Part shown: positions 1-64,000 of the stretch, in pieces
Position numbering within the stretch: position 1 is the first letter of the stretch
How the letters are laid out: the number at the start of each line of letters is the position of its first letter
NCBI GenBank assembly: GCA_023145375.1
Contig: JAGLDY010000012.1
Coordinates: forward strand, 45,861 to 109,860
Direction of reading: 5' to 3'
From: Candidatus Sabulitectum sp.
GTDB taxonomy: Bacteria > Fermentibacterota > Fermentibacteria > Fermentibacterales > JCC-6
DNA: 64,000 bases
Translations under genes and position numbers: made by a program
Notes under the pieces: model-generated
The model's database searches: none
Seen by the model: only the letters and a program-made list of their open reading frames with translations
Told to the model about the DNA's origin: nothing

Positions 1-740
1 CAGTTATTCTGGCGCAGACTCCACTGGAGTTCGGCATTGTCCGTGATCTTGTGGGAGGAACTCCGAGAGTCAGTGTTTTCAGCATTAAAACAAGAAGTGT
101 TGACGGTGAGAACACTCTCCAGATAGCTGCCAGAGCAGGGATCACATTTGACTGTACCCGTCATACCATGCTTACCGACAGTATGACCGGTACTGACGTA
201 TTGATTGAAGGTCAGATATGTTACACAGCCTCCATTATGAAACCCACTGTGGAACACTTCTTTACAGTTATCAGGCAAAACATGTCCACATTAGGCAGCG
301 GTGGGATCACTCGGCTGCAGGTCGATCTTATTACATTCGATGAGATGGGGTGGATCTCAGTGATGATCCCTCTTTCCAGAGTTGACAGTCTTCTTGACGG
401 CAGTCTGACGCATCTTGAATTCTGGGCAATGACCCCTGTTCGCGAGGTGGAAGTAGGTACTGGCGGTTTTCCCGTGATCAACGACAGCCCTCTTCCAGAT
501 CTACACGGAGTCCCGGTGGAAGCAGTATTCGCAGAAGCAGTAGAGCAGGAAGGAAACCATGCCTGGAAATCTCTCGTTCTTCCAGGATGGGGGCAGTTAT
601 CTTCAGGCAGCGGTCTTCCAATAGTCAATATTCTGGCTGAAATAGGAGGGGCAGCCCTCCTCTTTACCGATGATTATATTGAGGTTGGTGTGGGGGCGCT
701 TGCTCTCAATCACCTGATCAGTTTCTCAGATCTGCTTTAA
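1..740 (+). CDS. hypothetical protein, 5'-truncated at the window edge (the frame is open back to position 1)
   Basis: No stop codon upstream of the GTG at 51 in this frame, so the gene probably starts outside the window. No family motif recognised. Confidence 0.3.
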   Translation, partial: VILAQTPLEFGIVRDLVGGTPRVSVFSIKTRSVDGENTLQIAARAGITFDCTRHTMLTDSMTGTDVLIEGQICYTASIMKPTVEHFFTVIRQNMSTLGSGGITRLQVDLITFDEMGWISVMIPLSRVDSLLDGSLTHLEFWAMTPVREVEVGTGGFPVINDSPLPDLHGVPVEAVFAEAVEQEGNHAWKSLVLPGWGQLSSGSGLPIVNILAEIGGAALLFTDDYIEVGVGALALNHLISFSDLL

Positions 741-753
741 AGAAAGGAGCAGC

Positions 754-1044
754 ATGAAATCTCTTGAAGGTTTTTTAATTCTGATAGGTGCTGCCCTGTG
801 GGGAGTGGCTTTCTTTTATGGAATTAATGCCGGTACCTGGATGCTTGGCAAGGTTGGAATTGTACTGATAGGACTGGCATTCGTTGTGAGAGTTATCGAG
901 TTTCTGATTCCCAATCGCAAACCGCAGCCCATACGCCCTAAAGGACCCTCCCGCAAGTGTCTTGTATGCGGGAAACCTGTGACATCAGGATCAAAGTACT
1001 GCAGTTACCACACCAAATATGGTCCGGAGGATGACAGACGCTGA
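754..1044 (+). CDS. small membrane protein with a C-terminal zinc-ribbon-like motif
   Basis: ATG at 754 preceded by AAAGGAG. Two hydrophobic helices (LILIGAALWGVAFFYGI, IVLIGLAFVVRVIEFLI). C-terminal CLVCGKP...YCSYH cysteine/histidine cluster. Confidence 0.5.
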   Translation: MKSLEGFLILIGAALWGVAFFYGINAGTWMLGKVGIVLIGLAFVVRVIEFLIPNRKPQPIRPKGPSRKCLVCGKPVTSGSKYCSYHTKYGPEDDRR

Positions 1045-2027
1045 GCAGGAACAGGATACTTGCAGTAGTTCTTTTCCTAACGGTTCTTCTCGCGGCAGGA
1101 TACCGGATCATCAACAGAACCTCAACTGTTGAGGTCAGTCGCACATTCCCGGTTCTGGGAACATTTGCCACTGTTATTGTAACTGTTGACCAGACCAGGT
1201 CTTCCATCCTTCCCGGGAAAGCAGATTCATTACTAAACCATCTTGATACCCAACTGGGACGGTACAGTAAAAGTGGACAGTTGTTCGATCTGAACACAAC
1301 CTTCAGTATTGATGCAAATACTGAGCTTGCCGGTCTTATCCGCATATCAGACACCATTGTCAGCGCTACAGGGAACAGTTTCGATCCCACCCTTGGGGCT
1401 CTTTCAGAAATATGGGGTTTTCCACAGCCTGAGACGGTACCGGACCCTCTGCTGATCCAGCAGGCTCTTCTCTTTACAGGCTGGGATGCAAGGGTGGACA
1501 TCAATGACGATTTCATAACTCTAGAACCCGGTACAGTGTTGGATCTTGGCGCAATTGCAAAAGGACACGCTGTGGACCGTACTTATGACCTGATGATGGA
1601 ACTGGGTGCAACCGAATGTCTTGTGGAGGTGGGAGGAGAGGTCAGGTGTGGTAGCTTAACCGGTAGAGTGTGGCACGTAGGAGTTCGTCATCCTCGAAGT
1701 GAGAGGCTGGCAGGTATTCTTGCAATAACTGAGGGAGCTGTGGCAACAAGTGGAGATTACGAGTGTTACTTCATTGAAGAGGGTGTAAGGTACAGTCATC
1801 TTCTGGATCCGGAGACAGGATTTCCTTCCATGAATGCAGCCAGCGCTACGGTTATTGCTGATGATTGCGCTACTGCGGATGCAATGGCTACCGCTGCGGT
1901 CGTTGCCGGTCCCGAGAGAGCGGTTGATTTTCACGCTGAGATGTATATCGGGATGCTGATAATAACAGCAGACCGGAACGATGTCTGTGAAACACACGAG
2001 TTCGGAGATGTTCCATGGGGAGAGTAG
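1041..2027 (+). CDS. apbE: FAD:protein FMN transferase (ApbE family), N-terminally membrane anchored. The start codon is uncertain.
   Basis: Family signatures TFPVLGTFATV near the N-terminus and GAIAKGHAVDR / SGDYE downstream. The frame is open from 1035 but has no ATG/GTG/TTG before 1281. A CTG at 1041 is the first possible start. Confidence 0.75.
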   Translation: MSRNRILAVVLFLTVLLAAGYRIINRTSTVEVSRTFPVLGTFATVIVTVDQTRSSILPGKADSLLNHLDTQLGRYSKSGQLFDLNTTFSIDANTELAGLIRISDTIVSATGNSFDPTLGALSEIWGFPQPETVPDPLLIQQALLFTGWDARVDINDDFITLEPGTVLDLGAIAKGHAVDRTYDLMMELGATECLVEVGGEVRCGSLTGRVWHVGVRHPRSERLAGILAITEGAVATSGDYECYFIEEGVRYSHLLDPETGFPSMNAASATVIADDCATADAMATAAVVAGPERAVDFHAEMYIGMLIITADRNDVCETHEFGDVPWGE

Positions 2028-2824
2028 AAAAGTGCGATATATGCCCCCATAGTTGCGTTTTCACGGAAAAGCACCCTGTTGGCAGATGCAGAGTACGGGG
2101 ACTGGGTAATCCCGGTTACGGAATGTGTGTGGGGCTTTCTGTTGATCCCATAGAGAAGAAACCCATATTCAATTTTCACCCTGGAGCCAGAGTTCTCTCA
2201 ACCGGTCCCAACGGATGTAATCTTACCTGTCTCAACTGTCAGAACTGGCATATCAGTCAGCAGAGGTCTACAGCGGTTCAATACCTTAGTCCCGAAGACC
2301 TGGCTGCCATGGCAATGGATAGAAGTGATGGACTTGCCTTCACATACACAGAACCCACGGTCTGGTATGAGTATGTAATGGACACCGCGCCACTGGTGAG
2401 AGAGAAGAACGGCATAGTTATTATGGTCTCCAACGGCTACGTGAACAGTGAGCCCCTGAAAGATCTTGTCTCGGTTACTGATGCGTGGAATATTGATCTG
2501 AAAGGCTGGAGCGATGAATTCTACAGAAAGATCTGCGGAGGAGACCTGATCACAGTAAAGAATTCCATTGAACAGGTTGCCCGGAGCAGCTGTCATCTGG
2601 AGCTTACCTGGCTTCTCATCCCCGGACATAATGATGATCCGAAACAGGTATCCGAGGCAGGCCGGTGGATAAAGGAAACAACAGGGGAGAACACCACCCT
2701 TCATGTGTCGAGGTACTTCCCAATGTACAAGATGGACATTCCCGCAACGCCAGTTCCTCTTCTGAACAAAACCGCAGATATTTTCAGAAAGTACCTCAGG
2801 AATGTCTATACGGGAAATGTTTAA
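2015..2824 (+). CDS. amrS: AmmeMemoRadiSam-system radical SAM enzyme (AmrS-like)
   Basis: N-terminal CDICPHSC...GRCRVRG motif, a CNLTCLNCQNW CxxxCxxC radical-SAM cluster, and a length of about 269 aa. Overlaps the apbE stop by 13 nt. Confidence 0.75.
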   Translation: MGRVEKCDICPHSCVFTEKHPVGRCRVRGLGNPGYGMCVGLSVDPIEKKPIFNFHPGARVLSTGPNGCNLTCLNCQNWHISQQRSTAVQYLSPEDLAAMAMDRSDGLAFTYTEPTVWYEYVMDTAPLVREKNGIVIMVSNGYVNSEPLKDLVSVTDAWNIDLKGWSDEFYRKICGGDLITVKNSIEQVARSSCHLELTWLLIPGHNDDPKQVSEAGRWIKETTGENTTLHVSRYFPMYKMDIPATPVPLLNKTADIFRKYLRNVYTGNV

Positions 2825-3164
2825 ACCCCTGGACGGGGTTCTTCTGCTGATGATACTTACAGTGGCTCTGTTCTGGAGCCAGTGCGACCGGGAGCACGGA
2901 ACAAAACCGGTGAGCCTCAGAATAGTCACATCGAATACTGACGACACGCTGAGCCTTTCCAGGGACACAGTGGTAGTAATGGAGCATCTTACAGTGGAGA
3001 TAAGAAACGAAACCGCCGCTATCACCCGTTCAGACTGTCGGACTCAGCAGTGTGTACGGACTGGTTTTATCACAAAACCGGGGCAGATGTCTGCCTGCAT
3101 GCCGAATGGGATATGGATCGAGATACTCGGTTCCGAGAAAACAACCGATGTTATCAGTTACTGA
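2802..3164 (+). CDS. NusG-domain-II-like small membrane/lipoprotein
   Basis: Motif DCRTQQCVRTGFITKPGQMSACMPNGIWIEI resembles NusG_II (DUF1312) proteins, which commonly sit next to ApbE. N-terminal hydrophobic anchor. Overlaps the amrS stop. Confidence 0.45.
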   Translation: MSIREMFKPLDGVLLLMILTVALFWSQCDREHGTKPVSLRIVTSNTDDTLSLSRDTVVVMEHLTVEIRNETAAITRSDCRTQQCVRTGFITKPGQMSACMPNGIWIEILGSEKTTDVISY

Positions 3165-3803
3165 TCAGAAAGCTGTTTTCAACTCTCCCCATGTGGTTGC
3201 ATCGAGGCTCTCTAAAGCGGGGGAAACTGCTATAAAGTAGTTTGACTGCCCTTCGCCGGGTATCCAGGGCTCCCAGAGGATGAAGTCATGGGTAAAAAAA
3301 CTGTGTGCTACTTCAGAGTTGTTGTCATCGCTGATGATGGAAGGCCAGCCTCCAGAGCTTAATTCTGTATTGGCCAGGACCCAGAAGTTTGTATTCACCA
3401 TCAATGGTGTAGAGTAAATAGTAAAAACAGGAGCATAGTGTGTTGCGTTAAGGCGGGTCTGATCCAGTTGAACAAGAGGAGCCTGAGGATCTCCGTTCCA
3501 TATCTCGCTGTAGAAATCAGAGGTGTCCCATGGATATTGTGAATCGTGGTAAAACCATGTTTCAGTTTCCAGTAATGCTGCTCCGCCACTCCAACCGGGC
3601 ATAAAATCTTCCAGGTTGAACCAGACACCCTTATAAATGCCCTCGTAAGCGAACCACTCCGGGGTTCCATTGTCGTATCTTAACCAGTCACTGTCGGCTC
3701 TGTTCACCGGGCTCAGATCAATTGCGCTTTGAGCAAAAGAGGCTGCTGAACAAGCAACCGTCAGCACTATCAGTATTATTTTCATACCGTACCTTCCATC
3801 CAT
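3165..3803 (-). CDS. secreted hypothetical protein
   Basis: Signal peptide MKIILIVLTVACSAASFAQSA. AGGAGG lies 10 nt upstream of the ATG at 3803. The alternative ATG at 3785 also has an SD. Confidence 0.5.
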   Translation of the reverse strand: MDGRYGMKIILIVLTVACSAASFAQSAIDLSPVNRADSDWLRYDNGTPEWFAYEGIYKGVWFNLEDFMPGWSGGAALLETETWFYHDSQYPWDTSDFYSEIWNGDPQAPLVQLDQTRLNATHYAPVFTIYSTPLMVNTNFWVLANTELSSGGWPSIISDDNNSEVAHSFFTHDFILWEPWIPGEGQSNYFIAVSPALESLDATTWGELKTAF

Positions 3804-3928
3804 CTTTATCAATCCTCCTGATAATGATATAGAAGTTTTGTGGATTTGAGTCAATCTGAGGAGAGTTGGTGATTATGATGCAATTCGGCATATTCACTGA
3901 GCAGATTTATTAACAGAGGAGGTAATTC

Positions 3929-4582
3929 ATGGGGCAGGTCAGAAGCAGTGAGGATTTGAGGGTTCGTCTTCAGCAGTCTTCCGGGGAAGAGATTCTTGCA
4001 TTTGGATGGGGTACCCTGGGCATGAAGAATGTGTTCGTGGCACTTACCCCGTCAGCACTGTTTCTGGAATTCATCTCCTTTACCGGGAACACAAAGGAGT
4101 CGCGGAGAATCTCTTTTGAAGAACTGGAATTTCTCAATGCCATTGCCGGCGATGCTTCAACTCCCAAACTGATGAAGCTGAACCTGGAGTCAAGAATTAA
4201 CGAGGCAATGACCGGCACTCTTATCTACAAAGAGCGCCAGGGGAAGCTCATTCACATTCTGTTCAGAAAAATGCCCAACCATGACTCTAACAACAAGGCT
4301 CCCTTCAGGATAACAGAACAGCTTGCGGCAAGAAAACCTGAACTGGTCCGAATGCCTGACCTGAAGAATGTGCGAGAGCCACAGTCGAAGGGCGGGTGTT
4401 TTCGACGGTTCGCAATTCTAACTCTTGTTCTTACTGTGGTTATAACACTTTTAATGGGTTTTCTACTGCAGGAAGGATGGACCATGGCATTGATCGTTGG
4501 TTTTTCTACAGCCATCATTCTTGGCGGGGCTTTCGCTCCGCTTATACCTGTCTTCAAGAGAATGATAACCGGGCAGGGGTAA
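3929..4582 (+). CDS. membrane protein with a PH/GRAM-like N-terminal region and a C-terminal TM hairpin
   Basis: GAGGAGG SD upstream of the ATG at 3929. C-terminal TM segments ILTLVLTVVITLLMGFLL and ALIVGFSTAIILGGAFAPLIPVF. Confidence 0.5.
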   Translation: MGQVRSSEDLRVRLQQSSGEEILAFGWGTLGMKNVFVALTPSALFLEFISFTGNTKESRRISFEELEFLNAIAGDASTPKLMKLNLESRINEAMTGTLIYKERQGKLIHILFRKMPNHDSNNKAPFRITEQLAARKPELVRMPDLKNVREPQSKGGCFRRFAILTLVLTVVITLLMGFLLQEGWTMALIVGFSTAIILGGAFAPLIPVFKRMITGQG

Positions 4583-4903
4583 CTTAACCCCACAAGAACT
4601 ACCTGTGCAGTCGGGTACGCCACGGAGAACCGCATCCCTGTATGGAGATCAGGGAGGAGGCAGTTCCCTTGTGGAAGCAGGTGTACTGCTTGCAGGAGAC
4701 CCAAGTCCGTTCAAGGCAAGACCACTGTTAATGATCGCACTTGCTCAGCCCGCTATGAGCCATGGTGAACTGGAACTGCTCTTTCAAACCCGCTGACAAG
4801 AGTTGTTATAGATATGTTATGTATCAAAAGCTATTGCACTATAATTGTTTTTCCCTTATTTTGAACTCCTGTCTCGCTGGTGTTCATAAAAAAGGAGGTT
4901 CTA

Positions 4904-7036
4904 ATGTCAGTCAAGTTATTGATAAAGCCTCTGCTTTTGGCGGTGCTTGTTTTTTCAGCACCAACTATGGCGGAATCATCCTGGTTCTGGCAGCATCCAT
5001 TCCCTACAGGTTCCCATATCAACGGGATTCAATTCATTGATGACGACAACGGATGGATAGTTACTTCTCTAGGAGCTGTATTAGGCACAAACGATGGTGG
5101 AAACAGCTGGGAAGAACTTTACCGGATCCCTTCCGGTCTGGTTCCTCTTAATTGTGTTTTTTTTGGGAATACCGATGAGGGATGGGCATGCGGCAATAAC
5201 GGAACACTGCTTCACACGGTTGACGGAGGAAACAACTGGATTTCCTCCAATCCGGTTACCACACATCTCCTGTCCATCGAATTCAGTGATAACAACTATG
5301 GGACCATAGTTGGAGCATCTGGGGTGATTCTGCGCACAATGGACGGAGGAAGTTCCTGGCAGTCACAGGGGAGCGGTATTGTCTATCCGATCTTTGATGT
5401 TTCCTTTATCAGCCCTGCTATCGGCTGGGCAACCGGAACAACAGGAAAAATACTGAACACGATAACCGCCGGTGCTTTCTGGCAGGAATTAAATACAGGT
5501 ATTCCGGCGAGTTATACTGGTATCCATTTTTTCGATGACTCACATGGTTTTGCTGCAGGCGGTGAATACATTGCCCATACCTCTGATGGTCTAACCTGGT
5601 CTGTTGCACTGTATGAAGCCGGGGCTGCCTTCTCTGATATCGACTTCAATGGCTTACTGGGAGCTGTGCCAGGGATGGCTGCTGTAGCTGTAACAGAGAA
5701 CGAAGGTGGTTCATGGAGTTATGAAGCAATGCCTGATCACCCGCTCTGGCCACTGGAACCGGGTTTAAACTGTGTTACAGTTCCCAGTGAATCAGAAGTT
5801 CTAGCTTCCGGTGATTACGGAATTATATACTCTCGACAATCATCAGGAAGCTGGAACCAGAGTTCCAGCCATGAAACACTTGCAGATCTATGCGGAATTA
5901 CGCATTTCGACCCTTATCGTGTCTGGAGCTGCGGTGAAGGCGGCATTATTATGAAATCCAGTGATGGCGGAGCAAACTGGGAGAGTCAGGTAATTGATGC
6001 AGATTATTCCCTGCGCGATATTTGCTTTCCAACGTCCCTTATTGGATACTGTGTGGGAGCATCTTCCAACGGAGCAGTTATTCTAAAGTCAGTTGATTCA
6101 GGTTCCAACTGGGCAGAAATAACCCCTTCAGTTCCTCAGAACAGCTGGTTTCAATCTGTTGATTTCCTTAATGAGGACTGTGGAGTTGCCACCGGCTCGT
6201 ACGGCATGATCCGATGCACCACAGACGGAGGCGCAAGCTGGGTCGAGAAAGCGGGTTTTGGAACCAACTCGTTTTCAAGGGTTTCTTTCGGGAACACAGA
6301 TAGAGGCTGGATCGTGGGTGAAGGTGGCAGGATAGTCTGTTTCGATTTCAACAGTGATTCATGGTCTGAACAGTCCAGCGAGATGACCCATGCCCTTCAC
6401 GGCTTGTTTGTTTTGAATGCGGATACCGCCTGGGCTGTGGGATGGAGTGGAACAGTTCTTCGTACACTGGATGCAGGTGGTTTCTGGGAAACTGTGCATA
6501 GTACAGGTAGCAATGCTTTCAATGATGCATGGTTTGCGGATAATGGAATGGATGGGTATTTAACAGGTTACAATGGAGAAAATTACGGTGTTACCGATGA
6601 CGGAGGATTTACTATTACCTATTGGGGCTCGTATTCTCCAATGAGGAATCAACTGTCGGAAATATCCTTTATTGATGTGGACAACGGATGGGGTTGCGGT
6701 GACTACGGGAGAATACTTCGTTTTGGTGAAGACCCAACCGGGGTGGTAAATAATAACCATTCTATTCATCCAGCTCCTGCAACAGGCATGCTGGCCAGTC
6801 CCAATCCCTTCACCGCTTCCTCGGCAGTATCCTTTACACTTCAGGTGGAGTGTTTTGTGAATCTTGATCTGTATGATCTCTCCGGCCGCAAAGTGCAAAC
6901 CATTCAGTCGGGAATTCTGCCCCGCGGAGGGCACAGCATGATTGTCAGAGGAGAGTCTCTGGCTCCGGGAATGTACTTCCTGAAACTTAATGCAGGGGGT
7001 ATATCAGAGACTGGGACCATGGTGAGGATCCCCTGA
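4904..7036 (+). CDS. BNR/Asp-box repeat (Ycf48-like beta-propeller) secreted protein with a T9SS C-terminal sorting domain
   Basis: AAGGAGG SD, then ATG at 4904 and a signal peptide. At least 8 S/DxDGGxxW Asp-box repeats (DGGNSWEEL, DGGNNWIS, DGGSSWQS, DGGANWES, DSGSNWAE, DGGASWVE and others). C-terminus SPNPFT...LDLYDLSGRKV...GMYFLKL is a typical Por/T9SS CTD. Confidence 0.8.
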   Translation: MSVKLLIKPLLLAVLVFSAPTMAESSWFWQHPFPTGSHINGIQFIDDDNGWIVTSLGAVLGTNDGGNSWEELYRIPSGLVPLNCVFFGNTDEGWACGNNGTLLHTVDGGNNWISSNPVTTHLLSIEFSDNNYGTIVGASGVILRTMDGGSSWQSQGSGIVYPIFDVSFISPAIGWATGTTGKILNTITAGAFWQELNTGIPASYTGIHFFDDSHGFAAGGEYIAHTSDGLTWSVALYEAGAAFSDIDFNGLLGAVPGMAAVAVTENEGGSWSYEAMPDHPLWPLEPGLNCVTVPSESEVLASGDYGIIYSRQSSGSWNQSSSHETLADLCGITHFDPYRVWSCGEGGIIMKSSDGGANWESQVIDADYSLRDICFPTSLIGYCVGASSNGAVILKSVDSGSNWAEITPSVPQNSWFQSVDFLNEDCGVATGSYGMIRCTTDGGASWVEKAGFGTNSFSRVSFGNTDRGWIVGEGGRIVCFDFNSDSWSEQSSEMTHALHGLFVLNADTAWAVGWSGTVLRTLDAGGFWETVHSTGSNAFNDAWFADNGMDGYLTGYNGENYGVTDDGGFTITYWGSYSPMRNQLSEISFIDVDNGWGCGDYGRILRFGEDPTGVVNNNHSIHPAPATGMLASPNPFTASSAVSFTLQVECFVNLDLYDLSGRKVQTIQSGILPRGGHSMIVRGESLAPGMYFLKLNAGGISETGTMVRIP

Positions 7037-7086
7037 TACCCGGCAAGGGTATACCTGAGAAGCTGTCACTGGCTGTCATCTGGTTG

Positions 7087-9690
7087 ATGGCCTTTGCGGT
7101 TCCTCTTGCGATCATTCCAGGAAGCTATAACTCTGCTCTGATCAAGCTTCTTGTTTTTACACTGGGCGCTGGTCTTCTGCTTCTTCTTCTCGGTTTGAAA
7201 ATGATCAGGGATCCTTTTCTTCCAGAGAATCTTCCCGTTATTCTTCTTCTTCTTATTCCGGCGGTTACTGCTCTTCATCTTTATGCACCGTCAAATCCCG
7301 GTGTTACCAGGATGCTTCTTGTCTCATCAGCAGTTGCTCTATTCATCTCAATAAGATCTTTCAGTATGGCGAGAAGGAAGATCCTTATCCCTTTGCTTAC
7401 CGGTGGTACTTTTGCAATCCTTGTGACACTTCTTATGCCTTCATCCACACAGAGACTTGCCGGTGTTTTCAGCAATGCGAATCTGCTTGGCAGTTTTACC
7501 GCAGGACTGCTTCCTGCTGGTTTTGCCTTTCTCTTTGGAAGGGGCTGGAAGCGGATCTCGCTGATTTTCCTTTTTACTGTGATCTGCGGTACTGCATTGT
7601 ATTTGAGTGGAACACGCAGCAGCGTAATAGCTCTGGCAGGTGGAGTAACTGCTGTCCTTTTCCTTCGCTGGAAACCCGAACTTCTTAAATTCTTTATTCT
7701 CCTCTTTCTTCTTGCGGTAGGTATTCTGGTGTTCCTTCCGCAGATTCCGGTACCTGAAATGGAAGGGACACCGGGAGTCAGGCAGGTAATATGGGAGGGG
7801 ACATCAGAAATGTTCCTGCAGAAACCGATCCTGGGATGGGGAAGTGGATCTTTTCAACTGCTTTTTCCTCGATTCAGGGCTTCTGATTTTCTGGAGAGAG
7901 GAGTGTCAACCAACACAGTGCATGCCCACAGTGAGCCTCTTGAGATACTGGCAGAAAATGGCCTCATTGGATTTATTCTCCTTTCTGCGTTGATGATAGT
8001 TTTGTTGAAGCAGGGAATGAACTGTAAAGAGAAAACCATTACAGAGTGGGGTGTGATCACGGCTGTTGCAGTTCTTCTGCTTGAAGGACTTACTTCTGTG
8101 GCTCTAAGGTGGACAACATCGGTTTACCTGCTTGCAATGCTGGCGTCTCTATTGCCTGCACGGCAGCCACCCATCATGAAAAAACTGCCCCGCTGGACAG
8201 CCATTCTACCTATTGCTGCAGGAATTCTTCTTCTTCTCCCTGGAGGATACAAAGCGTACAGAATGACTAGATCATCCATTCTCCTGAATTCAGCGATGAC
8301 GGCCCTGTCAACCGGTGAAGCAGATGAAACTGCGCGGGAGTTTTGTGTTGCATCGCTAAGGTACAATTCATGGGAACTGGGTAGCTGGTACACTCTGGGA
8401 AACATTTATGGACAGGAGGCTTCATCGGCTGCAGATGTTCAAACGGCTGTTGAGCTGCTTGAAAGCCAGCTAGACGCCTACGACTCTCTTGCAGTCAGAG
8501 CGGGAGATTTCGCGTGGATGCGTGTGAATAGGATTGACGCTTTCCTCAAGCTTGGTCAGTTCAACAGAGCCATGGATGATGTGATCTATATCTACAGACA
8601 CAGAAATGACCTGAAAGACTTCTGCTTAGAGATCGGTTACTCCATAACACCTCTGGTATCGCCGGGAAGAGCATTTGAGTTCATGAATCTAGTTTTTCTT
8701 GATGTTCTTGTGGATGAAGCAGAGATTGGCTGGAGAACCACTGGCCAGAGGGCAATACAGATGGAGTCCAGCATTCTAACAACATTTGCTCTTGCTGCTG
8801 TTCATGCCCCTGAAGCGGTGGACGGGATGAAGCAAACTGCGGATTCTATTCTTACCACCTGCAGTGATTCATTGAGAAACAGGTTGATGATCTCCATCGA
8901 AATGGAACTGCAGAAAGCCGAAAGTGGATATGACCTGCTTGAAAGGTATATCGCAGGCGACATGGAAGGACTGGAGGAGGAGTGTCTCGAGGTTTTGGAA
9001 GATGAGACGGTTTATGCAGCCTTTCACAGAGTTGTGTTGTGCCTTGCAGCACTGGAGAACCCCAATTCGGATTATGCGGAGATGTCTTATGAGAATTCAA
9101 TCGTTCTGGCACAAGCCTGTTATCCGCTGGTATCATGGTATCCGGGAGCAGGAGAGTTGTTTCTGGCAGCTGCAGTAAGATCAGGCGGGGATCATGTGCT
9201 GCAGTACTTCAAGTTTGCCTGTGAGATCGATTCCTACGGGATGTCGGTGATGAACTCATTCAGAAATTGCTACGTTAACCAGCCGCCCGTGGAAGCTCTT
9301 AAGTTCTGGTATGCTAATGGTGGTCCTCATGCTTCTATCACATTTGTTTCTCCCACGGGATTGCTTGTTCCTGATGGCGAGACCAGAAAATTACTTCAGC
9401 TGGCATCCGCGGAATCAACGGTTTTCCGGATCACGACTCACTTTATCCTAAGTAGTCTTGCAGCATCGTCATCAGGTGCAGATAGTGAATTCATTGTATC
9501 CACTGCAATTCTGAGACTTCTAAGCCAGCAGCAGGAACTTGCAGAGGTGTATGGAGAAGAAGAGGCTGAAAGGACAGTATCAGGAATTCTCAACAGGGAA
9601 ATTGAGTACCTCAAAAGTGGTCATTTCAGAGCTGAGACAGAAGTAACTGCCAGGCAGTTGAGATCAGCATTTCAGAGTGGGATCATTTGA
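7087..9690 (+). CDS. O-antigen ligase-like (Wzy_C) polytopic membrane protein fused to a large C-terminal TPR-like soluble domain
   Basis: About 10 TM helices, then the Wzy_C signature NTVHAHSEPLEILAENGLIGFILL, then about 450 aa of helical repeat region. Confidence 0.7.
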   Translation: MAFAVPLAIIPGSYNSALIKLLVFTLGAGLLLLLLGLKMIRDPFLPENLPVILLLLIPAVTALHLYAPSNPGVTRMLLVSSAVALFISIRSFSMARRKILIPLLTGGTFAILVTLLMPSSTQRLAGVFSNANLLGSFTAGLLPAGFAFLFGRGWKRISLIFLFTVICGTALYLSGTRSSVIALAGGVTAVLFLRWKPELLKFFILLFLLAVGILVFLPQIPVPEMEGTPGVRQVIWEGTSEMFLQKPILGWGSGSFQLLFPRFRASDFLERGVSTNTVHAHSEPLEILAENGLIGFILLSALMIVLLKQGMNCKEKTITEWGVITAVAVLLLEGLTSVALRWTTSVYLLAMLASLLPARQPPIMKKLPRWTAILPIAAGILLLLPGGYKAYRMTRSSILLNSAMTALSTGEADETAREFCVASLRYNSWELGSWYTLGNIYGQEASSAADVQTAVELLESQLDAYDSLAVRAGDFAWMRVNRIDAFLKLGQFNRAMDDVIYIYRHRNDLKDFCLEIGYSITPLVSPGRAFEFMNLVFLDVLVDEAEIGWRTTGQRAIQMESSILTTFALAAVHAPEAVDGMKQTADSILTTCSDSLRNRLMISIEMELQKAESGYDLLERYIAGDMEGLEEECLEVLEDETVYAAFHRVVLCLAALENPNSDYAEMSYENSIVLAQACYPLVSWYPGAGELFLAAAVRSGGDHVLQYFKFACEIDSYGMSVMNSFRNCYVNQPPVEALKFWYANGGPHASITFVSPTGLLVPDGETRKLLQLASAESTVFRITTHFILSSLAASSSGADSEFIVSTAILRLLSQQQELAEVYGEEEAERTVSGILNREIEYLKSGHFRAETEVTARQLRSAFQSGII

Positions 9691-9755
9691 CCTGGAGTTA
9701 CTCATGGAAACAATTCTCTGAGTCTCTGAGCAAGCTTTCTCAATAGTCCTTAACG

Positions 9756-9787
9756 GAAGAGGGAAGGACACATCCTCCCCTCTTTCC
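9756..9787. terminator. candidate bidirectional intrinsic terminator between convergent genes
   Basis: Imperfect GC-rich hairpin GAAGAGGGAAGG-acacat-CCTCCCCTCTTTCC between the stop at 9690 and the stop at 9799. Confidence 0.35.
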
Positions 9788-9798
9788 TGAAACAGAAT

Positions 9799-11109
9799 TT
9801 ACCTGACAAGAAGTACTTTTCCGGTTGCATGGTCTCCGCCTGAAGAAATACTGTAGAAGTATACTCCTGACGCAAGTCCAGACCCGTTGAAGCTGGCAGT
9901 ATGCAAGCCTGTATCCATGTTGGAATTGATCAGTGTTTCGATAATCCTGCCCATTCCATCGTATATGTCAAGTGACACATAACCGGACGTGTGCAGGTCG
10001 AAAGTGATCCTGGTTTCATTGGAGATCCTGTCGTTAACAGCACTGTGGAAACCAATTGTACTTAATGGTTCAGCTACACCACTCAGCTCTTCATAATCGT
10101 CGCATTGCCGGTTGTTGTGATGCATGCGCTTGCAGAGGAAACGGACAGCGATTGGAAACCTTTCGTAAAGCTTGTCAAAATGACCACCCAGGAATACTTG
10201 GTATTCGTAGGCTATGCCCATTGCGTCCAGCGAGTCTGCAAAGGCATTGCAGGCAGGGAGAATGTAGAATTGATCCAGAGTTCCTGCGTCAAAGTAGATT
10301 CGCGGAGCGCACCCGTCCTCTGCAGGCAGGTTCTGTAGAAACTGAGGAAGATTGTGGTTCATCCAGAGTGCCCAGACTTCCGGGACATAATTCGCCCACC
10401 TGTCCAGGGGCAGGTCAACATAGTAAGGAGGACTGGTCAAGTTCGGAGAAAATGCCCCAGCCATGCTGAAGAGGACCCCGTTAGCAAATCCAGCGGAAGG
10501 GTTGTATTCGTAAGGTATTCCAGGGAGCTCTCCCAGAACGCCATGGATGTTAATGGAAAGCATCACAGGCAGATCCATTCCACTTCCGCAGACGGCAGCT
10601 GCGGCTTGAAAAATATCCGGATACTCTCCGTAGAATTTTACAGCTCCATAGCCGCCCATGGAATGACCCATCACAGTCCTCTTTACACGGTTGGGTAGAG
10701 TTCTGAAGTTACTGTCAACCCATTGGATAAGATCCTGAGCAATGTAGCCTTCCACATCTCCGTAGAGAGCAGAACCTGTGTAGAATGAAACCGGATAGGG
10801 AGTAGTGAAACCATCAGGTCTTACCACGACAACAGGGTTGATCTCCCCATTTTCTATCATGCAGTCAAGAACCTCCACCAGATATAAGAAATCATCATGA
10901 CCGAGCAGACGCCCGGCACCGTGGAGGTAGTAGATCACTGGATATCTTTTCCCACAGCAAGAATTGTATCCATCTGGAAGATAGACATGTACGCTCTTTT
11001 CCTGGGCCAGAGCTTCACTGTAGAATGTGGTTTCAATAACCACACTTTCAGCCAGAGTTTGTGAAGAAATCACCAGAAAGAGCGTCGCAAACATTAGCAA
11101 CTTGTACAT
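9799..11109 (-). CDS. esterase-family alpha/beta hydrolase (PF00756-like) with a T9SS C-terminal sorting domain
   Basis: Signal peptide, YPVIYYLHGAG motif, GHSMGGYGA nucleophile elbow, and C-terminal LDIYDGMGRII...GVYFYSI CTD. Confidence 0.8.
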   Translation of the reverse strand: MYKLLMFATLFLVISSQTLAESVVIETTFYSEALAQEKSVHVYLPDGYNSCCGKRYPVIYYLHGAGRLLGHDDFLYLVEVLDCMIENGEINPVVVVRPDGFTTPYPVSFYTGSALYGDVEGYIAQDLIQWVDSNFRTLPNRVKRTVMGHSMGGYGAVKFYGEYPDIFQAAAAVCGSGMDLPVMLSINIHGVLGELPGIPYEYNPSAGFANGVLFSMAGAFSPNLTSPPYYVDLPLDRWANYVPEVWALWMNHNLPQFLQNLPAEDGCAPRIYFDAGTLDQFYILPACNAFADSLDAMGIAYEYQVFLGGHFDKLYERFPIAVRFLCKRMHHNNRQCDDYEELSGVAEPLSTIGFHSAVNDRISNETRITFDLHTSGYVSLDIYDGMGRIIETLINSNMDTGLHTASFNGSGLASGVYFYSISSGGDHATGKVLLVR

Positions 11110-11587
11110 TGGAGTACGCCCCTTTCTAAACTGAAGCTGATGAAAAATCGGTCTATCCGATCATCCCCGGCAACATCCGGCGGGAAATAACCGAAGAGAC
11201 AAATTGTGAAGTTACAGAGAAAGGAACCTGGCACTTCGATCAGAACAGGCCGGTGTCGCAACAACAGCCTCACATGCCCTATATGCAAGTAAGTACTGGA
11301 TGTCAAGTAATATGCAAAGCGTAAGGAAACAAAAGTTTACCTGCAATAATTGCGGATCTGCGAGAGTTTTCAGCAATGAATGTATGCGCACGATTCTGTA
11401 AATCTGAAATATGAAAATGAATAAAAAGGAAGTATACATCTGTATACTTATTTCTGGGAGGAAATTGACAACCGGAGTACGGCGCACACATACAGACAAT
11501 AAATACCGCGCATGTAGAAAAAATGCACTACCCAATAAGCAGTTCGGAAGAATCAGAATCAGGCAGGGAAGAGAGAAAAGAATAAGC

Positions 11588-11615
11588 TTGACAAGATTAT
11601 CATGACAGGTATTAT
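11588..11615 (+). promoter_or_regulatory. putative sigma70-like promoter for the DUF1232 gene
   Basis: TTGACA (11588-11593), 16-nt spacer, TATTAT (11610-11615). The gene's SD is about 40 nt downstream. Confidence 0.3.
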
Positions 11616-11672
11616 GTAACCAGTAAGAATTCATTTGAAGAGCTGTATATGTCTGGAAGGAGCCTGATAATA

Positions 11673-12089
11673 ATGCGTAAATCAATATCTAACTATGAGG
11701 CAAGAGAAGTACTTAACGATGGAGCGGAGAAAGTGACAGAGGAAGACATTCAGAAAGTGATCACCAGGGCGGACGATATTCAGAGTAAATTCACCAGTCA
11801 CAGCCCCCTAGGCAGATTCATCTCTGATATGAAGATAATGATATCACTGATAATGGATTTCTGGAACCAGAGTTACAGAGAAGTTCCCTGGTGGACGGTC
11901 GGCGCAGTGGTAACAGCCCTGCTATATGTTCTCAATCCTGTGGATATTATTCCCGATTTCATCCCCTTCTTTGGTCTCCTGGACGATGCAGCAGTTGTAT
12001 CAGCCTGCCTTTTACTGGTGGAGAAAGACCTTAACAAATACAGAAACTGGAAAGATGGGAAGTCCGAAGAGACAGGGGAAGAATTGTAG
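11673..12089 (+). CDS. DUF1232 (YkvA-like) membrane protein
   Basis: Strong SD GGAAGGAG 10 nt upstream of the ATG at 11673, so the ORF-track start at 11649 is probably too long. DUF1232 signature DIIPDFIPFFGLLDDAAV. Confidence 0.7.
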   Translation: MRKSISNYEAREVLNDGAEKVTEEDIQKVITRADDIQSKFTSHSPLGRFISDMKIMISLIMDFWNQSYREVPWWTVGAVVTALLYVLNPVDIIPDFIPFFGLLDDAAVVSACLLLVEKDLNKYRNWKDGKSEETGEEL

Positions 12090-12092
12090 TTT

Positions 12093-12584
12093 TCAGCTCT
12101 CCCGGTTGAAGAACTCGCTGACCCATTGAAAATCACAGCCTGCATTCTTTGCTGCATTTTTATCGTCATCACGGTCGCCCACATACAGAACGCTATTCGC
12201 AGATACACCGTAAAGCTTCATCAGACGATTAAGCATCTCAGGAGCCGGTTTCCTGCAGGTACATCCGCTGTAGGGGAGGTGAGGGCACATCTCTATGGTA
12301 CCTTCCACCGGGCTGAAACCGAATGCTTCCCTGAAAGTGTCCTGTAACAAACTCATGGCAGTCTCTTCAGCAAAGTAGCCGGAGCCAACCCCTCCCTGAT
12401 TGCTTGCAATACCGTATCCGACTCCGTCTTTCCCCCCTGGGGAAGCCCAATTGAAGCTGGCAAGTTTCTCGATCACATCAGGAAAGAGTAACCACTCACC
12501 CTCTCTGTTGGGGCAGGGTTGCCCGGGAACCGTGCAGTATCTCAGCGTACCGTCCGCATCAAAGATTATCAGCTTATAGGTCAT
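12093..12584 (-). CDS. gmhB: HAD-IIIA phosphatase, GmhB-like (D,D-heptose 1,7-bisphosphate phosphatase family)
   Basis: HAD motif I IIFDADGTL. GmhB-type Zn-binding cysteines CPNREGEW...CTCRKPAP. C-terminal GDRDDD motif. Confidence 0.65.
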   Translation of the reverse strand: MTYKLIIFDADGTLRYCTVPGQPCPNREGEWLLFPDVIEKLASFNWASPGGKDGVGYGIASNQGGVGSGYFAEETAMSLLQDTFREAFGFSPVEGTIEMCPHLPYSGCTCRKPAPEMLNRLMKLYGVSANSVLYVGDRDDDKNAAKNAGCDFQWVSEFFNRES

Positions 12585-12946
12585 ACAGCGGAGATCCCCC
12601 TGGTTTGTCTAAAGGAAAACCAATTCCGAATAATGAGAACTCATGCGTCAGCATTGCTTCTGTTAAAATAATACTATTGAAAACGTTTGCAAGCACAGCA
12701 GCGAGTACACGGGATCAATAATGATGCCTGAAGCTGATGGATGGTATTACTACAACAGAAATTACCGGAGGTAGCAGCGGATAGATTAGAAAACAATTGC
12801 TCTTCTTCGGAACTGAGTATTTGTTGTATTCAAAGTCTGATAAGGAAATCGTGTTACCATGGACAGCATTGCACTCACGGATGCAGTTGTATTAGCTTCT
12901 TTGAAATCCCGCTTGTATTGTAAACTCTTTTGCTGGAGGTGACACA

Positions 12947-14185
12947 ATGTCAAAGAAGAAACAGACCGTTGTTTTCGCAGAGGTTCTTTACGACGGCAGG
13001 AATAAACTGGAAAACTGTTCGGTTATCATTGAGGGTGACAAGGTAGTGGATGTTCTTCATAAGAAGATCCCTGCGGATTATTCAGGTTATGTAACACCGG
13101 CATTTATCGATGCCCACTCCCACATTGGAATGGACAGGGAAGGTGAGCCCTGGACAGAATCTGAAATGAATGATGTACTGAACCAGATACTGCCTGTTAA
13201 CGATCCGCTTAACAGCATCTACTTTGACGACAGGGCTTTCAAAGACGCGGTGGATTTCGGTGTTCTCTACAGCTGCGTTGTTCCAGGCAGCGGTAATCTC
13301 TTTGGCGGCAGGGCAAAGGTGATTCGCAACTTTGCAGCTAACAGAAAAACAGCAGAGCTGAAAGATTACGGATTCAAGATGGCTTTTGGCTTTAACCCAA
13401 GGTCCACAACCGACTGGAAAGGTGACAGACCCAATACCAGAATGGGTATTTACGCCCTTCTTGAACAGAAATTTGACGAGGTCATCAACAAGCGTAAAAA
13501 GGCATCTTTAAAGATGGAAAAGGAGCTGCACAAGCTTCAGTTAGATGCAGAAAAAGAGAAGTTCTCCTCTGATGAGATCAAGTTTCAAACATCATTGATC
13601 GAAAGGGAACACTCTCAAGCGTTCTCCCCGGCGGAGAATGCATTAATGGAACTGCTATCTGGTGAGAAAACAGCCAAAGTGCATGTACATAAGGAAGATG
13701 ATGTTCTCTACCTCATCGAATTTGCCCGGAAGTACGGCATCAAGGTAACAGCGGAACACACTGGCGATGTGTTCCATAAAGAGATTTTTGATGAACTGGG
13801 TGAAGCAGGTATTCCCATTGTTTACGGGCCACTGGGGTCAGTGGGATACAAGGTGGAGCTTAAACATGCCTACTATCAGAATGCAGGGCTTATTATGAAG
13901 TCCGGCGCATTTTACGGCCTCATGACTGACCACCCGGTTATCTGGACACCCTTCCTGAGAGAGAGCCTGAAATTCTTTCTTGTTCAGGGCATGTCACCAG
14001 AGGAAGCCATCTCAATGATCACATGGAAGAACGCAAAGATACTGGGTCTGGATGATATTCTTGGTACTGTTGAACAGGGCAAGACCGCAAGCCTCATAGT
14101 ATGGGATCAGGATCCCCTGAACCTTGCAGCTTTTCCGGGAATGGTCATGGGGGAAGGGAAAGTACTGAGGCAGAAGAACAAATAG
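12947..14185 (+). CDS. amidohydrolase-family metal-dependent hydrolase
   Basis: GGAGGTGA SD. FIDAHSHIGM metal-binding motif. About 412 aa. Confidence 0.7.
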   Translation: MSKKKQTVVFAEVLYDGRNKLENCSVIIEGDKVVDVLHKKIPADYSGYVTPAFIDAHSHIGMDREGEPWTESEMNDVLNQILPVNDPLNSIYFDDRAFKDAVDFGVLYSCVVPGSGNLFGGRAKVIRNFAANRKTAELKDYGFKMAFGFNPRSTTDWKGDRPNTRMGIYALLEQKFDEVINKRKKASLKMEKELHKLQLDAEKEKFSSDEIKFQTSLIEREHSQAFSPAENALMELLSGEKTAKVHVHKEDDVLYLIEFARKYGIKVTAEHTGDVFHKEIFDELGEAGIPIVYGPLGSVGYKVELKHAYYQNAGLIMKSGAFYGLMTDHPVIWTPFLRESLKFFLVQGMSPEEAISMITWKNAKILGLDDILGTVEQGKTASLIVWDQDPLNLAAFPGMVMGEGKVLRQKNK

Positions 14186-14188
14186 CAG

Positions 14189-15436
14189 TCAGACTGCAGG
14201 GTTCATCACCCTTCCCATGAAAACTATTGAGCCGGTTGCATTGTCCTGTATAAGGAAGAAAAATGGTCTGTTTATGTCCATCTCAACCGGGGATTCCGGG
14301 ATGCTGTGTAGACTCATGACAACTGCTGTTGCAGCGGCAGCTTCTGTACCTTCCTCATCTACTTTAACAAAGGCTTTGTGTACAACATCAGAAATGTATA
14401 GATCCCGGTTTCCTGTGATCCCGCTGAAGTCTGCATTATTTCCAAAAGCCGACCTCATTCCAAGAGAAGAAAGTATTTCACTGAGACCAATGCCTTTGGA
14501 GAATTCGAATCCGGGCATTGAAATGTGAATGTTCTGTGAGGAGAGGCTTTCCTTTATTGCTTCAAGCTCTGTAAGGTCGAAACTGCTTTCAAATTCACGC
14601 AAGTCACCATCTGGAAGAATAATCAACATGCTTGCACTGCCCCCGGCATAATCCATGGAAACAGCACTGTAACCTTCACCTGCTGCGTAGCTGAAGTGTT
14701 CCGTCTGCGTCATTACAGGTACATTCACAGTTGATCCATCAGCCAGAAAAAAATCCCCGTGGTAAGTTGCATATTCACTGAAGGGCTTGCTCCAGGAGGC
14801 CTTGAAGTAAACTGCGTTTGTCAGAACAAGACGAGTGTCTGCACCAAGTACTCCAGGTGGAATAAGATCAAGTATTCTTTCCATTGTACTTTCGGCGACC
14901 CGGGAATTGATCACTTCACGGGAACCTTCAGAGTTACCTGCGAAGTCGAGATTTTCTACTGATGCATTGTAAGATCCGGTAACCTCTGAAACAAAAGAGT
15001 CAAGCAGCGCATATCCATTCTGCACCCAGAGCCCATTGGAAATTGCCAGTTTGAAGGGTTCTACGGATTCTCTATGAGCAAGAGAACCGGAGGTCAGTGC
15101 TTCTGTTATTGATTGGAACAATCTACCGGTAACACTGTGAGGTGTACCAAAATGAAGTGTCTCTGCCATATCCAGCGCAGTTTCACCCTGTGCACCGGAG
15201 TAGGTCATGCCAAGTGCTGCGGAGATGCTATAGGGAGAGAAGAATACATTTTCAGTTTCTTCCACCGAACACAATTCCATGTACAGATCGAATGCGAACT
15301 CATTGTTCCCTTTTACAAAAGAAATGGCGGCCTCCGCATCAGTCAGTTGGGTTTCAGCACTCTTTTCAGCAAAGCACCCTGAAGGAATCACAAGAACGGC
15401 AGCAGCTGTTATCAGAAGTCCGGTAAGAATTTTCAT
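14189..15436 (-). CDS. serpin (serine protease inhibitor), lipoprotein-type signal
   Basis: AAGGAG SD upstream of the ATG at 15436. Signal/lipobox LITAAAVLVIPSGC. Serpin signatures FFSPYSISAALGMTYSGA and C-terminal NRPFFFLIQDNATGSIVFMGRVMNP. Confidence 0.85.
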   Translation of the reverse strand: MKILTGLLITAAAVLVIPSGCFAEKSAETQLTDAEAAISFVKGNNEFAFDLYMELCSVEETENVFFSPYSISAALGMTYSGAQGETALDMAETLHFGTPHSVTGRLFQSITEALTSGSLAHRESVEPFKLAISNGLWVQNGYALLDSFVSEVTGSYNASVENLDFAGNSEGSREVINSRVAESTMERILDLIPPGVLGADTRLVLTNAVYFKASWSKPFSEYATYHGDFFLADGSTVNVPVMTQTEHFSYAAGEGYSAVSMDYAGGSASMLIILPDGDLREFESSFDLTELEAIKESLSSQNIHISMPGFEFSKGIGLSEILSSLGMRSAFGNNADFSGITGNRDLYISDVVHKAFVKVDEEGTEAAAATAVVMSLHSIPESPVEMDINRPFFFLIQDNATGSIVFMGRVMNPAV

Positions 15437-15550
15437 AAGATTCTCCTTCGCAGAAAAATACAATAGATACTGCAAGATATTCCATTAAGTAGTCTTTGTC
15501 ACTGTCTTGTTCCTTTTTACGAATGGATCGAAAGAATCAGGGAGTTCTAC

Positions 15551-15582
15551 AAAAAAAGCCGGCAATGACGCCGGCTTTTTTT
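15551..15582. terminator. rho-independent terminator, bidirectional (A-run, hairpin, T-run)
   Basis: AAAAAAA-GCCGGC-aatgac-GCCGGC-TTTTTTT located 14 nt downstream of the minus-strand LCCL gene. Confidence 0.7.
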
Positions 15583-15595
15583 ATTACTATTTCAA

Positions 15596-15949
15596 CTATT
15601 CTACTTTATAGCTCCCGCTCCATTGACCGTAGTCCCAGCTGGTTACATCATTTTGCGTGGAGCCTGTGTAAGCTTCTTCTCCAGGAAGAATTGTAACAAC
15701 TACTACGCCGGTTTCTCCGTCTGCAAGAATGCCTGCATGAACTGCAGCAGCAGCAAGGTACGAGTCATCGGTATAGATCACTGTGCCCCATACGGTTGCT
15801 TCTGCGTCTCCGGTTACCTGAAAGGTGAATGATTCACCGGTCTGGTCTCTGTAGGATGTGAGGGTACCAGGATCGGGCTCCGGTGGTTCTCCGCAAGCCA
15901 TTAGTCCGATCAGGGCTACGGCCAGAATGATTGCCAGATTCTTTGCCAT
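15596..15949 (-). CDS. LCCL-domain lipoprotein
   Basis: AAGGAAG SD. Lipobox LIGLMACGE. LCCL-like core YTDDSYLAAAAVHAGILADGETGVVVVTI. Confidence 0.6.
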   Translation of the reverse strand: MAKNLAIILAVALIGLMACGEPPEPDPGTLTSYRDQTGESFTFQVTGDAEATVWGTVIYTDDSYLAAAAVHAGILADGETGVVVVTILPGEEAYTGSTQNDVTSWDYGQWSGSYKVE

Positions 15950-16144
15950 TTTTTCTTCCTTACTGTGTCGTGAAAAGACATGATCCTTTTCTGTCTCCGA
16001 TAGCAGAACCAGAACAGTGTTGTTCTCTGAACATGAGAATAATAATATGGCATGATCGTAACACGGTCAACAGCATTGAATTCGATATAAAGGAAATTGC
16101 TGATCCTGCTGAACACAAGATCGTGTTTCGATCTCTTCTTTCTG

Positions 16145-16537
16145 CTATTCAGCCACATCTACATTGGCAATGGCGGTATTGGGTATATAGACTCTTATTG
16201 TATTTGATTCCGGGTCTGCAGGGAAGAGGATAAAACCTGCAGGGTTTCTGTGGGTCAATTCAGAAATACCGTAGAACTTCTCTCCATCTTTGAAGGTTAC
16301 AATGATGTGTCTTCTTGGAATGGGTGCTTCACTGAAATCCTGAGCGTTCCTGTGGAGAGCGTCTCCCGCAAAATCCATCACAATAAAAACCGCCTTGAGG
16401 TTGTCCATAAAGAACTTAACGGAATCTGTGGGATCTTCAAGAGAAGCAAGATGAAAATAGGGAAGCGCAGGAGTGAAATCGAAAGAATAACCCTTTGATA
16501 CAATACCGTCATTACGGTGCACCACAATTTTGTTCAT
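16145..16537 (-). CDS. conserved small protein of unknown function, paralog A (a second copy is at 26871..27266)
   Basis: GAGGAGG SD. 130 aa. Shares about 35-40% identity and collinear motifs with the 26871 ORF (VVHxxNGxxxKGYSxDFxP, LxNLKAVFxVxDFxGD, IVxFxDGExFxGxSE, GFxLxPxDxxSNxxRxF). Confidence 0.6.
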   Translation of the reverse strand: MNKIVVHRNDGIVSKGYSFDFTPALPYFHLASLEDPTDSVKFFMDNLKAVFIVMDFAGDALHRNAQDFSEAPIPRRHIIVTFKDGEKFYGISELTHRNPAGFILFPADPESNTIRVYIPNTAIANVDVAE

Positions 16538-16739
16538 GTGACGCCTCCTCTACGCAGCTATCAACTAATTACATATTAATCACGTATGGAAGTCATGTCA
16601 ACAGAAGAACCTTGAAAAATGAGTCTGAGAGCGGTCTCACAAAAACTGCTCATTGACAGTTGCGAACGGTACAGTTACTGTATTATCGGTGTCTGAGTGG
16701 TCTCTTTGTAATACAGAGGAATTCTTGAGGAGGAATGTT

Positions 16740-17279
16740 GTGAAGAATTTTACGATTATGATACTTCTGGTTGCAATGGCACTTTTCGCCGTTGCAGGTT
16801 GTGGTGGAGCCTCTGAAACAGATAATGCAGATGAAATTGTTTCCAGCGGTAACGTCGACAGGGACATTGATATTGACAGTCATGATGAGGATGTTGACGT
16901 GGCAGAGCATTCAGACGAAGACTCGGATTATGATGCTTATGAAACGGATATTAACTACGATAACCTTGCTGCGGGCATCCCCGAGGGCTTTCCAGACGTG
17001 ATCCCTGTTTATGACCCTGCAACCGTTCTTGGAGGTACAGGGCAGGACGCCGGCGGAACCATGATATACAATCTCGTTATCGGCAGTGATGACCAGCTGT
17101 CGGATGTGGCGGAAGCAATCACTGGAAGTGTTGATAATATCGATATGAACATTGCCGTTGAAGGTTCACTGATGCTCATGGGGTACATGGATGACTGGGA
17201 TTACACCATCTCCGTTGATGATGGTGAAGCTGATGGATACTCCACTGTGATAACCTATACGATAGTGGAAAGACCATAG
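16740..17279 (+). CDS. acidic low-complexity lipoprotein
   Basis: GAGGAGG SD, then GTG at 16740. Lipobox LFAVAGCGG. D/E-rich tract DIDIDSHDEDVDVAEHSDEDSDYDAYETD. Confidence 0.5.
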   Translation: MKNFTIMILLVAMALFAVAGCGGASETDNADEIVSSGNVDRDIDIDSHDEDVDVAEHSDEDSDYDAYETDINYDNLAAGIPEGFPDVIPVYDPATVLGGTGQDAGGTMIYNLVIGSDDQLSDVAEAITGSVDNIDMNIAVEGSLMLMGYMDDWDYTISVDDGEADGYSTVITYTIVERP

Positions 17280-17328
17280 GTCAGTTGCTGAGTTGAGCCT
17301 GCAAAGCAACACAAGGGGGAGGGTAATT

Positions 17329-17943
17329 ATGGTTCCAAAATATGTATTTGTCGCAATATTCTTTGCCGTATCACTATTCGCCGGCTCAGCCTTTACGGAA
17401 GACGTTGAGCTCTGGGCGGAGATCGACCGGATAAATGGGATTTTTCAGAATGGAGACCAAATTGATTCTGATGCTATTGAGGAGTTGTTCCAGGAAACTG
17501 TCGGAGTAGCTCTTTCCATGGAACTGTCCCGCCAGTTCGAGGACCTTCGCAATGATGCTTTTGAGACAGATGACTTTACTGAATGTGACGGTTATGCGGA
17601 TAGAGCCGGCCCTGCTATAAATGTCTTCATAATGGGTGAATCGAATGCTATTGGGGTGAATACTGCGGTGTTTCTGGACCTGAGTATTCCCGAGTCGGAA
17701 GCATACACCTTCTTTCTGGTATGTGTAGGGGGATTCTATGTGGATGGAGAATCGCTGCGTAGTGGTACAGCAGAATTACCAGCATGGATGGAGCGATCCG
17801 GATCCAGCGCTCAAGCCGTTTATGATCCTGTCCAGGCAGAAGAATGGCTTGGCTACTGGGAGAGCATTCGTCTTTATCTGGATGGTGATTTTCTGTTTTT
17901 TGCAGACGAGACAATACTTGGAATTGATTTGGGTTCCGAGTAG
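17329..17943 (+). CDS. secreted hypothetical protein
   Basis: GGGGGAGG SD, then ATG at 17329. Signal peptide MVPKYVFVAIFFAVSLFAGSAFT. Confidence 0.5.
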   Translation: MVPKYVFVAIFFAVSLFAGSAFTEDVELWAEIDRINGIFQNGDQIDSDAIEELFQETVGVALSMELSRQFEDLRNDAFETDDFTECDGYADRAGPAINVFIMGESNAIGVNTAVFLDLSIPESEAYTFFLVCVGGFYVDGESLRSGTAELPAWMERSGSSAQAVYDPVQAEEWLGYWESIRLYLDGDFLFFADETILGIDLGSE

Positions 17944-17946
17944 AGG

Positions 17947-20900
17947 CTACCCTCCGGTGTATTCATCAAGGCCTTTTATCTGGAGATCATCAAGTTTGAT
18001 CTCTCCCAGGGCTTCGCACAGCCTTCTTGCCGCCTGAAGGCTTGTCATTACCGGGATCCCACGGTCTGCAACGGATCTTCTCAGCTGATACCCCTGCTGG
18101 AATTCTTCATCACTTCTCCTGTGAGAAATGTAGATAAGAAGGTCAAATTTCTGTGATGCAAGTATCCTGTTTATATCTGAAGAACAGCTGTTTTTCAAGG
18201 AAGGCATAGTAAGAACAGGAATATTCATTGCTTCGAGAAAAGACGCAGTGCCGGGAGGGGCCCATATTTCCACTCCAAGTTTATCAAGCGTTCGCATTCC
18301 CTCAAGCATATCAGTTTTTGTTGAGACACCATCCAGGGATACCATTATTCTCTTCGGAGGGATCTCATATTCAACACACATAAGTGCTTTCAGATATGCT
18401 TCGTTGAAAGAAGTTCCCAGGGCAGCTACCTCGCCTGTGGAAGCCATCTCAACACCCGTTACAGGGTCTGACCCCTCCAGTCTTGTAAAAGAGAACTGGG
18501 GTGCCTTAACTCCAACATACCCCAGGTCAAGGAATCTCCAGGGTTCAGGCTCCATTACCTGACCCATTACCACATCTGTAGCCACTGTGATAAAGTTACG
18601 GTCCATTACTTTGGAGACAAATGGAAAGCTTCTTGAAGCTCTCAGATTACACTCTATCACCATCACTTTGTTGTCTCTGGCAAGCAGCTGGATATTGAAG
18701 GGTCCGTTAATATTCAGTGATCTTGCCACTCTGGCTGCAATGTCCCGGGACTGTCTCATTGTCTCAAGGTAGATCCTCTGTGGGGGAAAAACAAGCGTGG
18801 CGTCACCTGAATGAACTCCGGCATTCTCTACGTGTTCAGATATGGCTGACAGTATTATTTCTCCATCCTGAGCCACTCCGTCCAGGTCGATCTCACAAGC
18901 ACCCTCGATGAACTTGCTCACAACCACCGGGTGATCCCTGGAAATAGAGCATGCATTCTGAAGCAGGGTATCCAGCTGTTCAGGGTCTGTTGCAACTCCC
19001 ATAGCTGCGCCTGATAATACATACGAAGGTCTTACAAGTACCGGATATCCGACTTCAAAGGCAAACCTGTGCGCATCGGATCCTGATGAAGCTTCCTGCC
19101 AGGGCGGTTGGGGTATCTCAAGATCCTCCAGCAGTGAAGAAAAAATATGACGATTCTCTGCGCGATCAATGTCCTGGGCAGAAGTACCCAGGATCCGGAT
19201 GCCCTCTTTCATGCAGGGGAGAGCAAGGTTGTTGGCTACCTGTCCGCCCCCGTAAAGGATAACCCCTCTGGGATCTTCTCTGTGGTATATCTCCAGAACT
19301 GTTTCAAGGCTCAGTTCCTCAAAATACAACCTGTCGCTTTCGTCATAGTCGGTACTTACCGTTTCAGGGTTGTTGTTTATGACGATGGTGGGTACTTTCC
19401 TTGCGCGGAGAGCCTTTACAGCTGAGACACAGCACCAGTCAAACTCAACAGAACTGCCTACGCAGTATGTGCCGGAGCCAAGAACTATCACGCTTTCTCC
19501 GGAACATTTCTGAACATCATCCTCTGTTCCGTTGTATGTCAGATAGAGATAGTTGGTGGAGGCGGGATACTCTCCTGCAACTGTGTCTATCTGTTTTACA
19601 CACGGTCTTATGTTTTGAGAATATCTAAGTGACCTTATCCTGCTTTCTTCTGTGTTTAGACCATTGGCGACCTGCAGGTCGGAGAAACCTGCCTTCTTAA
19701 GCCTGACAAGAAGATCTCTGTGAAGCTCTTCCGGCTTTGTCCTTTGCAGGGTTCCTGCAAGTATGACGATCCTGCTGATTGCTTCCAGGAACCACAGATC
19801 AATACCTGTTCTCTTATTTATCTCTTCTGTGGTTCCTCCTTGCGCCAGGATCTCGGCTATTGCGAATATTCTGTTGTGAGAAGGGTTTTCCAGCTCCATT
19901 GAAGTGTATGCAGGGTGTCCGTCTTCATTATTCAGGATCAGACCCTGTTTCCCTGTCTGCAGCATCCTGATGGCTTTCTGTAGAGATTCCTCGAAGGACC
20001 GGGAGATAGCCATAACCTCTCCCACTGATTTCATTGAAGAACCTATCCTGTTGGAAACTCTTTTGAATTTTCCGAAGTCCCATCTTGGGATCTTAACCAC
20101 AACGTAGTCCATTGCAGGTTCAAAGGCGGCGGTTGTACAACCGGTAACAGAATTCTTTATTTCATATATTTTTTTACCCAATGCCAGCTTCGCCGCCACG
20201 TAAGCCAGAGGATATCCTGTCGCTTTTGAGGCGAGCGCCGAGCTTCTTGACAACCGAGCATTGGCCTCAATAATTCTGTACCCGTCGCCTTTGGGAGACA
20301 GGGCGAACTGGACATTGCATTCTCCTACGATGCCAAGAGTTGAAGCAACCTTAATGGCGGCTGATCTAAGCCTGTGATATTCAGAATTGTCAAGAGTTTG
20401 ACTTGGCGCAACAACGATGCTTTCACCTGTGTGGATCCCCATGGGGTCAAGATTCTCCATGTTGCAGATGGCAAGACACGTTCCTGCAGAATCACGGACT
20501 ATTTCATACTCTATCTCTTTCCAGCCCTCAAGATACTCTTCAATCAGCAGCTGATCTGCATGAGCGAACGCTTTTCCCGCTAGCAGTTCCAGCTCTTCCG
20601 GGTTCCTGCAGACACCGGAGCCCAGCCCGCCAAGGGCGTAGGCCACCCTGGCAATGCAGGGAAATCCAATTTCCTCTCCGGCAGCGATAGCCTCGATCAA
20701 ACTGTGTGCTGCTCTGCTGGCGGGAATTGGCAGTTTTTCTTTCCGGAGATGGTCCGCAAAGCTCTGTCTGTCCTCAGATAGAAGAATTGCACTGACAGGT
20801 GTACCAAGGATATGAACACCGTGTTTTTCGAAAACACCTTCTTTGTAGAGAGATACACCGCAGTTCAGGGCTGTTTGTCCCCCTGACGCAAGAACGATGG

Positions 20901-21141
20901 CGTCAGGTCTCTCTCTCTCTATTACCTGCCTCACGAAGAAGGGTGTTACAGGAAGGAGATATATACGGTCAGCCATGTGCTTTGAGGTCTGGACAGTTGC
21001 AATATTCGGGTTTACGAGAATGGTTCTGATGCCCTCTTCAGAAAGAGATTTCAGGGTCTGGCTGCCGGAGTAGTCAAATTCACCGGCTTCCCCTATCTTC
21101 AGAGCTGCGCTTCCAAGAACAAGTACACTCTTGTAATTCAT
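17947..21141 (-). CDS. carB: carbamoyl-phosphate synthase large subunit
   Basis: N-terminal LVLGSAALKIGEAGEFDYSGSQ. Duplicated ATP-grasp halves and a C-terminal MGS-like domain. The ATG overlaps the carA stop (ATGA). Confidence 0.95.
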   Translation of the reverse strand: MNYKSVLVLGSAALKIGEAGEFDYSGSQTLKSLSEEGIRTILVNPNIATVQTSKHMADRIYLLPVTPFFVRQVIERERPDAIVLASGGQTALNCGVSLYKEGVFEKHGVHILGTPVSAILLSEDRQSFADHLRKEKLPIPASRAAHSLIEAIAAGEEIGFPCIARVAYALGGLGSGVCRNPEELELLAGKAFAHADQLLIEEYLEGWKEIEYEIVRDSAGTCLAICNMENLDPMGIHTGESIVVAPSQTLDNSEYHRLRSAAIKVASTLGIVGECNVQFALSPKGDGYRIIEANARLSRSSALASKATGYPLAYVAAKLALGKKIYEIKNSVTGCTTAAFEPAMDYVVVKIPRWDFGKFKRVSNRIGSSMKSVGEVMAISRSFEESLQKAIRMLQTGKQGLILNNEDGHPAYTSMELENPSHNRIFAIAEILAQGGTTEEINKRTGIDLWFLEAISRIVILAGTLQRTKPEELHRDLLVRLKKAGFSDLQVANGLNTEESRIRSLRYSQNIRPCVKQIDTVAGEYPASTNYLYLTYNGTEDDVQKCSGESVIVLGSGTYCVGSSVEFDWCCVSAVKALRARKVPTIVINNNPETVSTDYDESDRLYFEELSLETVLEIYHREDPRGVILYGGGQVANNLALPCMKEGIRILGTSAQDIDRAENRHIFSSLLEDLEIPQPPWQEASSGSDAHRFAFEVGYPVLVRPSYVLSGAAMGVATDPEQLDTLLQNACSISRDHPVVVSKFIEGACEIDLDGVAQDGEIILSAISEHVENAGVHSGDATLVFPPQRIYLETMRQSRDIAARVARSLNINGPFNIQLLARDNKVMVIECNLRASRSFPFVSKVMDRNFITVATDVVMGQVMEPEPWRFLDLGYVGVKAPQFSFTRLEGSDPVTGVEMASTGEVAALGTSFNEAYLKALMCVEYEIPPKRIMVSLDGVSTKTDMLEGMRTLDKLGVEIWAPPGTASFLEAMNIPVLTMPSLKNSCSSDINRILASQKFDLLIYISHRRSDEEFQQGYQLRRSVADRGIPVMTSLQAARRLCEALGEIKLDDLQIKGLDEYTGG

Positions 21142-22262
21142 GAGCTTCCGCCTTCCCATTTCCTGAATACGTCTTTTGCAAATTCACTGAAGATCCCACC
21201 GGCATCCAAAGGCCCCGGGGAGGCCTCAGGGTGGAATTGCACTCCGATTATTGGCTTTTCTCTGTGCCGTATACCCTCGACAGATCCATCATTGACATTG
21301 GTAAAGCAGATATCCCAGTCATGTGGCAGTGAATTCCTGGTAACCTGGTATCCGTGGTTCTGCGAAGTTAGAAGAAATTGAGGAAAGTCGACATTTTCCT
21401 CAAGGCATGGCTGATTCTGACTCCTGTGGCCGTACTTCATCTTCTCTGTGGATCCACCAGCTGCCAGGGCGATTATCTGATGACCCAGGCAAATCCCTAA
21501 AACTGGTACTCCAAGGTCCATTGCATCCCTGATGGTGTCTATGGTTTCAGTCCATTGCTCTGGGTCACCAGGACCGTTTGATATGAGAATACCGGAACAG
21601 TCGACACCGCTGAGGGAATTGTTAAAGGGAATCCTTAGAACATCCATTTTCCTGAGTAGGAGATTTCTTATTATGCTTGTTTTTACCCCGCAGTCGATCA
21701 GTGCAACCAGGGGTGCCTCTGCTTCTCCGCAACTGTAGGAAGTCACTTCTTGAAGGGTTGATTTGCACTGCTCTGCGGCGGTTGCGGTGGAGTGAACCAG
21801 CGGAATGGTTCCTGTCTTAATTGAGCCGGGTACTGTGCCGGACTCTCTCAGATGTTTTGTTATCGCTCTGGTATCAACATCACAGATCGCCGGGATATTA
21901 TTCTTTACCAGCCAGTCCCGAAGACTCTCCATTTTATTGAAATGGCTGGGAGTATCGCAGAACGATGAAACAACGAGACCGGCAACGCAGATCCTCTCCG
22001 ACTCGAATTCAACAGGAAGGGCAAATCTGTCTCTAACTCTTCCGGGAACTCCGTAATTCCCCACCAGTGGAAAGGTGAGAACCAATATCTGCCCGGTATA
22101 GGACGGGTCGGTGAGGGCCTCCGTGTATCCCACCATTCCAGTGTAAAAAACAACCTCTCCGGTCACAGACCTTTCGGCTCCAAAAGATTTACCAGTGAAT
22201 ATTAACCCACTACCAATGTTTAGCTCCAGCTCTCCGGCATCTTCTGTTTCTGCAGAGTTCAC
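21138..22262 (-). CDS. carA: carbamoyl-phosphate synthase small subunit (glutamine amidotransferase)
   Basis: GTG start with a GGGAGG SD. GATase motif ICLGHQIIALAAGG. About 374 aa. Confidence 0.95.
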   Translation of the reverse strand: MNSAETEDAGELELNIGSGLIFTGKSFGAERSVTGEVVFYTGMVGYTEALTDPSYTGQILVLTFPLVGNYGVPGRVRDRFALPVEFESERICVAGLVVSSFCDTPSHFNKMESLRDWLVKNNIPAICDVDTRAITKHLRESGTVPGSIKTGTIPLVHSTATAAEQCKSTLQEVTSYSCGEAEAPLVALIDCGVKTSIIRNLLLRKMDVLRIPFNNSLSGVDCSGILISNGPGDPEQWTETIDTIRDAMDLGVPVLGICLGHQIIALAAGGSTEKMKYGHRSQNQPCLEENVDFPQFLLTSQNHGYQVTRNSLPHDWDICFTNVNDGSVEGIRHREKPIIGVQFHPEASPGPLDAGGIFSEFAKDVFRKWEGGSS

Positions 22263-22297
22263 TCTTCCTCCCGATCATGTTCAGTTGTTGTCCAGAT

Positions 22298-22753
22298 CTA
22301 CTCCAGCATGCTGCTCATCTGCTCACATATATCTATTGCGGCCTTTTTATCTGAGGTAACACAGATAACTGTGTTGTCTCCTCCAACAGAACCCAGGAGC
22401 CCATCGAGACCTGCGCAATCAATTACCCTTGCTATCGCCTGCGCTTCAGCCGGATTTGTGTACACAACTACAATGTTACCGCTGGTGGCAACGCCAGTTA
22501 CAGAAATATAGAACCTTCTCTGCATTCCAATCGTTGTCTCTTTCCTCTGCTCTTCATCTGAAACCTGATAGATGAAAGAACCGTCAGCAGATGGCTTTCT
22601 GTAGGCACCGAGGGAATTAAGATCCCTGGAAAGACTTGACTGAGAAACCTCGATGCCATTTTCCGCAAGGAGTTCTCTTAATTCAAGTTGACTGCCGGTA
22701 GCTTTTTCCTCCAGAATGCTTACTATCATGTCAAGGCGCTGTTTTCTGCTCAT
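22298..22753 (-). CDS. argR: arginine repressor
   Basis: N-terminal wHTH MSRKQRLDMIVSILEE...SQSSLSRDL. C-terminal oligomerisation/arginine-binding GD-containing domain. 35 nt upstream of carA. Confidence 0.9.
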   Translation of the reverse strand: MSRKQRLDMIVSILEEKATGSQLELRELLAENGIEVSQSSLSRDLNSLGAYRKPSADGSFIYQVSDEEQRKETTIGMQRRFYISVTGVATSGNIVVVYTNPAEAQAIARVIDCAGLDGLLGSVGGDNTVICVTSDKKAAIDICEQMSSMLE

Positions 22754-22791
22754 GCCCCCCCCCTCTTGGATTAGAATAAATGCAAATCGGG

Positions 22792-22821
22792 CGAATATAT
22801 ATGCAGAATAGAAATTGTCAA
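22792..22821 (-). promoter_or_regulatory. argR promoter (TTGACA-N16-TATATT) overlapping an ARG-box-like palindrome
   Basis: On the argR coding strand: TTGACA atttctattctgcata TATATT, and tcTGCATATATATTCGcc, which matches the ARG-box consensus TNTGAATWWWWATTCANW at about 16 of 18 positions. Confidence 0.4.
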
Positions 22822-23285
22822 CAAAACAGTGAGGTACAGTTAGCAGAAGTTATCTATCGGGGTTGGCGATCCTGGTTTACAATACATACAAATAGGCTTA
22901 GCGGCCCAGGATCTTCAGGAAGTTCAACCTCTCTTACCACAGTTGCATTTTCAAGTGACTGTATAAGGCCCAGGTCAGCCATGACGTCACTGCCCAGTCC
23001 TGTGAAGCGATTGTCCCCGGAGCAAAAGAGCCTTCCCGGGACAATTCCTGGTTGATCTGCAACAGGAACAAAGCCACCGCTGTCATCAGAAAGACTGACC
23101 CAGTGGGATACAAGAGAATCAGTATCACGCTGTAGACAGGAAAGACCTTGCCCCACGTCTTCATAGAAGCAGGATCCATCCTAGAAGAACATCTGGTGGG
23201 GGTGCCACAACATGGTTTCCGGAAAGCCCTGCTCTGCCATGTGCATTTTTATCCCAAGAAAGCTGTAGCTGTCAAGGAAGAGGGA

Positions 23286-24188
23286 TCACAGGGAGCCTAG
23301 CATCATAAAAAAGCCGAAGAGTGCCATTGCAGATCCGGAGATTAGATGAAGGGTCAATTCCAATCTCTTCATAGAGTCCTGCATCAGTCCACTTATCCGA
23401 TTCCTAAAAAGAATGGTGAGGAGACCAAGGACAGCAAGAAGGATCCCCATCCCAAGAGACATCATCAGTACGGAAATAATTCCAATTGGCAGAGCGTTCC
23501 CGGCGATTGCAAGTATTATTATTGCTGAAGCCGCAGGGCAGGGGACCAGACCGGAGAGGATCAACCCTCCAATCCCTGTCTTCTTGGTGCTCTTCAAGGG
23601 GTTATCTTTTGACTTGTGTTCACGGATCCCCTGAAAGATCATCCATATCCCAAGAATAAGGATGATCGCATAAGTGACAGGAAAGAGAATTGTCTGAGTT
23701 TTGTCTACGGAGACAAGCAGAGAGCGGGTGGTAAACAGATAGAGGCCTCCAACAAGTAGAATTGCGCTTGCTGCATGTACCAGAGCCAGAAGGAAACCGG
23801 TGATGAATCCCTTGATGGGTTTTGTCTTCTCTCCGAGAAAGTAGGTGACCAGAACAGCTTTTCTGTGCCCGGGGCCCATGACATGGAGAATACCGAACAC
23901 AAAAGAAACGCCAAGAAGAAGTCCAATACTGCGTAAGTTGCCTTTGTTTGTAACATCATCCATGCTGCTGGCAATTATCTGTTGCAGAGATCTCTGGGCA
24001 GCAGTACTTTTCAAAAAAAGAGAACCTACCACCGGCCAGCTTGCAGGTCCTCCGGGACTCATAGCAATCTCAGATGATTCTTCACCTGCGGGAGAGCCTC
24101 CTGAAAGAAAGGGGTTTGTCTGGGAATAGGCGGAGGAGCTCAGGAGGATAAGGAGCAGGTACATAACTGAGTAAGAACCTTTTGTCAT
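23286..24188 (-). CDS. NicO/RcnA-family nickel/cobalt transporter (COG2215)
   Basis: HVMGPGHRK metal-binding signature, multiple TM helices, and a signal peptide. Overlaps the upstream DUF1007 gene by ATGA. Confidence 0.65.
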   Translation of the reverse strand: MTKGSYSVMYLLLILLSSSAYSQTNPFLSGGSPAGEESSEIAMSPGGPASWPVVGSLFLKSTAAQRSLQQIIASSMDDVTNKGNLRSIGLLLGVSFVFGILHVMGPGHRKAVLVTYFLGEKTKPIKGFITGFLLALVHAASAILLVGGLYLFTTRSLLVSVDKTQTILFPVTYAIILILGIWMIFQGIREHKSKDNPLKSTKKTGIGGLILSGLVPCPAASAIIILAIAGNALPIGIISVLMMSLGMGILLAVLGLLTILFRNRISGLMQDSMKRLELTLHLISGSAMALFGFFMMLGSL

Positions 24189-24808
24189 GGTCTGTCCGAA
24201 TTCAGATACACCACAAGTTGCTGTGGGTAGGCGGTTCCGGAGTAAGTACTTCCATCTCTTGAAACAGAAACAGTTCCTCCATAAGATATAGCAATATCAT
24301 CATTCTGCTGGATCTCGAATTCCGCGTTCTCGCTTCCAGGGCCAGTGAGTGTTATCGGAGATCCTTCTCTGTAGAGGATATCACAGTAATAAGTACGGTC
24401 GTAAATGGCCACTCTTAATTCACCGCCGGGAACAGGCGTATTGAAGGGGCAGAAGAAGCTGTAGACAAGGGTACTTTCATCCAAAAAAACCGAGAATTCT
24501 TCTATTGCGCCTGGGGATAATGTATGATCGTCAATTGTCAGGAATGTGAAATAATCAGAGCTATGAAGATTTGAGAATGCATTTGCATAAACCTCCCCGG
24601 TTTCTCCCGGGGAAAACTGACCGTTTCCGTTTCTATCAAAATCCGCTGTGATGGCAGCTGTAAACATGGGATCAAAATACCAGGTAATCTCGATACCCAC
24701 CAGCATATCTTGATTAAGTCTTACTTCCATTTCCGTATCTATGAACATATGGGGATGAGCAGATGCGCATGCAAATAGCCCAGCAAGCAGCAGCATTAAG
24801 AATTTCAA
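24185..24808 (-). CDS. DUF1007-family periplasmic protein (COG3683), partner of NicO
   Basis: TTG start with a GGAGGG SD at 5-nt spacing. Signal peptide. AHPHMFIDTE motif typical of DUF1007. Confidence 0.65.
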   Translation of the reverse strand: MKFLMLLLAGLFACASAHPHMFIDTEMEVRLNQDMLVGIEITWYFDPMFTAAITADFDRNGNGQFSPGETGEVYANAFSNLHSSDYFTFLTIDDHTLSPGAIEEFSVFLDESTLVYSFFCPFNTPVPGGELRVAIYDRTYYCDILYREGSPITLTGPGSENAEFEIQQNDDIAISYGGTVSVSRDGSTYSGTAYPQQLVVYLNSDRP

Positions 24809-24878
24809 ATTAACCCTCCGGGGTTGATCAACTCACCACTAACATACATAGGGAGGAGTGAAACGACTCAGTTCAAAT

Positions 24879-26096
24879 TTACCTGTTTTTTTCCGGCAAT
24901 CCCAGAAGCACATCAATACTGGATGGTATGGGAGGGTAGTCCACTGTAAGCCTCAGCAACCTGTAATCCGCAGGGTCTTCTCCAAGATTGTGGAAGCAGC
25001 TCTCAATAAGATTGCAGTATTCAGGGACTCCAGGAACGGGGACAGGCGCTCTGCCAGCGCTGAAGAGAACCGGCTGTTCATTAAGGGGGAGAAGGTCTCC
25101 AGGGGTCATTTGACTCATATCATCCGAGCAGAAAAGTCTGCTCCACATCTCAAGCTGATAGGGGCTGCTACTGAATTCTCCGGGCATAAAGACCTCTACT
25201 ACGATCTTTCTAGTAGGTGTTCTTGAAGAATTGTTCAGCGCGACTCCATCGTCAGGGCTCTTTCGGTAGAGAATACCTGTGTCACGGATAACTTCTGCGG
25301 TGAAAAGGTTTATAGCACTGGTTTTCCCCATTCCCATTCCTTTAAGGAAATAGCTGGTTCTTCCTGATCTACTGGTAACACTTCCAAAGTCCGGCAGTTC
25401 AGCGGAACAGAATTCCCTTACAAGGGGAGGCTCACCATCATTAATAGGGAAGAGAAAATCACGGTGCGGGGTGCTTTTTATCTTTCCAGTAGAATCCAGA
25501 ATGTAGGTGCTGGCAACCCGCCAGGGAACATCAGGTCTGATGAGAAAGAGACCGATATGCCCACGGATCCTGCATATATCAAGCATGTTATTCCCGGATC
25601 TGGCAGGGGTAAGGATGACGGATGACAGCTGGACATCACTCTGTATACCAAAAGTGTAGCAGTTACCCTCAAAGGATTTTCTTCTGTGGATTGAATCGTT
25701 TCCAGCCCGTTCCTCAACGGAAAGATTGGCCAGCATGATCTCAAGTTCTTTTCTGCTTCCTGCGTATGTTCTCTTTAGCTTTTCCAGATCAATAAATGCT
25801 TCACGAAGGTCATTTACCTTTCTGCTGGAGCAATTGGATTCCAGGGCCTTTACACAGAAGTTTCCAATTGCTTTCCGTCCCGGCAGGTATTTTCCCAGAC
25901 TGAATACATCCGTGCTGTTAACCAGTCTGCTGACCTTCCAGGCAAGATTCATATCAATTCCCATGAACTCACAGATATCTACAGGGCGGATTATCGCAGG
26001 ATCACCATACTCACCGATGATTGATGCAAGCGCCCTCTGTAGCTTTTCCAGAACAGTTTGCGCCCTATCTTCAAACTCAGTCAATGCAAACTCCAT
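24879..26096 (-). CDS. hypothetical protein, 405 aa, no recognised domain
   Basis: Long intact ORF with moderate codon-usage consistency. No signal peptide. No motif I can assign. Confidence 0.45.
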   Translation of the reverse strand: MEFALTEFEDRAQTVLEKLQRALASIIGEYGDPAIIRPVDICEFMGIDMNLAWKVSRLVNSTDVFSLGKYLPGRKAIGNFCVKALESNCSSRKVNDLREAFIDLEKLKRTYAGSRKELEIMLANLSVEERAGNDSIHRRKSFEGNCYTFGIQSDVQLSSVILTPARSGNNMLDICRIRGHIGLFLIRPDVPWRVASTYILDSTGKIKSTPHRDFLFPINDGEPPLVREFCSAELPDFGSVTSRSGRTSYFLKGMGMGKTSAINLFTAEVIRDTGILYRKSPDDGVALNNSSRTPTRKIVVEVFMPGEFSSSPYQLEMWSRLFCSDDMSQMTPGDLLPLNEQPVLFSAGRAPVPVPGVPEYCNLIESCFHNLGEDPADYRLLRLTVDYPPIPSSIDVLLGLPEKNR

Positions 26097-26273
26097 CCTG
26101 AGATAACGGACAGTGATATTTTTTAAAAATTATTGTGTAACATACCGAAGACAAGTGGTTCTCTGCAATTCTCTCTGTTCTGGCCTTCTCGTGGGAATTC
26201 AATCATACTCCAGAGAGCAGAGGATGTGAATTTGATAATAGATGATGATAGCCTGAGCAGGCAGAGAAAAGAA

Positions 26274-26864
26274 ATGGTAAAACTGCTTGAGATCCGCGGG
26301 ATAAAGGACAGAATGGTTCTTGAGGCAATGGGGGTTGTAGAAAGGCATCTGTTTATTCCACGAGTCCGCGGAATTCTTCCAACCAGATCTCCGTACGGAG
26401 ATCATCCTTCTCCAATAGGATACGGTCAGACCATTTCACAACCTTTTGTGGTTGCTTATATGCTTGAAAGAATGATGCTTATCTCGGGCGAGAAAGTTCT
26501 CGAGGTTGGGACCGGATCCGGATACCTTGCAGCAGTTCTTGATGCAATGAGTGCTGAGGTATTCACTATTGAGATCGTTCCTGGACTGGCCAGACATGCT
26601 GTGGGAGTTTTGAACAGCAGGGTTAATGTCCTGGAGGGGGATGGGTATTCAGGCTGGCTGGAGATGGCTCCCTTTGATGTTATCATTGTAAGTTGCGCTC
26701 CGGAGGAAGTGCCTGATGCTCTGGTTGAACAGCTTGGAGTAAATGGGAGAATGATACTGCCGGTTGGTGATGTTTCGCAGAGACTGGTCGTCCTTGGTAA
26801 AAGGGATGGAGAGATATACACCTGGAACGACCTGCCAGTTCGATTTGTTCCCATGGTACATTGA
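26274..26864 (+). CDS. pcm: protein-L-isoaspartate O-methyltransferase
   Basis: ATG at 26274 (the ORF-track start at 26133 is too early). Signatures YGQTISQPFVVAYMLE and VLEVGTGSGYLAAVL SAM-binding motif. Confidence 0.9.
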   Translation: MVKLLEIRGIKDRMVLEAMGVVERHLFIPRVRGILPTRSPYGDHPSPIGYGQTISQPFVVAYMLERMMLISGEKVLEVGTGSGYLAAVLDAMSAEVFTIEIVPGLARHAVGVLNSRVNVLEGDGYSGWLEMAPFDVIIVSCAPEEVPDALVEQLGVNGRMILPVGDVSQRLVVLGKRDGEIYTWNDLPVRFVPMVH

Positions 26865-26870
26865 GAAGAG

Positions 26871-27266
26871 CTATTCTACGAAATTAACACTTTCGATGAA
26901 TGAGTTAATGACAAATGCACGAACGATATTTGACTTCTGGTCGATGGGAAGAATGTAGAACCCGGTTTTTTCTCTATCAACAGTTTCCGATGTTCCAAAG
27001 AACAGTTCTCCGTCATAAAAAGAAACAACGATGTGTTTACCGGAGGCGCTGGTCTCAGTGAAGTCATTAGAATCTATACGGAGAAAATCACCCTCGAAAT
27101 CTTTAACAAAAAATACAGCCTTGAGGTTTTCCAGTCTTACTTCCTCCCTGCACAGAGGATCATTCACAGCGATCATGTGAAAGCTGTTTCCCTCTGGAGA
27201 AAAATCTGCTGAATACCCCTTTGCAATCTCTCCATTTTTCAAATGCACCACAAGCCTGTCCAACAT
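26871..27266 (-). CDS. conserved small protein of unknown function, paralog B of 16145..16537
   Basis: AGGAGG upstream of the ATG at 27266 (the listed start at 27326 is a TTG extension). Same motif series as paralog A. Confidence 0.6.
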   Translation of the reverse strand: MLDRLVVHLKNGEIAKGYSADFSPEGNSFHMIAVNDPLCREEVRLENLKAVFFVKDFEGDFLRIDSNDFTETSASGKHIVVSFYDGELFFGTSETVDREKTGFYILPIDQKSNIVRAFVINSFIESVNFVE

Positions 27267-27498
27267 ATACCTCCTGTAAGCCTGCAAGGCTACTTTGATG
27301 TTAATCCCATAAAGAGCCTGCGTCAATGGAGCGTGTTGCCTGTATTTTTAGAAAGTTTGTTGGAATAACCTTTTGCAGTAAGGTGTGTTTGTAAGAAATC
27401 TTCGGAAAAGGATAACAAGAAGCGAAGTTCCCGTCTGTATGATGGATTCTCTATATCCTTTCAGGGAGAACTGGTAGAGAAGCAGGCAAGATCCTGGG

Positions 27499-28884
27499 TC
27501 AATCCTCAGTAATGGTGCCCTGTTCAAGTTCTAGGTTAGCTTTTTCCACAAATTCTGAAGGAAGCTCTCTGGTAACTGAGACTCCCAGGTCTCTGAATTC
27601 AGCTGCCTGCTTGATCAGATTGGCATTACCATCCATTAGTTGACCCATGGCTTTGTGGTAGGTTGTTTGAGCCTTGTCGATCTGACTGCCTATTTCCTTC
27701 ATGCTGATGAGAAAGGTTCTGAGTTTGCTGTAGAATTTCTCGGCCCTCAGTGCAAGTTCCTTCGAGTGCTTGGTCTGATCTTCGAATCTCCACAGCTGTC
27801 TTACAATGTTCAAACTGGTGAGCAGGGTTGTGGGTGTAGCAACCAGAACATTGTTCTCAATAGCTTTCTGAAACAGAGTGGGGTCGTATTTTAAAGCCTC
27901 TACATAAGCGGACTCTATGGGTATGAACATTATGACAACTTCCGGAGAATTCAATTCCTTTATCTTGAAATAGTCCTTTCCGGAAAGCTCTTTTATCCGT
28001 TCTCCAATAGCTCTGGCATGGTTTGAAAGAGCAATTCCAGCCTCTGCCGGGTCATTAGCATTTACAAACTCTGTGTATGCAGCAAGGGATGTTTTTGCAT
28101 CGATCACAAGATGTCGATCTCCCGGTAGATAGACTATCACATCAGGTCTCAGAGCTCCGTCCTCAGTTCTGTAGGAAACTTCCCTGCCATAATCATCGCC
28201 CAATCTCAGTCCGGAACTATCAAGCACGTTCTCAAGTATCATCTCTCCCCAGTTTCCCTGCATTTTCTTTTGTCCCTGCAAGGCGGTGGTGAGCTTATTT
28301 GTCTGTTCTGTGATGTCTTTGTTAAGCTTTTGAAGGTTGATAAGCTCAGTTCTGAGAGTTGTTCTCTGCTCACTATCCTGATCGTGGAGCAGGTTTATTC
28401 TCTCCCGGAATCCCTTCATTTCCTTTTCTACGGGGTTCAGCAGGCTAAGGATAGTCTCTTTATTCAGTTCCTTGAATTGTTTTCCGTTCTTTTCAAAGAT
28501 CTCCCCGGCCAGAAGACTGAACTCCTTTTTCAAAGCCTCGCGGTTCTCTGAAAGAAGATCAAGCTGCTCTTTGAAGTGCTGCTGTTTTTCATCCAGCGAG
28601 GTTTCAATTCGCGCATATTCTTCTTTGAGGTTCAGATATGCCTCTCCCTTTTCATCAAGCTTCAATTGAACCCTGTTCAGTCTGGATCTCATGTCTGAAA
28701 GAGAGTTATCGCTTTCAACCAGCTTTACTGCAGATACTTTCAGATCTGATGCCATCTCTCTTTCCTTATTACGAAGAGATTCAAGCTCTTCTGCTTTCTT
28801 TCCATGGGCTTTCATGGTTCCCAGGGCCCATCCGGTGACGAAAAAGGCAATTCCTATCAGTATTAACGGCAGAGCATTGACCAT
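27499..28884 (-). CDS. rmuC: DNA recombination protein RmuC
   Basis: AAGGAG SD. N-terminal TM anchor, then long coiled-coil. C-terminal RmuC nuclease-like region DVIVYLPGDRHLVIDAKTSLAAY. Confidence 0.85.
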   Translation of the reverse strand: MVNALPLILIGIAFFVTGWALGTMKAHGKKAEELESLRNKEREMASDLKVSAVKLVESDNSLSDMRSRLNRVQLKLDEKGEAYLNLKEEYARIETSLDEKQQHFKEQLDLLSENREALKKEFSLLAGEIFEKNGKQFKELNKETILSLLNPVEKEMKGFRERINLLHDQDSEQRTTLRTELINLQKLNKDITEQTNKLTTALQGQKKMQGNWGEMILENVLDSSGLRLGDDYGREVSYRTEDGALRPDVIVYLPGDRHLVIDAKTSLAAYTEFVNANDPAEAGIALSNHARAIGERIKELSGKDYFKIKELNSPEVVIMFIPIESAYVEALKYDPTLFQKAIENNVLVATPTTLLTSLNIVRQLWRFEDQTKHSKELALRAEKFYSKLRTFLISMKEIGSQIDKAQTTYHKAMGQLMDGNANLIKQAAEFRDLGVSVTRELPSEFVEKANLELEQGTITED

Positions 28885-29041
28885 GCGTTACTCTCCTTCA
28901 AAAATTGAAAATTGATCGTTCTCTATGGAAATAAGCTAATCCTATTCCAGCGAAAGTCAACCTTTCAGAATTCTATTTCTTCTCATTGCTTTGTGGAGTA
29001 TTCGCTATGTTATCTTAAAGAAGACCGGAGGTTCAGATGCC

Positions 29042-29539
29042 ATGATCACTCTTCTCATTCTTGCGATCCTCTCAGACGGTTACGAAGTAGAGATCCGTAA
29101 CCCCGGAGAAGGAATATTTGCCTGCAGGACAGGAGAGGTTGTACCTGAGATATCACCGTCTATTTTCGAAGAACTGGAGTGGGAAGAGACCTCGCGCCAT
29201 GGAGTTATTGCAGGAGAAGATTCACTTTATATCTCCGTATTTACCAACGCAGGAAACGGAGCCGTTGTAACTGTTTTTCGCAGGTTTGGATCAGGCTACC
29301 TGTTTATTGGTGAGTTTACCAGTCTGTTCGGGGGGAACGGTATTGAGTTCGTTGTTTCAGATCCCTTTATTTCAGCAAACGGTGAAGTGCTCTTCTGTCT
29401 TGACTGGACAGCATATTTACGCGGCTACTACGCTGTTCCAGATGATGAAGATAGTCATGTTAGTCCATCAGAGTTGTCTTCATTCTTTATACTGGCCACT
29501 GACGGAGACAGTTTGTGGACCGTACTTGATCAACGGTAG
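29042..29539 (+). CDS. hypothetical protein
   Basis: GGAGG SD, then ATG at 29042. No recognised domain. First gene of a tightly packed three-gene set. Confidence 0.4.
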   Translation: MITLLILAILSDGYEVEIRNPGEGIFACRTGEVVPEISPSIFEELEWEETSRHGVIAGEDSLYISVFTNAGNGAVVTVFRRFGSGYLFIGEFTSLFGGNGIEFVVSDPFISANGEVLFCLDWTAYLRGYYAVPDDEDSHVSPSELSSFFILATDGDSLWTVLDQR

Positions 29540-29586
29540 TGCACAATCAGGATTCCAGAAAAAGTTCTAACATGAAAGGAACGGAT

Positions 29587-29862
29587 ATGCCCAAGATGTT
29601 TATCACGGATATTGAGTCGGATGCGGATTTGAAGGTATTTGTTGCAGATATCAGAAGTGAGGCTCATCTGGTTGTCTACGAGACTGACAGCGAATGGGAA
29701 GCAACAGAGCAGCAGATATGGGCTTATACCACCATCAGGAGTGAAGCAGACAAGGTCATTTATCTTACTGACGGAGCATGGAACGCAGATATTGTCATTT
29801 TTAAGACCGATATCCAATCTGACGCAGAGTGGCTTGATAACTCTAAAGCGGGTATTCTCTGA
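29587..29862 (+). CDS. septoil-knot-like (DUF6150-like) small repeat protein
   Basis: Internal repeats of the form [DE]-aDhKVFVaDIRSEAD (DADLKVFVADIRSEAHLVVYETDSEW / SEADKVIYLTDGAWNADIVIFKTDIQSDAEW). AAAGGA SD upstream of the ATG at 29587. Confidence 0.5.
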   Translation: MPKMFITDIESDADLKVFVADIRSEAHLVVYETDSEWEATEQQIWAYTTIRSEADKVIYLTDGAWNADIVIFKTDIQSDAEWLDNSKAGIL

Positions 29863-29864
29863 CA

Positions 29865-30332
29865 ATGCTTTCCCGATGTAGCTCAAAAAGAAGGGTCTCA
29901 CTGGGAACCGCAACTATATTCTGTGTCATTGCCTCAGGGTGTCTTGACTTCGGCGATGACATTACCACAGAGGATCCGACTGTGGAACAACTTGCTTTTT
30001 GTGAGAATGCCATGCACTTGAATGATGAGCTCCAGTATGAACCCATAGGTTTCAAGATCGTTGGTTCAGGAATTGATGACGCAGTGTGGTTCTCTTTCCA
30101 TACAGATGAAACTGACCTGGGAATAATCTTTGATGCAGAGGTAGTGCCGTTTGATTCACTGAGAGGGTCGGTCGATATCTACACCCCTGAAGATATGCCA
30201 CTCTGGTGGGATATTCAGGGGAAGGGACTTGTGGGCGGCTCCATCACTCTTCCCGCCGGTAGATCTATGACCGTGGGTATGAACAGGGAAGAAGCTGGAA
30301 CCTCTGTTTACATATTCTGGCACGAAAGCTGA
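29865..30332 (+). CDS. lipoprotein, hypothetical
   Basis: Lipobox VIASGC. The start is 3 nt after the preceding stop. Confidence 0.5.
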   Translation: MLSRCSSKRRVSLGTATIFCVIASGCLDFGDDITTEDPTVEQLAFCENAMHLNDELQYEPIGFKIVGSGIDDAVWFSFHTDETDLGIIFDAEVVPFDSLRGSVDIYTPEDMPLWWDIQGKGLVGGSITLPAGRSMTVGMNREEAGTSVYIFWHES

Positions 30333-30334
30333 TC

Positions 30335-33300
30335 TTACTGTTCTTCAGCGTCCCAGTGGTCCGGCCAGGGAAGACCGGTTTCAGATGATTGTGCTTGAAA
30401 GAGCTTGATGAAAGTATCCTGAAATTCCCCTGCTGACAGCTTTAGTTTTACGATTATCTCATACGCCTTTACATAGGTTTCCATAGCAATGTCATCTTTT
30501 TCCATAAGGTGCTGTGCGTATCCGTAGCCTGCAAGTGCAATTGCCGTATTCTCTTCGTCCCCGATTTCGGAAAAAACACCAACTGCGGTTTTGTACAGTT
30601 CTTCTGACTCTGCTGGGGAACCCTCTTGAATGTATAGCAGACCAAGGTTAGTCAATACCCATGCTCCGGTTCTTTTGTCACCCACTTCTTCCATTATATC
30701 CCGGGCTTTGAAGTAAGATTGTCGGGACTTAATATAGTTATTCTGCCCTCTGTAAACATTTCCAAGGTTACAGAGAAAAATACCCTCGGGCATTCTCTCT
30801 CCCAGCTTATGGAATATCTCTATGGCTCTATTAAAGTGTTCTTCTGCTTTCTGAAAGAGATGCTCATCGTGGTACATGCTGCCAAGGTTCCCAAGGGTTA
30901 CAGCCTCGCTTCTTACATCTCCTATTCCATAGAAGATCTCAAGGATCTCCTTCATAATGGGTATAGCTTGATCTGTTTCACCGATATTACGGTGAAGGAT
31001 ACCAAGATTACCAAGAACTTTTGCTTTCCCTCTCTGATCGTCAAGTTCTGAATAAAGATCCCCTGCCTGTTCAAACAGTTCTCTAGCCTGTTGAAAATCC
31101 CGCTTCATGGCTGAGATCACACCAAGGAATCGAAGGGCATCACTTTCTATTTCAGTAAATTCACCGTTTTTACTTAACTGGAGCGACCTGTTCAAGTGAT
31201 CAAGAGCTTTATCAAGCTCTCTGATCTCTCTGAAGTAGGACCCCATTGCTATTTCGGTTCTTGCGATCCATTCTGGCAATTGACTGTCTGTTGCGACTTC
31301 AAGCATTCTTTCAAGAAGAGTATTCAGTTCATCCCACCTGTGAAGGTACTGAAGAGCGTTTACATTTCTATTGAGAGTTCTCAGCAGGATTTGGAGGCAC
31401 TCCAGGTTATCACCACATGGCGTTATCCAATTCTCGATCTTCTTTCCCCATTTTAGAACAGCGCTGTACTGGTAGTTCTTTGAAGCGTGTCTCTGGGCGA
31501 TCATACCCCACTTTATGGCGAATTCTTCTTCTCCTGCCTGTTCCCAGTGGTCAGCCAGCTTGCCTGATACTCTTTCTTCACCGTGGCAGTAAATTTCTTC
31601 CATGGATTCTGCTGCAGCCTTATGGAGAAGTTTCAGATTGTGGGATAGAATACTCCTGTAAGCAGTATCCTGAATGAATGAATGATGAAATTTGTAACTG
31701 GTGTAGCTCTCTGAAGGGGTTTTTTTAAGGAATTGTCTTTCAGTCAAGCCGTGAAATACATCTTCTCCGCATGGAGACAACCCAAGTTTACCCTCCACTT
31801 TCTTGTAGATGTCCATCCTGAATTCCATTCCCAGCACGGAGCAGTTGAGAAGTGCTTTCCTCCATTTATCAGGCAGACGGTCAAGACGGGATTGAAGCAG
31901 ACCGGTAAGACTGTCCGGTGTGGAAAATTCCACTGTGCTGTCTCTGATACACCACGATGAATTTCTCAGTGAGAGACCACCGGATTCAACCAGGTGGAGG
32001 AGTAATTCCTGAAGGAAGAAAGGATTTCCGCTGGAATGTCTTTGAATGAAATCCATGGTTGCAGGTGAAATGGGGTTGATAACATCTCCGCCATCAACAC
32101 TGTCTGTCACCAGTTTACTTATGAACTGCTCTGTAAAGAGCAATGCCTCCTCCTCGTTGAATTCTCCAAGCTCTACGGTATTGCAGACAGCATAAAGACT
32201 ACTGTCGCAGGTGCTTGGGGAGAGCAGGTTAAGATGGTCGGATCTTCGAATAAGAAGAAAAAATACAGGATACACAGAACTGCAATTCTTTACAAGGAAA
32301 TCAAGAACATCTGAATCCGTAGTATCTATCCAGTGGAGATCTTCCAGGACCAACACGACGGGTTTCGTCTCAGAAAGAGCTTCAATAACATCCCTGATCG
32401 CCATTCTAGTTTCTGTAGCAATGGCTTTGTTGTCCAGCTTCTGAAGTCTCATATCCTTTGAGGTGGCAGAGACAAGCCTTCCGAGGAAAGGGGCAGTGCT
32501 GTTGAACCTGTGATCCGGGAACTGCAGGGAAAGTAGTCTACTGAACTGCTCGTAAGTCACTTCACCCTGTATCGGCAGATCAAGGAGATTCCGCAGAACC
32601 ATTGACCACAGCCAATGGGCAGGTTGCGCTTCCGAAATGGAGCTGCCCCGGAGAATTAATGAATCTGTATTCCCGTATTCATTCTTCAGGAATTCGTTCA
32701 CCAGTCTTGTTTTGCCGGTTCCAGCCTCCCCGGTAAGCTCAACTATGATATGCCGGGGATCGCCCATTCGATTGCTTCCCGATGTGCGGTCAAGCTGCAT
32801 TTTTCCGGCTTTTACCAGAAGCGGGTACTCTTTTTCTCTCGGTACAAAGACCGTTTTGACTGATTCCTGGCAGGATATACGTTTACTTCGGTAGTTAACG
32901 GCAACTGGCTTCCAGCTGAGAATAGGAATGCCTATTCCTCTTACACTGATACTTAGCGGTCTTTCCCATAGAATGTCTTCCGAACAAAGGGAATAGACCC
33001 TGTCCGTTACCAGTATAGAGTTCTCGCCAGCGATCTCTTCAATTCTGGAAGCAATGTTCACAGTGCTACCCATTGCAGTCAAATGACCAATGGCGTCAGG
33101 TGCAACTGTGACTGGGCCACTGTTGATACCGATCCTTGCAGAAAGGTCAACTCCAGCATCAGATAACACAGAGCTGGCCAGTTCAACAACTTCCAGCATC
33201 TTAAATCCGCTGAGAATGGCAGATCTACTGTTGTTCTCGCCTGAAGTGATAGCCCCGAAAAGAACCATTATCCTGTCACCTTCGATCTTATCCACATAGC

Positions 33301-33556
33301 CGGAATACTGTTCTGCAGTATAGACAAGTTCGTCCATTAGACTTTTGGTTATGTCGTGAACAGTCTCGTGATCAAGGGCCTCAGAGAAGGCTGTGAATCC
33401 TGCAAGATCAAGGAAAAGAACCGCCACATCTCTTCGCTCGCCCGATTTTAACATCACTGATCCTTTAAAAGGTGAATCCTCAACGGGTTTTCTCGACAGA
33501 AATGCCTGTTGCAAAAGGGTTCCAAACTCTTTATTCAAACATGACCAGCTTTCCAT
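30335..33556 (-). CDS. class III adenylate/guanylate cyclase domain fused to a STAND-type P-loop NTPase and C-terminal TPR repeats
   Basis: Cyclase core VAVLFLDLAGFTAFSE...DKIEGDRIMVLFGA. Walker A GEAGTGKTRL and Walker B VLVLEDLHW. Multiple TPR-like units in the last 350 aa. Confidence 0.8.
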   Translation of the reverse strand: MESWSCLNKEFGTLLQQAFLSRKPVEDSPFKGSVMLKSGERRDVAVLFLDLAGFTAFSEALDHETVHDITKSLMDELVYTAEQYSGYVDKIEGDRIMVLFGAITSGENNSRSAILSGFKMLEVVELASSVLSDAGVDLSARIGINSGPVTVAPDAIGHLTAMGSTVNIASRIEEIAGENSILVTDRVYSLCSEDILWERPLSISVRGIGIPILSWKPVAVNYRSKRISCQESVKTVFVPREKEYPLLVKAGKMQLDRTSGSNRMGDPRHIIVELTGEAGTGKTRLVNEFLKNEYGNTDSLILRGSSISEAQPAHWLWSMVLRNLLDLPIQGEVTYEQFSRLLSLQFPDHRFNSTAPFLGRLVSATSKDMRLQKLDNKAIATETRMAIRDVIEALSETKPVVLVLEDLHWIDTTDSDVLDFLVKNCSSVYPVFFLLIRRSDHLNLLSPSTCDSSLYAVCNTVELGEFNEEEALLFTEQFISKLVTDSVDGGDVINPISPATMDFIQRHSSGNPFFLQELLLHLVESGGLSLRNSSWCIRDSTVEFSTPDSLTGLLQSRLDRLPDKWRKALLNCSVLGMEFRMDIYKKVEGKLGLSPCGEDVFHGLTERQFLKKTPSESYTSYKFHHSFIQDTAYRSILSHNLKLLHKAAAESMEEIYCHGEERVSGKLADHWEQAGEEEFAIKWGMIAQRHASKNYQYSAVLKWGKKIENWITPCGDNLECLQILLRTLNRNVNALQYLHRWDELNTLLERMLEVATDSQLPEWIARTEIAMGSYFREIRELDKALDHLNRSLQLSKNGEFTEIESDALRFLGVISAMKRDFQQARELFEQAGDLYSELDDQRGKAKVLGNLGILHRNIGETDQAIPIMKEILEIFYGIGDVRSEAVTLGNLGSMYHDEHLFQKAEEHFNRAIEIFHKLGERMPEGIFLCNLGNVYRGQNNYIKSRQSYFKARDIMEEVGDKRTGAWVLTNLGLLYIQEGSPAESEELYKTAVGVFSEIGDEENTAIALAGYGYAQHLMEKDDIAMETYVKAYEIIVKLKLSAGEFQDTFIKLFQAQSSETGLPWPDHWDAEEQ

Positions 33557-33722
33557 TGCGAATAATCACCCACGGCACTCCCTGTCTCAAGTTTCCCTGA
33601 CAGGGCTTACTATTACCCGACAACATATTTAATGCAACATATTAATTTGACAGAGAGAAGGAAAGGATATATATCACCATCCGGTGACACTAAGTGGTGA
33701 CATACTTTTATGGAGGATTGCT

Positions 33723-34325
33723 TTGCACAGAAACGCGGAACAAACACGACAGAAGATACTTGCAGGTTTAGAAAGCCTTATTACCCGGGACGGTTTTACA
33801 GGCGTGGGTGTGAATGCGGTTGCAAGGGAAGCCGGCGTGGACAAAGTACTTATATACAGGTATTTTGGGTCAATGGAGGGTTTACTTAGAACGTTTGCAG
33901 ACTGGAAGGATATCTGTCCGCGGATAGCTGATCTTTATGAAGGTATTCCTGAGAAAGCTCCTCTTCATGAGATAGCAACTCGTATAGTTATTGAACACGC
34001 ACAGGCACTGCAGAACAGCCCTCTTGCTCAGGAGCTGGTATGCTGGGCACTTACAGAGGAGAATCCTCTCACTGTATTATTCGGAAAAGAAATGGAACAC
34101 AGAGAGTTAAAAGCTCTTGCTGACAAGGGACTTATCCCTGATGAGGATGTTGTCATGCTCTCTGTCATCGTGTTGTGCGGACTTCAATACCTGATCCTCC
34201 GTGGAAGAAACAACAATCCCATGATGGGATATGACTACTCGAAGACAGAGATAAGAGAAAAGTTGGAAAGGGTAGTTTCATCCATGATGAAGGCTTTCTT
34301 TCAAGGCAGGGAAGGGGGCCGGTAA
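33723..34325 (+). CDS. TetR/AcrR-family transcriptional regulator
   Basis: GGAGG SD 6 nt upstream of the TTG at 33723. HTH TRQKILAGLESLITRDGFTGVGVNAVAREAGVDKVLIYRYF. Confidence 0.75.
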   Translation: MHRNAEQTRQKILAGLESLITRDGFTGVGVNAVAREAGVDKVLIYRYFGSMEGLLRTFADWKDICPRIADLYEGIPEKAPLHEIATRIVIEHAQALQNSPLAQELVCWALTEENPLTVLFGKEMEHRELKALADKGLIPDEDVVMLSVIVLCGLQYLILRGRNNNPMMGYDYSKTEIREKLERVVSSMMKAFFQGREGGR

Positions 34326-34326
34326 A

Positions 34327-35391
34327 GTGAAAAGGTCTGTGCATTTAATAATTATTCTTGCAGTACTTCTGATGACCGGCTGTTCAGAAGAAACCGGCAA
34401 CGGTAGAGAAGATATTCCTGTCAGTATATATGTAGTGAAGCCCTCTATGATATCTGAGACCATCAATGCCCCATGTAGACTTGAGTCAGGTTCGGAAGCT
34501 GTGATTTCTGTGGCGGTTCCAAGTATTGTTGAAGAAGTGCTTGTATCCCCGGGGGACACAGTTACAGCAGGGCAGAGGCTGCTTGTGCTGAGAAGTGATG
34601 ACGCGCAGAGAGCCATGATATATGATGCTGCCGCTATGCTTACGGTGGCAAGGGCATCATCTGAGTATGCTCAGGAAAATCTCCGGAGAGCCAATGAATT
34701 ACTGGAAACCGGTGCCATGAGCGCAGGTGAGTACGAGAGGATCCAAACCGAGTCAAGAGTATCTATGGCCAGTTTTAATCAAGCTGCTGCAGGTTACAGC
34801 GCTGCCTCGACTTCAGCCAGAAGCGGGCTTGTTCTGGCCCCCTTCAATGGTGTTGTGGGCAGGGTAATGGCAACGGAGGGGAATCGCTCGACAGGATCTC
34901 TAATGAGTATCTTCGGCACCGAAGTATTAAGAGCGGAACTGCTTGTGGCTCCCGTGCATATTCACAAACTGAGAACCGGATTGCCTGCTGTATTCACATC
35001 AGATCATTTTCCAGGAACGGTTTTTCCCGGTGCAGTTGTTTCTGTATCGGAGACTGCAGATCCACTGTCCGGTCTTGTAGCGCTGACTGTTCAATTCACA
35101 GATGACACCAATAACCTTGTTCCCGGTCTTTCAGGCGTGACTATGGTTTCGCTGGAGAACAGGGAAGATGTACTTGTTCTTCCAGGCAGCATGATGACCC
35201 TTCTCGGTGAAGATCTTATGGAAATTTTTCTAATTGAGGATGGAAGGGCAGCGAGGCGGACAGTGGAAACTGGAATAAGGAATGGTATTTCATACGAGAT
35301 AACAAGTGGCCTTCTTCCCGGTGATTCGGTTATTGATCTGGGACACACCTTTGTTTCTGACGGGGTAGACGTAAGGGTGGTGCAGCAATGA
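34327..35391 (+). CDS. efflux RND transporter periplasmic adaptor subunit (HlyD family), lipoprotein
   Basis: GTG start. Lipobox LLMTGCSEE. Barrel-sandwich/coiled-coil layout. Confidence 0.8.
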   Translation: MKRSVHLIIILAVLLMTGCSEETGNGREDIPVSIYVVKPSMISETINAPCRLESGSEAVISVAVPSIVEEVLVSPGDTVTAGQRLLVLRSDDAQRAMIYDAAAMLTVARASSEYAQENLRRANELLETGAMSAGEYERIQTESRVSMASFNQAAAGYSAASTSARSGLVLAPFNGVVGRVMATEGNRSTGSLMSIFGTEVLRAELLVAPVHIHKLRTGLPAVFTSDHFPGTVFPGAVVSVSETADPLSGLVALTVQFTDDTNNLVPGLSGVTMVSLENREDVLVLPGSMMTLLGEDLMEIFLIEDGRAARRTVETGIRNGISYEITSGLLPGDSVIDLGHTFVSDGVDVRVVQQ

Positions 35392-38300
35392 ATCTTTCAG
35401 GACTTGTCGTAAAAAGGAAGATTACTTTTCTCATGGTGTTTATTTTCATGGGTTCTGCTGGAATATTCGCCCTGACCCAGTTGGGGCTTGACTATTTTCC
35501 GAAGGTTGATATAGGGCAGATATTGATTGTTACAATACTTCCGGGTGGAGCTCCGTCAGAAGTAGAGAACCTTGTTACCAAGGTCATTGAAGACGCAGTA
35601 TCCGGCGTAGAGGGAGTCAGTTCCGTTGAATCTTCCTCTGGTAACTCAACCAGTGGAATAACAGTTTTTGTCTCTCCGTCTGCTGATATTGATGTGGTGG
35701 AAAGTGATATCAAAGAAGCTGTTGACCTGATCAAGATAAATCTACCGGAGCAGGCTCTGGAGCCAATCATAAACGCTCTGGAATCCAGTATGAAGCCTCT
35801 GGTAATCGTAGGGGTCAGCAGTGACAACCTTAACAGTGGCGAGCTTAGAGAAATGGTCTCCGAAGAGATCGAACCAATCCTGAGAAGAGTCTCCGGAGTT
35901 GCATCCAGTACTATTTCAGGCGGCGAGGTTCACCAGATAAACATCTCTGTTAACCCTGTTCTTCTGGCTCACAGGGGGATTTCTCTTACGCAGATCTATG
36001 GGGCATTACATTCTGTCCAGGGGAACCAGCCAGGTGGCGATATTGATTCCGAGGGAACAGAGATCTACGTTAGCATAAAGTCCGGTTTTACTTCAATTGA
36101 GCAACTTGGAGATGTTGTTATCGGAAACGGCAATGGCCTTCCTGTTCACCTAAGAGATGTTTCGACCATTACAGACGGTAGTAAAGATCAAAACAATACA
36201 AGTCGGCTGGATGGAGAGAATTCCGTTCTTCTTATCATGAGAAAAAGCGGTGATGCAAATACGGTGAACACATGTCGCCTGCTGGAAGAGCAGATCGCAG
36301 AGACAGCAGTGAATTATTCGGGAACTCTTGACCTGGACATAATCTATTCCCAGAAGGATTTTGTTCTGGACTCAACCAAAAGTCTTCTTCTAACAGGAAT
36401 TCAAGCTATTCTTCTTGCAGCAGCGGTCTTGATGTTCTTTCTAGGGTCAGCGGTAAATGCCGGAATAGTTAGTATATCAATGCCTCTTTCCTTTATTTCA
36501 ACTTTTGCTGCAATGTATCTGTTGGGAGTGAATTTGAATATCATGAGTCTTGCCGGACTCAGTATTTCCATAGGTATGATAGTGGATAATTCTGTGGTTG
36601 TTCTGGAGAACATCCACAGAAGAAGACGCAATGGAGAGTCAAGGGAAGACGCTGCGTCCCAGGGTGCATCTCAGGTTGCCATGGCAGTCTCAGCTTCCAC
36701 GCTGACAACTGTTGCTGTCTTCATACCAATGCTGTTCGTAAAGGGAATGACAGGTCAGATATTCAGAGATCTAAGTATAACTATTGCCAGCGCGCTGTTC
36801 ATATCTCTTTTTCTTGCAATGACCCTTGTCCCTCTACTGGCTTCAAGATCAAAGAACCTGATCAGGAAGCACAGCAAAGGATCAGTAGCAAATCGAATAG
36901 AGAGAACTCTTCAAAAACTTGATATGCAGTATGAGAAGATCTTAACCCATTGCACAAAACACAAGGCAAGGACTCTCTTGCCGGTAATAATTCTCTTCTT
37001 CCTGTCTATGTACTTATTCCGTTTCATTCCCACATCATTTCTACCGGACATCCAAGAGGGTATTATTGATGTTAGCATCAGCCTTCCAACAGGAACAAAC
37101 CTTGCCCGTACTGACAGCTTTGCTATGGCAATGGAAGACTCTCTCACAGCTCTCTTCCTGCCGGGAGACCTTGACCATCTGGTGGTGGATGTGGGAAAAG
37201 CGGAGGGCCTGGGTGCAATGTTCGGTTCTGATGCCACATGCAGGATCGTCATGACCTTTTATCTAATTTCTGAAGAGAGCAGGGAGACCACGGTTGAAGA
37301 ATACTCTTCTTCCATACGCAGTGTTCTTTCAAATAATCCTGGAATACGATTTGCAGTAAAAACAGGAGCTCCTGTAGGTAATGAGTTTCCCATTCAGATA
37401 AACCTTTTTGGTTCCGATCTGGATTCACTTAAGATACTTGGAGATCACGTAAGAGATAATCTCGATCTTATTCCTGGAACCACTGGTGAGGTATCATCCC
37501 TTGAAGACTGGTTCACCCGGATAGATTACATTCCCGACGATGCGGTCTTGTCGCTGAGAGGTTTTTCAAGGACACTGCTTGCATCGGAGCTAACCCTTGG
37601 AATGCTGGGAATGAATGTGACTACATTAAATGAAAATGGTACTGAGGTCGATGTAAACCTGAGATATGCTGCAAAGTATCGTTCCACCAGAGAATCTGTG
37701 GCAGCTTTGATCGTAAATGGTGCTCCACTGGATTTCTGGGGAGAATTTACAACAGAATTATCCCCTAATAAAATTGGAAGACTGGATCGAAGCCGAGTTG
37801 TCAGCGTCTTCTGTCGAATCGAAGGAAGAGCTTTAGGAGCTGTTGCTGGAGATGTGCAGGCCATGATGGACACTCTTGATACAGGCAACACCAGGTGGGA
37901 AATCACTGGAGATATCACCGATCAGAAGGAATCGTTCGGCAGCATGGGCCTTGCCATCCTTGTGGCAATCATCCTTGTATACATGGTTATGGCAGCCCAG
38001 TTCGAATCTCTACTTGAACCTTTTATTCTTATTTTTGAGATACCTCTGGCTCTTATAGGTGTGGTCCTGATCATCTTCCTCACAGGCACTACAATGGGCA
38101 TGACCTCTCTTGTGGGTATCCTGATGCTCATAGGTATTGTGGTGAATAATGGAATTGTGCTGGTGGATTTTGCTAATGGTTTAAGAAAGGAAAATGCCGT
38201 GACCGCCCGGGAGGCCATTATTCAAGCGGGCAGGATCAGACTGAAACCAATTTTCATGACTGCAAGTACCACCATTCTGGCACTGATACCCCTGTCTCTC

Positions 38301-38465
38301 GGAGGAAGCAGCAGCGCAGCATTGTGGGCACCAATGGCACGAACTGTCATAGGAGGAATGGTTGTGGCTACACCACTGACCCTGCTGGTTCTACCTGTTC
38401 TTTATGTGATGCTGGATGGATGGCGCGGTAAGAAGATTGATTTGAAGCAGAGCGGGCGGAGATAA
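35388..38465 (+). CDS. efflux RND transporter permease (AcrB/HAE1-like), 1025 aa
   Basis: 12-TM RND architecture with two large periplasmic loops. Start overlaps the adaptor stop (ATGA). Confidence 0.95.
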   Translation: MNLSGLVVKRKITFLMVFIFMGSAGIFALTQLGLDYFPKVDIGQILIVTILPGGAPSEVENLVTKVIEDAVSGVEGVSSVESSSGNSTSGITVFVSPSADIDVVESDIKEAVDLIKINLPEQALEPIINALESSMKPLVIVGVSSDNLNSGELREMVSEEIEPILRRVSGVASSTISGGEVHQINISVNPVLLAHRGISLTQIYGALHSVQGNQPGGDIDSEGTEIYVSIKSGFTSIEQLGDVVIGNGNGLPVHLRDVSTITDGSKDQNNTSRLDGENSVLLIMRKSGDANTVNTCRLLEEQIAETAVNYSGTLDLDIIYSQKDFVLDSTKSLLLTGIQAILLAAAVLMFFLGSAVNAGIVSISMPLSFISTFAAMYLLGVNLNIMSLAGLSISIGMIVDNSVVVLENIHRRRRNGESREDAASQGASQVAMAVSASTLTTVAVFIPMLFVKGMTGQIFRDLSITIASALFISLFLAMTLVPLLASRSKNLIRKHSKGSVANRIERTLQKLDMQYEKILTHCTKHKARTLLPVIILFFLSMYLFRFIPTSFLPDIQEGIIDVSISLPTGTNLARTDSFAMAMEDSLTALFLPGDLDHLVVDVGKAEGLGAMFGSDATCRIVMTFYLISEESRETTVEEYSSSIRSVLSNNPGIRFAVKTGAPVGNEFPIQINLFGSDLDSLKILGDHVRDNLDLIPGTTGEVSSLEDWFTRIDYIPDDAVLSLRGFSRTLLASELTLGMLGMNVTTLNENGTEVDVNLRYAAKYRSTRESVAALIVNGAPLDFWGEFTTELSPNKIGRLDRSRVVSVFCRIEGRALGAVAGDVQAMMDTLDTGNTRWEITGDITDQKESFGSMGLAILVAIILVYMVMAAQFESLLEPFILIFEIPLALIGVVLIIFLTGTTMGMTSLVGILMLIGIVVNNGIVLVDFANGLRKENAVTAREAIIQAGRIRLKPIFMTASTTILALIPLSLGGSSSAALWAPMARTVIGGMVVATPLTLLVLPVLYVMLDGWRGKKIDLKQSGRR

Positions 38466-38488
38466 ATACTCCGCCCCAAGAAAGAAAA

Positions 38489-38827
38489 TTACAGCAGTTG
38501 AGAGCTTGACGTAGGCTTTGGTACCTTTACGACGAGCACACGGAGGTCTGCATCACTATCGTTGTACCAGCAATGGGGGATATCTTTCGGGCTTTCGATC
38601 ACGGTGTCAGCTGATACCGTTTCTTTTTCGTTGCCCACCTCAACAACACCAGTACCCTCAAGGACATAGAAGAAAACATCCACCGGTGTTATGTGGCGGA
38701 TCAGTTTTTCTCCAGCTTTCAGAGTGATAACACTTGAGAGTGCATTTGCTGTTTCGTAGACTCTTCTCACATCCACATTGTGAGGATTCTTTGCAGGTCC
38801 CTGCTCTGACATCTTTCTTGTTATCAT
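38489..38827 (-). CDS. cupin-domain protein
   Basis: Cupin_2-like core HITPVDVFFYVLEGTGVVEVGNEKETVSADTVIESPKDIPHCWYN. The ATG at 38827 avoids overlap with the upstream aminotransferase gene. Confidence 0.55.
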   Translation of the reverse strand: MITRKMSEQGPAKNPHNVDVRRVYETANALSSVITLKAGEKLIRHITPVDVFFYVLEGTGVVEVGNEKETVSADTVIESPKDIPHCWYNDSDADLRVLVVKVPKPTSSSQLL

Positions 38828-38843
38828 AGTATCTCCATGTATT

Positions 38844-40037
38844 TTAGTCTCTGTAGACCTTAAGGCCCTCTTTGAGGATCTTAAGGGCTTTTCGCATCTT
38901 GTCTTCAGAAAGAACATAAGCGATTCTGATCTGATCAAGGCCAAGCCCCGGAGTTGCATAGAAACCTGCGGCAGGGGCAACCATGGTTGTTTCACCTTCA
39001 AATTCAAAATCAGTGAGCATCCAGGAAGCAAACCTCTCTGCATCTTTTACCGGAAGGCGCATGGTTGCATAAAAAGCTCCTTCCGGCTTCAGGAAGAAAA
39101 TGCCCTCCATGCCGGAGAACTCTTCTATAAGCAGATCCCTTCTACTCTGATACGTGGCCATGATATCAGCGTAGTAATCATCTCTCAGGTGATGATATAT
39201 CCAGGCAGCTCCATACTGCGCCAGCGTGGGAGGGCAGAGTCTGGCCTGACCAAGTTTCAGCGCAGCACTCATGATGTCTTTGTTCCTGCTTATCATGTTG
39301 CCCAGTCTTGCGCCGCAGGAACTGAATCTTTTGCTGATGGAGTCCATTACGATCACTCTATCTTCGATCCCCGGAAGTTCGAGGGTGGAGACGTGGCTAC
39401 CTCCATCAAAGACAAAATCACGGTAAACCTCATCTGAGAGCAGGTAGAGGTCATGCTTGCTGATTATTTCAGAAAGGGTACCAAGCTCCTCCGCAGAAAG
39501 AACAGCTCCCGTCGGATTATTAGGGCTGCAGATAAGAATAGCCCGTGTTCTTTCGGTGATCTTTAATTCGATCTCAGCCTTTTCCGGCAGATGAAAACCA
39601 TTCTCGCATGTACAGGTTACCGGAACGAGTTTGATGCCGGCCATGCTGGCAAAACCGTTGTAGTTGGTGTAGAACGGTTCAAAGCAGATAACTTCATCCC
39701 CATGGTCACAAGTGGCCATGAAGGCGAAGAATACAGCCTCTGAACCGCCTGTTGTGATGATTATCTCATCTGTATCTATGCTGATTCCTGCTCGGGAGTA
39801 GTAAGTTGCAATTGCTTCTCTGAGAACAAGAAGCCCCTGGCTGGGTCCATAGGCAAGTACATCGGGCAGGCTGTCCTTCAAGGCGCTCCAGTACCCTGGA
39901 GGTGTTGGGATGTCCGGCTGGCCAATATTCAAATGGTAAACCCCGGTTCCTCTTGCTTTTGCTGCATTTGCGTATGGAACAAGTTTTCTGATGGGAGAAG
40001 CCTGCATCTCTGAGCATCTTTTGCTGATAGTTGTCAT
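38844..40037 (-). CDS. pyridoxal-phosphate-dependent aminotransferase, class I/II (AspC/aromatic-like)
   Basis: N-terminal SPIRKL...NIGQPDIPTP. PLP-lysine motif SKRFSSCGARLG. Start taken at MTTISK (ATG at 40037). Confidence 0.85.
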   Translation of the reverse strand: MTTISKRCSEMQASPIRKLVPYANAAKARGTGVYHLNIGQPDIPTPPGYWSALKDSLPDVLAYGPSQGLLVLREAIATYYSRAGISIDTDEIIITTGGSEAVFFAFMATCDHGDEVICFEPFYTNYNGFASMAGIKLVPVTCTCENGFHLPEKAEIELKITERTRAILICSPNNPTGAVLSAEELGTLSEIISKHDLYLLSDEVYRDFVFDGGSHVSTLELPGIEDRVIVMDSISKRFSSCGARLGNMISRNKDIMSAALKLGQARLCPPTLAQYGAAWIYHHLRDDYYADIMATYQSRRDLLIEEFSGMEGIFFLKPEGAFYATMRLPVKDAERFASWMLTDFEFEGETTMVAPAAGFYATPGLGLDQIRIAYVLSEDKMRKALKILKEGLKVYRD

Positions 40038-40163
40038 TATTTTGCCTTTCGAACCGCTGATGGATAAAGCAATTATCGGACCATGGATTATACAAAGGTA
40101 TTCCCTCAATGCGTAAAGGGGAAACAATATCTATATTCGGAGTTAACAGAGTGGAGGCTGGGG

Positions 40164-40943
40164 ATGATAATCAGAATTGCCGAGCTGCCAATTCAGAAAG
40201 ACTGGGACTATTCAATGGACATGGCTATACGCGCTATGCACCTTGCTCCTCTGCCTGATGTAATAGTTCTTCCCGAACTGTTCACCATCGGCTTCGTTCT
40301 GGACAAAATTTCAGACCAGGCGATCTCAATAAAGGATATGAAAGAACTTCCACTCGCGAAAGCTGCCTCAGAAACTGGCGTCTGGGTAATCGGTGGAACC
40401 TTTCCCGTAAGAATAGATCGTGGGATAGTGAACCTTCTACCAGTCTTCGACGGAGAGGGAAAATTAGTACACACAACGGAGAAGGTACACCTGTTCAGCA
40501 ACATGGGTGAGGATTCTGTTTTCAAGGGCGGTATCCCTTCTGGAGTGTTTGACCTGAAAGGGGTTACGGCAGGAGCATCAGTCTGTTACGATCTGAGATT
40601 TCCGGAATTGTTCAGGACACACGCACTCGGTGGAGCCACTATCATCTTTCTTCCAGCCCAGTGGCCGGAACCAAGACTGGAGCTTTTTCGAAGTTTTCTG
40701 AGAGCCAGAGCGGGCGAGGCTCAAGTGTTTTTCGCCGGCTGTAATCTGGGCGGTGATCATCTTGGGATTAGATTCAGAGGCGGCGGCGGGATTGCTTCCC
40801 CGGATGGAAAGATGCTACCCTTCCGGGAAGTGAATGAGTATATCAAAGACTACGATGTTCAGATGGATGAAGTTGAAAGGGTTAGATCACGGATCGCATG
40901 TCTGGAAGACAGAAGACCGGAAGTGTATGGAGTTAAATCATGA
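40164..40943 (+). CDS. carbon-nitrogen hydrolase family protein (omega-amidase/nitrilase-like)
   Basis: GGAGG SD, then ATG at 40164. E-K-C triad context VLPELFTIGF...VCYDLRFPELFR. Confidence 0.85.
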   Translation: MIIRIAELPIQKDWDYSMDMAIRAMHLAPLPDVIVLPELFTIGFVLDKISDQAISIKDMKELPLAKAASETGVWVIGGTFPVRIDRGIVNLLPVFDGEGKLVHTTEKVHLFSNMGEDSVFKGGIPSGVFDLKGVTAGASVCYDLRFPELFRTHALGGATIIFLPAQWPEPRLELFRSFLRARAGEAQVFFAGCNLGGDHLGIRFRGGGGIASPDGKMLPFREVNEYIKDYDVQMDEVERVRSRIACLEDRRPEVYGVKS

Positions 40944-42100
40944 CTGAAAAGCGAGTAGACCTCTTCAGAGTGTCGCTGGGTATAGTGGCTGTTCTTATCA
41001 TTGCCGGGATCATGAAGCTCGGGGCCAGTATCTTTGTTAAGATCGCTATCTCCCTGTTTTTCGCTCTTCTGATATCTCCCGCAGTAAAGTCTACAACTGC
41101 ATGGATAGACAAACTTCTCAGAAGTATCTTCAAAAAGTACAGAAGAAGAAGTGACAAAAGTCAATCTGAACTTGCAGATGTTATTGGAACTGCCCTGGTT
41201 CTGGTCATGGCTCTCGCTATAGCCTCCGTCTTCTTCTTTCTCATATACGGTACAATGAGCATGCTTCTTGGCAGGAAGGACGACATGATAAGCAATGTTG
41301 TCAACCCTGTTGTCACTTTTGTTGAAAGTGCCCAATCCGACTGGATCCCTGAAATGTACAGTCGTCTTGGTATGGAAGGAGTTGAGCAGATCACTCTACC
41401 AGAAGATTCGCTGAAGGTCACGACTCCACTGTCTCTCAATGAACCGACAATCTCCTTTAGATCCATGGTTCCCACCGCCGCAGGACTTGTGGGATCTCTT
41501 TCCAGCGGGATATTTAACGGTGTCATCATTATTATGCTCACTGTATTCATGGTGAACGGAAGAAGAATATTCTCAAAAAAAATAAAGAAGATGGATTCTG
41601 AGACCCATGAAAAGTATCAGGCCCTGGTGAGCCAGGTGGAACGGATCCCAAGAAAATACCTCTTTGCAAAGCTGATCACGAGTGCTTTGACCGGTCTATT
41701 GATTTGTGTTTCCCTTCTCGTTATGGGTTTTCAGTTCGAAGAGTCTTTCATATGGGGAATGACTGCAATGGTCTTCAATTTTGTACCCTTCTTCGGATCT
41801 CTTATAGCGGGAGTAATGATCGCCTTGTATGCCATGTCAGTTCAGGGACTGCATGCAGGTCTTATAGCTGCAACCTCAGTGCTGATAATAAATAACATAG
41901 TTTCCAATGTAATAGAACCCAACTACTTCGGAGATGTACTTCCCATCGGAAAGGTCACAATACTTCTTTGTGTGATAATATGGGGCTATCTCTGGGGTCT
42001 ACTGGGTATTTTCCTTGCAGTTCCGCTTACTATCATTATTAAAGTTCTACTGGAACACACAACTGGAAGAAATTCCCTGGTTGTATTTATGGAGGTTTGA
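40940..42100 (+). CDS. AI-2E family transporter (UPF0118/PerM-like)
   Basis: 8-TM topology, length 386 aa, and a C-terminal GIFLAVPLTIIIKVL motif typical of the family. The start overlaps the upstream stop. Confidence 0.75.
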   Translation: MTEKRVDLFRVSLGIVAVLIIAGIMKLGASIFVKIAISLFFALLISPAVKSTTAWIDKLLRSIFKKYRRRSDKSQSELADVIGTALVLVMALAIASVFFFLIYGTMSMLLGRKDDMISNVVNPVVTFVESAQSDWIPEMYSRLGMEGVEQITLPEDSLKVTTPLSLNEPTISFRSMVPTAAGLVGSLSSGIFNGVIIIMLTVFMVNGRRIFSKKIKKMDSETHEKYQALVSQVERIPRKYLFAKLITSALTGLLICVSLLVMGFQFEESFIWGMTAMVFNFVPFFGSLIAGVMIALYAMSVQGLHAGLIAATSVLIINNIVSNVIEPNYFGDVLPIGKVTILLCVIIWGYLWGLLGIFLAVPLTIIIKVLLEHTTGRNSLVVFMEV

Positions 42101-42101
42101 T

Positions 42102-44414
42102 ATGAATTTCATGATACTGGTAATGGCCCTCACGAGTGGAATCCTAAATCTAAACTGGTCAGCTGAGAATTCTCCGGAAATAATCAGAACACCGCTTGGA
42201 GACAGAATTTCTATCACAGGAATACCTTCAGTGGGGAAACCCGGGGCTCCGTTGTTTCCTCAGGTGCCCCTTACCGCGGCTCTGCCTCAAGGTGCCGTTG
42301 CTGACAGCGTTAGGATCGTAAGTACAAGTTCAATCCCGCTGTCATTCAATTACCACCCAATGCCGGCTCAGATGGGCGTGCCAATATCCAGACCTGAGGA
42401 TTTCAGGTTGACAGCTGCTGATCCCCGGGCTTTTTCAACCCCGGTGAATGCCTCTGTTCATTTAACCGGACAGGGTAATCTCATGGGATATCCGGTGGCT
42501 GATCTGGTGCTTAATCCTATCACCTGGAATCCGGAAACAAAGGAACTCATCTGGACAGAGAGTATGGAACTTCAGATATACTACCATATTAACAGTACAA
42601 GCCAGGCAATACCCTCAAGGGGTATTACGGGTTCAGCCATTGCTTCCAGCATAGTATCCACCGCTGTATTGAACCCTGCAGATATTCCAGTTGCTCCAGC
42701 TTCATCCACAACAGACCTGCCATGGGGTGAATATCTAATAATTGCAGATGATGGCCTTGCGGCAGCATTTGAACCACTTGCAGAATGGAAAACTCAAAAG
42801 GGTATTCCAGCGAAAATAGTCGAGATGTCCTTTATCACCAACCAATACTCAGGCGTTGATGATGCTCAGAAGCTAAGATTCTTTCTCTATGAAATCTTCC
42901 AGGACTCTCCGCCTACCTATGTTCTTCTTGCAGGAGATACTCCAGGAGTTCCCCACAGGAACTGTTACGCCACGGCAGAAGGTTACACTGGTGATCCTTC
43001 CGCTGACCTTTACTACCAGGATATGAATGACACCGCTGCCGGAGTGGATGCATGGAACCTTGACGGTGATGATATCTGGGGTGAACTAAATGGTAACGAC
43101 AATATGGATTACCATCCGGATTACATTCTGGGTCGTGCTTCGGTTGAAACCGTAACTGAGGCAAATGCCTTTGTCAACAAAGTTATTGCCTGGGAGAACA
43201 GCCCGGACACGGATGACTGGTACAATGCAATGGGCTTTACAACGGAGGTACTCTGGAGCAGTCCGTACTGTCCAGGCTCAGCAGGGAAGGAGAAGGTTGA
43301 TAACCTTTACACCCCTTCATCCTGGACAATAACAAAGCTGTACCAATCCTCAGGTTCTCAGAGCTATACAGCTACGATGGCCATGCTGAATACTGGAATG
43401 CAGCTCGTGAACCATGCTGGACACGGCAGTCAGTCTTCGGTTTCCATCGGCTCCGGCTCTCTGGGCACATCCGAATTCATGGGGCTTACCAATGTCTCCC
43501 AGAGAGGTCGTCCTACTATCTGGAACACCATTGCCTGTCTTTCCGGTTCATTTGATACAGGTACCTGTCTTGCAGAAGCATGGATCAGGTCTCCAGGAGG
43601 AGGAGGTTTCTGCATCATGAACACCCGTTATGGTTGGGGAGAGCCTGCTGAACCTGGTGATCAGTGGAGTGAACTGGTGGACCAGGAGTTCTTTGCAAAC
43701 TTCTTTGTGGATGATATGTACCTGCTAGGCGTTGCTTACATGATGGCAAAAGATGACTTTATTTCACTGATACCGTCTGATACGCATTACGATTGGATAG
43801 CCAAGAGCAACACTCTGTTTGGCGACCCTGAGCTGCCTATGTACTCAGCAGTTCCAGAGGAAATGGAGATTGGAGATTTTTTCCTTTGCGAAGGTGATGA
43901 GAATCTTACTGTCAATGTTACTTCCGGTGGCTCACCACTGCAGAATGCCAGGGTATGCCTTATGCAGGGAGATTGGGAAGCTCCTGTCACTTATGCGGTC
44001 GGTGTGACAGATGCTACCGGTTATGTAACTCTATCCTTTGATTATCTGCCTGCAACTCCCAATCAAGTCAGATTAACTGTCTGGGCGAGGGATCATGTTC
44101 TTCTTACAGGAATGCATGATGTAGGCAACATGGGGGTGGGAGACGAGAGTCAGCAGACCCTTCCAACGCTCTCATTGATATCTTCAAACCCGGTACAGGG
44201 AACAGCCTCTATTGGCTGGTCAATCCCTGAATCAGCGAATGGGAACATTTCCATTATCGACCTTACCGGTAGAACTGTAATTACTCAGGAGCTTCAGGGG
44301 CTTGAAGGTCTCTTTATATGGCAGACCCAGGACAGTCCTGCAGGGCTTTACTTCGTAAGGATGACAACTTCCACAGGTGATATCCTTAGTACCAGCATGG
44401 TTGTGGTTCGCTGA
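42102..44414 (+). CDS. peptidase C25 (gingipain-like) with a T9SS C-terminal sorting domain
   Basis: GGAGGT SD. Signal peptide. Catalytic His in VNHAGHGSQ and Cys in WNTIACLSGSF. CTD IIDLTGRTV...GLYFVRM. Confidence 0.8.
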   Translation: MNFMILVMALTSGILNLNWSAENSPEIIRTPLGDRISITGIPSVGKPGAPLFPQVPLTAALPQGAVADSVRIVSTSSIPLSFNYHPMPAQMGVPISRPEDFRLTAADPRAFSTPVNASVHLTGQGNLMGYPVADLVLNPITWNPETKELIWTESMELQIYYHINSTSQAIPSRGITGSAIASSIVSTAVLNPADIPVAPASSTTDLPWGEYLIIADDGLAAAFEPLAEWKTQKGIPAKIVEMSFITNQYSGVDDAQKLRFFLYEIFQDSPPTYVLLAGDTPGVPHRNCYATAEGYTGDPSADLYYQDMNDTAAGVDAWNLDGDDIWGELNGNDNMDYHPDYILGRASVETVTEANAFVNKVIAWENSPDTDDWYNAMGFTTEVLWSSPYCPGSAGKEKVDNLYTPSSWTITKLYQSSGSQSYTATMAMLNTGMQLVNHAGHGSQSSVSIGSGSLGTSEFMGLTNVSQRGRPTIWNTIACLSGSFDTGTCLAEAWIRSPGGGGFCIMNTRYGWGEPAEPGDQWSELVDQEFFANFFVDDMYLLGVAYMMAKDDFISLIPSDTHYDWIAKSNTLFGDPELPMYSAVPEEMEIGDFFLCEGDENLTVNVTSGGSPLQNARVCLMQGDWEAPVTYAVGVTDATGYVTLSFDYLPATPNQVRLTVWARDHVLLTGMHDVGNMGVGDESQQTLPTLSLISSNPVQGTASIGWSIPESANGNISIIDLTGRTVITQELQGLEGLFIWQTQDSPAGLYFVRMTTSTGDILSTSMVVVR

Positions 44415-44429
44415 GAGAAAGGTAACGAA

Positions 44430-44846
44430 TTGAAGGAACTTAAAAGAGAGAACGGCCTGGTAATTCTCAGGTTTGACAGGGGCGAGGATTTCATGGGAAG
44501 TCTTTCATCCTGGTGTATTGAGAATAATGTTCAGTCCGCCGGGATCCTCTGCGGAATAGGTATGCTTGAGAACGTGGAGATCGGGAGATACAACGGCACT
44601 GATTACACCAGAATGACCGAAAGTGAGTCGTGTGAGATCCTTTCTCTTCAAGGGAGTGTTTCCATGAAGGAAGGTGCTCCGTTTGTTCACCTTCACGTCT
44701 CATTTGCCGATCACGATTTCAAAGCGATTGGCGGACACCTTTTCAACGGGAAAGTTTCCATGACAATAGAGCTTGTTGTGGCTCCAATGTCCCCGGGGCT
44801 TGTAAGGAAGCCTGTAGGTGGGGTTTTCTGGCAGATGGATTCCTGA
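44430..44846 (+). CDS. PPC/DUF296-domain protein
   Basis: DUF296 signature across about 120 aa (LRFDRGEDFMGSLSSWCIENNVQSAGILCGIGMLENVEIG ... HLHVSFADHDFKAIGGHL). Confidence 0.7.
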   Translation: MKELKRENGLVILRFDRGEDFMGSLSSWCIENNVQSAGILCGIGMLENVEIGRYNGTDYTRMTESESCEILSLQGSVSMKEGAPFVHLHVSFADHDFKAIGGHLFNGKVSMTIELVVAPMSPGLVRKPVGGVFWQMDS

Positions 44847-44895
44847 AGGCTTGACGCGGAGAAGGCTGATATTATGATACGCTGGCTTTGCAGTG

Positions 44896-44971
44896 GGGCT
44901 GTAGCTCAGTTGGTATGAGCACTTGACTGGCAGTCAAGGGGTCGCGGGTTCGATCCCCGCCAGCTCCACCA
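44896..44971 (+). tRNA. tRNA-Ala (anticodon GGC)
   Basis: Cloverleaf with a 7-bp acceptor stem that includes the G3:U70 alanine identity pair. Anticodon loop CU-GGC-AG. T-loop TTCGATC. CCA is encoded. Confidence 0.9.
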
Positions 44972-44974
44972 GAT

Positions 44975-45010
44975 GAACCGCTGCTCTCAACAAGTAGCGG
45001 TTCGCTTTTA
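44975..45010 (+). terminator. intrinsic terminator after tRNA-Ala
   Basis: GAACCGCT-(13-nt loop)-AGCGGTTC followed by GCTTTT. Confidence 0.55.
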
Positions 45011-45145
45011 AGTGGCGCAGTAAGGGGTTGCACCCGGGAGTGCTATTGTCTATCTTACCTGCTCCGAACCAGAGGAATTCAGGCAGGAAATCGTTTATAG
45101 ATGGTAGTGTTGCAAGTAGTAACGCATAAATAACAGGAGGAAGAG

Positions 45146-45430
45146 ATGACCAAGGCAGATATCGTTGCCAACATTTCAGACGAGACGGGTCTCACCAAGA
45201 AGGAAGTTGCCTCAGTTGTCAACCAGTTCTTTGTGGAAGTAAGAAGCGCCCTTTTCAATCACGACCATATTGAAATCCGTGGATTCGGTACATTCAAGGT
45301 TGTTGAAAGAAACCCCAGAATGGCCAGAAACCCCCATACAAAAGAGCCCGTTGCAGTTCCCCGCAGACATGTACCTTTCTTCAAATTTTCAAAGACAGTG
45401 AAGAACAAGGTTGCAAAGGCGGAGAAGTAG
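45146..45430 (+). CDS. HU/IHF-family nucleoid-associated DNA-binding protein
   Basis: MTKADIVANIS...VEIRGFGTFKV...PRMARNPHTKEPVAVPRRHVPFFK beta-arm motif. 94 aa. Confidence 0.9.
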   Translation: MTKADIVANISDETGLTKKEVASVVNQFFVEVRSALFNHDHIEIRGFGTFKVVERNPRMARNPHTKEPVAVPRRHVPFFKFSKTVKNKVAKAEK

Positions 45431-45526
45431 ATGCCAAACGGAAAAAAGCGTAAGCGGAAGAAAATAGCGACACATAAACGGAAGAAAAGACGTCGCGCCA
45501 ACAGACATAAGAAGAAGATCCGCTAA
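45431..45526 (+). CDS. 31-aa ultra-basic peptide, candidate ribosomal protein bS22-like. It is below the 60-aa ORF-track cutoff, so it is not in the supplied list.
   Basis: MPNGKKRKRKKIATHKRKKRRRANRHKKKIR. The ATG immediately follows the HU stop. 65% Lys/Arg. Matches the composition and length of bS22-type peptides. Confidence 0.5.
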   Translation: MPNGKKRKRKKIATHKRKKRRRANRHKKKIR

Positions 45527-45529
45527 GCT

Positions 45530-46003
45530 TTGAGAATAGCTGTTCTTTCTGATACTCATATCCCGGCAAGGCTTCAAAACTTGCCGGGACTTGTTTATGA
45601 AGCCTGCGCCGGCACTGATCTTATCATTCATGCGGGGGATATTGAGGACAAGGATGTTATCAATGACCTTCTCAGGCTGGCACCTGTAAAAGCCGTTCGC
45701 GGTAACATGGATTATGAAAATTACCCTGAGGCACTCACCCTGCACTTCTTGGGTTTCACAATCGCAATTGCCCACGGAAGCGGTTCATACGAGAATGTAA
45801 GGCAGAGGATGAAGAAAAAGTTCCAGAGCATAAATCCTGATATTATCATCCACGGGCATACCCACATATTCCACTGGAAAAAAGAACGCAATGTCTGGTT
45901 CCTCTGCCCGGGAGCTGTATCCAACCCTGCAGGAAGCCGTTCAATGGCCATCCTGACACTGGAAAGGAAAAAAGCACCCCAGGTGGAGAAAATCGTATTC
46001 TGA
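45530..46003 (+). CDS. metallophosphoesterase, YfcE/MJ0936-like
   Basis: TTG start. Motifs MRIAVLSDTHIP, HAGDI and GHTH. 157 aa. Confidence 0.85.
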   Translation: MRIAVLSDTHIPARLQNLPGLVYEACAGTDLIIHAGDIEDKDVINDLLRLAPVKAVRGNMDYENYPEALTLHFLGFTIAIAHGSGSYENVRQRMKKKFQSINPDIIIHGHTHIFHWKKERNVWFLCPGAVSNPAGSRSMAILTLERKKAPQVEKIVF

Positions 46004-46053
46004 CTTGAATACTCCGGAACTATTGACTATCTTCGGTCTCACATCAAAGTAGT

Positions 46054-46129
<76 letters not shown>

Positions 46130-46327
46130 TTATCTGGCTTTACACAAAAGTTGGGGCTTCACAGACGTGAGCAATAGTTAGTATTCAATTTCGATTTGCC
46201 ATATGAATTTAGATCATAAGTGATGAATTCTTGTATCAAGGCCAGTTCTGCACATATTTACTTTCAACAGAATAGTATGTATTTTCAACTCTTATTGAAA
46301 GATCACATCACCTTCGTAGGGAGAGTT

Positions 46328-46678
46328 ATGTCAATAATCTATCTTCTAATCCTCAAAGTAATTTTAAGTCAGGTGTCAGCAGATATAGATACCGGAAGTA
46401 TATGTGGCACTGTGACTGATACTAGAGGAAACCCTCTAGTTGGAGCAACGGTTATGATTGTTGGAACTGCATACGGTGCCATGACAGATCCATTTGGTTT
46501 GTATGGAATAGAAAATCTGGCAGCAGGAAAGTATACAGTTGAAGCCAGAATGGTTGGAATGTTAGCGAATACTGTGGATGGAGTAGAGGTAGTTGCAGAT
46601 TGCATAACGACTCAGGGTTTCTCCCTAGCCACATATGGTTTATCAGCTGACGATATACCAGTATTAATCAAGATCTGA
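46328..46678 (+). CDS. small secreted protein with a carboxypeptidase-regulatory-like (CarbopepD_reg_2-like) domain
   Basis: GGGAGAG SD, then ATG at 46328. Signal peptide. ICGTVTDTRGNPLVGATVMIVGT...GKYTVEARMVG beta-sandwich signature. Confidence 0.55.
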   Translation: MSIIYLLILKVILSQVSADIDTGSICGTVTDTRGNPLVGATVMIVGTAYGAMTDPFGLYGIENLAAGKYTVEARMVGMLANTVDGVEVVADCITTQGFSLATYGLSADDIPVLIKI

Positions 46679-46679
46679 T

Positions 46680-48245
46680 ATGAGCAGACAATCACCTGCA
46701 CATTGCCTGAAAATTTTGACATTTATAACCCTGGTGTGCTTGTTTTTTCCTCTACAAGCCCATGGAGACACATCAAGTCTGACAGCAACACAAACAAACT
46801 GGGCAGGTGGATTACCACATTCCAGACCGTATGTTGCCTTGTGGTCGGATATGTTCGAATCATCATATGCAGTCGATTGGTCGGATACCCCAGGTTCTCT
46901 AACTATTGTAAGTGGATTTGAGAGGAAGATTATTTGGTACGGAGGAAGTTTATCAATAACGCACTTCACTCCCTTTGATGTTGATTCCGATGGTGATCTT
47001 GATATGTTTTTTCTGCAAAATACCGCCCAGGTTGGATGGTTGGAGAATTTCGATTGTGAACAGGGTTGGGTATTACATGAAATAGAGCACCCAATCTATC
47101 AGCCCAAAGCACTTGTTGCAAATGATTTTGATGGAAATGGATTCCCTGATCTAGCTGTAAGCTCAAGACAAGATGGACTCCTGATGCTTTATCAGGTGTC
47201 TGAAGACAGATGGGAAATCGAGCACATTGACAGGCTATTTTATAGCGGTTGGGATCTGGACACTGCAGACATTAACAAGGATGGAGTGGATGATCTGGTC
47301 GGTATTTCATGGGTACCGAATTACATCTGCTGGTGGGAAAACCCGGTCTCCATGCTTGAGAATTGGAATCCTCATATCATTGCTGACCTAGAGATTGCCA
47401 GAAACTCAATCTTGATCGATGACTTCGATGGAGATGGCCTGACTGAGGTATGTGCCTTTTCCCCAAGCAATACATGGGCTGGTGTAAATTTTTTTGTACA
47501 GGGTGATAGCTACAGAGAACCCTGGAAAGAATTACGGTTTGGTGATTGGACAGATGACGTCAACCATGTTGCTGTTCTGCAAAGATACGATGATGATAAC
47601 CAACATACTTTTAGCGGCTTGGCTATCGGTAAACAAGGGCACAATTCATCGGAATATGGATTCTTCATTCTTAATTCCGAATACGTACGTCAGCATACAC
47701 TTTCTCTTGGAAGAGAGTCTCCACAAACGGCTTTTATTCGTACGGGTGATATTGATGGGGATGCCGATATGGACATTTGCATAAATGCCCGCTGTTTTGA
47801 GAATGTTGAAGATAAATCCACCTGGATTCCGCACAACTATCTTGATAATGTTTCGACTAACATGCAAATTTCAAATCCAGTGTGTGTTGACCTTGATGGC
47901 AATGGGACCGACGAACTGGTTTATATAGAATCTGGTTCTATCTGGTTTGTTGATCATTCAATGCTTGTTTCCAGGGGTGAACTTACTTCACATTACTTTG
48001 AGCCCCAGGAGGTTCAGGAATGGAAACGCTTATCCTGGGAGTCAGAAGAACCCAGTGGTACTTCAGTATCAATGTTCTTCAGATACAACCGGCAATCTGA
48101 TTGGATAGGACCTTTCAGAGAATCCATAGATTTGACTGAGTATGAATCAGAGGGGATTAACCAGTTTCAGTACAGGGTGGTTCTTGAATCAGATTATCCA
48201 ACAGTATCACCCGTTCTTCATAGCATTACTGTGGAATGGGAGTAA
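46680..48245 (+). CDS. FG-GAP repeat (integrin-alpha-like beta-propeller) secreted protein
   Basis: Signal peptide. At least 6 FG-GAP Ca-binding loops (DVDSDGDLD, NDFDGNGFPD, DINKDGVDD, DDFDGDGLTE, GDIDGDADMD, VDLDGNGTDE). Confidence 0.75.
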   Translation: MSRQSPAHCLKILTFITLVCLFFPLQAHGDTSSLTATQTNWAGGLPHSRPYVALWSDMFESSYAVDWSDTPGSLTIVSGFERKIIWYGGSLSITHFTPFDVDSDGDLDMFFLQNTAQVGWLENFDCEQGWVLHEIEHPIYQPKALVANDFDGNGFPDLAVSSRQDGLLMLYQVSEDRWEIEHIDRLFYSGWDLDTADINKDGVDDLVGISWVPNYICWWENPVSMLENWNPHIIADLEIARNSILIDDFDGDGLTEVCAFSPSNTWAGVNFFVQGDSYREPWKELRFGDWTDDVNHVAVLQRYDDDNQHTFSGLAIGKQGHNSSEYGFFILNSEYVRQHTLSLGRESPQTAFIRTGDIDGDADMDICINARCFENVEDKSTWIPHNYLDNVSTNMQISNPVCVDLDGNGTDELVYIESGSIWFVDHSMLVSRGELTSHYFEPQEVQEWKRLSWESEEPSGTSVSMFFRYNRQSDWIGPFRESIDLTEYESEGINQFQYRVVLESDYPTVSPVLHSITVEWE

Positions 48246-49730
48246 CTATTGCTTTTCCAGTGTGAATGTTGCTATTTCTCTTCGCTCGTCGTCAGATAGA
48301 TTCACTTCGTACAATCTACCCTCGATAGAATCACTCAGAAGCGAGCAGTCTATCAATCTGGCAATAAGAAAATCAGATGTGTTTGCATGGTTCGAATAAC
48401 TGGGAATACTTGAGAAGTGCAGTAAAAGAGCAGTTGAGTCATCATCTGGATAATCGAACAATGCACTGTTGTGAATTCTGATATCATTGCCGTATGGGTT
48501 CGTTTCATATTCTATCTGAGTGTAAGTTACTCCATTGTATTCCAGGAGTGCTTGACCCGTTTTATTAAATGACAGAGATGAACCATCAATATCTATGGAA
48601 CTCAAAGTATCCGGTACAGTTTCTATCTTGTAACTCAATAAACAGTAGTCTATAGCGCATCCCGAGTAGAAAACAGGTTCGGAATCTCTCGACTCCACAT
48701 AGTATAAAGAGCCATTAAATTCTCCATTTTCCAATGCTTCTATTATTGTCATAAGAATGGGTTTCCTGGGCTCACTGCTAAGGTCGTCCAGTCTTAGAAG
48801 AGTATTGCGAGTCGAGGATCTGCCTCCAGAGGAAGTAAATACGGGAAACAGCATATCAAAGCTGTCGCTATCTCTCTGATAATATGGCCTTGATACAAAC
48901 CTCTGCCGTCCTGTAAGATAGAATTCTCTACCATCAGAAAGCAGATACGCGTCATCTGGAAGACCAATTGACCAGGGATCTGAATCATCAAGTTTTATTC
49001 TGAACGTGTAGACTGGGATTACACCAGACTCACAGTAACTGGTATATGATGCAATAGAGGAAAATGCAGGATATTTGGGCCATAGGTCGAAATAGTAAAC
49101 TCCATTGTTAAAGCTTCGAATCTCACCTGCTAGTGACAAATATAGATCTTCACCCTCTGAGCGATGCATTCCAAACTCTGTCAGATATGCCGAACCATTG
49201 TAGATAGTTCCAAAAACTCTTCTATCATCCCATCTGGTGAAATTGGTTTCTGTCACTCTGTCTGTACCGGAAGGAGAAACAGTAATCTCAATCTCTTCTG
49301 ATGATAGTGGAAAATGAACTGTAATTGCTGACTTGTGCTGATTGAACTCTGGAACTTTACCGGATGACAGAGATTGGAGATCCTCCACTGTAAGGATGTT
49401 TGGTGAGGACCTACCAACCATTGTAAAGAATCCATCTCCTGCCAGTCCATGTATTGATAGCTTACCTGAACTGTCTGCCAAGAATAAACCTTGCTGGTTC
49501 TCTTCCATTTCAATGGTGTACTCATGATAGAAAGTCAGTCTATCTCCAGGTTCAGATGCACCACTCCATACTCTAGATACCCTTACGGTGAGTGAATCAT
49601 ACTGATAGTCGACAAGCGTGCCTTCAATAACATGCTCATGCTGATGGTAATTCTCGTAATCAAAGCGTCCTGTTGGCGCCGTTATGACTGTCATGCCAAT
49701 AATGTATAGAAGTAACAGAATAATATGCAT
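48246..49730 (-). CDS. hypothetical secreted/membrane-anchored protein
   Basis: N-terminal hydrophobic segment MHIILLLLYIIGMTVITAPTG. No recognised domain. Its stop abuts the stop of the convergent FG-GAP gene. Confidence 0.45.
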   Translation of the reverse strand: MHIILLLLYIIGMTVITAPTGRFDYENYHQHEHVIEGTLVDYQYDSLTVRVSRVWSGASEPGDRLTFYHEYTIEMEENQQGLFLADSSGKLSIHGLAGDGFFTMVGRSSPNILTVEDLQSLSSGKVPEFNQHKSAITVHFPLSSEEIEITVSPSGTDRVTETNFTRWDDRRVFGTIYNGSAYLTEFGMHRSEGEDLYLSLAGEIRSFNNGVYYFDLWPKYPAFSSIASYTSYCESGVIPVYTFRIKLDDSDPWSIGLPDDAYLLSDGREFYLTGRQRFVSRPYYQRDSDSFDMLFPVFTSSGGRSSTRNTLLRLDDLSSEPRKPILMTIIEALENGEFNGSLYYVESRDSEPVFYSGCAIDYCLLSYKIETVPDTLSSIDIDGSSLSFNKTGQALLEYNGVTYTQIEYETNPYGNDIRIHNSALFDYPDDDSTALLLHFSSIPSYSNHANTSDFLIARLIDCSLLSDSIEGRLYEVNLSDDERREIATFTLEKQ

Positions 49731-50184
49731 AGTGAACGAATCATTATAAATTCTATTGTCTTGGTCAATGGATTGCTTTCTGTACAGTTCAACCGTTTCT
49801 TTTCCTACTTGCAACCCGAGAATGTCGCTGCAGATTTACAGGTCTGAATGCTGAGTACATTCGAGAGTAAATATGTTCATTCACCATCGGTTCAAATCAC
49901 TACTGAGGAGAATAAACGATATTTGTGGCTGCCATGGAAAGCGTGATAGTAGGGCTGATTTGCACGTGTTAATTAGAAAACCTGAGCTGAACTGCTTGGC
50001 GATTCCAATCCAGAAAAGGGTTCCAACTAAGAAACATTAGGGATACCGGCATTCAATCTGAATAATGACAATCCAACATGAGATAATAGAATAGGCTCTA
50101 CACCCAAAGTGCTTCCATTCCCTCGCCCCATAGAAAATACCTCAATAAGGGAATTCATATGGAGGTAGTCTGCTCCCAATTCTC

Positions 50185-50279
50185 ATGCTGCACCGTCAAA
50201 TCGTAGCTCATTGAGTTTTGTGATCCAGGAGATGAAAAGTTTCCAACTGGCAATCAGGTGGGATACCATAATTTAATCT
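50185..50279 (+). repeat. direct repeat copy 1 (about 95 bp), upstream flank of the two-gene cassette
   Basis: About 80% identical to 52715..52807 in the same orientation. Shared core TCATTGAG(T/C)TTTGTGA(T/G)CCAGG...GTTTCCAACTGGCAATCA...GGGATACCA. Confidence 0.7.
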
Positions 50280-50623
50280 TAACAAGGCTCTACACCATTA
50301 ACGGGGCAGTCCAAATCCACCTTAGTTATTGAGATTCCTCACCAAGTACTTAATCTTGTTATCTGACTTTGATATCTCTCAAGAAATACTATCGAAATAG
50401 GCATTGCATTTCCCATTACATAAAGCATTACAAATATTAAAATAGAAACCATTATTGATTCTATTGCTATTTGTATTGCAAATACTGTTATCTATTTTGA
50501 GAATGGATACCGTTATAACATTATGTTACTAAGTCACATAATTAAGATAATGTTTGCATCTTGTTCAGGGATATGCTATGTTCAGCAATGATGAACAGGC
50601 GTAAATATTGAACAAAGGATGGA

Positions 50624-51652
50624 TTGGCCATGGAAGGTATTCAGCGGGAACGGGAAAAGGAAACTCTGCAGGCAGCTCTTCTGAAGCTGCGCGAGGAGAT
50701 ACCAATAGGGGACTATACAGTGAAATGGGAAGTGCCCACAGGCAAGGGTACTGTATTTGATGCTGTGGTGAACTTCCAGAAAATTCTTCACGAGTACGCC
50801 GTGGAAATCAAAATGAACCTTAACCCCAAAATGCTGGACGCCATGGAATTCTACCTGAAAGAGGTAGGTAGAACGGTGATCCTCATAACTGATGCCATAA
50901 CAGACACAACCGCGACAGAACTCAGACAGAGGAATATCCAGTATATCGATACTCTGGGAAACATGTACCTCGCCCAGGAAGATCCCTTTGTTATTGTCCA
51001 CAAAACTGGCAGCAAACCACAGGGAACCACAAAAGAGAAACCGGCGAATGCATTCGCAGGCACAAGGCTCAAGGTGATATTTACTCTGCTTACAATCGAA
51101 GATGCGGTTAACCTTACCTACAGGGAAGTTGCCAATCTGGCCGGGGTAGCACTTGGTACCGTAGGATGGACATTCAGAGATCTGAAACTGCTGGGCTACA
51201 TCAGAGTGTACAAGCACAAGCGGAAAATCATGAACCGCGACAAACTGGTAAACCGGTGGCTGGAGGCATACCCTACCGAGATGCGTCCGAAACTCAATCC
51301 CAAACGCTTTACCGCTCCTGATAAAAATTGGTGGATTCAAGTAGATCTCAACCGCTATGGAGTGCTACTTGGTGGAGAAACAGCAGCAGCAGTGCTTACA
51401 AAACACCTTCACCCAGAGTATGGAGTGCTTTACACCCATGGTGATATTCACGAACTGGCAAGGGCGCTGAAGTTAAGAGCAGACCCGCTGGGGAACCTCA
51501 CTCTAATGGATCGATTCTGGAAGGGAGAAGCCCTTCAAATAAACAGAACTCCCATGGCTCCTCCCATCCTTATCTGTGCTGAACTCCTTGCAGAGGGTGG
51601 GGAGAGGAATATGGAAGCTGTGAAGATGATCCGGGAGAACTTTAATGTATAG
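50624..51652 (+). CDS. wHTH protein with an N-terminal PD-(D/E)xK-like motif. Candidate AbiEi-like antitoxin/regulator.
   Basis: FDAVVNF...EYAVEIK (D...ExK) in the first 100 aa. wHTH LTYREVANLAGVALGTVGWTFRDLKLLGYIRV in the middle. Overlaps the next gene by 8 nt. Confidence 0.45.
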   Translation: MAMEGIQREREKETLQAALLKLREEIPIGDYTVKWEVPTGKGTVFDAVVNFQKILHEYAVEIKMNLNPKMLDAMEFYLKEVGRTVILITDAITDTTATELRQRNIQYIDTLGNMYLAQEDPFVIVHKTGSKPQGTTKEKPANAFAGTRLKVIFTLLTIEDAVNLTYREVANLAGVALGTVGWTFRDLKLLGYIRVYKHKRKIMNRDKLVNRWLEAYPTEMRPKLNPKRFTAPDKNWWIQVDLNRYGVLLGGETAAAVLTKHLHPEYGVLYTHGDIHELARALKLRADPLGNLTLMDRFWKGEALQINRTPMAPPILICAELLAEGGERNMEAVKMIRENFNV

Positions 51653-52496
51653 AGTAACCGTTGATGATGATAAAAAGACTGTCCTTTCTGCCATTGATAT
51701 CGTTGCCGCGGAATTTGCAATATCCTGGTTTCTCTGCGGAGCATATTCCAGAGTACTTCTATGTGAAGAAGTTTTCAAAACTCCAATCGGACGAGCGACG
51801 TACGATCTTGATATTGCAATCTGTGTAAAATCTCTGGATGAGTATACCTGTTTCCGTGAAAGTCTATGCGAGAAGTATATGTTTATGCCAGATAGCAAGA
51901 AAGAGCAGAGACTCATTCACCGCATGAGCGGCATACCAGTTGATATAATTCCTTTCGGGAAATTCTCAGAACCGGATGAATTGTACAGATGGGGTCCAGA
52001 TGATGCTTTTGAGATGAATGTACTGGGTTTTGATGATGCCTCTCTCTCCTCAATCAGCTTCCTTGTAAATAGCGAACTTGAAATAAAAATAGCTGGTTAT
52101 GCAGAACAGTTCGTGCTTAAATTGTTTGCATGGAAAGACAGGCGATCTATAAGGGGTATTGATGATGCCGGAGATCTGGCATACTTTCTTATCCACGCCT
52201 TGAAGTCAGTTTCAGAAATGCATCTTTTCGGCAAGTACTATTCTGTTCTGGAAGAGGCAGGGTACGATGACGAACTTGCTTCCTGCTGCATTTTAGGTAA
52301 GCAGATAAGATCCGTTTTTTCAATGAAAACCGTTGATAAGACAATCGAAATTCTTGAGGATGAGTTTAATGCCGGTGATGATTCTGCTCTGATGTCCGAT
52401 ATGTACAGTAGATTCAGTTCCTGGCCCCGACCTGATGAACGTATTGCAATTGTCATCGATCAACTTCTTAAAGGTCTTTTAGCGGACGATCATTAG
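51645..52496 (+). CDS. minimal polymerase-beta-type nucleotidyltransferase, AbiEii/AbiGii-toxin-like
   Basis: NTase signature hG[GA]S CGAYSRVLL, then RATYDLDIAI (DxD), then the third acidic residue in PVDIIPF. 283 aa. Confidence 0.55.
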   Translation: MYRVTVDDDKKTVLSAIDIVAAEFAISWFLCGAYSRVLLCEEVFKTPIGRATYDLDIAICVKSLDEYTCFRESLCEKYMFMPDSKKEQRLIHRMSGIPVDIIPFGKFSEPDELYRWGPDDAFEMNVLGFDDASLSSISFLVNSELEIKIAGYAEQFVLKLFAWKDRRSIRGIDDAGDLAYFLIHALKSVSEMHLFGKYYSVLEEAGYDDELASCCILGKQIRSVFSMKTVDKTIEILEDEFNAGDDSALMSDMYSRFSSWPRPDERIAIVIDQLLKGLLADDH

Positions 52497-52714
52497 AATG
52501 TTCTACTAAAGAATGGCCGTGACACACAGCATGTAGAAGATTATTGAGATTTCTCCTCTTTTAATTTGTACTCATAGTGTTGAGGGTTTCGCCCGGTATT
52601 CATCCGGAAGAGTACATCATCAATTCCTGTTCCGTTAAGATTCTATTCCTTTACGGTACGTAAAGTCTATTGGTGAAGTTAGAGATAGAACACCCTCGAG
52701 AGCACTGTAATGTT

Positions 52715-52807
52715 ATGCTGCGCTGTGAAATAGCGACTCATTGAGCTTTGTGAGCCAGGGCATGAAATGTTTCCAACTGGCAATCAATTGGGATACCAGT
52801 TTAAATC
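52715..52807 (+). repeat. direct repeat copy 2 (about 93 bp), downstream flank of the cassette
   Basis: See copy 1. Lies about 220 nt after the cassette stop and about 175 nt before the LVIVD gene. Confidence 0.7.
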
Positions 52808-52982
52808 GATCCCTTCAATCTAATGGTTTCAGTTAGTGTCTACTCTACCGTGGCAGGATCAGTAATATTCCGGGGAGAGCAGAATATATATAGCATGAGT
52901 GTCTCTTATTTCCCTAATGCAAAAGGTGTATATTGAAGCACTGGTTTGAGTCGGAATATTCTCAACCAACGAGGGGATTGCT

Positions 52983-54317
52983 ATGAGTCCTGTGGGAGTT
53001 CTTCTTGTCGCTATTGCGATGTATTCGCCGCAGGTCTTTACAGATTCAGCTCTGCAGATAGGTATTCCAGGCGATACTTCGCACCACTGCTTCCCTGAAA
53101 CTCCGGATCGGCGGGGCGGGTCCATTTTATCCCGGGATGAGAATGATTCCTTGAATGTTAGTTTTGTGGGAAACTGGCCGTTTGGTCCTTCATGCTGTGT
53201 CTCTGTTGACTCCACTCAAAGCATTGCATTTCTCAGCTCAGGCGGAGGGGTTTACATCCTTGATATTTCTGACCCTGCTTCCCCTGCTGAGATGTCTGGA
53301 TGCATTTATACAAGAGGCAGAGTGATGGATCTCTTTTACCAGGAATCCGCCGGTAGACTCTATGCAGCAGTAGATGAGAACGGCATTGAGGTCTGGGACG
53401 TTCAGGACCTTGACAACCCATACAGACTTGGAAGTTGTGATACACCTGACAGGGCATGGGGGATAGTTGTATCCGGTGATCATGCCTATGTAGCTGATGG
53501 GGATTCCGGCCTCCGTGTAATTGATGTGACCACTCCATCAGCCCCTGTTGAAGTTGGCTGTTATGATTCGCCGGGGTATGTCCGAAGCCTGGTTATATCA
53601 GGTAACTACGCCTACCTGGCTGATGATTCAGCACTTCTTGTGATTGATATTTCCGTACCGTCCAATCCAACACAGGTGGGGTATTGCAACAGCGATTGCG
53701 AGTACGGCATTGCCATAGATAACAATTTCATTTACGCCACGGGTTATTCAGATGGCTTGTACGTTATTGATGTGTCCACACCTTCTGAGCCAGTGGAGGT
53801 CGGCTCCTACATTTCTTTTTCATTGTTGGGTCTGGAAGTCTCTGACGGCTATGCATACATTTCAAATGCAAACATTGGTTTTCTTGTTCTTGACATATCC
53901 TCACCTGCTGCTCCAATGGAAGTGGGGTACTGCAACACCCCTGGTACCGCTCTTCAGGTAGCTGTATCGGGAAACTACACTTATGTCGCAGATGGCGCTA
54001 CAGGTCTGCAGATTTACCAGTTCATACCAATGTCAATAGAGAAAGAAGAAGGGGTTGAGCAAGAGTCCAGCCTCTTTGATATTGTCTCGAATCCGTCCAG
54101 AGGCTCAGTCTCTTTCAGGATAGAATTATCATGTAATTCTCAGTTAGATATGACTGTCTACGATATCTGTGGCCGTGAGGTTCAGCTGCCGGCAAGCGGG
54201 AATTATCCTCCGGGACAGCACGAGATCATCCTGAACGACTTATCACCGGGAGTGTATTTTGCTAGAGTTGATACCGAAACATCCACCGAGACAAAGAAAT
54301 TTGTGCTGATCAGGTAG
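52983..54317 (+). CDS. LVIVD-repeat beta-propeller protein with a T9SS C-terminal sorting domain
   Basis: GAGGGG SD. Repeated xLxVIDISxPSxPxxVGxY units (YILDISDPASPAEM, LRVIDVTTPSAPVEVGCY, LLVIDISVPSNPTQVGYC, LYVIDVSTPSEPVEVGSY, LVLDISSPAAPMEVGYC). CTD MTVYDICGREV...GVYFARV. Confidence 0.75.
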   Translation: MSPVGVLLVAIAMYSPQVFTDSALQIGIPGDTSHHCFPETPDRRGGSILSRDENDSLNVSFVGNWPFGPSCCVSVDSTQSIAFLSSGGGVYILDISDPASPAEMSGCIYTRGRVMDLFYQESAGRLYAAVDENGIEVWDVQDLDNPYRLGSCDTPDRAWGIVVSGDHAYVADGDSGLRVIDVTTPSAPVEVGCYDSPGYVRSLVISGNYAYLADDSALLVIDISVPSNPTQVGYCNSDCEYGIAIDNNFIYATGYSDGLYVIDVSTPSEPVEVGSYISFSLLGLEVSDGYAYISNANIGFLVLDISSPAAPMEVGYCNTPGTALQVAVSGNYTYVADGATGLQIYQFIPMSIEKEEGVEQESSLFDIVSNPSRGSVSFRIELSCNSQLDMTVYDICGREVQLPASGNYPPGQHEIILNDLSPGVYFARVDTETSTETKKFVLIR

Positions 54318-54385
54318 CTTGAAAAGCTCTTTTTAGTAGAAAACCTCTTTATCAGCAGGTCTAAGCTCGCACCGAAAGGAATACT

Positions 54386-55390
54386 ATGAAAATGGATCTG
54401 GATTTCATGTCGACTCAAATGGATACAAAAGAGCGATTCGGAAGACCTGCACTTGAACTGCTTGGCTCCGGGCTGGGAGTTGATCAGATCCTGCGCATTA
54501 AAATATCTGGAGGCTTGTTCGGCAAAAGCGGGGAAATTCTCTCTGTGGACAGGTATCTGTCATTCAAGGCAAACAGCAAACTGTCAAAGCTGAAGAAATC
54601 AAAAAGTGTCATGTACAATGAGATATCAAGTCTGGAAATTGACTCAAGTTCGGACCACACATGCTGGGAATTTAAGACTGAGAAAGACAACTTCTACGTA
54701 ACTTTTACTAATCACGGCGGCAGAAATAGACTAAGTGCTCAGGATGTTTTCTGGTACGATGTGGATGCATTTCCGAAGAGATCCAGTGACTTTTATGAAC
54801 TTCTCGGCAAGATACTCACAGGTACGATCCTCACTAACGGCAACCTCGGTGATCCAGCTTACCACAGGGAACTCCTCAATAAAGCTGTAAAAGAGTTCGA
54901 GGAAGCCGTTGCTCTGGATTCACAAAAAATATCAGCCACTGATGGTGTTCGTTGTGCTCCCTGGGTTGTACTTCAGAACGCTTTTGCAATGTTCCTGGCG
55001 GGAGTTGCCGTTGCAGGAGATAGGAAACAGGAGGCGTTCCTGGCACTGTTCAACGATTTGAACGATATCTGGGCTCGAATCCTTGAACGACTGCTGCTGG
55101 AACTTGAAAGACAGAGTAAAAAAAGCAAATTAGCCGGTTACAGGGCAGAAAGTCTCGGAGAACAGTTCGACAGGCTCTCTTCTCTCTGGTATTTCCGTAG
55201 AATAATCAGACTGAATTTCGCGGAAAAACAGATGAATCCAGATGATATACTGTTCTGGAGCATAAAGCTCCTTCAACCCAGAGCAATGTATGACAGGCGG
55301 AGAGATTATTACGAATTGTTGCCGAAACCTAAAGTCGAGTTGATCGAAGCACACATTCAGGAGATCAAAGAATACCAGAGGAAAAGATAG
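54386..55390 (+). CDS. hypothetical cytoplasmic protein with a possible PH/GRAM-like N-terminal region
   Basis: AAAGGA SD. No signal peptide. No recognised catalytic motif. Confidence 0.45.
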   Translation: MKMDLDFMSTQMDTKERFGRPALELLGSGLGVDQILRIKISGGLFGKSGEILSVDRYLSFKANSKLSKLKKSKSVMYNEISSLEIDSSSDHTCWEFKTEKDNFYVTFTNHGGRNRLSAQDVFWYDVDAFPKRSSDFYELLGKILTGTILTNGNLGDPAYHRELLNKAVKEFEEAVALDSQKISATDGVRCAPWVVLQNAFAMFLAGVAVAGDRKQEAFLALFNDLNDIWARILERLLLELERQSKKSKLAGYRAESLGEQFDRLSSLWYFRRIIRLNFAEKQMNPDDILFWSIKLLQPRAMYDRRRDYYELLPKPKVELIEAHIQEIKEYQRKR

Positions 55391-55487
55391 GCTTATCTCC
55401 TGAAATAATATCTATAAACGACTGTTCTTTCATATGAAATAGCATATATATACAGTAACTTATTTGTCATTTTTTCAGGAGGTTGAG

Positions 55488-57722
55488 ATGTCAGGATTAA
55501 TCAGATTTGTTCTTTCAGTATTTCTTCTGAGCAGTTTATCATTTGCAGATATTCTTTACAACAACCTGATGTCGGGTTGTGCAGGTGAGGTAGTATCTAC
55601 TGATTCAAGAAGCATAACCGTTGCATTTACTCTTCAGTCGCTCCATGACGAGAATTCTGGTTTCAGCTCTGTGCTCAGGATACCGGAGGAAGGGCTTGCT
55701 GCGATCCCGGGGCTGCCGGACATGCCTGTGATCCGAAGAATGGTGCAGGTTCCTGATCGTGGGAAAATTGAGTATGAGATAATTGAAAGTGAATCAATTG
55801 TTATCCATCTTACAGGGGAAGTTCCCCCGTTCCAGCCTCTGCCTGTAAGGGGAGAGGGAAGACCTGAATTCGTAATTGACAGTGATTTCTACGACGGTTC
55901 TCATGGCTGGCCTCAATCTCCTGTTATTCTTGAGTCGGTAGAAGTACTAAGAGACATCAGGATCGCCCGTGCAGGTTTTTATCCAGCAAGTTGGAACCCG
56001 TCAACAGGAGATCTTGAGTTAACAACATCACTTACTGTAAGATTTTTTGCCACTGATGAATCAGGAGACAATGAACTTATCAGGACAAGTAGTGATCTCA
56101 CTAGAAGTTATCTTCATTTCTATGATGAAGTATTGGGTTTTGATGACTCCGGAAAAGTTGTTGATGGTTGTTACCTGGTGATATCAACATCAGATGGTAT
56201 CGACACTGTTTCCGAACTGATCAACTGGAAGAACAGAAAAGGGTTTGAAGTAGTTACAGGAATTATTCCGGAGATTGGAACAACTTCTGCCGAGATCGAT
56301 GCGTACATTGAGAACGCTTTCAGTAGTTGGCCGAACCCACCGGAGTACATCTTACTGGTGGGAGATGCAGACATGGTTCCCTCACCGGAGTACAATGGAC
56401 ATTCAGCTGACAATATCTATGGCGTAATAGGCTCGGGCTGTGTGCCAAGTATTCACGTGGGACGGCTTTCCGGAGAGAGCAGTTCTGATCTTCAGTATGA
56501 GGCATGGAAGATAGTTCAACACGAAATGGATCCTTACGAAACAGGAGAAAGCTGGTTCCAGAAAGGTGTAAGCGTTGGCCATACAGAGTTTGTGGAAAAT
56601 TCCTTGGATTACATGGAATACATGATGGCCGCAGGAATGGACCCAATTTGGTTCTGTGAATCCGGCGGTATCACACCAACGGTTTCAGCTCTATCAGACA
56701 CTATCAACAGTGGTATTTCAATCTTCGGCCTTTGCGGACACGGTAGTATTACAAGTATTTCACCTTCAGGTTTTAATATTGGGGATATTGCCGCTCTTCA
56801 GAATGGAAGAAAGCTTCCCTGGTTTGCTCTGGTTGCATGCCAGGTTGGCTGGTTTGACGGAAACTACTGTTTTTGCGAGGCGTTAATGGCAGAGGGTTCA
56901 ATCGGAGATGCAAGAGGCGGGATCGGAGCAATGGGTCCCACTACGAACAGTCCTTACGGCGCAGCGGATTCTCTTGTTAAATGGATATTCAAGGGTTATT
57001 TCCAGGAGGAAGTGCATCATATGGGAGCAGTAACCGACTGGTCCAAAAATGAGGTCTACAGTTATTTCGGTACATCTGCAGTGGATAACAATCACATGCA
57101 CATGCTCTTCGGTTGTCCTGAAATGGATATCTACTACGATACCGCACCTCTAGCTGTGATTGCCTGTACACATCCTGATCCTATACAGCCGGGAACATTT
57201 ACCTTCTCAGTTAACGCGGATGGAACCCCTCTGGAAGGAGCACTGGTAGCGGTGAAGATCTACGACTCCTCAACCGGTCCATGGATGGAATCCGACTATT
57301 CCGATGCTTCAGGGAATGTTTCTTTTTCAATCCCCGGTTTCGGAGCGGTATCGGATGTCTACGTGACAGCTACCGGTTTCAATATGTCCCCCTACCTCTA
57401 TCAGGCTGTTACATCTGTGGAGGAAGCGGAGTACATCAGCCTTAATTTTACAACCGGCCTTCGACTGGGTTCTTCTCCCTGTAGTGGGGCTCTTAACATT
57501 TTCTATACAGTTCATCCAGGCGCAGACGCCAGTGTAGAGTTCTTTGACCTTTCAGGAAGAATCGTACGACTCTTACCTCTCGATACAGAGTCAGGGGGAG
57601 AGATGCAGGTCGTATGGGATGGCAGGGGTTCAGACGGAAACCCGGTTTCCAGCGGAGTATACTATTGTAGATTGAGATCGGGGACTGAAAGCTGTGTTGA
57701 ATCTGTTTTGATGCTTAACTAA
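55488..57722 (+). CDS. peptidase C25 (gingipain-like) paralog with a T9SS C-terminal sorting domain
   Basis: GGAGG SD. Signal peptide. LLVGDADMVP, catalytic His in GLCGHGSITS and Cys in WFALVACQVGWF. CTD VEFFDLSGRIV...GVYYCRL. Confidence 0.8.
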   Translation: MSGLIRFVLSVFLLSSLSFADILYNNLMSGCAGEVVSTDSRSITVAFTLQSLHDENSGFSSVLRIPEEGLAAIPGLPDMPVIRRMVQVPDRGKIEYEIIESESIVIHLTGEVPPFQPLPVRGEGRPEFVIDSDFYDGSHGWPQSPVILESVEVLRDIRIARAGFYPASWNPSTGDLELTTSLTVRFFATDESGDNELIRTSSDLTRSYLHFYDEVLGFDDSGKVVDGCYLVISTSDGIDTVSELINWKNRKGFEVVTGIIPEIGTTSAEIDAYIENAFSSWPNPPEYILLVGDADMVPSPEYNGHSADNIYGVIGSGCVPSIHVGRLSGESSSDLQYEAWKIVQHEMDPYETGESWFQKGVSVGHTEFVENSLDYMEYMMAAGMDPIWFCESGGITPTVSALSDTINSGISIFGLCGHGSITSISPSGFNIGDIAALQNGRKLPWFALVACQVGWFDGNYCFCEALMAEGSIGDARGGIGAMGPTTNSPYGAADSLVKWIFKGYFQEEVHHMGAVTDWSKNEVYSYFGTSAVDNNHMHMLFGCPEMDIYYDTAPLAVIACTHPDPIQPGTFTFSVNADGTPLEGALVAVKIYDSSTGPWMESDYSDASGNVSFSIPGFGAVSDVYVTATGFNMSPYLYQAVTSVEEAEYISLNFTTGLRLGSSPCSGALNIFYTVHPGADASVEFFDLSGRIVRLLPLDTESGGEMQVVWDGRGSDGNPVSSGVYYCRLRSGTESCVESVLMLN

Positions 57723-57846
57723 TGAGTATACGGCAGTTTCTTACTACGAGATTCCTCCCACGGCACTGCAAGACCCTGACGAGTTCTGCCGTTGAACCAG
57801 GAGCTCTCCTTTGACTTCCTGATCGGGGTCATCACAGTGGCAGGTT

Positions 57847-59226
57847 TTATCTGTTGAATTTAAAGTACTGGCCGAAGGGTTCCAGGTAACCTGAAGGTGC
57901 GTACTCACCTGTACTCTTCACAACTTCATACTTGCCTGCGTAATCTCCTGCAGCTACTTTCTTCAGCATGACAATTAGCCTGTCCACGTCTTCCTTCGTG
58001 CTGTAGCATCCCAGGCTCATTCTCACCATACCGGGCATATTTGACTTGTCGCCGGCAAGGAATTCATCTTTCCAGGATTCAGTTTCCATATCAGAGAGAG
58101 AGAGAAGGCTGACCACATAGGGGTGAGCGCAGAAGCAGCCACTTCTTACACCTATACCGCCCTCATAGCCTAGAACTGCGGCTAGAAGAGAGTGAAGAAC
58201 GCCCTTTATATTGAATGGGATGACACCAACTCTGTCAAGCTTGTCAGGGTCACTTTCGCCGTAAATGATCATCCCTGGAACTTCCTTCAGGCGATTGAGG
58301 GCGTATTTTGTAAGTATAACTTCATGCTCCTCGACCCTCTTCATGGTGTAGTTCATCAGAGCCAGCGCAGAAGCTGCAAGGGCTATTGCTCCTGCCACAT
58401 TCGGGCTGCCTGCCTCTTCCTTGTCAGGGAGACCTGCCCAGTAAACCTTATTGGAGGTAACTACGCTTACAGTACCTCCTCCGCTGTAGTCAGGAGAGTG
58501 GTTGAGAAAAGCATGCTTCGGTCCTATAAGGACTCCCGTGCCGTACGGGGCATACATTTTATGACCAGCCAGTACAATGAAATCAAGATGTTCAGGGTCA
58601 TCATCAGGTTTCATGTCAATTTCCCTGTGAGGAGCAAGCTGAGCAGCATCAACAAGGATCAGAGAGCCCGCCTCATGCACTTTCCTGGCAAGTCTGTGTA
58701 TCGGCTGAATGTACCCAGTGACATTTGCTGCACCTGTTATGGCAACGAGTACCAGGTTATCCTTGTGCTTTGCAAGCTTCCTGTCAAAGTCATCTTCATC
58801 AAGTCGTCCATCAGGAAGGATATCAGCATAAACCACTTTAAAGTGATCCCGCCAGGGGAGGTCATTGGAATGGTGTTCCATTCTTGTGGTTATCACAACG
58901 CAATCGTCGCCTGATGGAAGGGAATGGGCAAGTTTGTTAATAGCCTCAGAGGCATTCTTTCCGAAGATTACAGTATTTGAAGTAAGATCAGCTTTTACGA
59001 ATTGTGCAATGATCTCTCTTGCTTCGTCGAATATTCTTGTACTGAGACGGGATTTGAAGCCGGTTCCTCTGTGTACACTGGAGTAGTAGGGCATGAAGTC
59101 ATTCAAGGCATTAACAGAGTCGATCATTGGTGGAGAGCTTGCTCCATTGTCAAGGTTGACATAGGTCACAGTTGAGCCGTCGAGCAAAGGAGTTTCCCTG
59201 TCCAGACCAAGAATTCTGTCTCTCAT
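57847..59226 (-). CDS. class V aminotransferase-fold PLP enzyme (cysteine desulfurase/selenocysteine-lyase-like)
   Basis: PLP-lysine context LAGHKMYAPYGTGVL. C-terminal RSGCFCAHPY motif. 459 aa. Confidence 0.8.
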   Translation of the reverse strand: MRDRILGLDRETPLLDGSTVTYVNLDNGASSPPMIDSVNALNDFMPYYSSVHRGTGFKSRLSTRIFDEAREIIAQFVKADLTSNTVIFGKNASEAINKLAHSLPSGDDCVVITTRMEHHSNDLPWRDHFKVVYADILPDGRLDEDDFDRKLAKHKDNLVLVAITGAANVTGYIQPIHRLARKVHEAGSLILVDAAQLAPHREIDMKPDDDPEHLDFIVLAGHKMYAPYGTGVLIGPKHAFLNHSPDYSGGGTVSVVTSNKVYWAGLPDKEEAGSPNVAGAIALAASALALMNYTMKRVEEHEVILTKYALNRLKEVPGMIIYGESDPDKLDRVGVIPFNIKGVLHSLLAAVLGYEGGIGVRSGCFCAHPYVVSLLSLSDMETESWKDEFLAGDKSNMPGMVRMSLGCYSTKEDVDRLIVMLKKVAAGDYAGKYEVVKSTGEYAPSGYLEPFGQYFKFNR

Positions 59227-59927
59227 TTTTCACCCTTTATTGTAATGTAATCATTTTTTCTCGCGAACAAGCTAAACCTCAACCTAATATACCTTAACAT
59301 TTCATGAAACTCAACACTGTTCTATGAATACAGCGTAATCAGTCTACCTGCAGGCCTGTATGTGAAAGCAACAGACAACAGGTCCCCCGAAGGGATTCCC
59401 GTTCGGTTGTTGAGGACAGACTGATCTACACCACAAGGTGGTGGTTTTATCAAGCGAGATAGGGACTGCAATGAAGATCAACACTTTGAAGTGGCATAAG
59501 AACCCTTATACATCTACAGATGCTCAGTGTGAAGGGTTCAGTATCTATCTTGGTCTTTGCGCGAACGAATAATTGTCCAGCAGTTCTTTTGACGGGGACT
59601 ACATCCCAGGAACAAAAACTCTTGTTTACAGCACCAGTCTTCTGGTGGTTGATCAGAACAGCGACTGGAAAGAAATTGTTCTTGATGAAGCCTGCTTCTA
59701 CAATGGTTCTGACAATCTGATCATTGAGATACAGTGAGAAAATGCCTCCTGGAGCAATTCCTGCTGCAATCATGAGTGGATGGCAGGTGAGAATCGTTGT
59801 ATCTTCAGGCAGGCTTCACCAGATATAAAGGTTGAGTTGGGACGATAGACCAGAATACAGTATTACCGGCTTTTCAGGAACTATCTCCTCCTCTTGCAAT
59901 AGAACTTGTTAAAGAAAGGGGATATTC

Positions 59928-60557
59928 ATGTTTACAGTATTCTTTTGTTCAGCTCTTCTGGGTTTCTCCGGATACTCCTCAGGAGAGATAATGCTTGATC
60001 GTTTTCTCGCAAACGATGGTTTGACCTTTGAGGAATTTCGTGAGGAGTTTGCTGACTTCCAGAACGATCAGTGGGGAAGACCCTCTTCAAGAGGATGGAT
60101 AGTTAGAATGTACGACTGGGAAAGTGAGATACCTGCAATGCGGGGAATTTCAAGACTTCTTTCCAGACTTGCTCTTTCCCGGGATCAGCACTGCTATCTT
60201 GATGCTCTGACCTTCTATACAGAGTTTCAACTTGAAGCTGTTCGTTCAACCTATGGAACCGATTCAGGGAGAATGGATTTCTTTAACGCATTCACTGAAG
60301 ATGTTTACATGGAAACTACCGTGTACTTTGCCTTTGAAGAGAGGCAGTGGTATCAAAGTGAGATGAATGACCTTATGGCCTGGACCATGGGTATGGTGAA
60401 TGACATGCTGACAGCGGAACAACTGGATGACGCTGAATACATTGTTGATTGGGAGCTGGAGAGCTGGAGTGTTCGGGACTCCTGGTCATACTGGTATGAC
60501 GAGTGGAGACATGACCCCCGCCGGGACTTTCGTGATCCCGGCAGGATCAGGAGATAA
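59928..60557 (+). CDS. hypothetical secreted protein
   Basis: AAAGGGGA SD. N-terminal signal-like segment MFTVFFCSALLGFSGYSSG. Trp/acid-rich. Confidence 0.45.
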   Translation: MFTVFFCSALLGFSGYSSGEIMLDRFLANDGLTFEEFREEFADFQNDQWGRPSSRGWIVRMYDWESEIPAMRGISRLLSRLALSRDQHCYLDALTFYTEFQLEAVRSTYGTDSGRMDFFNAFTEDVYMETTVYFAFEERQWYQSEMNDLMAWTMGMVNDMLTAEQLDDAEYIVDWELESWSVRDSWSYWYDEWRHDPRRDFRDPGRIRR

Positions 60558-60561
60558 AGGA

Positions 60562-61041
60562 CTAGCCTTTAAGGAATTTACGCAGATCCGTCATATTCTT
60601 TTTCATATCCCTGTTCGCCACAGCTATGGTGGTGAAAGCTATATCAATGAACTGGAGCCGATTGATAAGTATCTTTACAAGACTAAGAAGGATCTTTGTG
60701 GTGATAACAGGCTTTGACTCGATCATTTCAAGGAAAGCATCCCACTTAATTCCGTATACAACGCTGTCTTCAGTGGCTTTAACTGTTGCCGACCTTGGAG
60801 ACCCGTCCAGAAAAGACATCTCACCGAAGACGTCCCATTCAGAAAAGATGGCCAGGGGGACCGAATCTTCGTCCCAGCTGTCACTGGCAGTGGCAGAGCC
60901 TGTCTTTATCACAAACATCTCCCGGGACTCTTCATCTTTCGTTACTATTTCTGTTCCTGCAGGGAATACCTTCTTCTCGCAACGGGAAATGAATTCTGTT
61001 CTCTCGACATCGCTGAGGTCATCAAGAAACTTTCTGTGCAT
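60562..61041 (-). CDS. stand-alone cyclic-nucleotide-binding (CAP-effector) domain protein
   Basis: GGAGGG SD. cNMP-binding signature FGEMSFLDGSPRSATVKA with the preceding beta-roll. No HTH or other output domain. Confidence 0.75.
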   Translation of the reverse strand: MHRKFLDDLSDVERTEFISRCEKKVFPAGTEIVTKDEESREMFVIKTGSATASDSWDEDSVPLAIFSEWDVFGEMSFLDGSPRSATVKATEDSVVYGIKWDAFLEMIESKPVITTKILLSLVKILINRLQFIDIAFTTIAVANRDMKKNMTDLRKFLKG

Positions 61042-61112
61042 GCTACCCTCCGTTTCGGTTTATCCATTACAATAGCATGAAACAACCCTGATGAAAAGGA
61101 TGTAGAGATAAA

Positions 61113-61292
61113 ATGATTATTCTTTCTTTGTCTGCAGCACTGATTCTTGTTCTCCGGGGTTGTGAAGGAGAAGAAAACATCGTGGAAAAGGCGTCACAGG
61201 GAGATTTAATCAATTCATATGGTTTCCCTGCATTTGACCCTGACCCTGATGACTGGCCCAGAATCTATCTTCTGGAGGTAAGTGAGCAATGA
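61113..61292 (+). CDS. 59-aa putative lipoprotein, below the ORF-track cutoff
   Basis: MIILSLSAALILVLRGCEGEEN, lipobox LRGC. Its stop overlaps the next ATG as ATGA. Confidence 0.35.
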   Translation: MIILSLSAALILVLRGCEGEENIVEKASQGDLINSYGFPAFDPDPDDWPRIYLLEVSEQ

Positions 61293-62662
61293 TACCTCTT
61301 TTGAATCTTCTGCTCTCTCTTCCATGCTTTTCCACTGTTATAGAGAGCGAATATCCACAGCTTTTCAGTTATTCCAAAGAAACCGGTAGTGGGTACATGA
61401 CCCTGGGAAACCTCTCTTCCAGTTGGGGAGGAGTACCGCATCTCGTTACATACACCTTTGATGAGTACGGAATGATTTCATCTCAGACAACCGCTTCTTT
61501 TCCCGGTGCGCTGCAAAATGCTACAGATGTTCAGGATGGCATGGTGGTTGTATGTTCAGATAGTGACAATGGGGTCGTAAGAGTGGCAGGAATAGATGAG
61601 ACCGGTTCTGAGAATTGGCTCACAGTCTTTGCCGGAGAGTTCGCGGAGAATGCGGTTGTTCGGGATTCAGGGTCAGATATTCTTCTTGCTGGCAATGATG
61701 CGGAAGCTCTTCGAATTGCCAGACTGAACTATTCAGGAGAAGTTTTGTGGAGCATCCCTTACCCTGAGATCGATCTGTCTGTTTGTGATATCTCTGCATA
61801 CAATGGTGATATTTACGTTCTGTGCCAGGTCGAGCAGTCTAGCTGGGACAGAGGCATTTCTATCCTTGTACTTAATGAAACAGGTGGTGATCCACAGTTG
61901 TTTGCAGTGGGTCTCCCGGCATGGAGATATTCTCCGGTTTCAATTGAAGCTGATCCACGGGGGCTGTTCATTCTGGCAAATGTCATGACTGAAGAGAACA
62001 ATATGATCTACGAGTCCATGCTTTTAAAGCTTAACTACTTCATGGAGATACAGTGGGCAGGGTCAAGAAATGGCACAAGCTGGGAAAGAGGGACCGATCT
62101 ACTTTTGCTTAATGAGGGGTTTACAGTGTGTGGCTGGACAAATTCTCTTTCTTTCAGCGAATCCAACAGGTCTGACCTTTTTGTATGTAACTATGATGAA
62201 AATGGTGAGCTTCTCTGGGATAGAACCCACGGCACTTCTTCCACAGACTACGGGCTGGATGTTTCACAGGTAAGTGATGGAGGCTTTCTCTTTTCCGGCT
62301 GCGTAACAGAGGAATTCTACAAGGGCTGGCTACTCAAGACCGATTCACTGGGATTCCTTGTGCCTCAAGGATTTGAGAACCCGGCAAATCCTTCGTTCTC
62401 GGCTGTTCTCACAAGCAATCCTCTAAGAAGCGGTGCTTTAAGTTTTACTGTAAACTGTACAGAAAGCAGAATGCTTGAGATCAGCATTTTTGACATTGCC
62501 GGAAGAATTGTCACTGAAACATCTTCCACTGTTCAATCTGGAGAGAGTACAGTTGATATTGTCCATTCGCTACCTCCGGGTATCTATTCCGTGCGTATTC
62601 TTCTTCCCACTGAAGACAGGGAGATCTGTTTAAGAGCAGTTGTCCCAGGGGGTGGAAAATGA
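61289..62662 (+). CDS. secreted repeat (beta-propeller-like) protein with a T9SS C-terminal sorting domain
   Basis: Signal peptide. CTD LTSNPLRSGALSFTV...ISIFDIAGRIV...GIYSVRI. Confidence 0.65.
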   Translation: MIPLLNLLLSLPCFSTVIESEYPQLFSYSKETGSGYMTLGNLSSSWGGVPHLVTYTFDEYGMISSQTTASFPGALQNATDVQDGMVVVCSDSDNGVVRVAGIDETGSENWLTVFAGEFAENAVVRDSGSDILLAGNDAEALRIARLNYSGEVLWSIPYPEIDLSVCDISAYNGDIYVLCQVEQSSWDRGISILVLNETGGDPQLFAVGLPAWRYSPVSIEADPRGLFILANVMTEENNMIYESMLLKLNYFMEIQWAGSRNGTSWERGTDLLLLNEGFTVCGWTNSLSFSESNRSDLFVCNYDENGELLWDRTHGTSSTDYGLDVSQVSDGGFLFSGCVTEEFYKGWLLKTDSLGFLVPQGFENPANPSFSAVLTSNPLRSGALSFTVNCTESRMLEISIFDIAGRIVTETSSTVQSGESTVDIVHSLPPGIYSVRILLPTEDREICLRAVVPGGGK

Positions 62663-63366
62663 CAGTGACAGCTCTATTCATGGTGCTTATATCAGGACCG
62701 TCCATGTTCTTTGTGGGTAACAGCTACACATTCGGAAACGGTGGTCTCTGGGCGCATGTAAAACAGATCTACGACTCAGTTGAGTCTGACACTCTGTCTG
62801 TTGATGCCTGTACTTCAGGTGGTGCAACCTTTGAGAACCACTGGGAAAACCAGGCTCTGCGCATTGAGCTGGAGTCTGGAAACTGGGATACTGTCGTATT
62901 TCAGGAACAGAGTTGTATGCCAGTCATCAACCCGGCGATGACATATCTCTACGGAGACAGTCTGGCATGGCTCACTTCTTCCGCCGGTGGAGAGCCTGTA
63001 TTCCTGATGACCTGGGCAAGGAAGAATGATCCCTTAATGCTGGAGGGGCTTGAGCTGGGTTACTCCAGAATGGGATATATACACAGTTCAAGTGTTACTC
63101 CCTGTGGGATAGCGTTTGATCTGATAAAAAGAGGGCACCCGGAGATAGACCCCTATGCAGGTGATGGTGCCCATCCTTCAGTGCATGGCACTTACCTGGC
63201 TGCTTGTGTAATAGCTGTAACAGTTTACGGTACAGACATTCTTTCAGCAGGTATCTGGCAACCTTCTGATGTCTCCCGGGAGGATGGCGAAATACTGCGC
63301 TATACAGCGATACAGGCTTGTACTGACTATCAACAGCCCGGACAGAGAGGAGAGGCATCGGAATGA
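62659..63366 (+). CDS. SGNH/GDSL-hydrolase-like protein
   Basis: Block I-like FFVGNSYTFGNGG. ATGA overlaps with both neighbouring genes. Confidence 0.45.
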   Translation: MTVTALFMVLISGPSMFFVGNSYTFGNGGLWAHVKQIYDSVESDTLSVDACTSGGATFENHWENQALRIELESGNWDTVVFQEQSCMPVINPAMTYLYGDSLAWLTSSAGGEPVFLMTWARKNDPLMLEGLELGYSRMGYIHSSSVTPCGIAFDLIKRGHPEIDPYAGDGAHPSVHGTYLAACVIAVTVYGTDILSAGIWQPSDVSREDGEILRYTAIQACTDYQQPGQRGEASE

Positions 63367-64000
63367 CGTACAACACGGTGATATTCGACCTTGATGGAAC
63401 CCTGATAAACACGATTCCTGACGTAGTAGCTGTGGTCAACTCTGTCATTGAACAGATCGGCATGGCAGCAAGAACAGAGGGCCAGGTGAGCGCCTGCGTG
63501 GGTTATGGCGTTGAACACCTCCTCCGGGAGCTGGGTGTTCCGGAAGAATGGAACTCCCCTCTTGCTCTGGAAGTTGAGAGTGGATACGCTGTGGTGAGAA
63601 ATTCAAAAGCCTCTGTGTATCCCGGGGTAAGGGAGATGCTCACAGAACTCAGCCAGGCTGGTCTCAATTTGCTGGTTCTAAGCAATAAACCACAGAGAGG
63701 TCTTGATAGATCCATCTCTGATCACCTTTCGTTCGCTGACATTCTTATGTACAGAGGTTCTCACATGGGCAAACCTGCAAAGCCTTCTCCGGAAACACTG
63801 TTGGAGATGCTTAAAGATCTTGATATCAACCCCGAGACCGTGCTAATGGTTGGAGACGGTGAACCTGATGTCCTTGTTTCAAAGGCTGCCGGGGTAGATT
63901 GCCTTTCGGTACTGTGGGGGTTCAGAACCAGAGAAGAGCTTGAGGAAGCAGGAGCCAGGATGTTTGCCGAAAAACCGGAGGATGTTCTCAGTCACATTCT
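63363..64000 (+). CDS. HAD-IA family hydrolase (phosphoglycolate-phosphatase-like), 3'-truncated at the window end
   Basis: Motif I VIFDLDGTLINT. Motif III/IV KPAKPSPE...MVGDGEPDV. No stop before position 64000. Confidence 0.8.
   Translation, partial: MTYNTVIFDLDGTLINTIPDVVAVVNSVIEQIGMAARTEGQVSACVGYGVEHLLRELGVPEEWNSPLALEVESGYAVVRNSKASVYPGVREMLTELSQAGLNLLVLSNKPQRGLDRSISDHLSFADILMYRGSHMGKPAKPSPETLLEMLKDLDINPETVLMVGDGEPDVLVSKAAGVDCLSVLWGFRTREELEEAGARMFAEKPEDVLSHI

Follow-up and report, generated by a model that had tools for sequence, protein, structure and literature searches.

An open reading frame of 31 codons was identified at positions 45431-45526 (+ strand) of the window, the 64,000-nucleotide stretch of Candidatus Sabulitectum DNA analyzed here. 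Its ATG (45431) directly abuts the TAG stop codon of an HU gene (45428-45430; TAGATG), its own stop codon is the TAA at 45524-45526, and three nucleotides (GCT) separate the latter from the TTG codon at 45530 that begins a YfcE-type metallophosphoesterase gene. Inspection of the sequence and of the ORF list thus bears out to the base what the sequence-only reading had described: an ultra-basic 31-aa ORF that begins at the base after the HU stop and ends 3 nt before the next gene. The peptide, MPNGKKRKRKKIATHKRKKRRRANRHKKKIR, contains 11 lysines, 8 arginines and 2 histidines but no aspartate or glutamate, and its pI is computed as about 12. Its combined lysine and arginine fraction (0.61) ranks first among the 786 window ORFs of at least 25 aa, the runner-up standing at 0.34; its basicity is an extreme outlier, far beyond chance given the window's composition. 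From PDB matches found with phmmer, orthologous ORFs and a bias toward synonymous differences (see below), the ORF is assigned as the gene for bS22, an ultra-basic protein of the 30S ribosomal subunit.

The bS22 gene appears to be the middle member of a three-gene unit, HU-bS22-yfcE. The first gene (45146-45430, +) encodes a 94-aa HU/IHF-family DNA-binding protein (Pfam Bac_DNA_binding, E 1.5e-30; NCBIfam IHF/HU models were also matched, but under their curated cut-offs). By inspection, a Shine-Dalgarno-like AGGAGG (45135-45140, +) lies 5 nt before its start codon. The third gene (45530-46003, +; TTG start) encodes a 157-aa YfcE-family metallophosphoesterase, recognized by TIGR00040 (99.9 bits, cut-off 56.25) and by Pfam Metallophos_2 (E 3.4e-32). 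A second Shine-Dalgarno-like element, GGAG (45421-45424, +), sits within the final HU codons and precedes the bS22 ATG by 6 nt. Upstream, the unit is bounded by a terminator-like hairpin (44974-45004, +) that follows a tRNA-Ala(GGC) gene (44895-44971), and downstream by a tRNA-Arg(CCG) gene (46054-46129, +). A search of the region against Rfam returned the two tRNAs only and no RNA element that might account for it; 16S and 23S rRNA genes are absent from the window.

Farther out, the window encodes a 799-aa gingipain-type cysteine peptidase (42015-44414, +; Peptidase_C25, E 1.5e-52). Its match to the C25 propeptide is weaker (20.6 bits, gathering score 22) and it carries a C-terminal T9SS sorting domain (Por_Secre_tail); this combination presumably fits an organism of the FCB group. 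The other neighbors, a PCC-domain protein (44430-44846, +; Pfam PF03479), a CarboxypepD_reg-domain protein (46220-46678, +) and an FG-GAP repeat protein (46680-48245, +), have no visible tie to the HU-bS22-yfcE unit.

When MPNGKKRKRKKIATHKRKKRRRANRHKKKIR was compared with all PDB chains (single-sequence phmmer, E up to 10), exactly three sequences matched, all of them bS22 proteins resolved in ribosomes and all aligned over their full length. These are chain 5 of 7JIL from Flavobacterium johnsoniae (7jil_5; E 7.7e-9, 25 of 29 residues identical, residues 1-29 aligned to 1-29), chain 10 of 9I5V from Porphyromonas gingivalis (9i5v_10; E 3e-7), deposited as "AURKAIP1/COX24 domain-containing protein", and chain V of 8FMW from Borrelia burgdorferi (8fmw_V; E 7.3e-7), deposited as "bS22". 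The bS22-like identity proposed from the sequence is therefore well supported, as is the accompanying remark that the length and Lys/Arg content fit this family. Similarity of composition only, the pitfall that had been foreseen for such a peptide, is not what was found. Residues P2, G4, A13, T14, H15, A23, N24 and H26, none of them lysine or arginine, are identical in the F. johnsoniae protein; because of these identities, and because the significant matches are full length, the resemblance is more than compositional. An alignment of 18 sequences, two of them PDB chains and the others taken from metagenome proteins and the fetched loci, contains 14 invariant columns (M1, P2, G4, K6, R7, K11, H15, K16, K18, K19, R25, H26, K27 and K28), and the conserved pattern M-P-x-G ... 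[ST]-H-K ... R-H-K-K is present in MPNGKKRKRKKIATHKRKKRRRANRHKKKIR. AlphaFold2, run on the single sequence, returned one helix spanning residues 4-30 (mean pLDDT 93.5), which, the bend aside, agrees with the single bent helix of bS22 but is weak evidence, K/R-rich 30-mers being readily modeled as helices.

Family libraries were less sensitive. MPNGKKRKRKKIATHKRKKRRRANRHKKKIR matched no NCBIfam model, and in Pfam it reached 12.5 bits (E 0.14, profile positions 5-29 of 33) with COX24_C (PF08213), under the gathering score of 23. The failure of these libraries to catch the peptide may partly explain why pipelines miss the ORF. The bL34, bL36 and THX families gave no match at E<=1 in either library. 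Actinobacterial bS22 chains (mycobacterial, Cutibacterium) were not matched in the PDB at E<=10, whether the query was the single sequence or profile A1. Since profile A1 includes the F. johnsoniae and Borrelia sequences, its strong PDB matches are circular and were not counted as evidence; it also aligned KIKKHKLRKRRKANR to kKiatHKrKKRrRanR of an mS38 chain (8a22_BC) at E 0.84. At the level of sequence, the kinship proposed in the sequence-only reading thus held for the Bacteroidota type (7JIL, 9I5V) and not for the actinobacterial one, to which no sequence similarity was seen. The "Rv2056-like" label attached to the proposal looks wrong, Rv2056c presumably being rpsN2.

Conservation of the ORF was examined in 80 loci drawn from GTDB contigs (one genome per species) with the HU protein as anchor. 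In all six loci whose HU is nearest to that of the window (L001-L006; four titled Fermentibacteria, Fermentibacteraceae or Aegiribacteria and two "uncultured bacterium"), the ORF is kept in the same frame and place after HU. Its spacing from the HU stop is 0 nt in the window, L001 and L002 and 1 nt in L003 and L005; it stays within 0-1 nt throughout L001-L005 and reaches about 10 nt in L006. The gene order HU, bS22, YfcE-type phosphoesterase is likewise conserved among the nearest loci: in L001-L005 a TTG follows the bS22 stop by 0-3 nt, and in L006 the YfcE match starts at roughly the end of the bS22 ORF. Relative to the window, the bS22 DNA of L002 shows 12 synonymous and no non-synonymous differences, so that the peptide is identical; the corresponding figures are 8 and 2 for L001, 13 and 2 for L003, and 18.5 and 3.5 for L005. 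Among close relatives pN is 0.00-0.05, against a pS ranging from 0.45 to saturation. That differences are nearly all synonymous argues decisively that the frame codes for protein and is strongly constrained by purifying selection; the check on frame conservation and Ka/Ks proposed at the outset thus came out in favor of the gene.

In the full set, a bS22 ORF was found downstream of HU and on the same strand in 69 of the 80 HU-like loci; this count comprises 65 loci with the strict motif, two variants (L004 and L006) and two that are cut by contig ends (L027 and L061). The 69 include loci titled Fermentibacterota, Latescibacterota, Zixibacteria, Gemmatimonadetes (MAGs), plain "bacterium" and, in many cases, Flavobacteriales. 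At least one of the 11 loci without bS22 (L019) is a second HU-like locus on the same chromosome as L010, where the two genes are linked. HU was found at about 3001-3290 in most of L001-L080. Outside the nearest loci the gap measures 15-556 nt; the Flavobacteriales have A/T-rich spacers of 22-556 nt. In six Latescibacterota loci (L007-L010, L012 and L018) bS22 occupies positions 3311-3406 and the HU frame runs to 3342, so that the bS22 ATG lies 32 nt inside the open frame continuing from the HU match and the genes would overlap, unless HU ends earlier. Two contigs carry titles at odds with their bS22. The peptide of L071 (CAXPPC010000007.1, titled Henriciella pelagia) is identical to that of L046, and the peptide of L076 (CALQBB020000075.1, titled Polynucleobacter meluiroseus) to those of L037, L044 and L049, these twins being titled Crocinitomicaceae or Flavobacteriales. 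Henriciella and Polynucleobacter are proteobacterial genera, and both contigs are probably mis-binned.

Translation signals differ among these groups. In the 20-nt strings upstream of the bS22 start, GGAG or GGGAG is found in the Fermentibacterota and Latescibacterota loci and in a group of loci with GTG starts. An SD-like element is absent from the corresponding strings of Flavobacteriales loci, which are A/T-rich, in keeping with the SD-independence published for Bacteroidia (PMC7797042, PMC13000457). The bS22 start, at the conserved M/V/L-P-x-G position, is GTG (12) or TTG (2) in 14 loci, among them L003, L016, L021-L026, L029-L031, L033 and L034; the Borrelia gene (bb0822), previously unannotated, has a GUG start as well (PMC10618245). 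Such starts, besides the short length, would lead gene-callers to miss the gene. In the window, the adjoining TAG and ATG and the GGAG 6 nt upstream make translational coupling of bS22 to HU likely, termination-reinitiation being the most economical reading of this arrangement.

The HU and metallophosphoesterase proteins are identical to the GenBank entries MCK5785373.1 and MCK5785374.1 of an uncultured Candidatus Sabulitectum sp. MAG. As these accessions are consecutive, evidently no CDS is annotated between the two genes, in indirect agreement with the description of the ORF as unannotated. An exact look-up showed MPNGKKRKRKKIATHKRKKRRRANRHKKKIR to be absent from a collection of 15 billion proteins; the 30-aa F. 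johnsoniae bS22 as deposited in 7JIL is also absent from it, so that the absence of MPNGKKRKRKKIATHKRKKRRRANRHKKKIR is uninformative about annotation. Apart from the PDB chain 8FMW_V, bS22 occurs in that collection only within mis-extended calls of 34-99 aa. Homology searches of the collection with a tandem-duplicated peptide as query retrieved over-long calls in this size range only, lacking informative names or taxonomy. An exhaustive phmmer search of 1.84 billion representatives gave 70 matches at E<=1e-3, all of them extended or read-through miscalls and therefore useless for taxonomy. The miscalls are named "hypothetical protein". Ultra-short ribosomal proteins are thus systematically under-represented in protein collections. 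Two of the calls, P0088 (57 aa, from a 32-kb ENA contig) and P0018 (48 aa), carry bS22 repeated in tandem, in one and a half to two copies (for example MPSGRKRLRQKMATHKRKKRLRKNRHMY followed by MPSGRKRLRQKMATHKRKKRLRKNRHKKK); the cause is either a duplication of the local sequence or an artefact of assembly. In a metagenome protein, P0077 (92 aa), the N-terminal part of HU is fused in frame to a complete bS22, probably through a deletion or an assembly artefact, though one that reflects the adjacency of the two genes.

Several other readings of the locus were weighed. A very short, low-complexity ORF that neither Pfam nor NCBIfam calls could be a chance product of the purine-rich spacer between HU and the phosphoesterase gene, its resemblance to bS22 being merely compositional. 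However, 25 of 29 residues, non-basic ones included, agree with F. johnsoniae bS22, the synonymous bias reaches 12:0 against the nearest relatives, and the ORF is retained across several phyla; we accord this reading virtually no probability, the PDB matches together with the synonymous differences excluding it. The antisense ORFs reported over the region are indeed present (80, 62 and 128 aa, at 45259-45501, 45381-45569 and 45389-45775, minus strand), and, being longer than 60 aa, they pass the cut-off that the bS22 ORF does not. That one of them should be the real gene is nonetheless barely conceivable: they overlap HU and the phosphoesterase gene, both with strong plus-strand Pfam support, and in L001-L005 they are broken or differ in extent. 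A sense strand rich in AAG, AAA and AGA codons, with 72% purines, automatically gives stop-free or stop-poor antisense frames. A different view would make the basic peptide a C-terminal tail of HU, reached by read-through of the TAG and resembling histone H1, as in mycobacterial HupB. In the window, L001 and L002 the two ORFs are indeed in the same frame (0-nt gap), and the P0077 protein joins them physically. Yet the frame relation varies (L003 and L005 have a 1-nt gap, the Latescibacterota loci overlap by 32 nt, and gaps of 15-556 nt occur elsewhere), a start codon proper to bS22 is always kept, with an SD-like element of its own outside the Flavobacteriales loci, and the ribosome structures of three species contain bS22 as a free peptide of 28-30 aa; a read-through tail is accordingly held to be highly improbable.

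Two further readings accept the homology with bS22 and differ on the meaning of its linkage to HU. In one, the coupling would reflect a second, nucleoid-related or regulatory role, such as binding DNA or RNA together with HU or tying ribosome composition to the state of the nucleoid. Adjacency in 69 of 80 HU-like loci drawn from several FCB phyla would be in line with such a role, as would the conditional binding suggested by the loss of F. johnsoniae bS22 from 30S subunits and its presence in 70S complexes (PMC13000457). On the other hand, when loci were sampled from bS22-containing proteins rather than from HU, HU lay upstream in only one of four distinct contexts (dnaA did so in another, and the remaining two were unrelated), and joint expression of two small, abundant proteins that bind nucleic acids and are tied to growth rate would suffice to explain the linkage; a second role thus seems decidedly unlikely. 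The dnaA context was seen in two metagenome contigs (L083 and L084), where the bS22-containing call (2501-2647) lies directly downstream of dnaA (about 1030-2445). In the other reading, HU-bS22 would be an ancient co-expression module selected in the FCB group, either setting the dosage of bS22 through translational coupling to HU or serving a second nucleoid-associated role. It draws on the linkage taking a codon-adjacent form in Fermentibacterota-type loci, an overlapping form in Latescibacterota and a looser one in Flavobacteriales. We consider such a module unlikely; if real, it would tie the packaging of the chromosome directly, at the genetic level, to the composition of the ribosome, a connection of which no description was found in the literature searched.

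We conclude that the ORF at 45431-45526 very probably encodes the bS22 protein of Candidatus Sabulitectum (Fermentibacterota) and acts as the known bS22 proteins do. It is a further member, from the phylum Fermentibacterota, of a known family with an ordinary mechanism. The closest systems are F. johnsoniae Fjoh_1533 (7JIL chain 5), P. gingivalis AAQ66340.1 (PMC12123416; 9I5V/9I5X) and Borrelia bb0822 (8FMW chain V). The window protein and these three are all 28-31 aa long, begin with MPxG, lack acidic residues and share the motif [KR]KRK..K..[ST]HKRKK..R.NRHKK. Its 61% K/R content and pI of about 12 compare with 61% K/R in Borrelia bS22 (PMC10618245) and a pI of 12.7 in F. johnsoniae bS22 (PMC7797042); the Borrelia and F. 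johnsoniae genes, too, had been missed or annotated as "hypothetical" (PMC10618245, PMC7797042). The window protein differs from the Bacteroidota type in having K10 where the latter has H10, and in a C-terminal -IR extension. The setting differs as well, with an SD-like element and codon adjacency to HU in the window and SD-less spacers in Flavobacteriales, as does the phylum, Fermentibacterota as opposed to the Bacteroidota and Spirochaetota from which bS22 has been structurally resolved.

More distant relationships are structural. The actinobacterial bS22 proteins (Mycobacterium smegmatis/tuberculosis, Cutibacterium acnes) occupy the same h44/h45 pocket and have the same helical fold and a similar size and basicity (PMC7797042, PMC10085706). 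The expectation attached to their function, stabilization of h44 and modulation of the aminoglycoside site (10.1101/2023.03.31.535098), is the same; their tie to the window protein is one of structure, taken from the literature (PMC7797042), and not of sequence. Mitochondrial mS38 (AURKAIP1/COX24; PF08213) and eukaryotic eL41 fill the corresponding rRNA pocket with a basic helix, mS38 being longer than bS22 and eL41 shorter (24 aa) and unbent (PMC10618245). The resemblance of the window protein to mS38 (the COX24_C and 8a22_BC scores given above) is below significance in both searches. The relation to actinobacterial bS22, mS38 and eL41 rests on published structural superpositions and is not supported by sequence. 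Other small, high-pI, ribosome-associated proteins (bL34, bL36, THX, bL37, bL38 and E. coli Sra, known as "S22" and encoded by rpsV) had no Pfam, NCBIfam or PDB match to the peptide, the PDB matches being to bS22 and mS38 only. E. coli Sra is not known to be related to bS22 by anything but the old name "S22".

By analogy with the resolved structures, the 31-residue, mostly helical peptide would insert into the 30S subunit between helices h44 and h45 of 16S rRNA, near the decoding center, and its basic C-terminal tail would extend to the 50S subunit and touch 23S rRNA there (H68 or H70, according to the published structures). The 30-aa F. johnsoniae protein lies between h44 and h45 and contacts H70 of 23S rRNA (PMC7797042), and Borrelia bS22 contacts h2, h27, h44, h45 and H68 (PMC10618245). 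In P. gingivalis, bS22 is described as forming an extra intersubunit bridge beside the aminoglycoside site (PMC12123416), and removal of bS22 from M. smegmatis increases sensitivity to kanamycin (10.1101/2023.03.31.535098). The window protein may thus add an intersubunit contact and help shape the aminoglycoside pocket of h44. In F. johnsoniae, bS22 is lost from isolated 30S subunits and present in 70S initiation complexes (PMC13000457). At the level of expression, bS22 would be made from the second cistron of the HU-bS22-yfcE unit, with ribosomes that finish HU probably re-initiating on it. The ORF itself, its orthology to structurally verified bS22, the purifying selection acting on it and the conservation of the gene order are demonstrated by the present analysis; we infer for the product of 45431-45526 its translation, its incorporation into ribosomes, its binding site and its coupling to HU.

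Candidatus Sabulitectum belongs to Candidatus Fermentibacterota, within the FCB group. The suggestion that bS22 might mark the lineage of the contig is weakly valid: this type of bS22 is spread over several phyla, namely Bacteroidota, Fermentibacterota, Spirochaetota (Borrelia) and MAGs titled Latescibacterota, Zixibacteria and Gemmatimonadetes, and is too widespread to serve as a marker by itself. The assignment to Ca. Sabulitectum rests on the neighboring proteins and on near-identical loci. Within the limited coverage of our literature search, no description was found of bS22 in Fermentibacterota or of its linkage to HU.

The gain is mainly one of annotation: the annotation deposited for this MAG lacks the gene of a ribosomal protein, and gene-callers overlook bS22 widely, which affects the ribosomal-protein inventories used to judge MAG completeness and to build phylogenies. 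A protein structurally verified in Bacteroidota and Spirochaetota is now extended, by sequence, to Fermentibacterota and to the MAGs titled Latescibacterota, Zixibacteria and Gemmatimonadetes, in agreement with the prediction of the Borrelia authors that further cases had gone unrecognized (PMC10618245). The recurrent HU-bS22 linkage provides a cheap synteny anchor for locating the gene, and this wider distribution bears on ideas about bS22, the stability of h44 and the access of aminoglycosides to their site.

Follow-up and report, generated by a model that had tools for sequence, protein, structure and literature searches.

An AbiE-type gene pair, probably lying in a tRNA-Arg-anchored array of small modules, in Candidatus Sabulitectum

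Organization of the gene pair

The window analysed in this work is a stretch of 64,000 nt from contig JAGLDY010000012.1 of Candidatus Sabulitectum sp., a member of the Fermentibacterota. It carries two adjacent genes on the forward strand, enclosed by a pair of direct repeats. Gene 1 (50630-51652) encodes a protein of 340 aa if translation begins at the ATG at 50630, or of 342 aa from the TTG at 50624, and gene 2 (51645-52496) encodes a protein of 283 aa. The two ORFs overlap by 8 nt, as a preliminary description of this DNA, made from its sequence alone, had reported. The AT-rich character of the site was also seen in our analysis, the GC content being 0.335 at 50200-50599, upstream of gene 1, versus 0.42-0.50 nearby.

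A promoter-like match was found at 50515-50542 and its putative -10 element, CATAAT, is located at 50537-50542. It is followed by a putative operator, so that the two elements together occupy 50537-50614 on the forward strand. This candidate site is a nested dyad centred on 50588, made up of the hexamers TGTTCA (50562-50567 and 50579-50584) and TGAACA (50592-50597 and 50609-50614). Across seven cassettes with protein identities of 62-93%, these four hexamers hardly vary while the DNA around them diverges. In five of the seven the hexamers are identical, and the exceptions are locus L055, with TGTACA for both TGAACA copies, and locus L043, with CGAACA for the third hexamer.

Gene 1 is an AbiEi_2 protein

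Gene 1 belongs to the standard AbiEi_2 proteins of Pfam (COG4861 type) and matches PF09952 with an E-value of 7e-28. It consists of three parts, which are a restriction endonuclease (REase)-like N-domain (about residues 1-130), a winged helix-turn-helix (wHTH; about 148-202) and the AbiEi_2 C-domain (205-340). Its structure was predicted with confidence, and the alpha-beta-beta-beta-alpha-beta fold of restriction endonucleases, which the preliminary description had proposed to look for, is present in the N-domain. That description also named a PD-(D/E)xK-like motif. The candidate nuclease residues are D46, E61 and K63, and the catalytic D...(D/E)xK pattern is not conserved: E61 was found in 21 of 42 homologs and K63 in 22 of 42, and both are absent from close Sabulitectum relatives. 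Since these two residues are kept in only about half of the homologs and are lost even in close relatives, catalysis is not a family property of the N-domain.

Each of the 60 homologs of gene 1 found at E <= 0.001 matched PF09952. About 50 of them are 334-362 aa in length, and the query coverage ranges from 60 to 99%. The plasmid-borne homologs that span 98-99% of the protein are named 'AbiEi family antitoxin' by PGAP and lie beside an 'AbiEii/AbiGii toxin'. The COG4861-COG4849 gene pair was described as early as 2014 (Dy et al. 2014, PMC3985639). Because the pairing has been described before and is routinely annotated, gene 1 is not the undescribed variant with an atypical domain order that had been suggested as a possibility. 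Neither does its suggested likeness to Rv2827c hold, as Rv2827c belongs to another antitoxin family (COG5340, in which a wHTH at the N-terminus is joined to a CTD), and this family has no nuclease-like domain.

Gene 2 is a diverged DUF1814 nucleotidyltransferase

Gene 2 gave no Pfam match at E <= 1 and was not matched by the AbiE models of PADLOC; the NCBIfam and PADLOC scans returned nothing meaningful. Searches of the PDB by sequence, using both proteins and a profile of gene 2, gave no significant match. Of the 26 aligned family members, 11 matched PF08843 (best E-value 6.7e-10), homologs at 33% identity carry this domain, and the PF08843-bearing homologs connect to gene 2 with E-values of 1e-23 to 1e-33. 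The AlphaFold model of gene 2 (pLDDT 91, pTM 0.90) was compared with the PDB by Foldseek, and the best match was MenT1 (8an4/8an5; E-value 2e-4, probability 1.0); further best matches were a CCA-adding enzyme and JHP933. The model thus has the pol-beta nucleotidyltransferase fold of the DUF1814 superfamily.

The AbiE nucleotidyltransferase (NTase) motifs have been defined as I (hG[GS]), II (DxD and a third acidic residue), III (KLxAaxxR) and IV (DxxD) (PMC3985639). All four are found in gene 2, including a motif III of the COG4849 type, as G32-A33, R50-x-T52-x-D54-x-D56 with D100, K159 in LKLFAWKDR, and D174-D-x-x-D177 (DDAGD). Conservation was scored on the alignment of 26 sequences, in which the motif residues are invariant or nearly so; G32, R36, R50, T52, D54, D56, D100, K159, D174 and D177 are invariant. 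The catalytic triad as first proposed is correct in its DxD (D54 and D56) and D100, but the first motif is G32-A33 and not GS. The invariant T52 lies two residues before D54 of the DxD, and T52/D54 corresponds to T39/D41 of MenT1, a COG4849 member, and to T65/D67 of AbiEii. A Ser or Thr is kept at this phosphoacceptor site in COG2253 and COG4849.

We concluded that gene 2 is a diverged DUF1814 nucleotidyltransferase (COG4849/MenT1-like), an assignment that is transitive and structural, with no direct Pfam or PADLOC AbiE match. The earlier placement of gene 2 in the AbiEii/DUF1814 superfamily is thus supported by the homologs, by MenT1 as the closest structure and by the four motifs.

The direct repeats

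The left repeat, R_L, extends from 50173 to 50268 and the right repeat, R_R, from 52703 to 52798, both on the forward strand; the extents obtained with a profile were about 50173-50273 and 52702-52802. Positions 50185-50268 and 52715-52798 run in the same orientation and share 83% identity over 84 nt, which verifies the repeat pair noticed before. Because the similarity ends at GGGATACCA (50260-50268 and 52790-52798), which we call the core, the right ends given in the preliminary description, 50279 and 52807, lie about 10 nt too far. A third, more diverged copy had been overlooked: it lies at 49952-50053, has the core GGGATACC at 50040-50047 and was detected by the profile with an E-value of 2e-18. 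The 18-mer GTTTCCAACTGGCAATCA occurs only twice in the 64 kb, once in each repeat; if up to 3 mismatches are allowed, its chance expectation is 0.08, and two matches were obtained in 0 of 100 shuffles.

Ten loci were fetched, of which L052 duplicates L051. At least 17 copies are present in the 9 distinct related loci, every one in the orientation of the tRNA gene described below. Over 97 nt, R_L shares 88.7% identity with the repeat of L040, behind which different genes are located. In L063, a locus of 64% GC from a high-GC phylum, three R-like copies lie between modules. The direct-repeat families of the L047 island differ from R.

No Rfam match was obtained at the repeats, either at the gathering threshold on the whole window or in E-value mode on 49800-53000. 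The repeats form no hairpin: on either strand, the z-scores of DNA folding lie between -0.39 and +0.64. The fold of their alignment has 2 pairs and no covariation; hence the attC and structured-RNA readings were rejected. If the repeat is a decayed copy of the whole tRNA, the copy is possibly an ancient one, as the repeat profile did not match the tRNA and the resemblance is limited to the last 9 nt together with a T-loop-like GGTTCCAAC. Scanning metagenomes with the 18-mer core gave 36 loci, each of which was a chance match of 18-25 nt. No match was obtained in the viral contigs with the repeat pattern, in the phage collection with the gene 1 protein or in the plasmid DNA search with the whole cassette.

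An array of modules behind tRNA-Arg(CCG)

A tRNA-Arg(CCG) gene, identified by ARAGORN and Rfam, is located 4 kb upstream at 46054-46129 on the forward strand. The 9 nt at its end, GGGATACCA (46121-46129), form the core that recurs in each repeat, and we regard the gene as the anchor of an array (attB/attL side). Core synteny with relatives stops at its 3' end. The tRNA is 100% identical in L001, L002, L003, L040 and L041. In L043 the tRNA and its repeat both have the variant GGGGTACCAAATTTCAGAA and are identical over 19 nt; in most genomes the core shared by tRNA and repeat is only 9 nt.

Module 1 (46130-50053, forward strand) contains genes for a CarboxypepD_reg protein (46220-46678), an FG-GAP protein (46680-48245) and, on the minus strand, a 522-aa protein (48246-49814), as assigned with Pfam, and is closed by the diverged repeat copy. 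In L049 and L053 the same three genes sit behind another module and repeat. A cargo-less mini-module follows on the forward strand (50054-50268), in which a start-of-module motif, GGCTCTACACCC (50094-50105), is followed by R_L. The start-of-module motif of the AbiE module, GGCTCTACACCATTAACGGGGCAGTCCAAATCC (50286-50318, forward strand), is a putative P' arm, and its minus-strand frame is that of the ORF in the repeats. This motif is found again at module starts, 15-50 nt past the core, in L049, L051 (twice), L053, L040 and L003. In this genome, the tRNA is followed by the surface-protein module, one R copy, the empty module, R_L, the AbiE module and finally R_R.

In the related loci, the repeats likewise divide modules of 1-4 kb behind tRNA-Arg, with AbiE, MNT/HEPN, Fic, Cu-ATPase and surface-protein genes. 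Among the relatives, the slots taken by the AbiE, MNT and surface-protein modules vary, and every junction falls at the core. In L001 and L003 the AbiE module directly follows the tRNA, and here it follows R_L; the MNT module lies behind the tRNA in L049 and behind a repeat in L040. Relatives with the same left-flank module have other cargo in place of AbiE. Against the array reading stands the finding of the same AbiE cassette free of repeats in L045, L047 and L055, as well as the shortness of the core; moreover, an empty site whose flanks are identical on either side was not recovered. The coding DNA of the cassette is 89-93% identical to that of L003, versus 72-79% for the adjacent core genome. 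A recent transfer is nevertheless not firmly shown, because the non-coding parts (3' spacer 75.5%, repeat 81%) are no closer to L003 than the core genome is.

The repeat arm resembles an integrase tail

R_L contains a minus-strand frame of 28 codons (50186-50269, MVSHLIASWKLFISWITKLNELRFDGAA*), which we read as a remnant of an integrase C-terminal tail; the equivalent minus-strand frames are at 52716-52814 in R_R and at 49972-50052 in the diverged copy. In 14 copies this frame is open, versus 6-32 stops in the other frames, and its BLOSUM similarity is the highest. A peptide profile made from the three copies of the window was searched against 1.8e9 proteins and matched the C-terminus of a tyrosine-recombinase fragment, P0115, with an E-value of 1.2e-4. 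The match is short (24 residues) and is to a truncated gene on a 937-bp contig from another phylum. In its N-terminal part, P0115 shares 52% identity (E-value 2e-19) with the catalytic-Tyr region of an intact Phage_integrase of 426 aa, and the 3' end of that integrase itself overlaps a tRNA-Met gene in a provirus. The top three matches of the profile were spurious: P0112 is a translated eukaryotic tandem repeat, and P0113 and P0114 were judged so only from their length and multiple matched stretches. The frame comparison and the database search are more informative for this ORF than the codon-position test.

Because the minus-strand tail matches the C-terminus of an integrase fragment, we interpret the repeats as attR-type scars of tandem integration, each made up of an integrase-tail arm and the core. 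In the free element, a tyrosine-integrase gene would span attP, and the arm (P arm) would be what is left of that gene's 3' tail. Each junction would consist of an arm of about 90 nt and then the 9-bp core, whose sequence is that of the tRNA end. Small, integrase-less modules would be added to the array by site-specific recombination at the tRNA-Arg(CCG) 3' end.

Alternatively, the repeat might be a minus-strand gene for a small protein of 26-33 aa, or a locally duplicated regulatory or intergenic repeat, the array having been formed by ordinary homologous recombination and not by site-specific integration. Such a gene would agree with the ATG, CTG, TTG or GTG that begins the open frame in most copies, with the conserved amphipathic W-x-x-F-x-x-W pattern, with the calling of such ORFs by gene callers (P0116-P0119) and with the lack of a local integrase. 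We nevertheless consider this explanation improbable. The repeat ends exactly with the terminal 9 nt of the tRNA and covaries with the tRNA variant in L043, and modules abut the tRNA and the repeats at exactly the same nucleotide. Moreover, the frame extends upstream of the core in P0115 and L051, in P0115 into the catalytic region of the recombinase, and the ORF has no third-codon-position excess (0.21/0.13/0.18) that would be a signature of current selection. The missing excess also counts against the integrase-tail reading.

None of the 34 window ORFs scanned with Pfam encodes an integrase or transposase, as had been noted before, and tblastn with a related integrase found none either. As no integrase was detected either in this window or in the other Sabulitectum loci inspected, mobility at the present day can only be inferred, and the array could be a fossil.

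Predicted function of the gene pair

Taking the two genes and their surroundings together, the most probable interpretation is that they form a known type of bicistronic AbiE-family toxin-antitoxin (TA) or abortive-infection module, of the COG4861-COG4849 subtype, and that the repeats are attR-type junctions of an array at tRNA-Arg. The preliminary description had already suggested an AbiE-type TA or abortive-infection module, and the PF09952 match of gene 1 and the nucleotidyltransferase superfamily of gene 2 agree with it. By analogy with characterised MenT and AbiEii toxins, gene 2 most likely acts on tRNAs by adding nucleotides to their 3'-CCA ends, which would lead to translation arrest. 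Gene 1, the upstream gene of the operon, encodes a wHTH protein of the AbiEi family; it most likely represses the operon through the conserved dyad, a putative site just upstream of its start codon. It would most likely also neutralise the toxin by inducing auto-phosphorylation of the invariant Thr52, judging from MenA1/MenT1, MenA3/MenT3 and AbiEi/AbiEii.

The pair shares with the described AbiE/MenAT systems of this subtype (Dy et al. 2014, PMC3985639; MenT1, PMC10435456, PMC11375011) the overlapping bicistronic operon, the order, in which a regulator containing a wHTH lies upstream of a pol-beta nucleotidyltransferase of the DUF1814 superfamily, motifs I-IV with the COG4849-type KLxAaxxR, and the Thr two residues before the DxD. 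MenT1 is the best structural match of gene 2, and an inverted-repeat operator, here putative, lies at the promoter. The differences are that gene 2 is too diverged for a direct PF08843 or PADLOC AbiE match and has GA rather than G[GS] in motif I, and that gene 1 is a three-domain AbiEi_2 protein with an extra REase-like N-domain, in contrast to the studied COG5340 AbiEi/MenA3 and the small MenA1. The AbiE/MenAT literature cited here contains no experimentally characterised COG4861-type antitoxin.

We also considered whether the two genes might be a stable, vertically inherited regulator and nucleotidyltransferase with a housekeeping role, neither TA nor defence. The failure of gene 2 to match the Pfam and PADLOC AbiE models would suit this explanation, the subfamily has had no experiment so far, and benign nucleotidyltransferases such as CCA-adding enzymes share the MenT-like fold. 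However, the presence of the pair is patchy, its genomic context is different in every relative, and it is found alongside other TA modules in variable islands. In addition, the gene order, the overlap, the four toxin motifs and the phosphoacceptor Thr are those of characterised AbiE/MenAT systems, and a housekeeping role is therefore very improbable.

Relation to known island and cassette systems

The AbiE-family TA module with array junctions that we favour resembles several known systems in its setting. The ssrA-GIs of Dehalococcoides (PMC3146451) and cis-mobilizable elements (CIMEs) formed by accretion (PMC5704250) are likewise serial islands downstream of one small-RNA gene. They share the closing direct repeat of the 3' end of the RNA gene, an extra conserved sequence beside the repeat with no match to the RNA gene, many units without an integration module, and an integrase gene whose 3' end overlaps the attachment site. 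The units here, in contrast, are very small (0.2-4 kb, often one operon) and none was seen with an integrase; the core is 9 nt with a conserved arm of about 90 nt that would encode the integrase tail; a tyrosine recombinase is implied rather than a serine recombinase; and the host belongs to the Fermentibacterota, a parallel array being present in L063, from a high-GC phylum. The tycheposons and tRNA-proximal islands of Prochlorococcus (bioRxiv 10.1101/2020.12.28.424599) also involve tRNA-targeting tyrosine-integrase elements with cargo, the outward push of older elements by repeated integration, and a scatter of partial attachment repeats and degraded remnants. Tycheposons are, however, 10-20 kb in size with integrase and replication modules, whereas only cargo and attachment-site remnants are found here, and the repeat here would be an integrase-tail arm and not a partial tRNA.

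Integron cassettes and CALINs are similar in being arrays of small cassettes, often TA, in one orientation at a fixed primary site, with a recombination-site-like repeat at one end of each. The small, TA-rich modules, often single operons, each followed by a similar repeat of about 100 nt, might accordingly be read as a CALIN whose repeats are attC sites. This is extremely unlikely, as the repeats lack the attC hairpin, there is no intI (IntI) or attI and no Phage_integrase in the 34 window ORFs scanned or the annotated relatives, the modules bring along their own promoters, their genes lie on both strands, and the junction core, which marks the primary site, is the tRNA 3' end with an arm that probably derives from a phage-type tyrosine-integrase tail. 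Nor is there any appreciable chance that the cassette is a self-contained mobile unit with the repeats as its own target-site duplication or terminal scars, as first proposed: two repeats do enclose both genes directly and the homology of the L003 cassette stops 7 nt past the R_R core, but this reading is already contradicted by the comparative data, as the repeats measure about 100 nt and their identity is only 83%, terminal inverted repeats and a transposase are absent, the same repeat family borders unrelated modules in 9 distinct loci, the left border of the cassette in L001 and L003 is the tRNA and not a repeat, and L045, L047 and L055 have the same AbiE cassette without any repeats. The repeats are thus not private to the gene pair. 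Of the two origins offered for them, recombination scars still fits, while target-site duplication does not, since they are common to a multi-cassette array at tRNA-Arg.

Implications

The TA pair alone adds little, being a diverged but regular member of AbiE/MenAT, although its subtype with a COG4861 antitoxin is missed by a current defence-finder model set (PADLOC). The TA family is known; the array is a new variant of tandem tRNA-island accretion. Recombinase-less single-operon cassettes stack behind one tRNA gene, and at the junctions the tail of an integrase gene would be retained. More is learned from the context than from the pair, as it bears on how modules are stored and exchanged in the poorly known Fermentibacterota, and the conserved junction sequence offers a simple marker for such arrays in metagenomes.

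It is conceivable, though we think it rather unlikely, that the tRNA-Arg locus of Sabulitectum and the similar locus of a high-GC phylum are a working integron-like gene-capture platform without attC hairpins. A minimal cassette would then consist of a short P' stub, one cargo operon, the arm of about 90 nt and the 9-bp core, and a tyrosine integrase acting in trans would insert, shuffle and excise cassettes at the tRNA 3' end. The C-terminal tail of the integrase, being encoded across attP, would change upon integration. If cassettes are still mobilised in trans, an integron-like capture would have arisen from a phage-type integrase and a tRNA site, and bacteria without classical integrons would have a cassette system for defence and surface-protein genes.

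Repeats and gene layout in the window

The stretches 50185-50268 and 52715-52798 share 83% identity across 84 nt in the same orientation, and a repeat profile widens these left and right copies, R_L and R_R, to about 50173-50273 and 52702-52802, respectively. Their likeness ends exactly at the 9-nt core GGGATACCA (50260-50268 and 52790-52798), and the conserved 3' portion of the repeat reads GAAA(A/C)GGGTTCCAAC..AAT.AT..GGGATACCA. The 18-mer GTTTCCAACTGGCAATCA occurs twice in the window, both times in the repeats; two matches, with 3 mismatches permitted, were found in 0 of 100 shuffles. The repeats bracket two ORFs, gene 1 (50624/50630-51652) and gene 2 (51645-52496), which overlap by 8 nt. 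The preliminary description of a repeat-bracketed two-gene cassette was accurate in its layout, and its interpretation is supported in part.

A third, diverged repeat copy, overlooked in that description, lies at 49952-50053. Many modules start with a second motif, GGCTCTACACCATTAACGGGGCAGTCCAAATCC, 15-50 nt past the core; in the window this motif is at 50286-50318. The 215 bp from 50054 to 50268 form a cargo-less unit consisting of the beginning of the motif GGCTCTACACCATTAACGGGGCAGTCCAAATCC and R_L. The 119-bp spacer between the two repeat copies (50054-50172) is gene-free and has the start-of-module motif GGCTCTACACCC; therefore, it is apparently an empty cassette. Elsewhere in the window, this bacterial genome encodes a full-length serpin (14189-15475, minus strand; Pfam Serpin, E 4e-113).

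The cassette encodes an AbiE toxin-antitoxin pair of a known kind

The start codon of gene 1 is likely the ATG at 50630, giving a protein of 340 aa; this length agrees with the closer homologs, and AAGGA sits 9 nt upstream. Pfam assigns AbiEi_2 (PF09952) to residues 201-339 (E 7e-28) and a wHTH model to residues about 155-209. The high-confidence structure model (pLDDT 90, pTM 0.86) has three domains, namely an N-terminal alpha-beta-beta-beta-alpha-beta domain (residues 1-130), a wHTH (148-202) and the AbiEi_2 C-domain (205-340). The domain order of gene 1 had been called atypical, which does not hold: PF09952 is present in 60 of 60 homologs (E <= 0.001), and plasmid homologs in which 98-99% of gene 1 is covered are labelled AbiEi-family antitoxins by PGAP and adjoin an AbiEii/AbiGii toxin. 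About 50 of the 60 homologs are 334-362 aa long (full span 258-397 aa), with query coverage of 60-99%. Opposite gene 1, the minus strand is open for 252 codons (50582-51340); nothing supports this frame, and the codon composition of gene 1 most likely accounts for it.

The product of gene 2 is identical to the NCBI protein KAH54_02340, and the window derives from a Candidatus Sabulitectum MAG (Fermentibacterota). The window protein itself has no match in Pfam; PF08843 is carried by its homologs (29-33% identity), and 11 of the 26 aligned members match it. The invariant residues of the alignment (G32, A33, R36, R50, T52, D54, D56, R89, D100, K159, D174 and D177) make up motifs I-IV of Dy et al. 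(2014, PMC3985639), among them KLxAaxxR, described there as typical of COG4849, the NTase group partnering COG4861 regulators. The nearest solved structure to the gene 2 model (pLDDT 91, pTM 0.90) is MenT1 (E 2e-4, prob 1.0), which belongs to COG4849 (PMC10435456, PMC11375011). Dy et al. 2014 had already described such a COG4861-COG4849 pair, and the module is an ordinary member of this known kind.

The activity of MenT toxins and AbiEii is nucleotide addition to the 3'-CCA ends of tRNAs, and gene 2 by analogy probably shares it. The antitoxins silence these toxins by inducing auto-phosphorylation at a Ser/Thr two residues ahead of DxD, a position strictly conserved in COG2253 and COG4849; its counterpart in gene 2 is the invariant T52 within R50-A-T52-Y-D54-L-D56. 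Upstream of gene 1, a nested dyad centred at 50588 is formed by TGTTCA (50562 and 50579) and TGAACA (50592 and 50609). Seven cassettes carry it almost unchanged, with single-base changes in L055 and L043, while their proteins are only 62-93% identical and the adjoining DNA has diverged. The dyad is likely an operator for autorepression, a mode of control shown for AbiEi acting on inverted repeats (PMC3985639). The array stands on the 3'-CCA end of a tRNA gene (46121-46129), the part of tRNAs that the toxin family of gene 2 modifies; this is probably a coincidence.

An array of modules behind tRNA-Arg in relatives

In the window, tRNA-Arg (46054-46129) follows a Metallophos_2 gene (45530-46003). 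In three relatives (L001, L002 and L003) the AbiE cassette lies directly 3' of tRNA-Arg(CCG), which terminates in GGGGATACCA, and the cassette proteins are 84-93% identical; L003 has one repeat copy past the cassette. The upstream synteny of the window is that of these relatives, but 4 kb of other genes separate the tRNA from R_L. In another locus, L043, the tRNA ends in GGGGGTACCAAATTTCAGAA and the repeat closes with the identical 19 nt.

The profile detected at least 17 repeat copies, every one in the orientation of the tRNA, at 9 distinct loci (10 were fetched, of which L052 duplicates L051). The copies part modules of 0.2-4 kb, whose cargo comprises AbiE, MNT with or without HEPN (L040, L049), Fic plus HTH (L051), Cu-ATPase plus DUF302 (L050), DUF3307 (L040), and FG-GAP and T9SS surface proteins. 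The slots of the modules differ from genome to genome: AbiE is behind the tRNA in L001 and L003 and behind R_L in the window; MNT is behind the tRNA in L049 and behind a repeat in L040; and the CarboxypepD_reg/FG-GAP/500-aa module is behind the tRNA in the window and behind another module in L049 and L053. Relatives having the left-flank module of the window carry other cargo in place of AbiE.

A contig of another Sabulitectum MAG stops exactly at the tRNA-Arg 3' end (L041:10537-10612), consistent with the assembly having broken in a variable or repeated stretch. In a more distant relative (L054:2887-2971 and 7007-7484), a surface-protein module and a repeat adjoin hydrogenase genes, with a BrnT/BrnA pair near; since the 14.6 kb retrieved contain no tRNA-Arg, either the array may have been relocated or the tRNA may be further off.

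The coding DNA of the cassette is 89-93% identical to that of L003, and the adjacent core genes are 72-79% identical. The 3' spacer, at 75.5%, and the repeat, at 81%, show no greater similarity to L003 than the core does, and the evidence for recent horizontal transfer is therefore moderate. Cassettes without these repeats adjoin an IS4 transposase and Fic (L055) or lie in other TA-rich islands (L045 and L047). The L047 island (L047:1-21023; JAIOSV010000103.1, another Sabulitectum MAG) is rich in TA and defence genes (RhuM, PDDEXK_2, HipA/HipB-like, an AbiEii fragment and MNT/HepT) and has its own direct repeats of 66-300 nt (398-697 vs 9303-9602, 86%), unrelated to R_L and R_R.

Origin of the repeat

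The possibility that the repeat is an attC site was rejected, because folding gave no hairpin and Rfam no matching family. On the minus strand, each good copy stays open for 26-33 codons in one frame, which runs from the core complement to the left edge of the repeat. This frame has 0 stops in fourteen copies (6-32 in the other five frames) and the highest BLOSUM score among diverged copies (2.18 units per site vs 0.34-1.63), with no third-position excess. A profile of the three window repeat peptides, searched against 1.84 billion proteins, matched a tyrosine-recombinase fragment, P0115 (E 1.2e-4; ...LGHASIQMTVDTYGHLIPGAN...EKKVVSLMFASWNQFVDWLRRLDTLR). A 426-aa Pfam Phage_integrase encoded by a provirus (L058) aligns over its catalytic-Tyr box (residues 338-403) with the first 65 residues of P0115 at 52% identity (E 2e-19), and the 3' end of this integrase gene overlaps tRNA-Met. 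The repeat is therefore most plausibly interpreted as the attP P arm: it would encode the C-terminal tail of the integrase in the free element and, upon integration, remain at the distal (attR) end. An integrase catalytic region was found neither in the window nor in any Sabulitectum locus examined. In the IMG/VR provirus, tRNA-Met lies between two tyrosine-integrase-like ORFs of 426 and 401 aa (L058:4990-7598), the first of which terminates within the tRNA-Met complement (...GGGGRTRTYDLRIMRPSL*).

The array type in a second phylum and among known islands

In L063, from another phylum (64% GC), the same integrase-tail peptide (e.g. RMVSQIFASWNPLMNWLRQVERLRHAA) parts PadR+MacB/FtsX modules and a Gp49/HTH (HigB-like) TA pair. 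Its three copies (L063:10136-10216, 13605-13685 and 17634-17702), with the core GGCTCACCA in place of GGGATACCA, indicate that arrays of this type also occur outside Sabulitectum.

The closest likeness of the array is to the ssrA tandem islands of Dehalococcoides, which include integrase-less units and in which the integrase 3' end overlaps the attachment site (PMC3146451). It also resembles CIME accretion (PMC5704250) and the tRNA islands of Prochlorococcus (bioRxiv 10.1101/2020.12.28.424599). What distinguishes it from these systems are its tiny, frequently one-operon cassettes, the lack of an integrase in every unit seen, the short core with a long coding arm, and a parallel array in a second phylum. 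The repeat context of the AbiE cassette is tandem tRNA-island accretion in a new form.

Follow-up and report, generated by a model that had tools for sequence, protein, structure and literature searches.

A COG4861/PF09952 protein with a predicted PD-(D/E)xK-fold N-terminal domain, paired with a putative nucleotidyltransferase toxin in Candidatus Sabulitectum

What is a nuclease-like domain doing at the N-terminus of a putative antitoxin? The question is raised by an open reading frame (ORF) in a 64,000-nt stretch of Candidatus Sabulitectum sp. DNA (the window). A preliminary description, made from the letters of the window, had taken its product for an AbiEi-like antitoxin of permuted architecture, with a D...ExK motif placed before a central winged helix and an uncharacterised domain at the C-terminus, and had suggested that, if the motif was catalytically intact, the protein might be an effector. 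All the parts named there are present, from the ORF at 50624-51652 and the D...ExK motif to the winged helix in the centre and the domain at the C-terminus. What they amount to is the subject of the analysis reported here.

Read from a TTG at 50624, the ORF (+ strand, like every feature given below) encodes 342 amino acids (aa). The ATG two codons further on, at 50630, is the more likely start, because a Shine-Dalgarno-like AAGGA (50615-50619), which is kept in close relatives, lies 10 nt before it, the source assembly calls a protein of 340 aa, and the residue concerned, M3, is nearly invariant. The gene would then span 50630-51652. Residue numbers are counted from 50624 throughout.

By profile comparison the protein belongs to the PF09952/COG4861 family (MenA2-like), of which it is a standard three-domain representative; the literature uses PF09952 and COG4861 as equivalents (PMC7251935). 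The C-terminal domain seen in the preliminary description proves to be AbiEi_2: residues 201-339 (51224-51640) match PF09952 with 98.2 bits (cutoff 21; E 7e-28), and the same model is matched by all 34 aligned homologs. Winged-helix matches aside, this is the sole part of the protein covered by its own Pfam family model. Its motifs GGETAA, FW and RN are conserved, and a search for PDB matches to its fold found none. The idea that it might be a degenerate copy of the fold of the nucleotidyltransferase encoded downstream was discarded (hhalign probability, 0.1%).

The winged helix-turn-helix (residues 148-202; 51065-51229) lies in the middle of the protein, as had been proposed. HTH_Crp_2 and HTH_24 of Pfam match residues 157-209, CRP-family DNA-binding domains are matched at a Foldseek probability of 1.00, and among the 34 homologs HTH_24 is found in 21 and HTH_Crp_2 in 18. 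The segment AGVALGTVGW, which occurs family-wide in the winged helix, is the presumed recognition helix, and G178 and V180 are invariant in the homolog alignments. Between the winged helix and the N-terminal domain (residues 3-130; 50630-51013) runs a linker (residues 131-147; 51014-51064) that varies in length in the alignment; residues 134-139 within it are the one internal stretch where pLDDT drops below 50.

Sixty homologs, almost all about 340 aa long, were retrieved from 5.8 billion proteins. Overall, the homologs range from 334 to 397 aa and cover 72-99% of the query, and the aligned ones are collinear with it end to end, with all three domains. A profile of the N-terminal domain, compared with 1.84 billion representatives, retrieved 2,957 proteins, and in the best 150 of these the domain stands at the N-terminus of proteins of about 340-380 aa or of obvious fragments. 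Because the full-length homologs are collinear, the order of nuclease-fold domain, winged helix and AbiEi_2 domain is the norm for PF09952/COG4861 proteins, and the locus is a routine member of an already known family.

The neighbouring gene agrees with what has been described for this family, in which COG4861 and COG4849 form a known, tightly linked pair (PMC3985639). A 283-aa ORF (51645-52496), with GGGAGAA just upstream, overlaps the upstream stop codon by 8 nt (ATGTATAG). From its motifs and the Pfam matches of its homologs, the product is a putative toxin, a divergent DUF1814/COG4849 nucleotidyltransferase with all catalytic motifs. The segment G32-A33...R36...R50-x-T52-x-D54-x-D56 (51738-51812) forms the hG[GS]...DhD nucleotidyltransferase motif and is followed by D100 (51942-51944), K159-LFAWKD-R166 (52119-52142) and D174-x-x-D177 (52164-52175). 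In the alignment of toxin homologs G32-A33, R36, R50, T52, D54, D56, D100, K159, D174 and D177 are invariant, and KLFAWKDR fits motif III of COG4849, KLxAaxxR (PMC3985639). The protein itself, with a 100% identical counterpart annotated as hypothetical in a MAG of Candidatus Sabulitectum sp. (Fermentibacteria), has no Pfam match; 14 of its 25 homologs match PF08843 (AbiEii; best E 5e-11). When the toxin profile was compared with the PDB, only a weak match appeared, to the AbiEii/AbiGii-family nucleotidyltransferase toxin 8an4 (E 0.21).

The gene pair was followed in 80 species-level genomic loci, chosen for the peptide GVALG[TA]VGW, and genome contigs were scanned with a profile built from a 9-sequence alignment. 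Seventy-eight relevant loci had room for a partner gene; in 72 of them a homologous nucleotidyltransferase gene comes next on the same strand, directly downstream, as it also does in three distant relatives (L002-L004). The two genes form a translationally coupled module, with a DUF1814/COG4849 partner of the AbiEii/MenT type.

Upstream of the pair we found a candidate operator of 53 bp (50562-50614) in which four hexamer half-sites are arranged with nested two-fold symmetry about position 50588. TGTTCA occurs at 50562-50567 and 50579-50584 and TGAACA at 50592-50597 and 50609-50614, the last abutting the ribosome-binding site, so that the layout, with spacers of 11, 7 and 11 nt, is TGTTCA-N11-TGTTCA-N7-TGAACA-N11-TGAACA. 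The hexamer is found 69 times in the 64 kb, both strands counted, and four occurrences within 53 nt are therefore far above chance. When the upstream DNA of seven close loci was compared, the last ~90 nt proved conserved and the DNA further upstream diverged.

The element is conserved well beyond these close relatives. With one mismatch allowed per half-site, the composite TGTTCA-N10-12-TGTTCA-N7-TGAACA-N10-12-TGAACA is found immediately before the homologous gene in 59 of the 80 genomes (reversed-sequence control: 0), which span Proteobacteria, Acidobacteriota, Rokubacteria, Elusimicrobia and others, and a number of the 59 carry two tandem copies. In the 120 nt before the gene half-sites reach 30 per kb, compared with 0.76 per kb elsewhere. 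This conservation applies to the subfamily that shares the recognition helix, since the loci were chosen by the GVALG[TA]VGW peptide, and a conserved helix with a conserved site is what would be expected there. An RNA hairpin is a less likely explanation of the repeats: in one relative (L015) both right-hand sites read TGTACA and the left-hand sites carry no compensating change, which argues for recognition by a protein over an RNA stem. We infer that the protein binds the 50562-50614 element through its winged helix; with a single winged helix in each protomer and four half-sites to fill, a higher-order complex is implied.

These observations lead us to a reading that we regard as probable, namely, that the protein is an autorepressor and antitoxin with a non-catalytic nuclease-fold domain. 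The central winged helix would occupy the four TGTTCA/TGAACA half-sites and so repress the operon, as the deep conservation of the operator-like element suggests. As AbiEi and the MenA antitoxins suggest by analogy, the protein would also neutralise the nucleotidyltransferase, probably via its C-terminal AbiEi_2 domain. The N-terminal domain would have a true PD-(D/E)xK fold with an ancestral D-ExK site and, in this clade, most likely a non-catalytic role. The role that we prefer for it is oligomerisation and/or auxiliary DNA contact, by which four protomers could be brought onto four half-sites; going by the standard strand order, the invariant D109-x-x-G112-N113 hairpin would lie on the same edge of the sheet.

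A PD-(D/E)xK fold of the first 130 residues is very likely, judging by structure prediction. The full-length AlphaFold2 model, computed with 61 homologs as input, has a pLDDT of 88.8 and a pTM of 0.88, and a model of residues 1-130 reaches a pLDDT of 89.2. In the predicted structure of the domain, a helix (3-25) is followed by three strands (31-38, 44-51 and 58-62), a helix (68-81), a strand (85-89), a helix (94-102) and three further strands (106-109, 114-118 and 123-127). This a-b-b-b-a-b-a-b-b-b topology contains the alpha-beta-beta-beta-alpha-beta core of the PD-(D/E)xK fold. D46 (50759-50761), within FDAVVNF (residues 45-51), stands at the start of predicted strand 2, and E61 (50804-50806) and K63 (50810-50812), the latter being the last residue of EYAVEIK (residues 57-63), fall in strand 3 as E61-I-K63; these are the canonical places of the motif.

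Structure comparison with Foldseek points the same way. Against the PDB, the model of the N-terminal domain has no match below E 0.001; the best is 3DNX (E 0.019, probability 0.98, TM 0.47). The matches that superpose well (rmsd ~3-5 A) are 3DNX, Bax1, Card1, VC1899, DdmD, NucS/EndoMS, Can2 and Ecl18kI, all of which we take to be PD-(D/E)xK proteins, with 3DNX an MmcB-like one (PF06319). The BspD6I small subunit and the R2 endonuclease domain are matched as well, at an rmsd of 7-8 A, and the non-nuclease entries superpose at 9-13 A. In BFVD, a collection of predicted viral structures, the best match is unnamed (E 2.8e-3, TM 0.53), and the named matches are nearly all nucleases of the same superfamily (PD-(D/E)XK, Mrr-type restriction endonuclease, MmcB-like, VRR-NUC, Holliday junction resolvase and endonuclease). 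One member of the family has a weak Pfam match to MmcB-like (E 0.0015-0.0019), the family of the best PDB match. The REase-like core with D...ExK at its canonical positions, which the preliminary description had proposed, is borne out by models with a pLDDT of ~89 and by the nuclease matches, none of which reaches significance. No mention of a nuclease-fold N-terminal domain in COG4861 proteins was found in the literature searched, although a domain database may record one.

The likeness to the PD-(D/E)xK superfamily, whose nearest member is the MmcB-like family (PF06319, 3DNX), extends to the predicted core topology and to the placement of D in strand 2 and of ExK in strand 3. It does not extend to sequence, which has no significant match to any nuclease family, and the catalytic E and K vary within the clade of the query. 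The most conserved residues (D109, G112, N113 and A18) lie outside the canonical motif. D109 (50948-50950) is present in 209 of 210 sequences, G112 (50957-50959) in 206 and N113 (50960-50962) in all 210, and both D109 and N113 are retained in each of the 78 genomic loci in which the region is aligned. All three belong to F-I-D-T-x-G-N-x-Y, a motif of the hairpin that joins strand 5 to strand 6; T/A89 and Y91, where strand 4 ends, are conserved too. The standard fold has the strand order 1-2-3-4-5, with strand 2 antiparallel (SCOP definition); in it strands 3, 4 and 5 have their C-terminal ends on one edge of the sheet, where strand 2 has its N-terminal end. If that order applies here, D46, E61, K63, T/A89, Y91 and D109 may all belong to a single conserved surface.

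A displaced, non-canonical active or ligand-binding site, built from D109 and N113 together with D46 and making E61 and K63 dispensable, would fit this pattern, and it has parallels: in Cfr10I, NgoMIV and Ecl18kI an acidic residue of the site has been relocated elsewhere in the fold. Ecl18kI is among our Foldseek matches, and position 46 is acidic in 93% of the 210 sequences. We nevertheless hold such a site to be rather unlikely. The case for it is wholly inferential, a tight beta-hairpin may keep its D-x-x-G-N invariant for structural reasons only, and a few loci have N, G or Q in place of D46 and yet keep the toxin gene. It is just as doubtful that the domain uses a site of this kind to sense or cut nucleic acid or a nucleotide and thereby controls release of the toxin.

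A further alternative is that the domain is an active PD-(D/E)xK nuclease of the classical kind, the protein being a second effector or a DNA-cleaving sensor and not a passive antitoxin. The bare pattern says nothing in its favour: D-x(8-25)-[DE]-x-K occurs at least once in 82% of shuffles of the query protein, and taken alone the D...(D/E)xK pattern is no more than chance. The motif gains meaning because its residues fall in strands 2 and 3 and because their columns are among the most conserved of the domain, ranking 10th to 14th among 149 representatives (the best-scoring sequences, pairwise less than 50% identical). In this set D46 is D in 92%, E61 is E in 89% and K63 is K in 93%, and the triad is intact in 121 of 149 (81%). 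In the 210 sequences position 61 is acidic in 79%, position 63 is K in 80% and the triad is intact in 65%. Taken from these alignments, D-ExK is the consensus and the ancestral signature of the family. E61 and K63 are, in addition, lost together 19 times where about 9 would be expected (uncorrected for phylogeny), as for a functional unit. An intact triad in the query and in 81% of the 149 best-scoring representatives weighs against our preferred reading: many members, possibly including the query, could still be active nucleases.

The close relatives of the query, however, tell against an active nuclease in this clade, and we consider it unlikely. Among the 27 closest homologs (37-94% identity to the query), K63 is replaced in 22 and kept in five only; the residue is already V, Q or N at 86-89% identity, and N, I, H, Y or R beyond that, often a hydrophobic one. 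E61 is replaced in 13 of the 27, with V, A, D, L or M found in its place. D46, D109, G112 and N113, by contrast, are unchanged in all 27. With K63 varying so freely among near-identical proteins, the site would no longer be under selection in the clade of the query, and the intact triad of the query itself would therefore most simply be a relic. The earlier suggestion that the protein, if its motif was catalytically intact, might be an effector is weakened: the triad is complete in the query and D46 is conserved, but the homolog alignment proposed as a check returns substitutions at K63 and E61 in precisely the nearest relatives.

Loss of the triad, moreover, leaves the rest of the system in place. 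The triad is intact in 50 of the 80 species-level loci (~65%) and broken in 24 that keep the nucleotidyltransferase gene; a few of the 24 are alignment gaps or truncations, and at least 20 are clear cases. Four relatives with D-V-N (L012), D-A-I (L013), D-E-I (L014) and D-D-H (L015) in place of the triad have an intact toxin gene, keep the upstream operator element and retain the invariant D109, G112 and N113. No Pfam nuclease family matches the query. Loss of ExK as a consequence of toxin loss was also considered and set aside: an orphan with the toxin gene deleted (P0008/L011) reads D-V-N, and so does L012, with its toxin gene intact.

The ancestral, family-wide N-terminal domain of COG4861 proteins might be at work as a nuclease or as a sensor of nucleic acid, setting free a MenT/AbiEii-type nucleotidyltransferase once foreign or damaged DNA is detected, through either the classical D-ExK site or one based on the invariant D109 and N113; we find this improbable, if worth stating. 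Were it true, COG4861 would be a protein of three functions (sensor, repressor and antitoxin) and not a passive partner. In the literature searched the large partner is described as a putative winged-helix regulator only. Whichever role the domain has, the locus supplies a testable anatomy, comprising a nuclease-fold N-terminal domain with an eroding D-ExK, an invariant D-x-x-G-N hairpin, a conserved recognition helix and a 53-bp operator found across phyla. This anatomy bears on the workings of the whole COG4861 family, M. tuberculosis MenA2 included, in AbiE/MenAT toxin-antitoxin and abortive-infection systems.

COG4861 proteins have been treated as putative winged helix-turn-helix regulators and antitoxins (PMC3985639, PMC7450476, PMC7319586), and the COG4861 partner has been described as a putative winged-helix regulator with no sequence identity to the COG5340 AbiEi proteins (PMC3985639). 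The literature searched yielded no COG4861 protein with demonstrated DNA binding or toxin neutralisation. The M. tuberculosis pair consists of MenA2 (Rv0837c), which is uncharacterised, and MenT2 (Rv0836c) (PMC7319586, PMC7450476, PMC11375011). There, as in Candidatus Sabulitectum, a large COG4861/PF09952 protein is encoded directly upstream of a DUF1814 nucleotidyltransferase (PMC7319586, PMC7450476, PMC3985639), a comparison in which the shared COG follows from the equivalence of PF09952 and COG4861 (PMC7251935). MenT2 is the only partner toxin that has been tested, and its overexpression was not toxic (PMC7450476). With MenT2 not toxic and MenA2 uncharacterised, no mechanism can be transferred from that pair.

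The better-studied systems are more distant. In AbiEi-AbiEii of S. agalactiae and L. lactis, and with MenA3 and MenA4 (COG5340), a winged-helix autorepressor is encoded upstream of a DUF1814 toxin, and the promoter has inverted repeats (PMC3985639, PMC7319586); the layout here is similar, and autorepression would be its counterpart. The antitoxic activity of AbiEi lies in its C-terminal domain (PMC3985639, PMC7319586). AbiEi has two domains with the winged helix N-terminal, whereas the query has three, with an additional nuclease-fold domain at the N-terminus and the winged helix in the centre (148-202). Sequence similarity between the two is undetectable in the PDB profile search and, for 34 members, in Pfam: AbiEi_1, AbiEi_3 and AbiEi_4 match none of the 34, even at E up to 10. 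AbiEi and Rv2827c chains are likewise absent from the PDB profile search and from the 50 best Foldseek matches.

The Pfam name AbiEi_2 and the DUF1814 nucleotidyltransferase partner, shared with AbiEi, might be cited for deriving the protein from a COG5340 AbiEi antitoxin by circular permutation or domain swap. Such an origin is therefore most improbable, and the permuted architecture of the preliminary description gives way to the normal layout of a separate family, given the lack of AbiEi matches in Pfam and 60 homologs that are nearly all of the same length and, where aligned, collinear. The AbiEi name reached the PF09952/COG4861 family through gene-neighbourhood analogy.

Other searches added little. 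PHROGs, PADLOC and NCBIfam held no meaningful match for either protein of the pair, and no Rfam family was found within 49500-53200. Profiles of the full protein and of the N-terminal domain, compared with PDB chains, gave weak winged-helix matches, one de novo designed protein and a short beta-alpha-beta resemblance to FEN1 (E 0.27), nothing informative. Plasmid-borne homologs bear the PGAP names 'type IV toxin-antitoxin system AbiEi family antitoxin' and, for the gene that follows, 'nucleotidyl transferase AbiEii/AbiGii toxin family protein'. The scaffold from which the 283-aa protein comes is 393 kb long, and the neighbours of the pair are genes for surface and secreted proteins.

Directly upstream of the COG4861 (AbiEi_2) antitoxin-like gene (50624-51652, plus strand) lies a 53-bp nested palindrome, TGTTCA-N11-TGTTCA-N7-TGAACA-N11-TGAACA (50562-50614), which is probably the operator recognized by the winged helix of the encoded protein. 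A scan of the regions just upstream of the homologous genes at loci L009 and L011-L088 showed that 59 of 80 genomes, representing several phyla, keep this four-half-site composite 5' of their COG4861 gene, and a number of these 59 have it doubled in tandem. The palindrome is separated from a divergent 522-aa open reading frame on the minus strand (48246-49814), which has no Pfam match, by a long stretch of A+T-rich intergenic DNA, roughly 750 nt in all (49815-50561). This region contains several further imperfect inverted repeats, one of which, ATTATGTTACT/AGTCACATAAT at 50520-50542, overlaps a -10-like CATAAT; the imperfect inverted repeats of 49815-50561 are not conserved in relatives.

In the downstream nucleotidyltransferase, a putative toxin (51645-52496), an invariant threonine, T52 (nt 51798-51800), stands two residues ahead of the catalytic DxD, within the motif R50-A-T52-Y-D54-L-D56. 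Auto-phosphorylated threonines have been described in MenT1 (T39) and AbiEii (T65) (bioRxiv preprint 10.64898/2026.01.19.700257); T52 might correspond to them.

Among Ralstonia megaplasmids the same two-gene module is widespread: it occurs on that of Ralstonia pseudosolanacearum GMI1000 (L089, 2141-4113) and in 106 other Ralstonia records. The N-terminal domain of the Ralstonia module is far more divergent, such that the tblastn alignment begins only at residue 102 and the D-ExK motif is not recognizable there; the F-I-D-x-x-G-N hairpin persists, as does the nucleotidyltransferase encoded downstream. An orphan antitoxin-like gene, encoding a protein (P0008) with 79% identity to the query, is present in Candidatus Sabulitectum metagenome-assembled genomes (L006, 5016-5089; L007, 4983-5056; and L011). 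Its partner nucleotidyltransferase gene is lost by deletion: all that survives is the first 15 or so codons and a short fragment from the interior, and the next gene encodes an unrelated ABC-type ATPase.

The module and its neighbors might belong to an acquired island, given that genes for tRNA-Ala(GGC) (44895-44971) and tRNA-Arg(CCG) (46054-46129) are located 4.5-5.7 kb upstream of the module and that G+C content across 46-56 kb (profile over 46000-56000) is 0.41-0.45, down from about 0.47-0.49.
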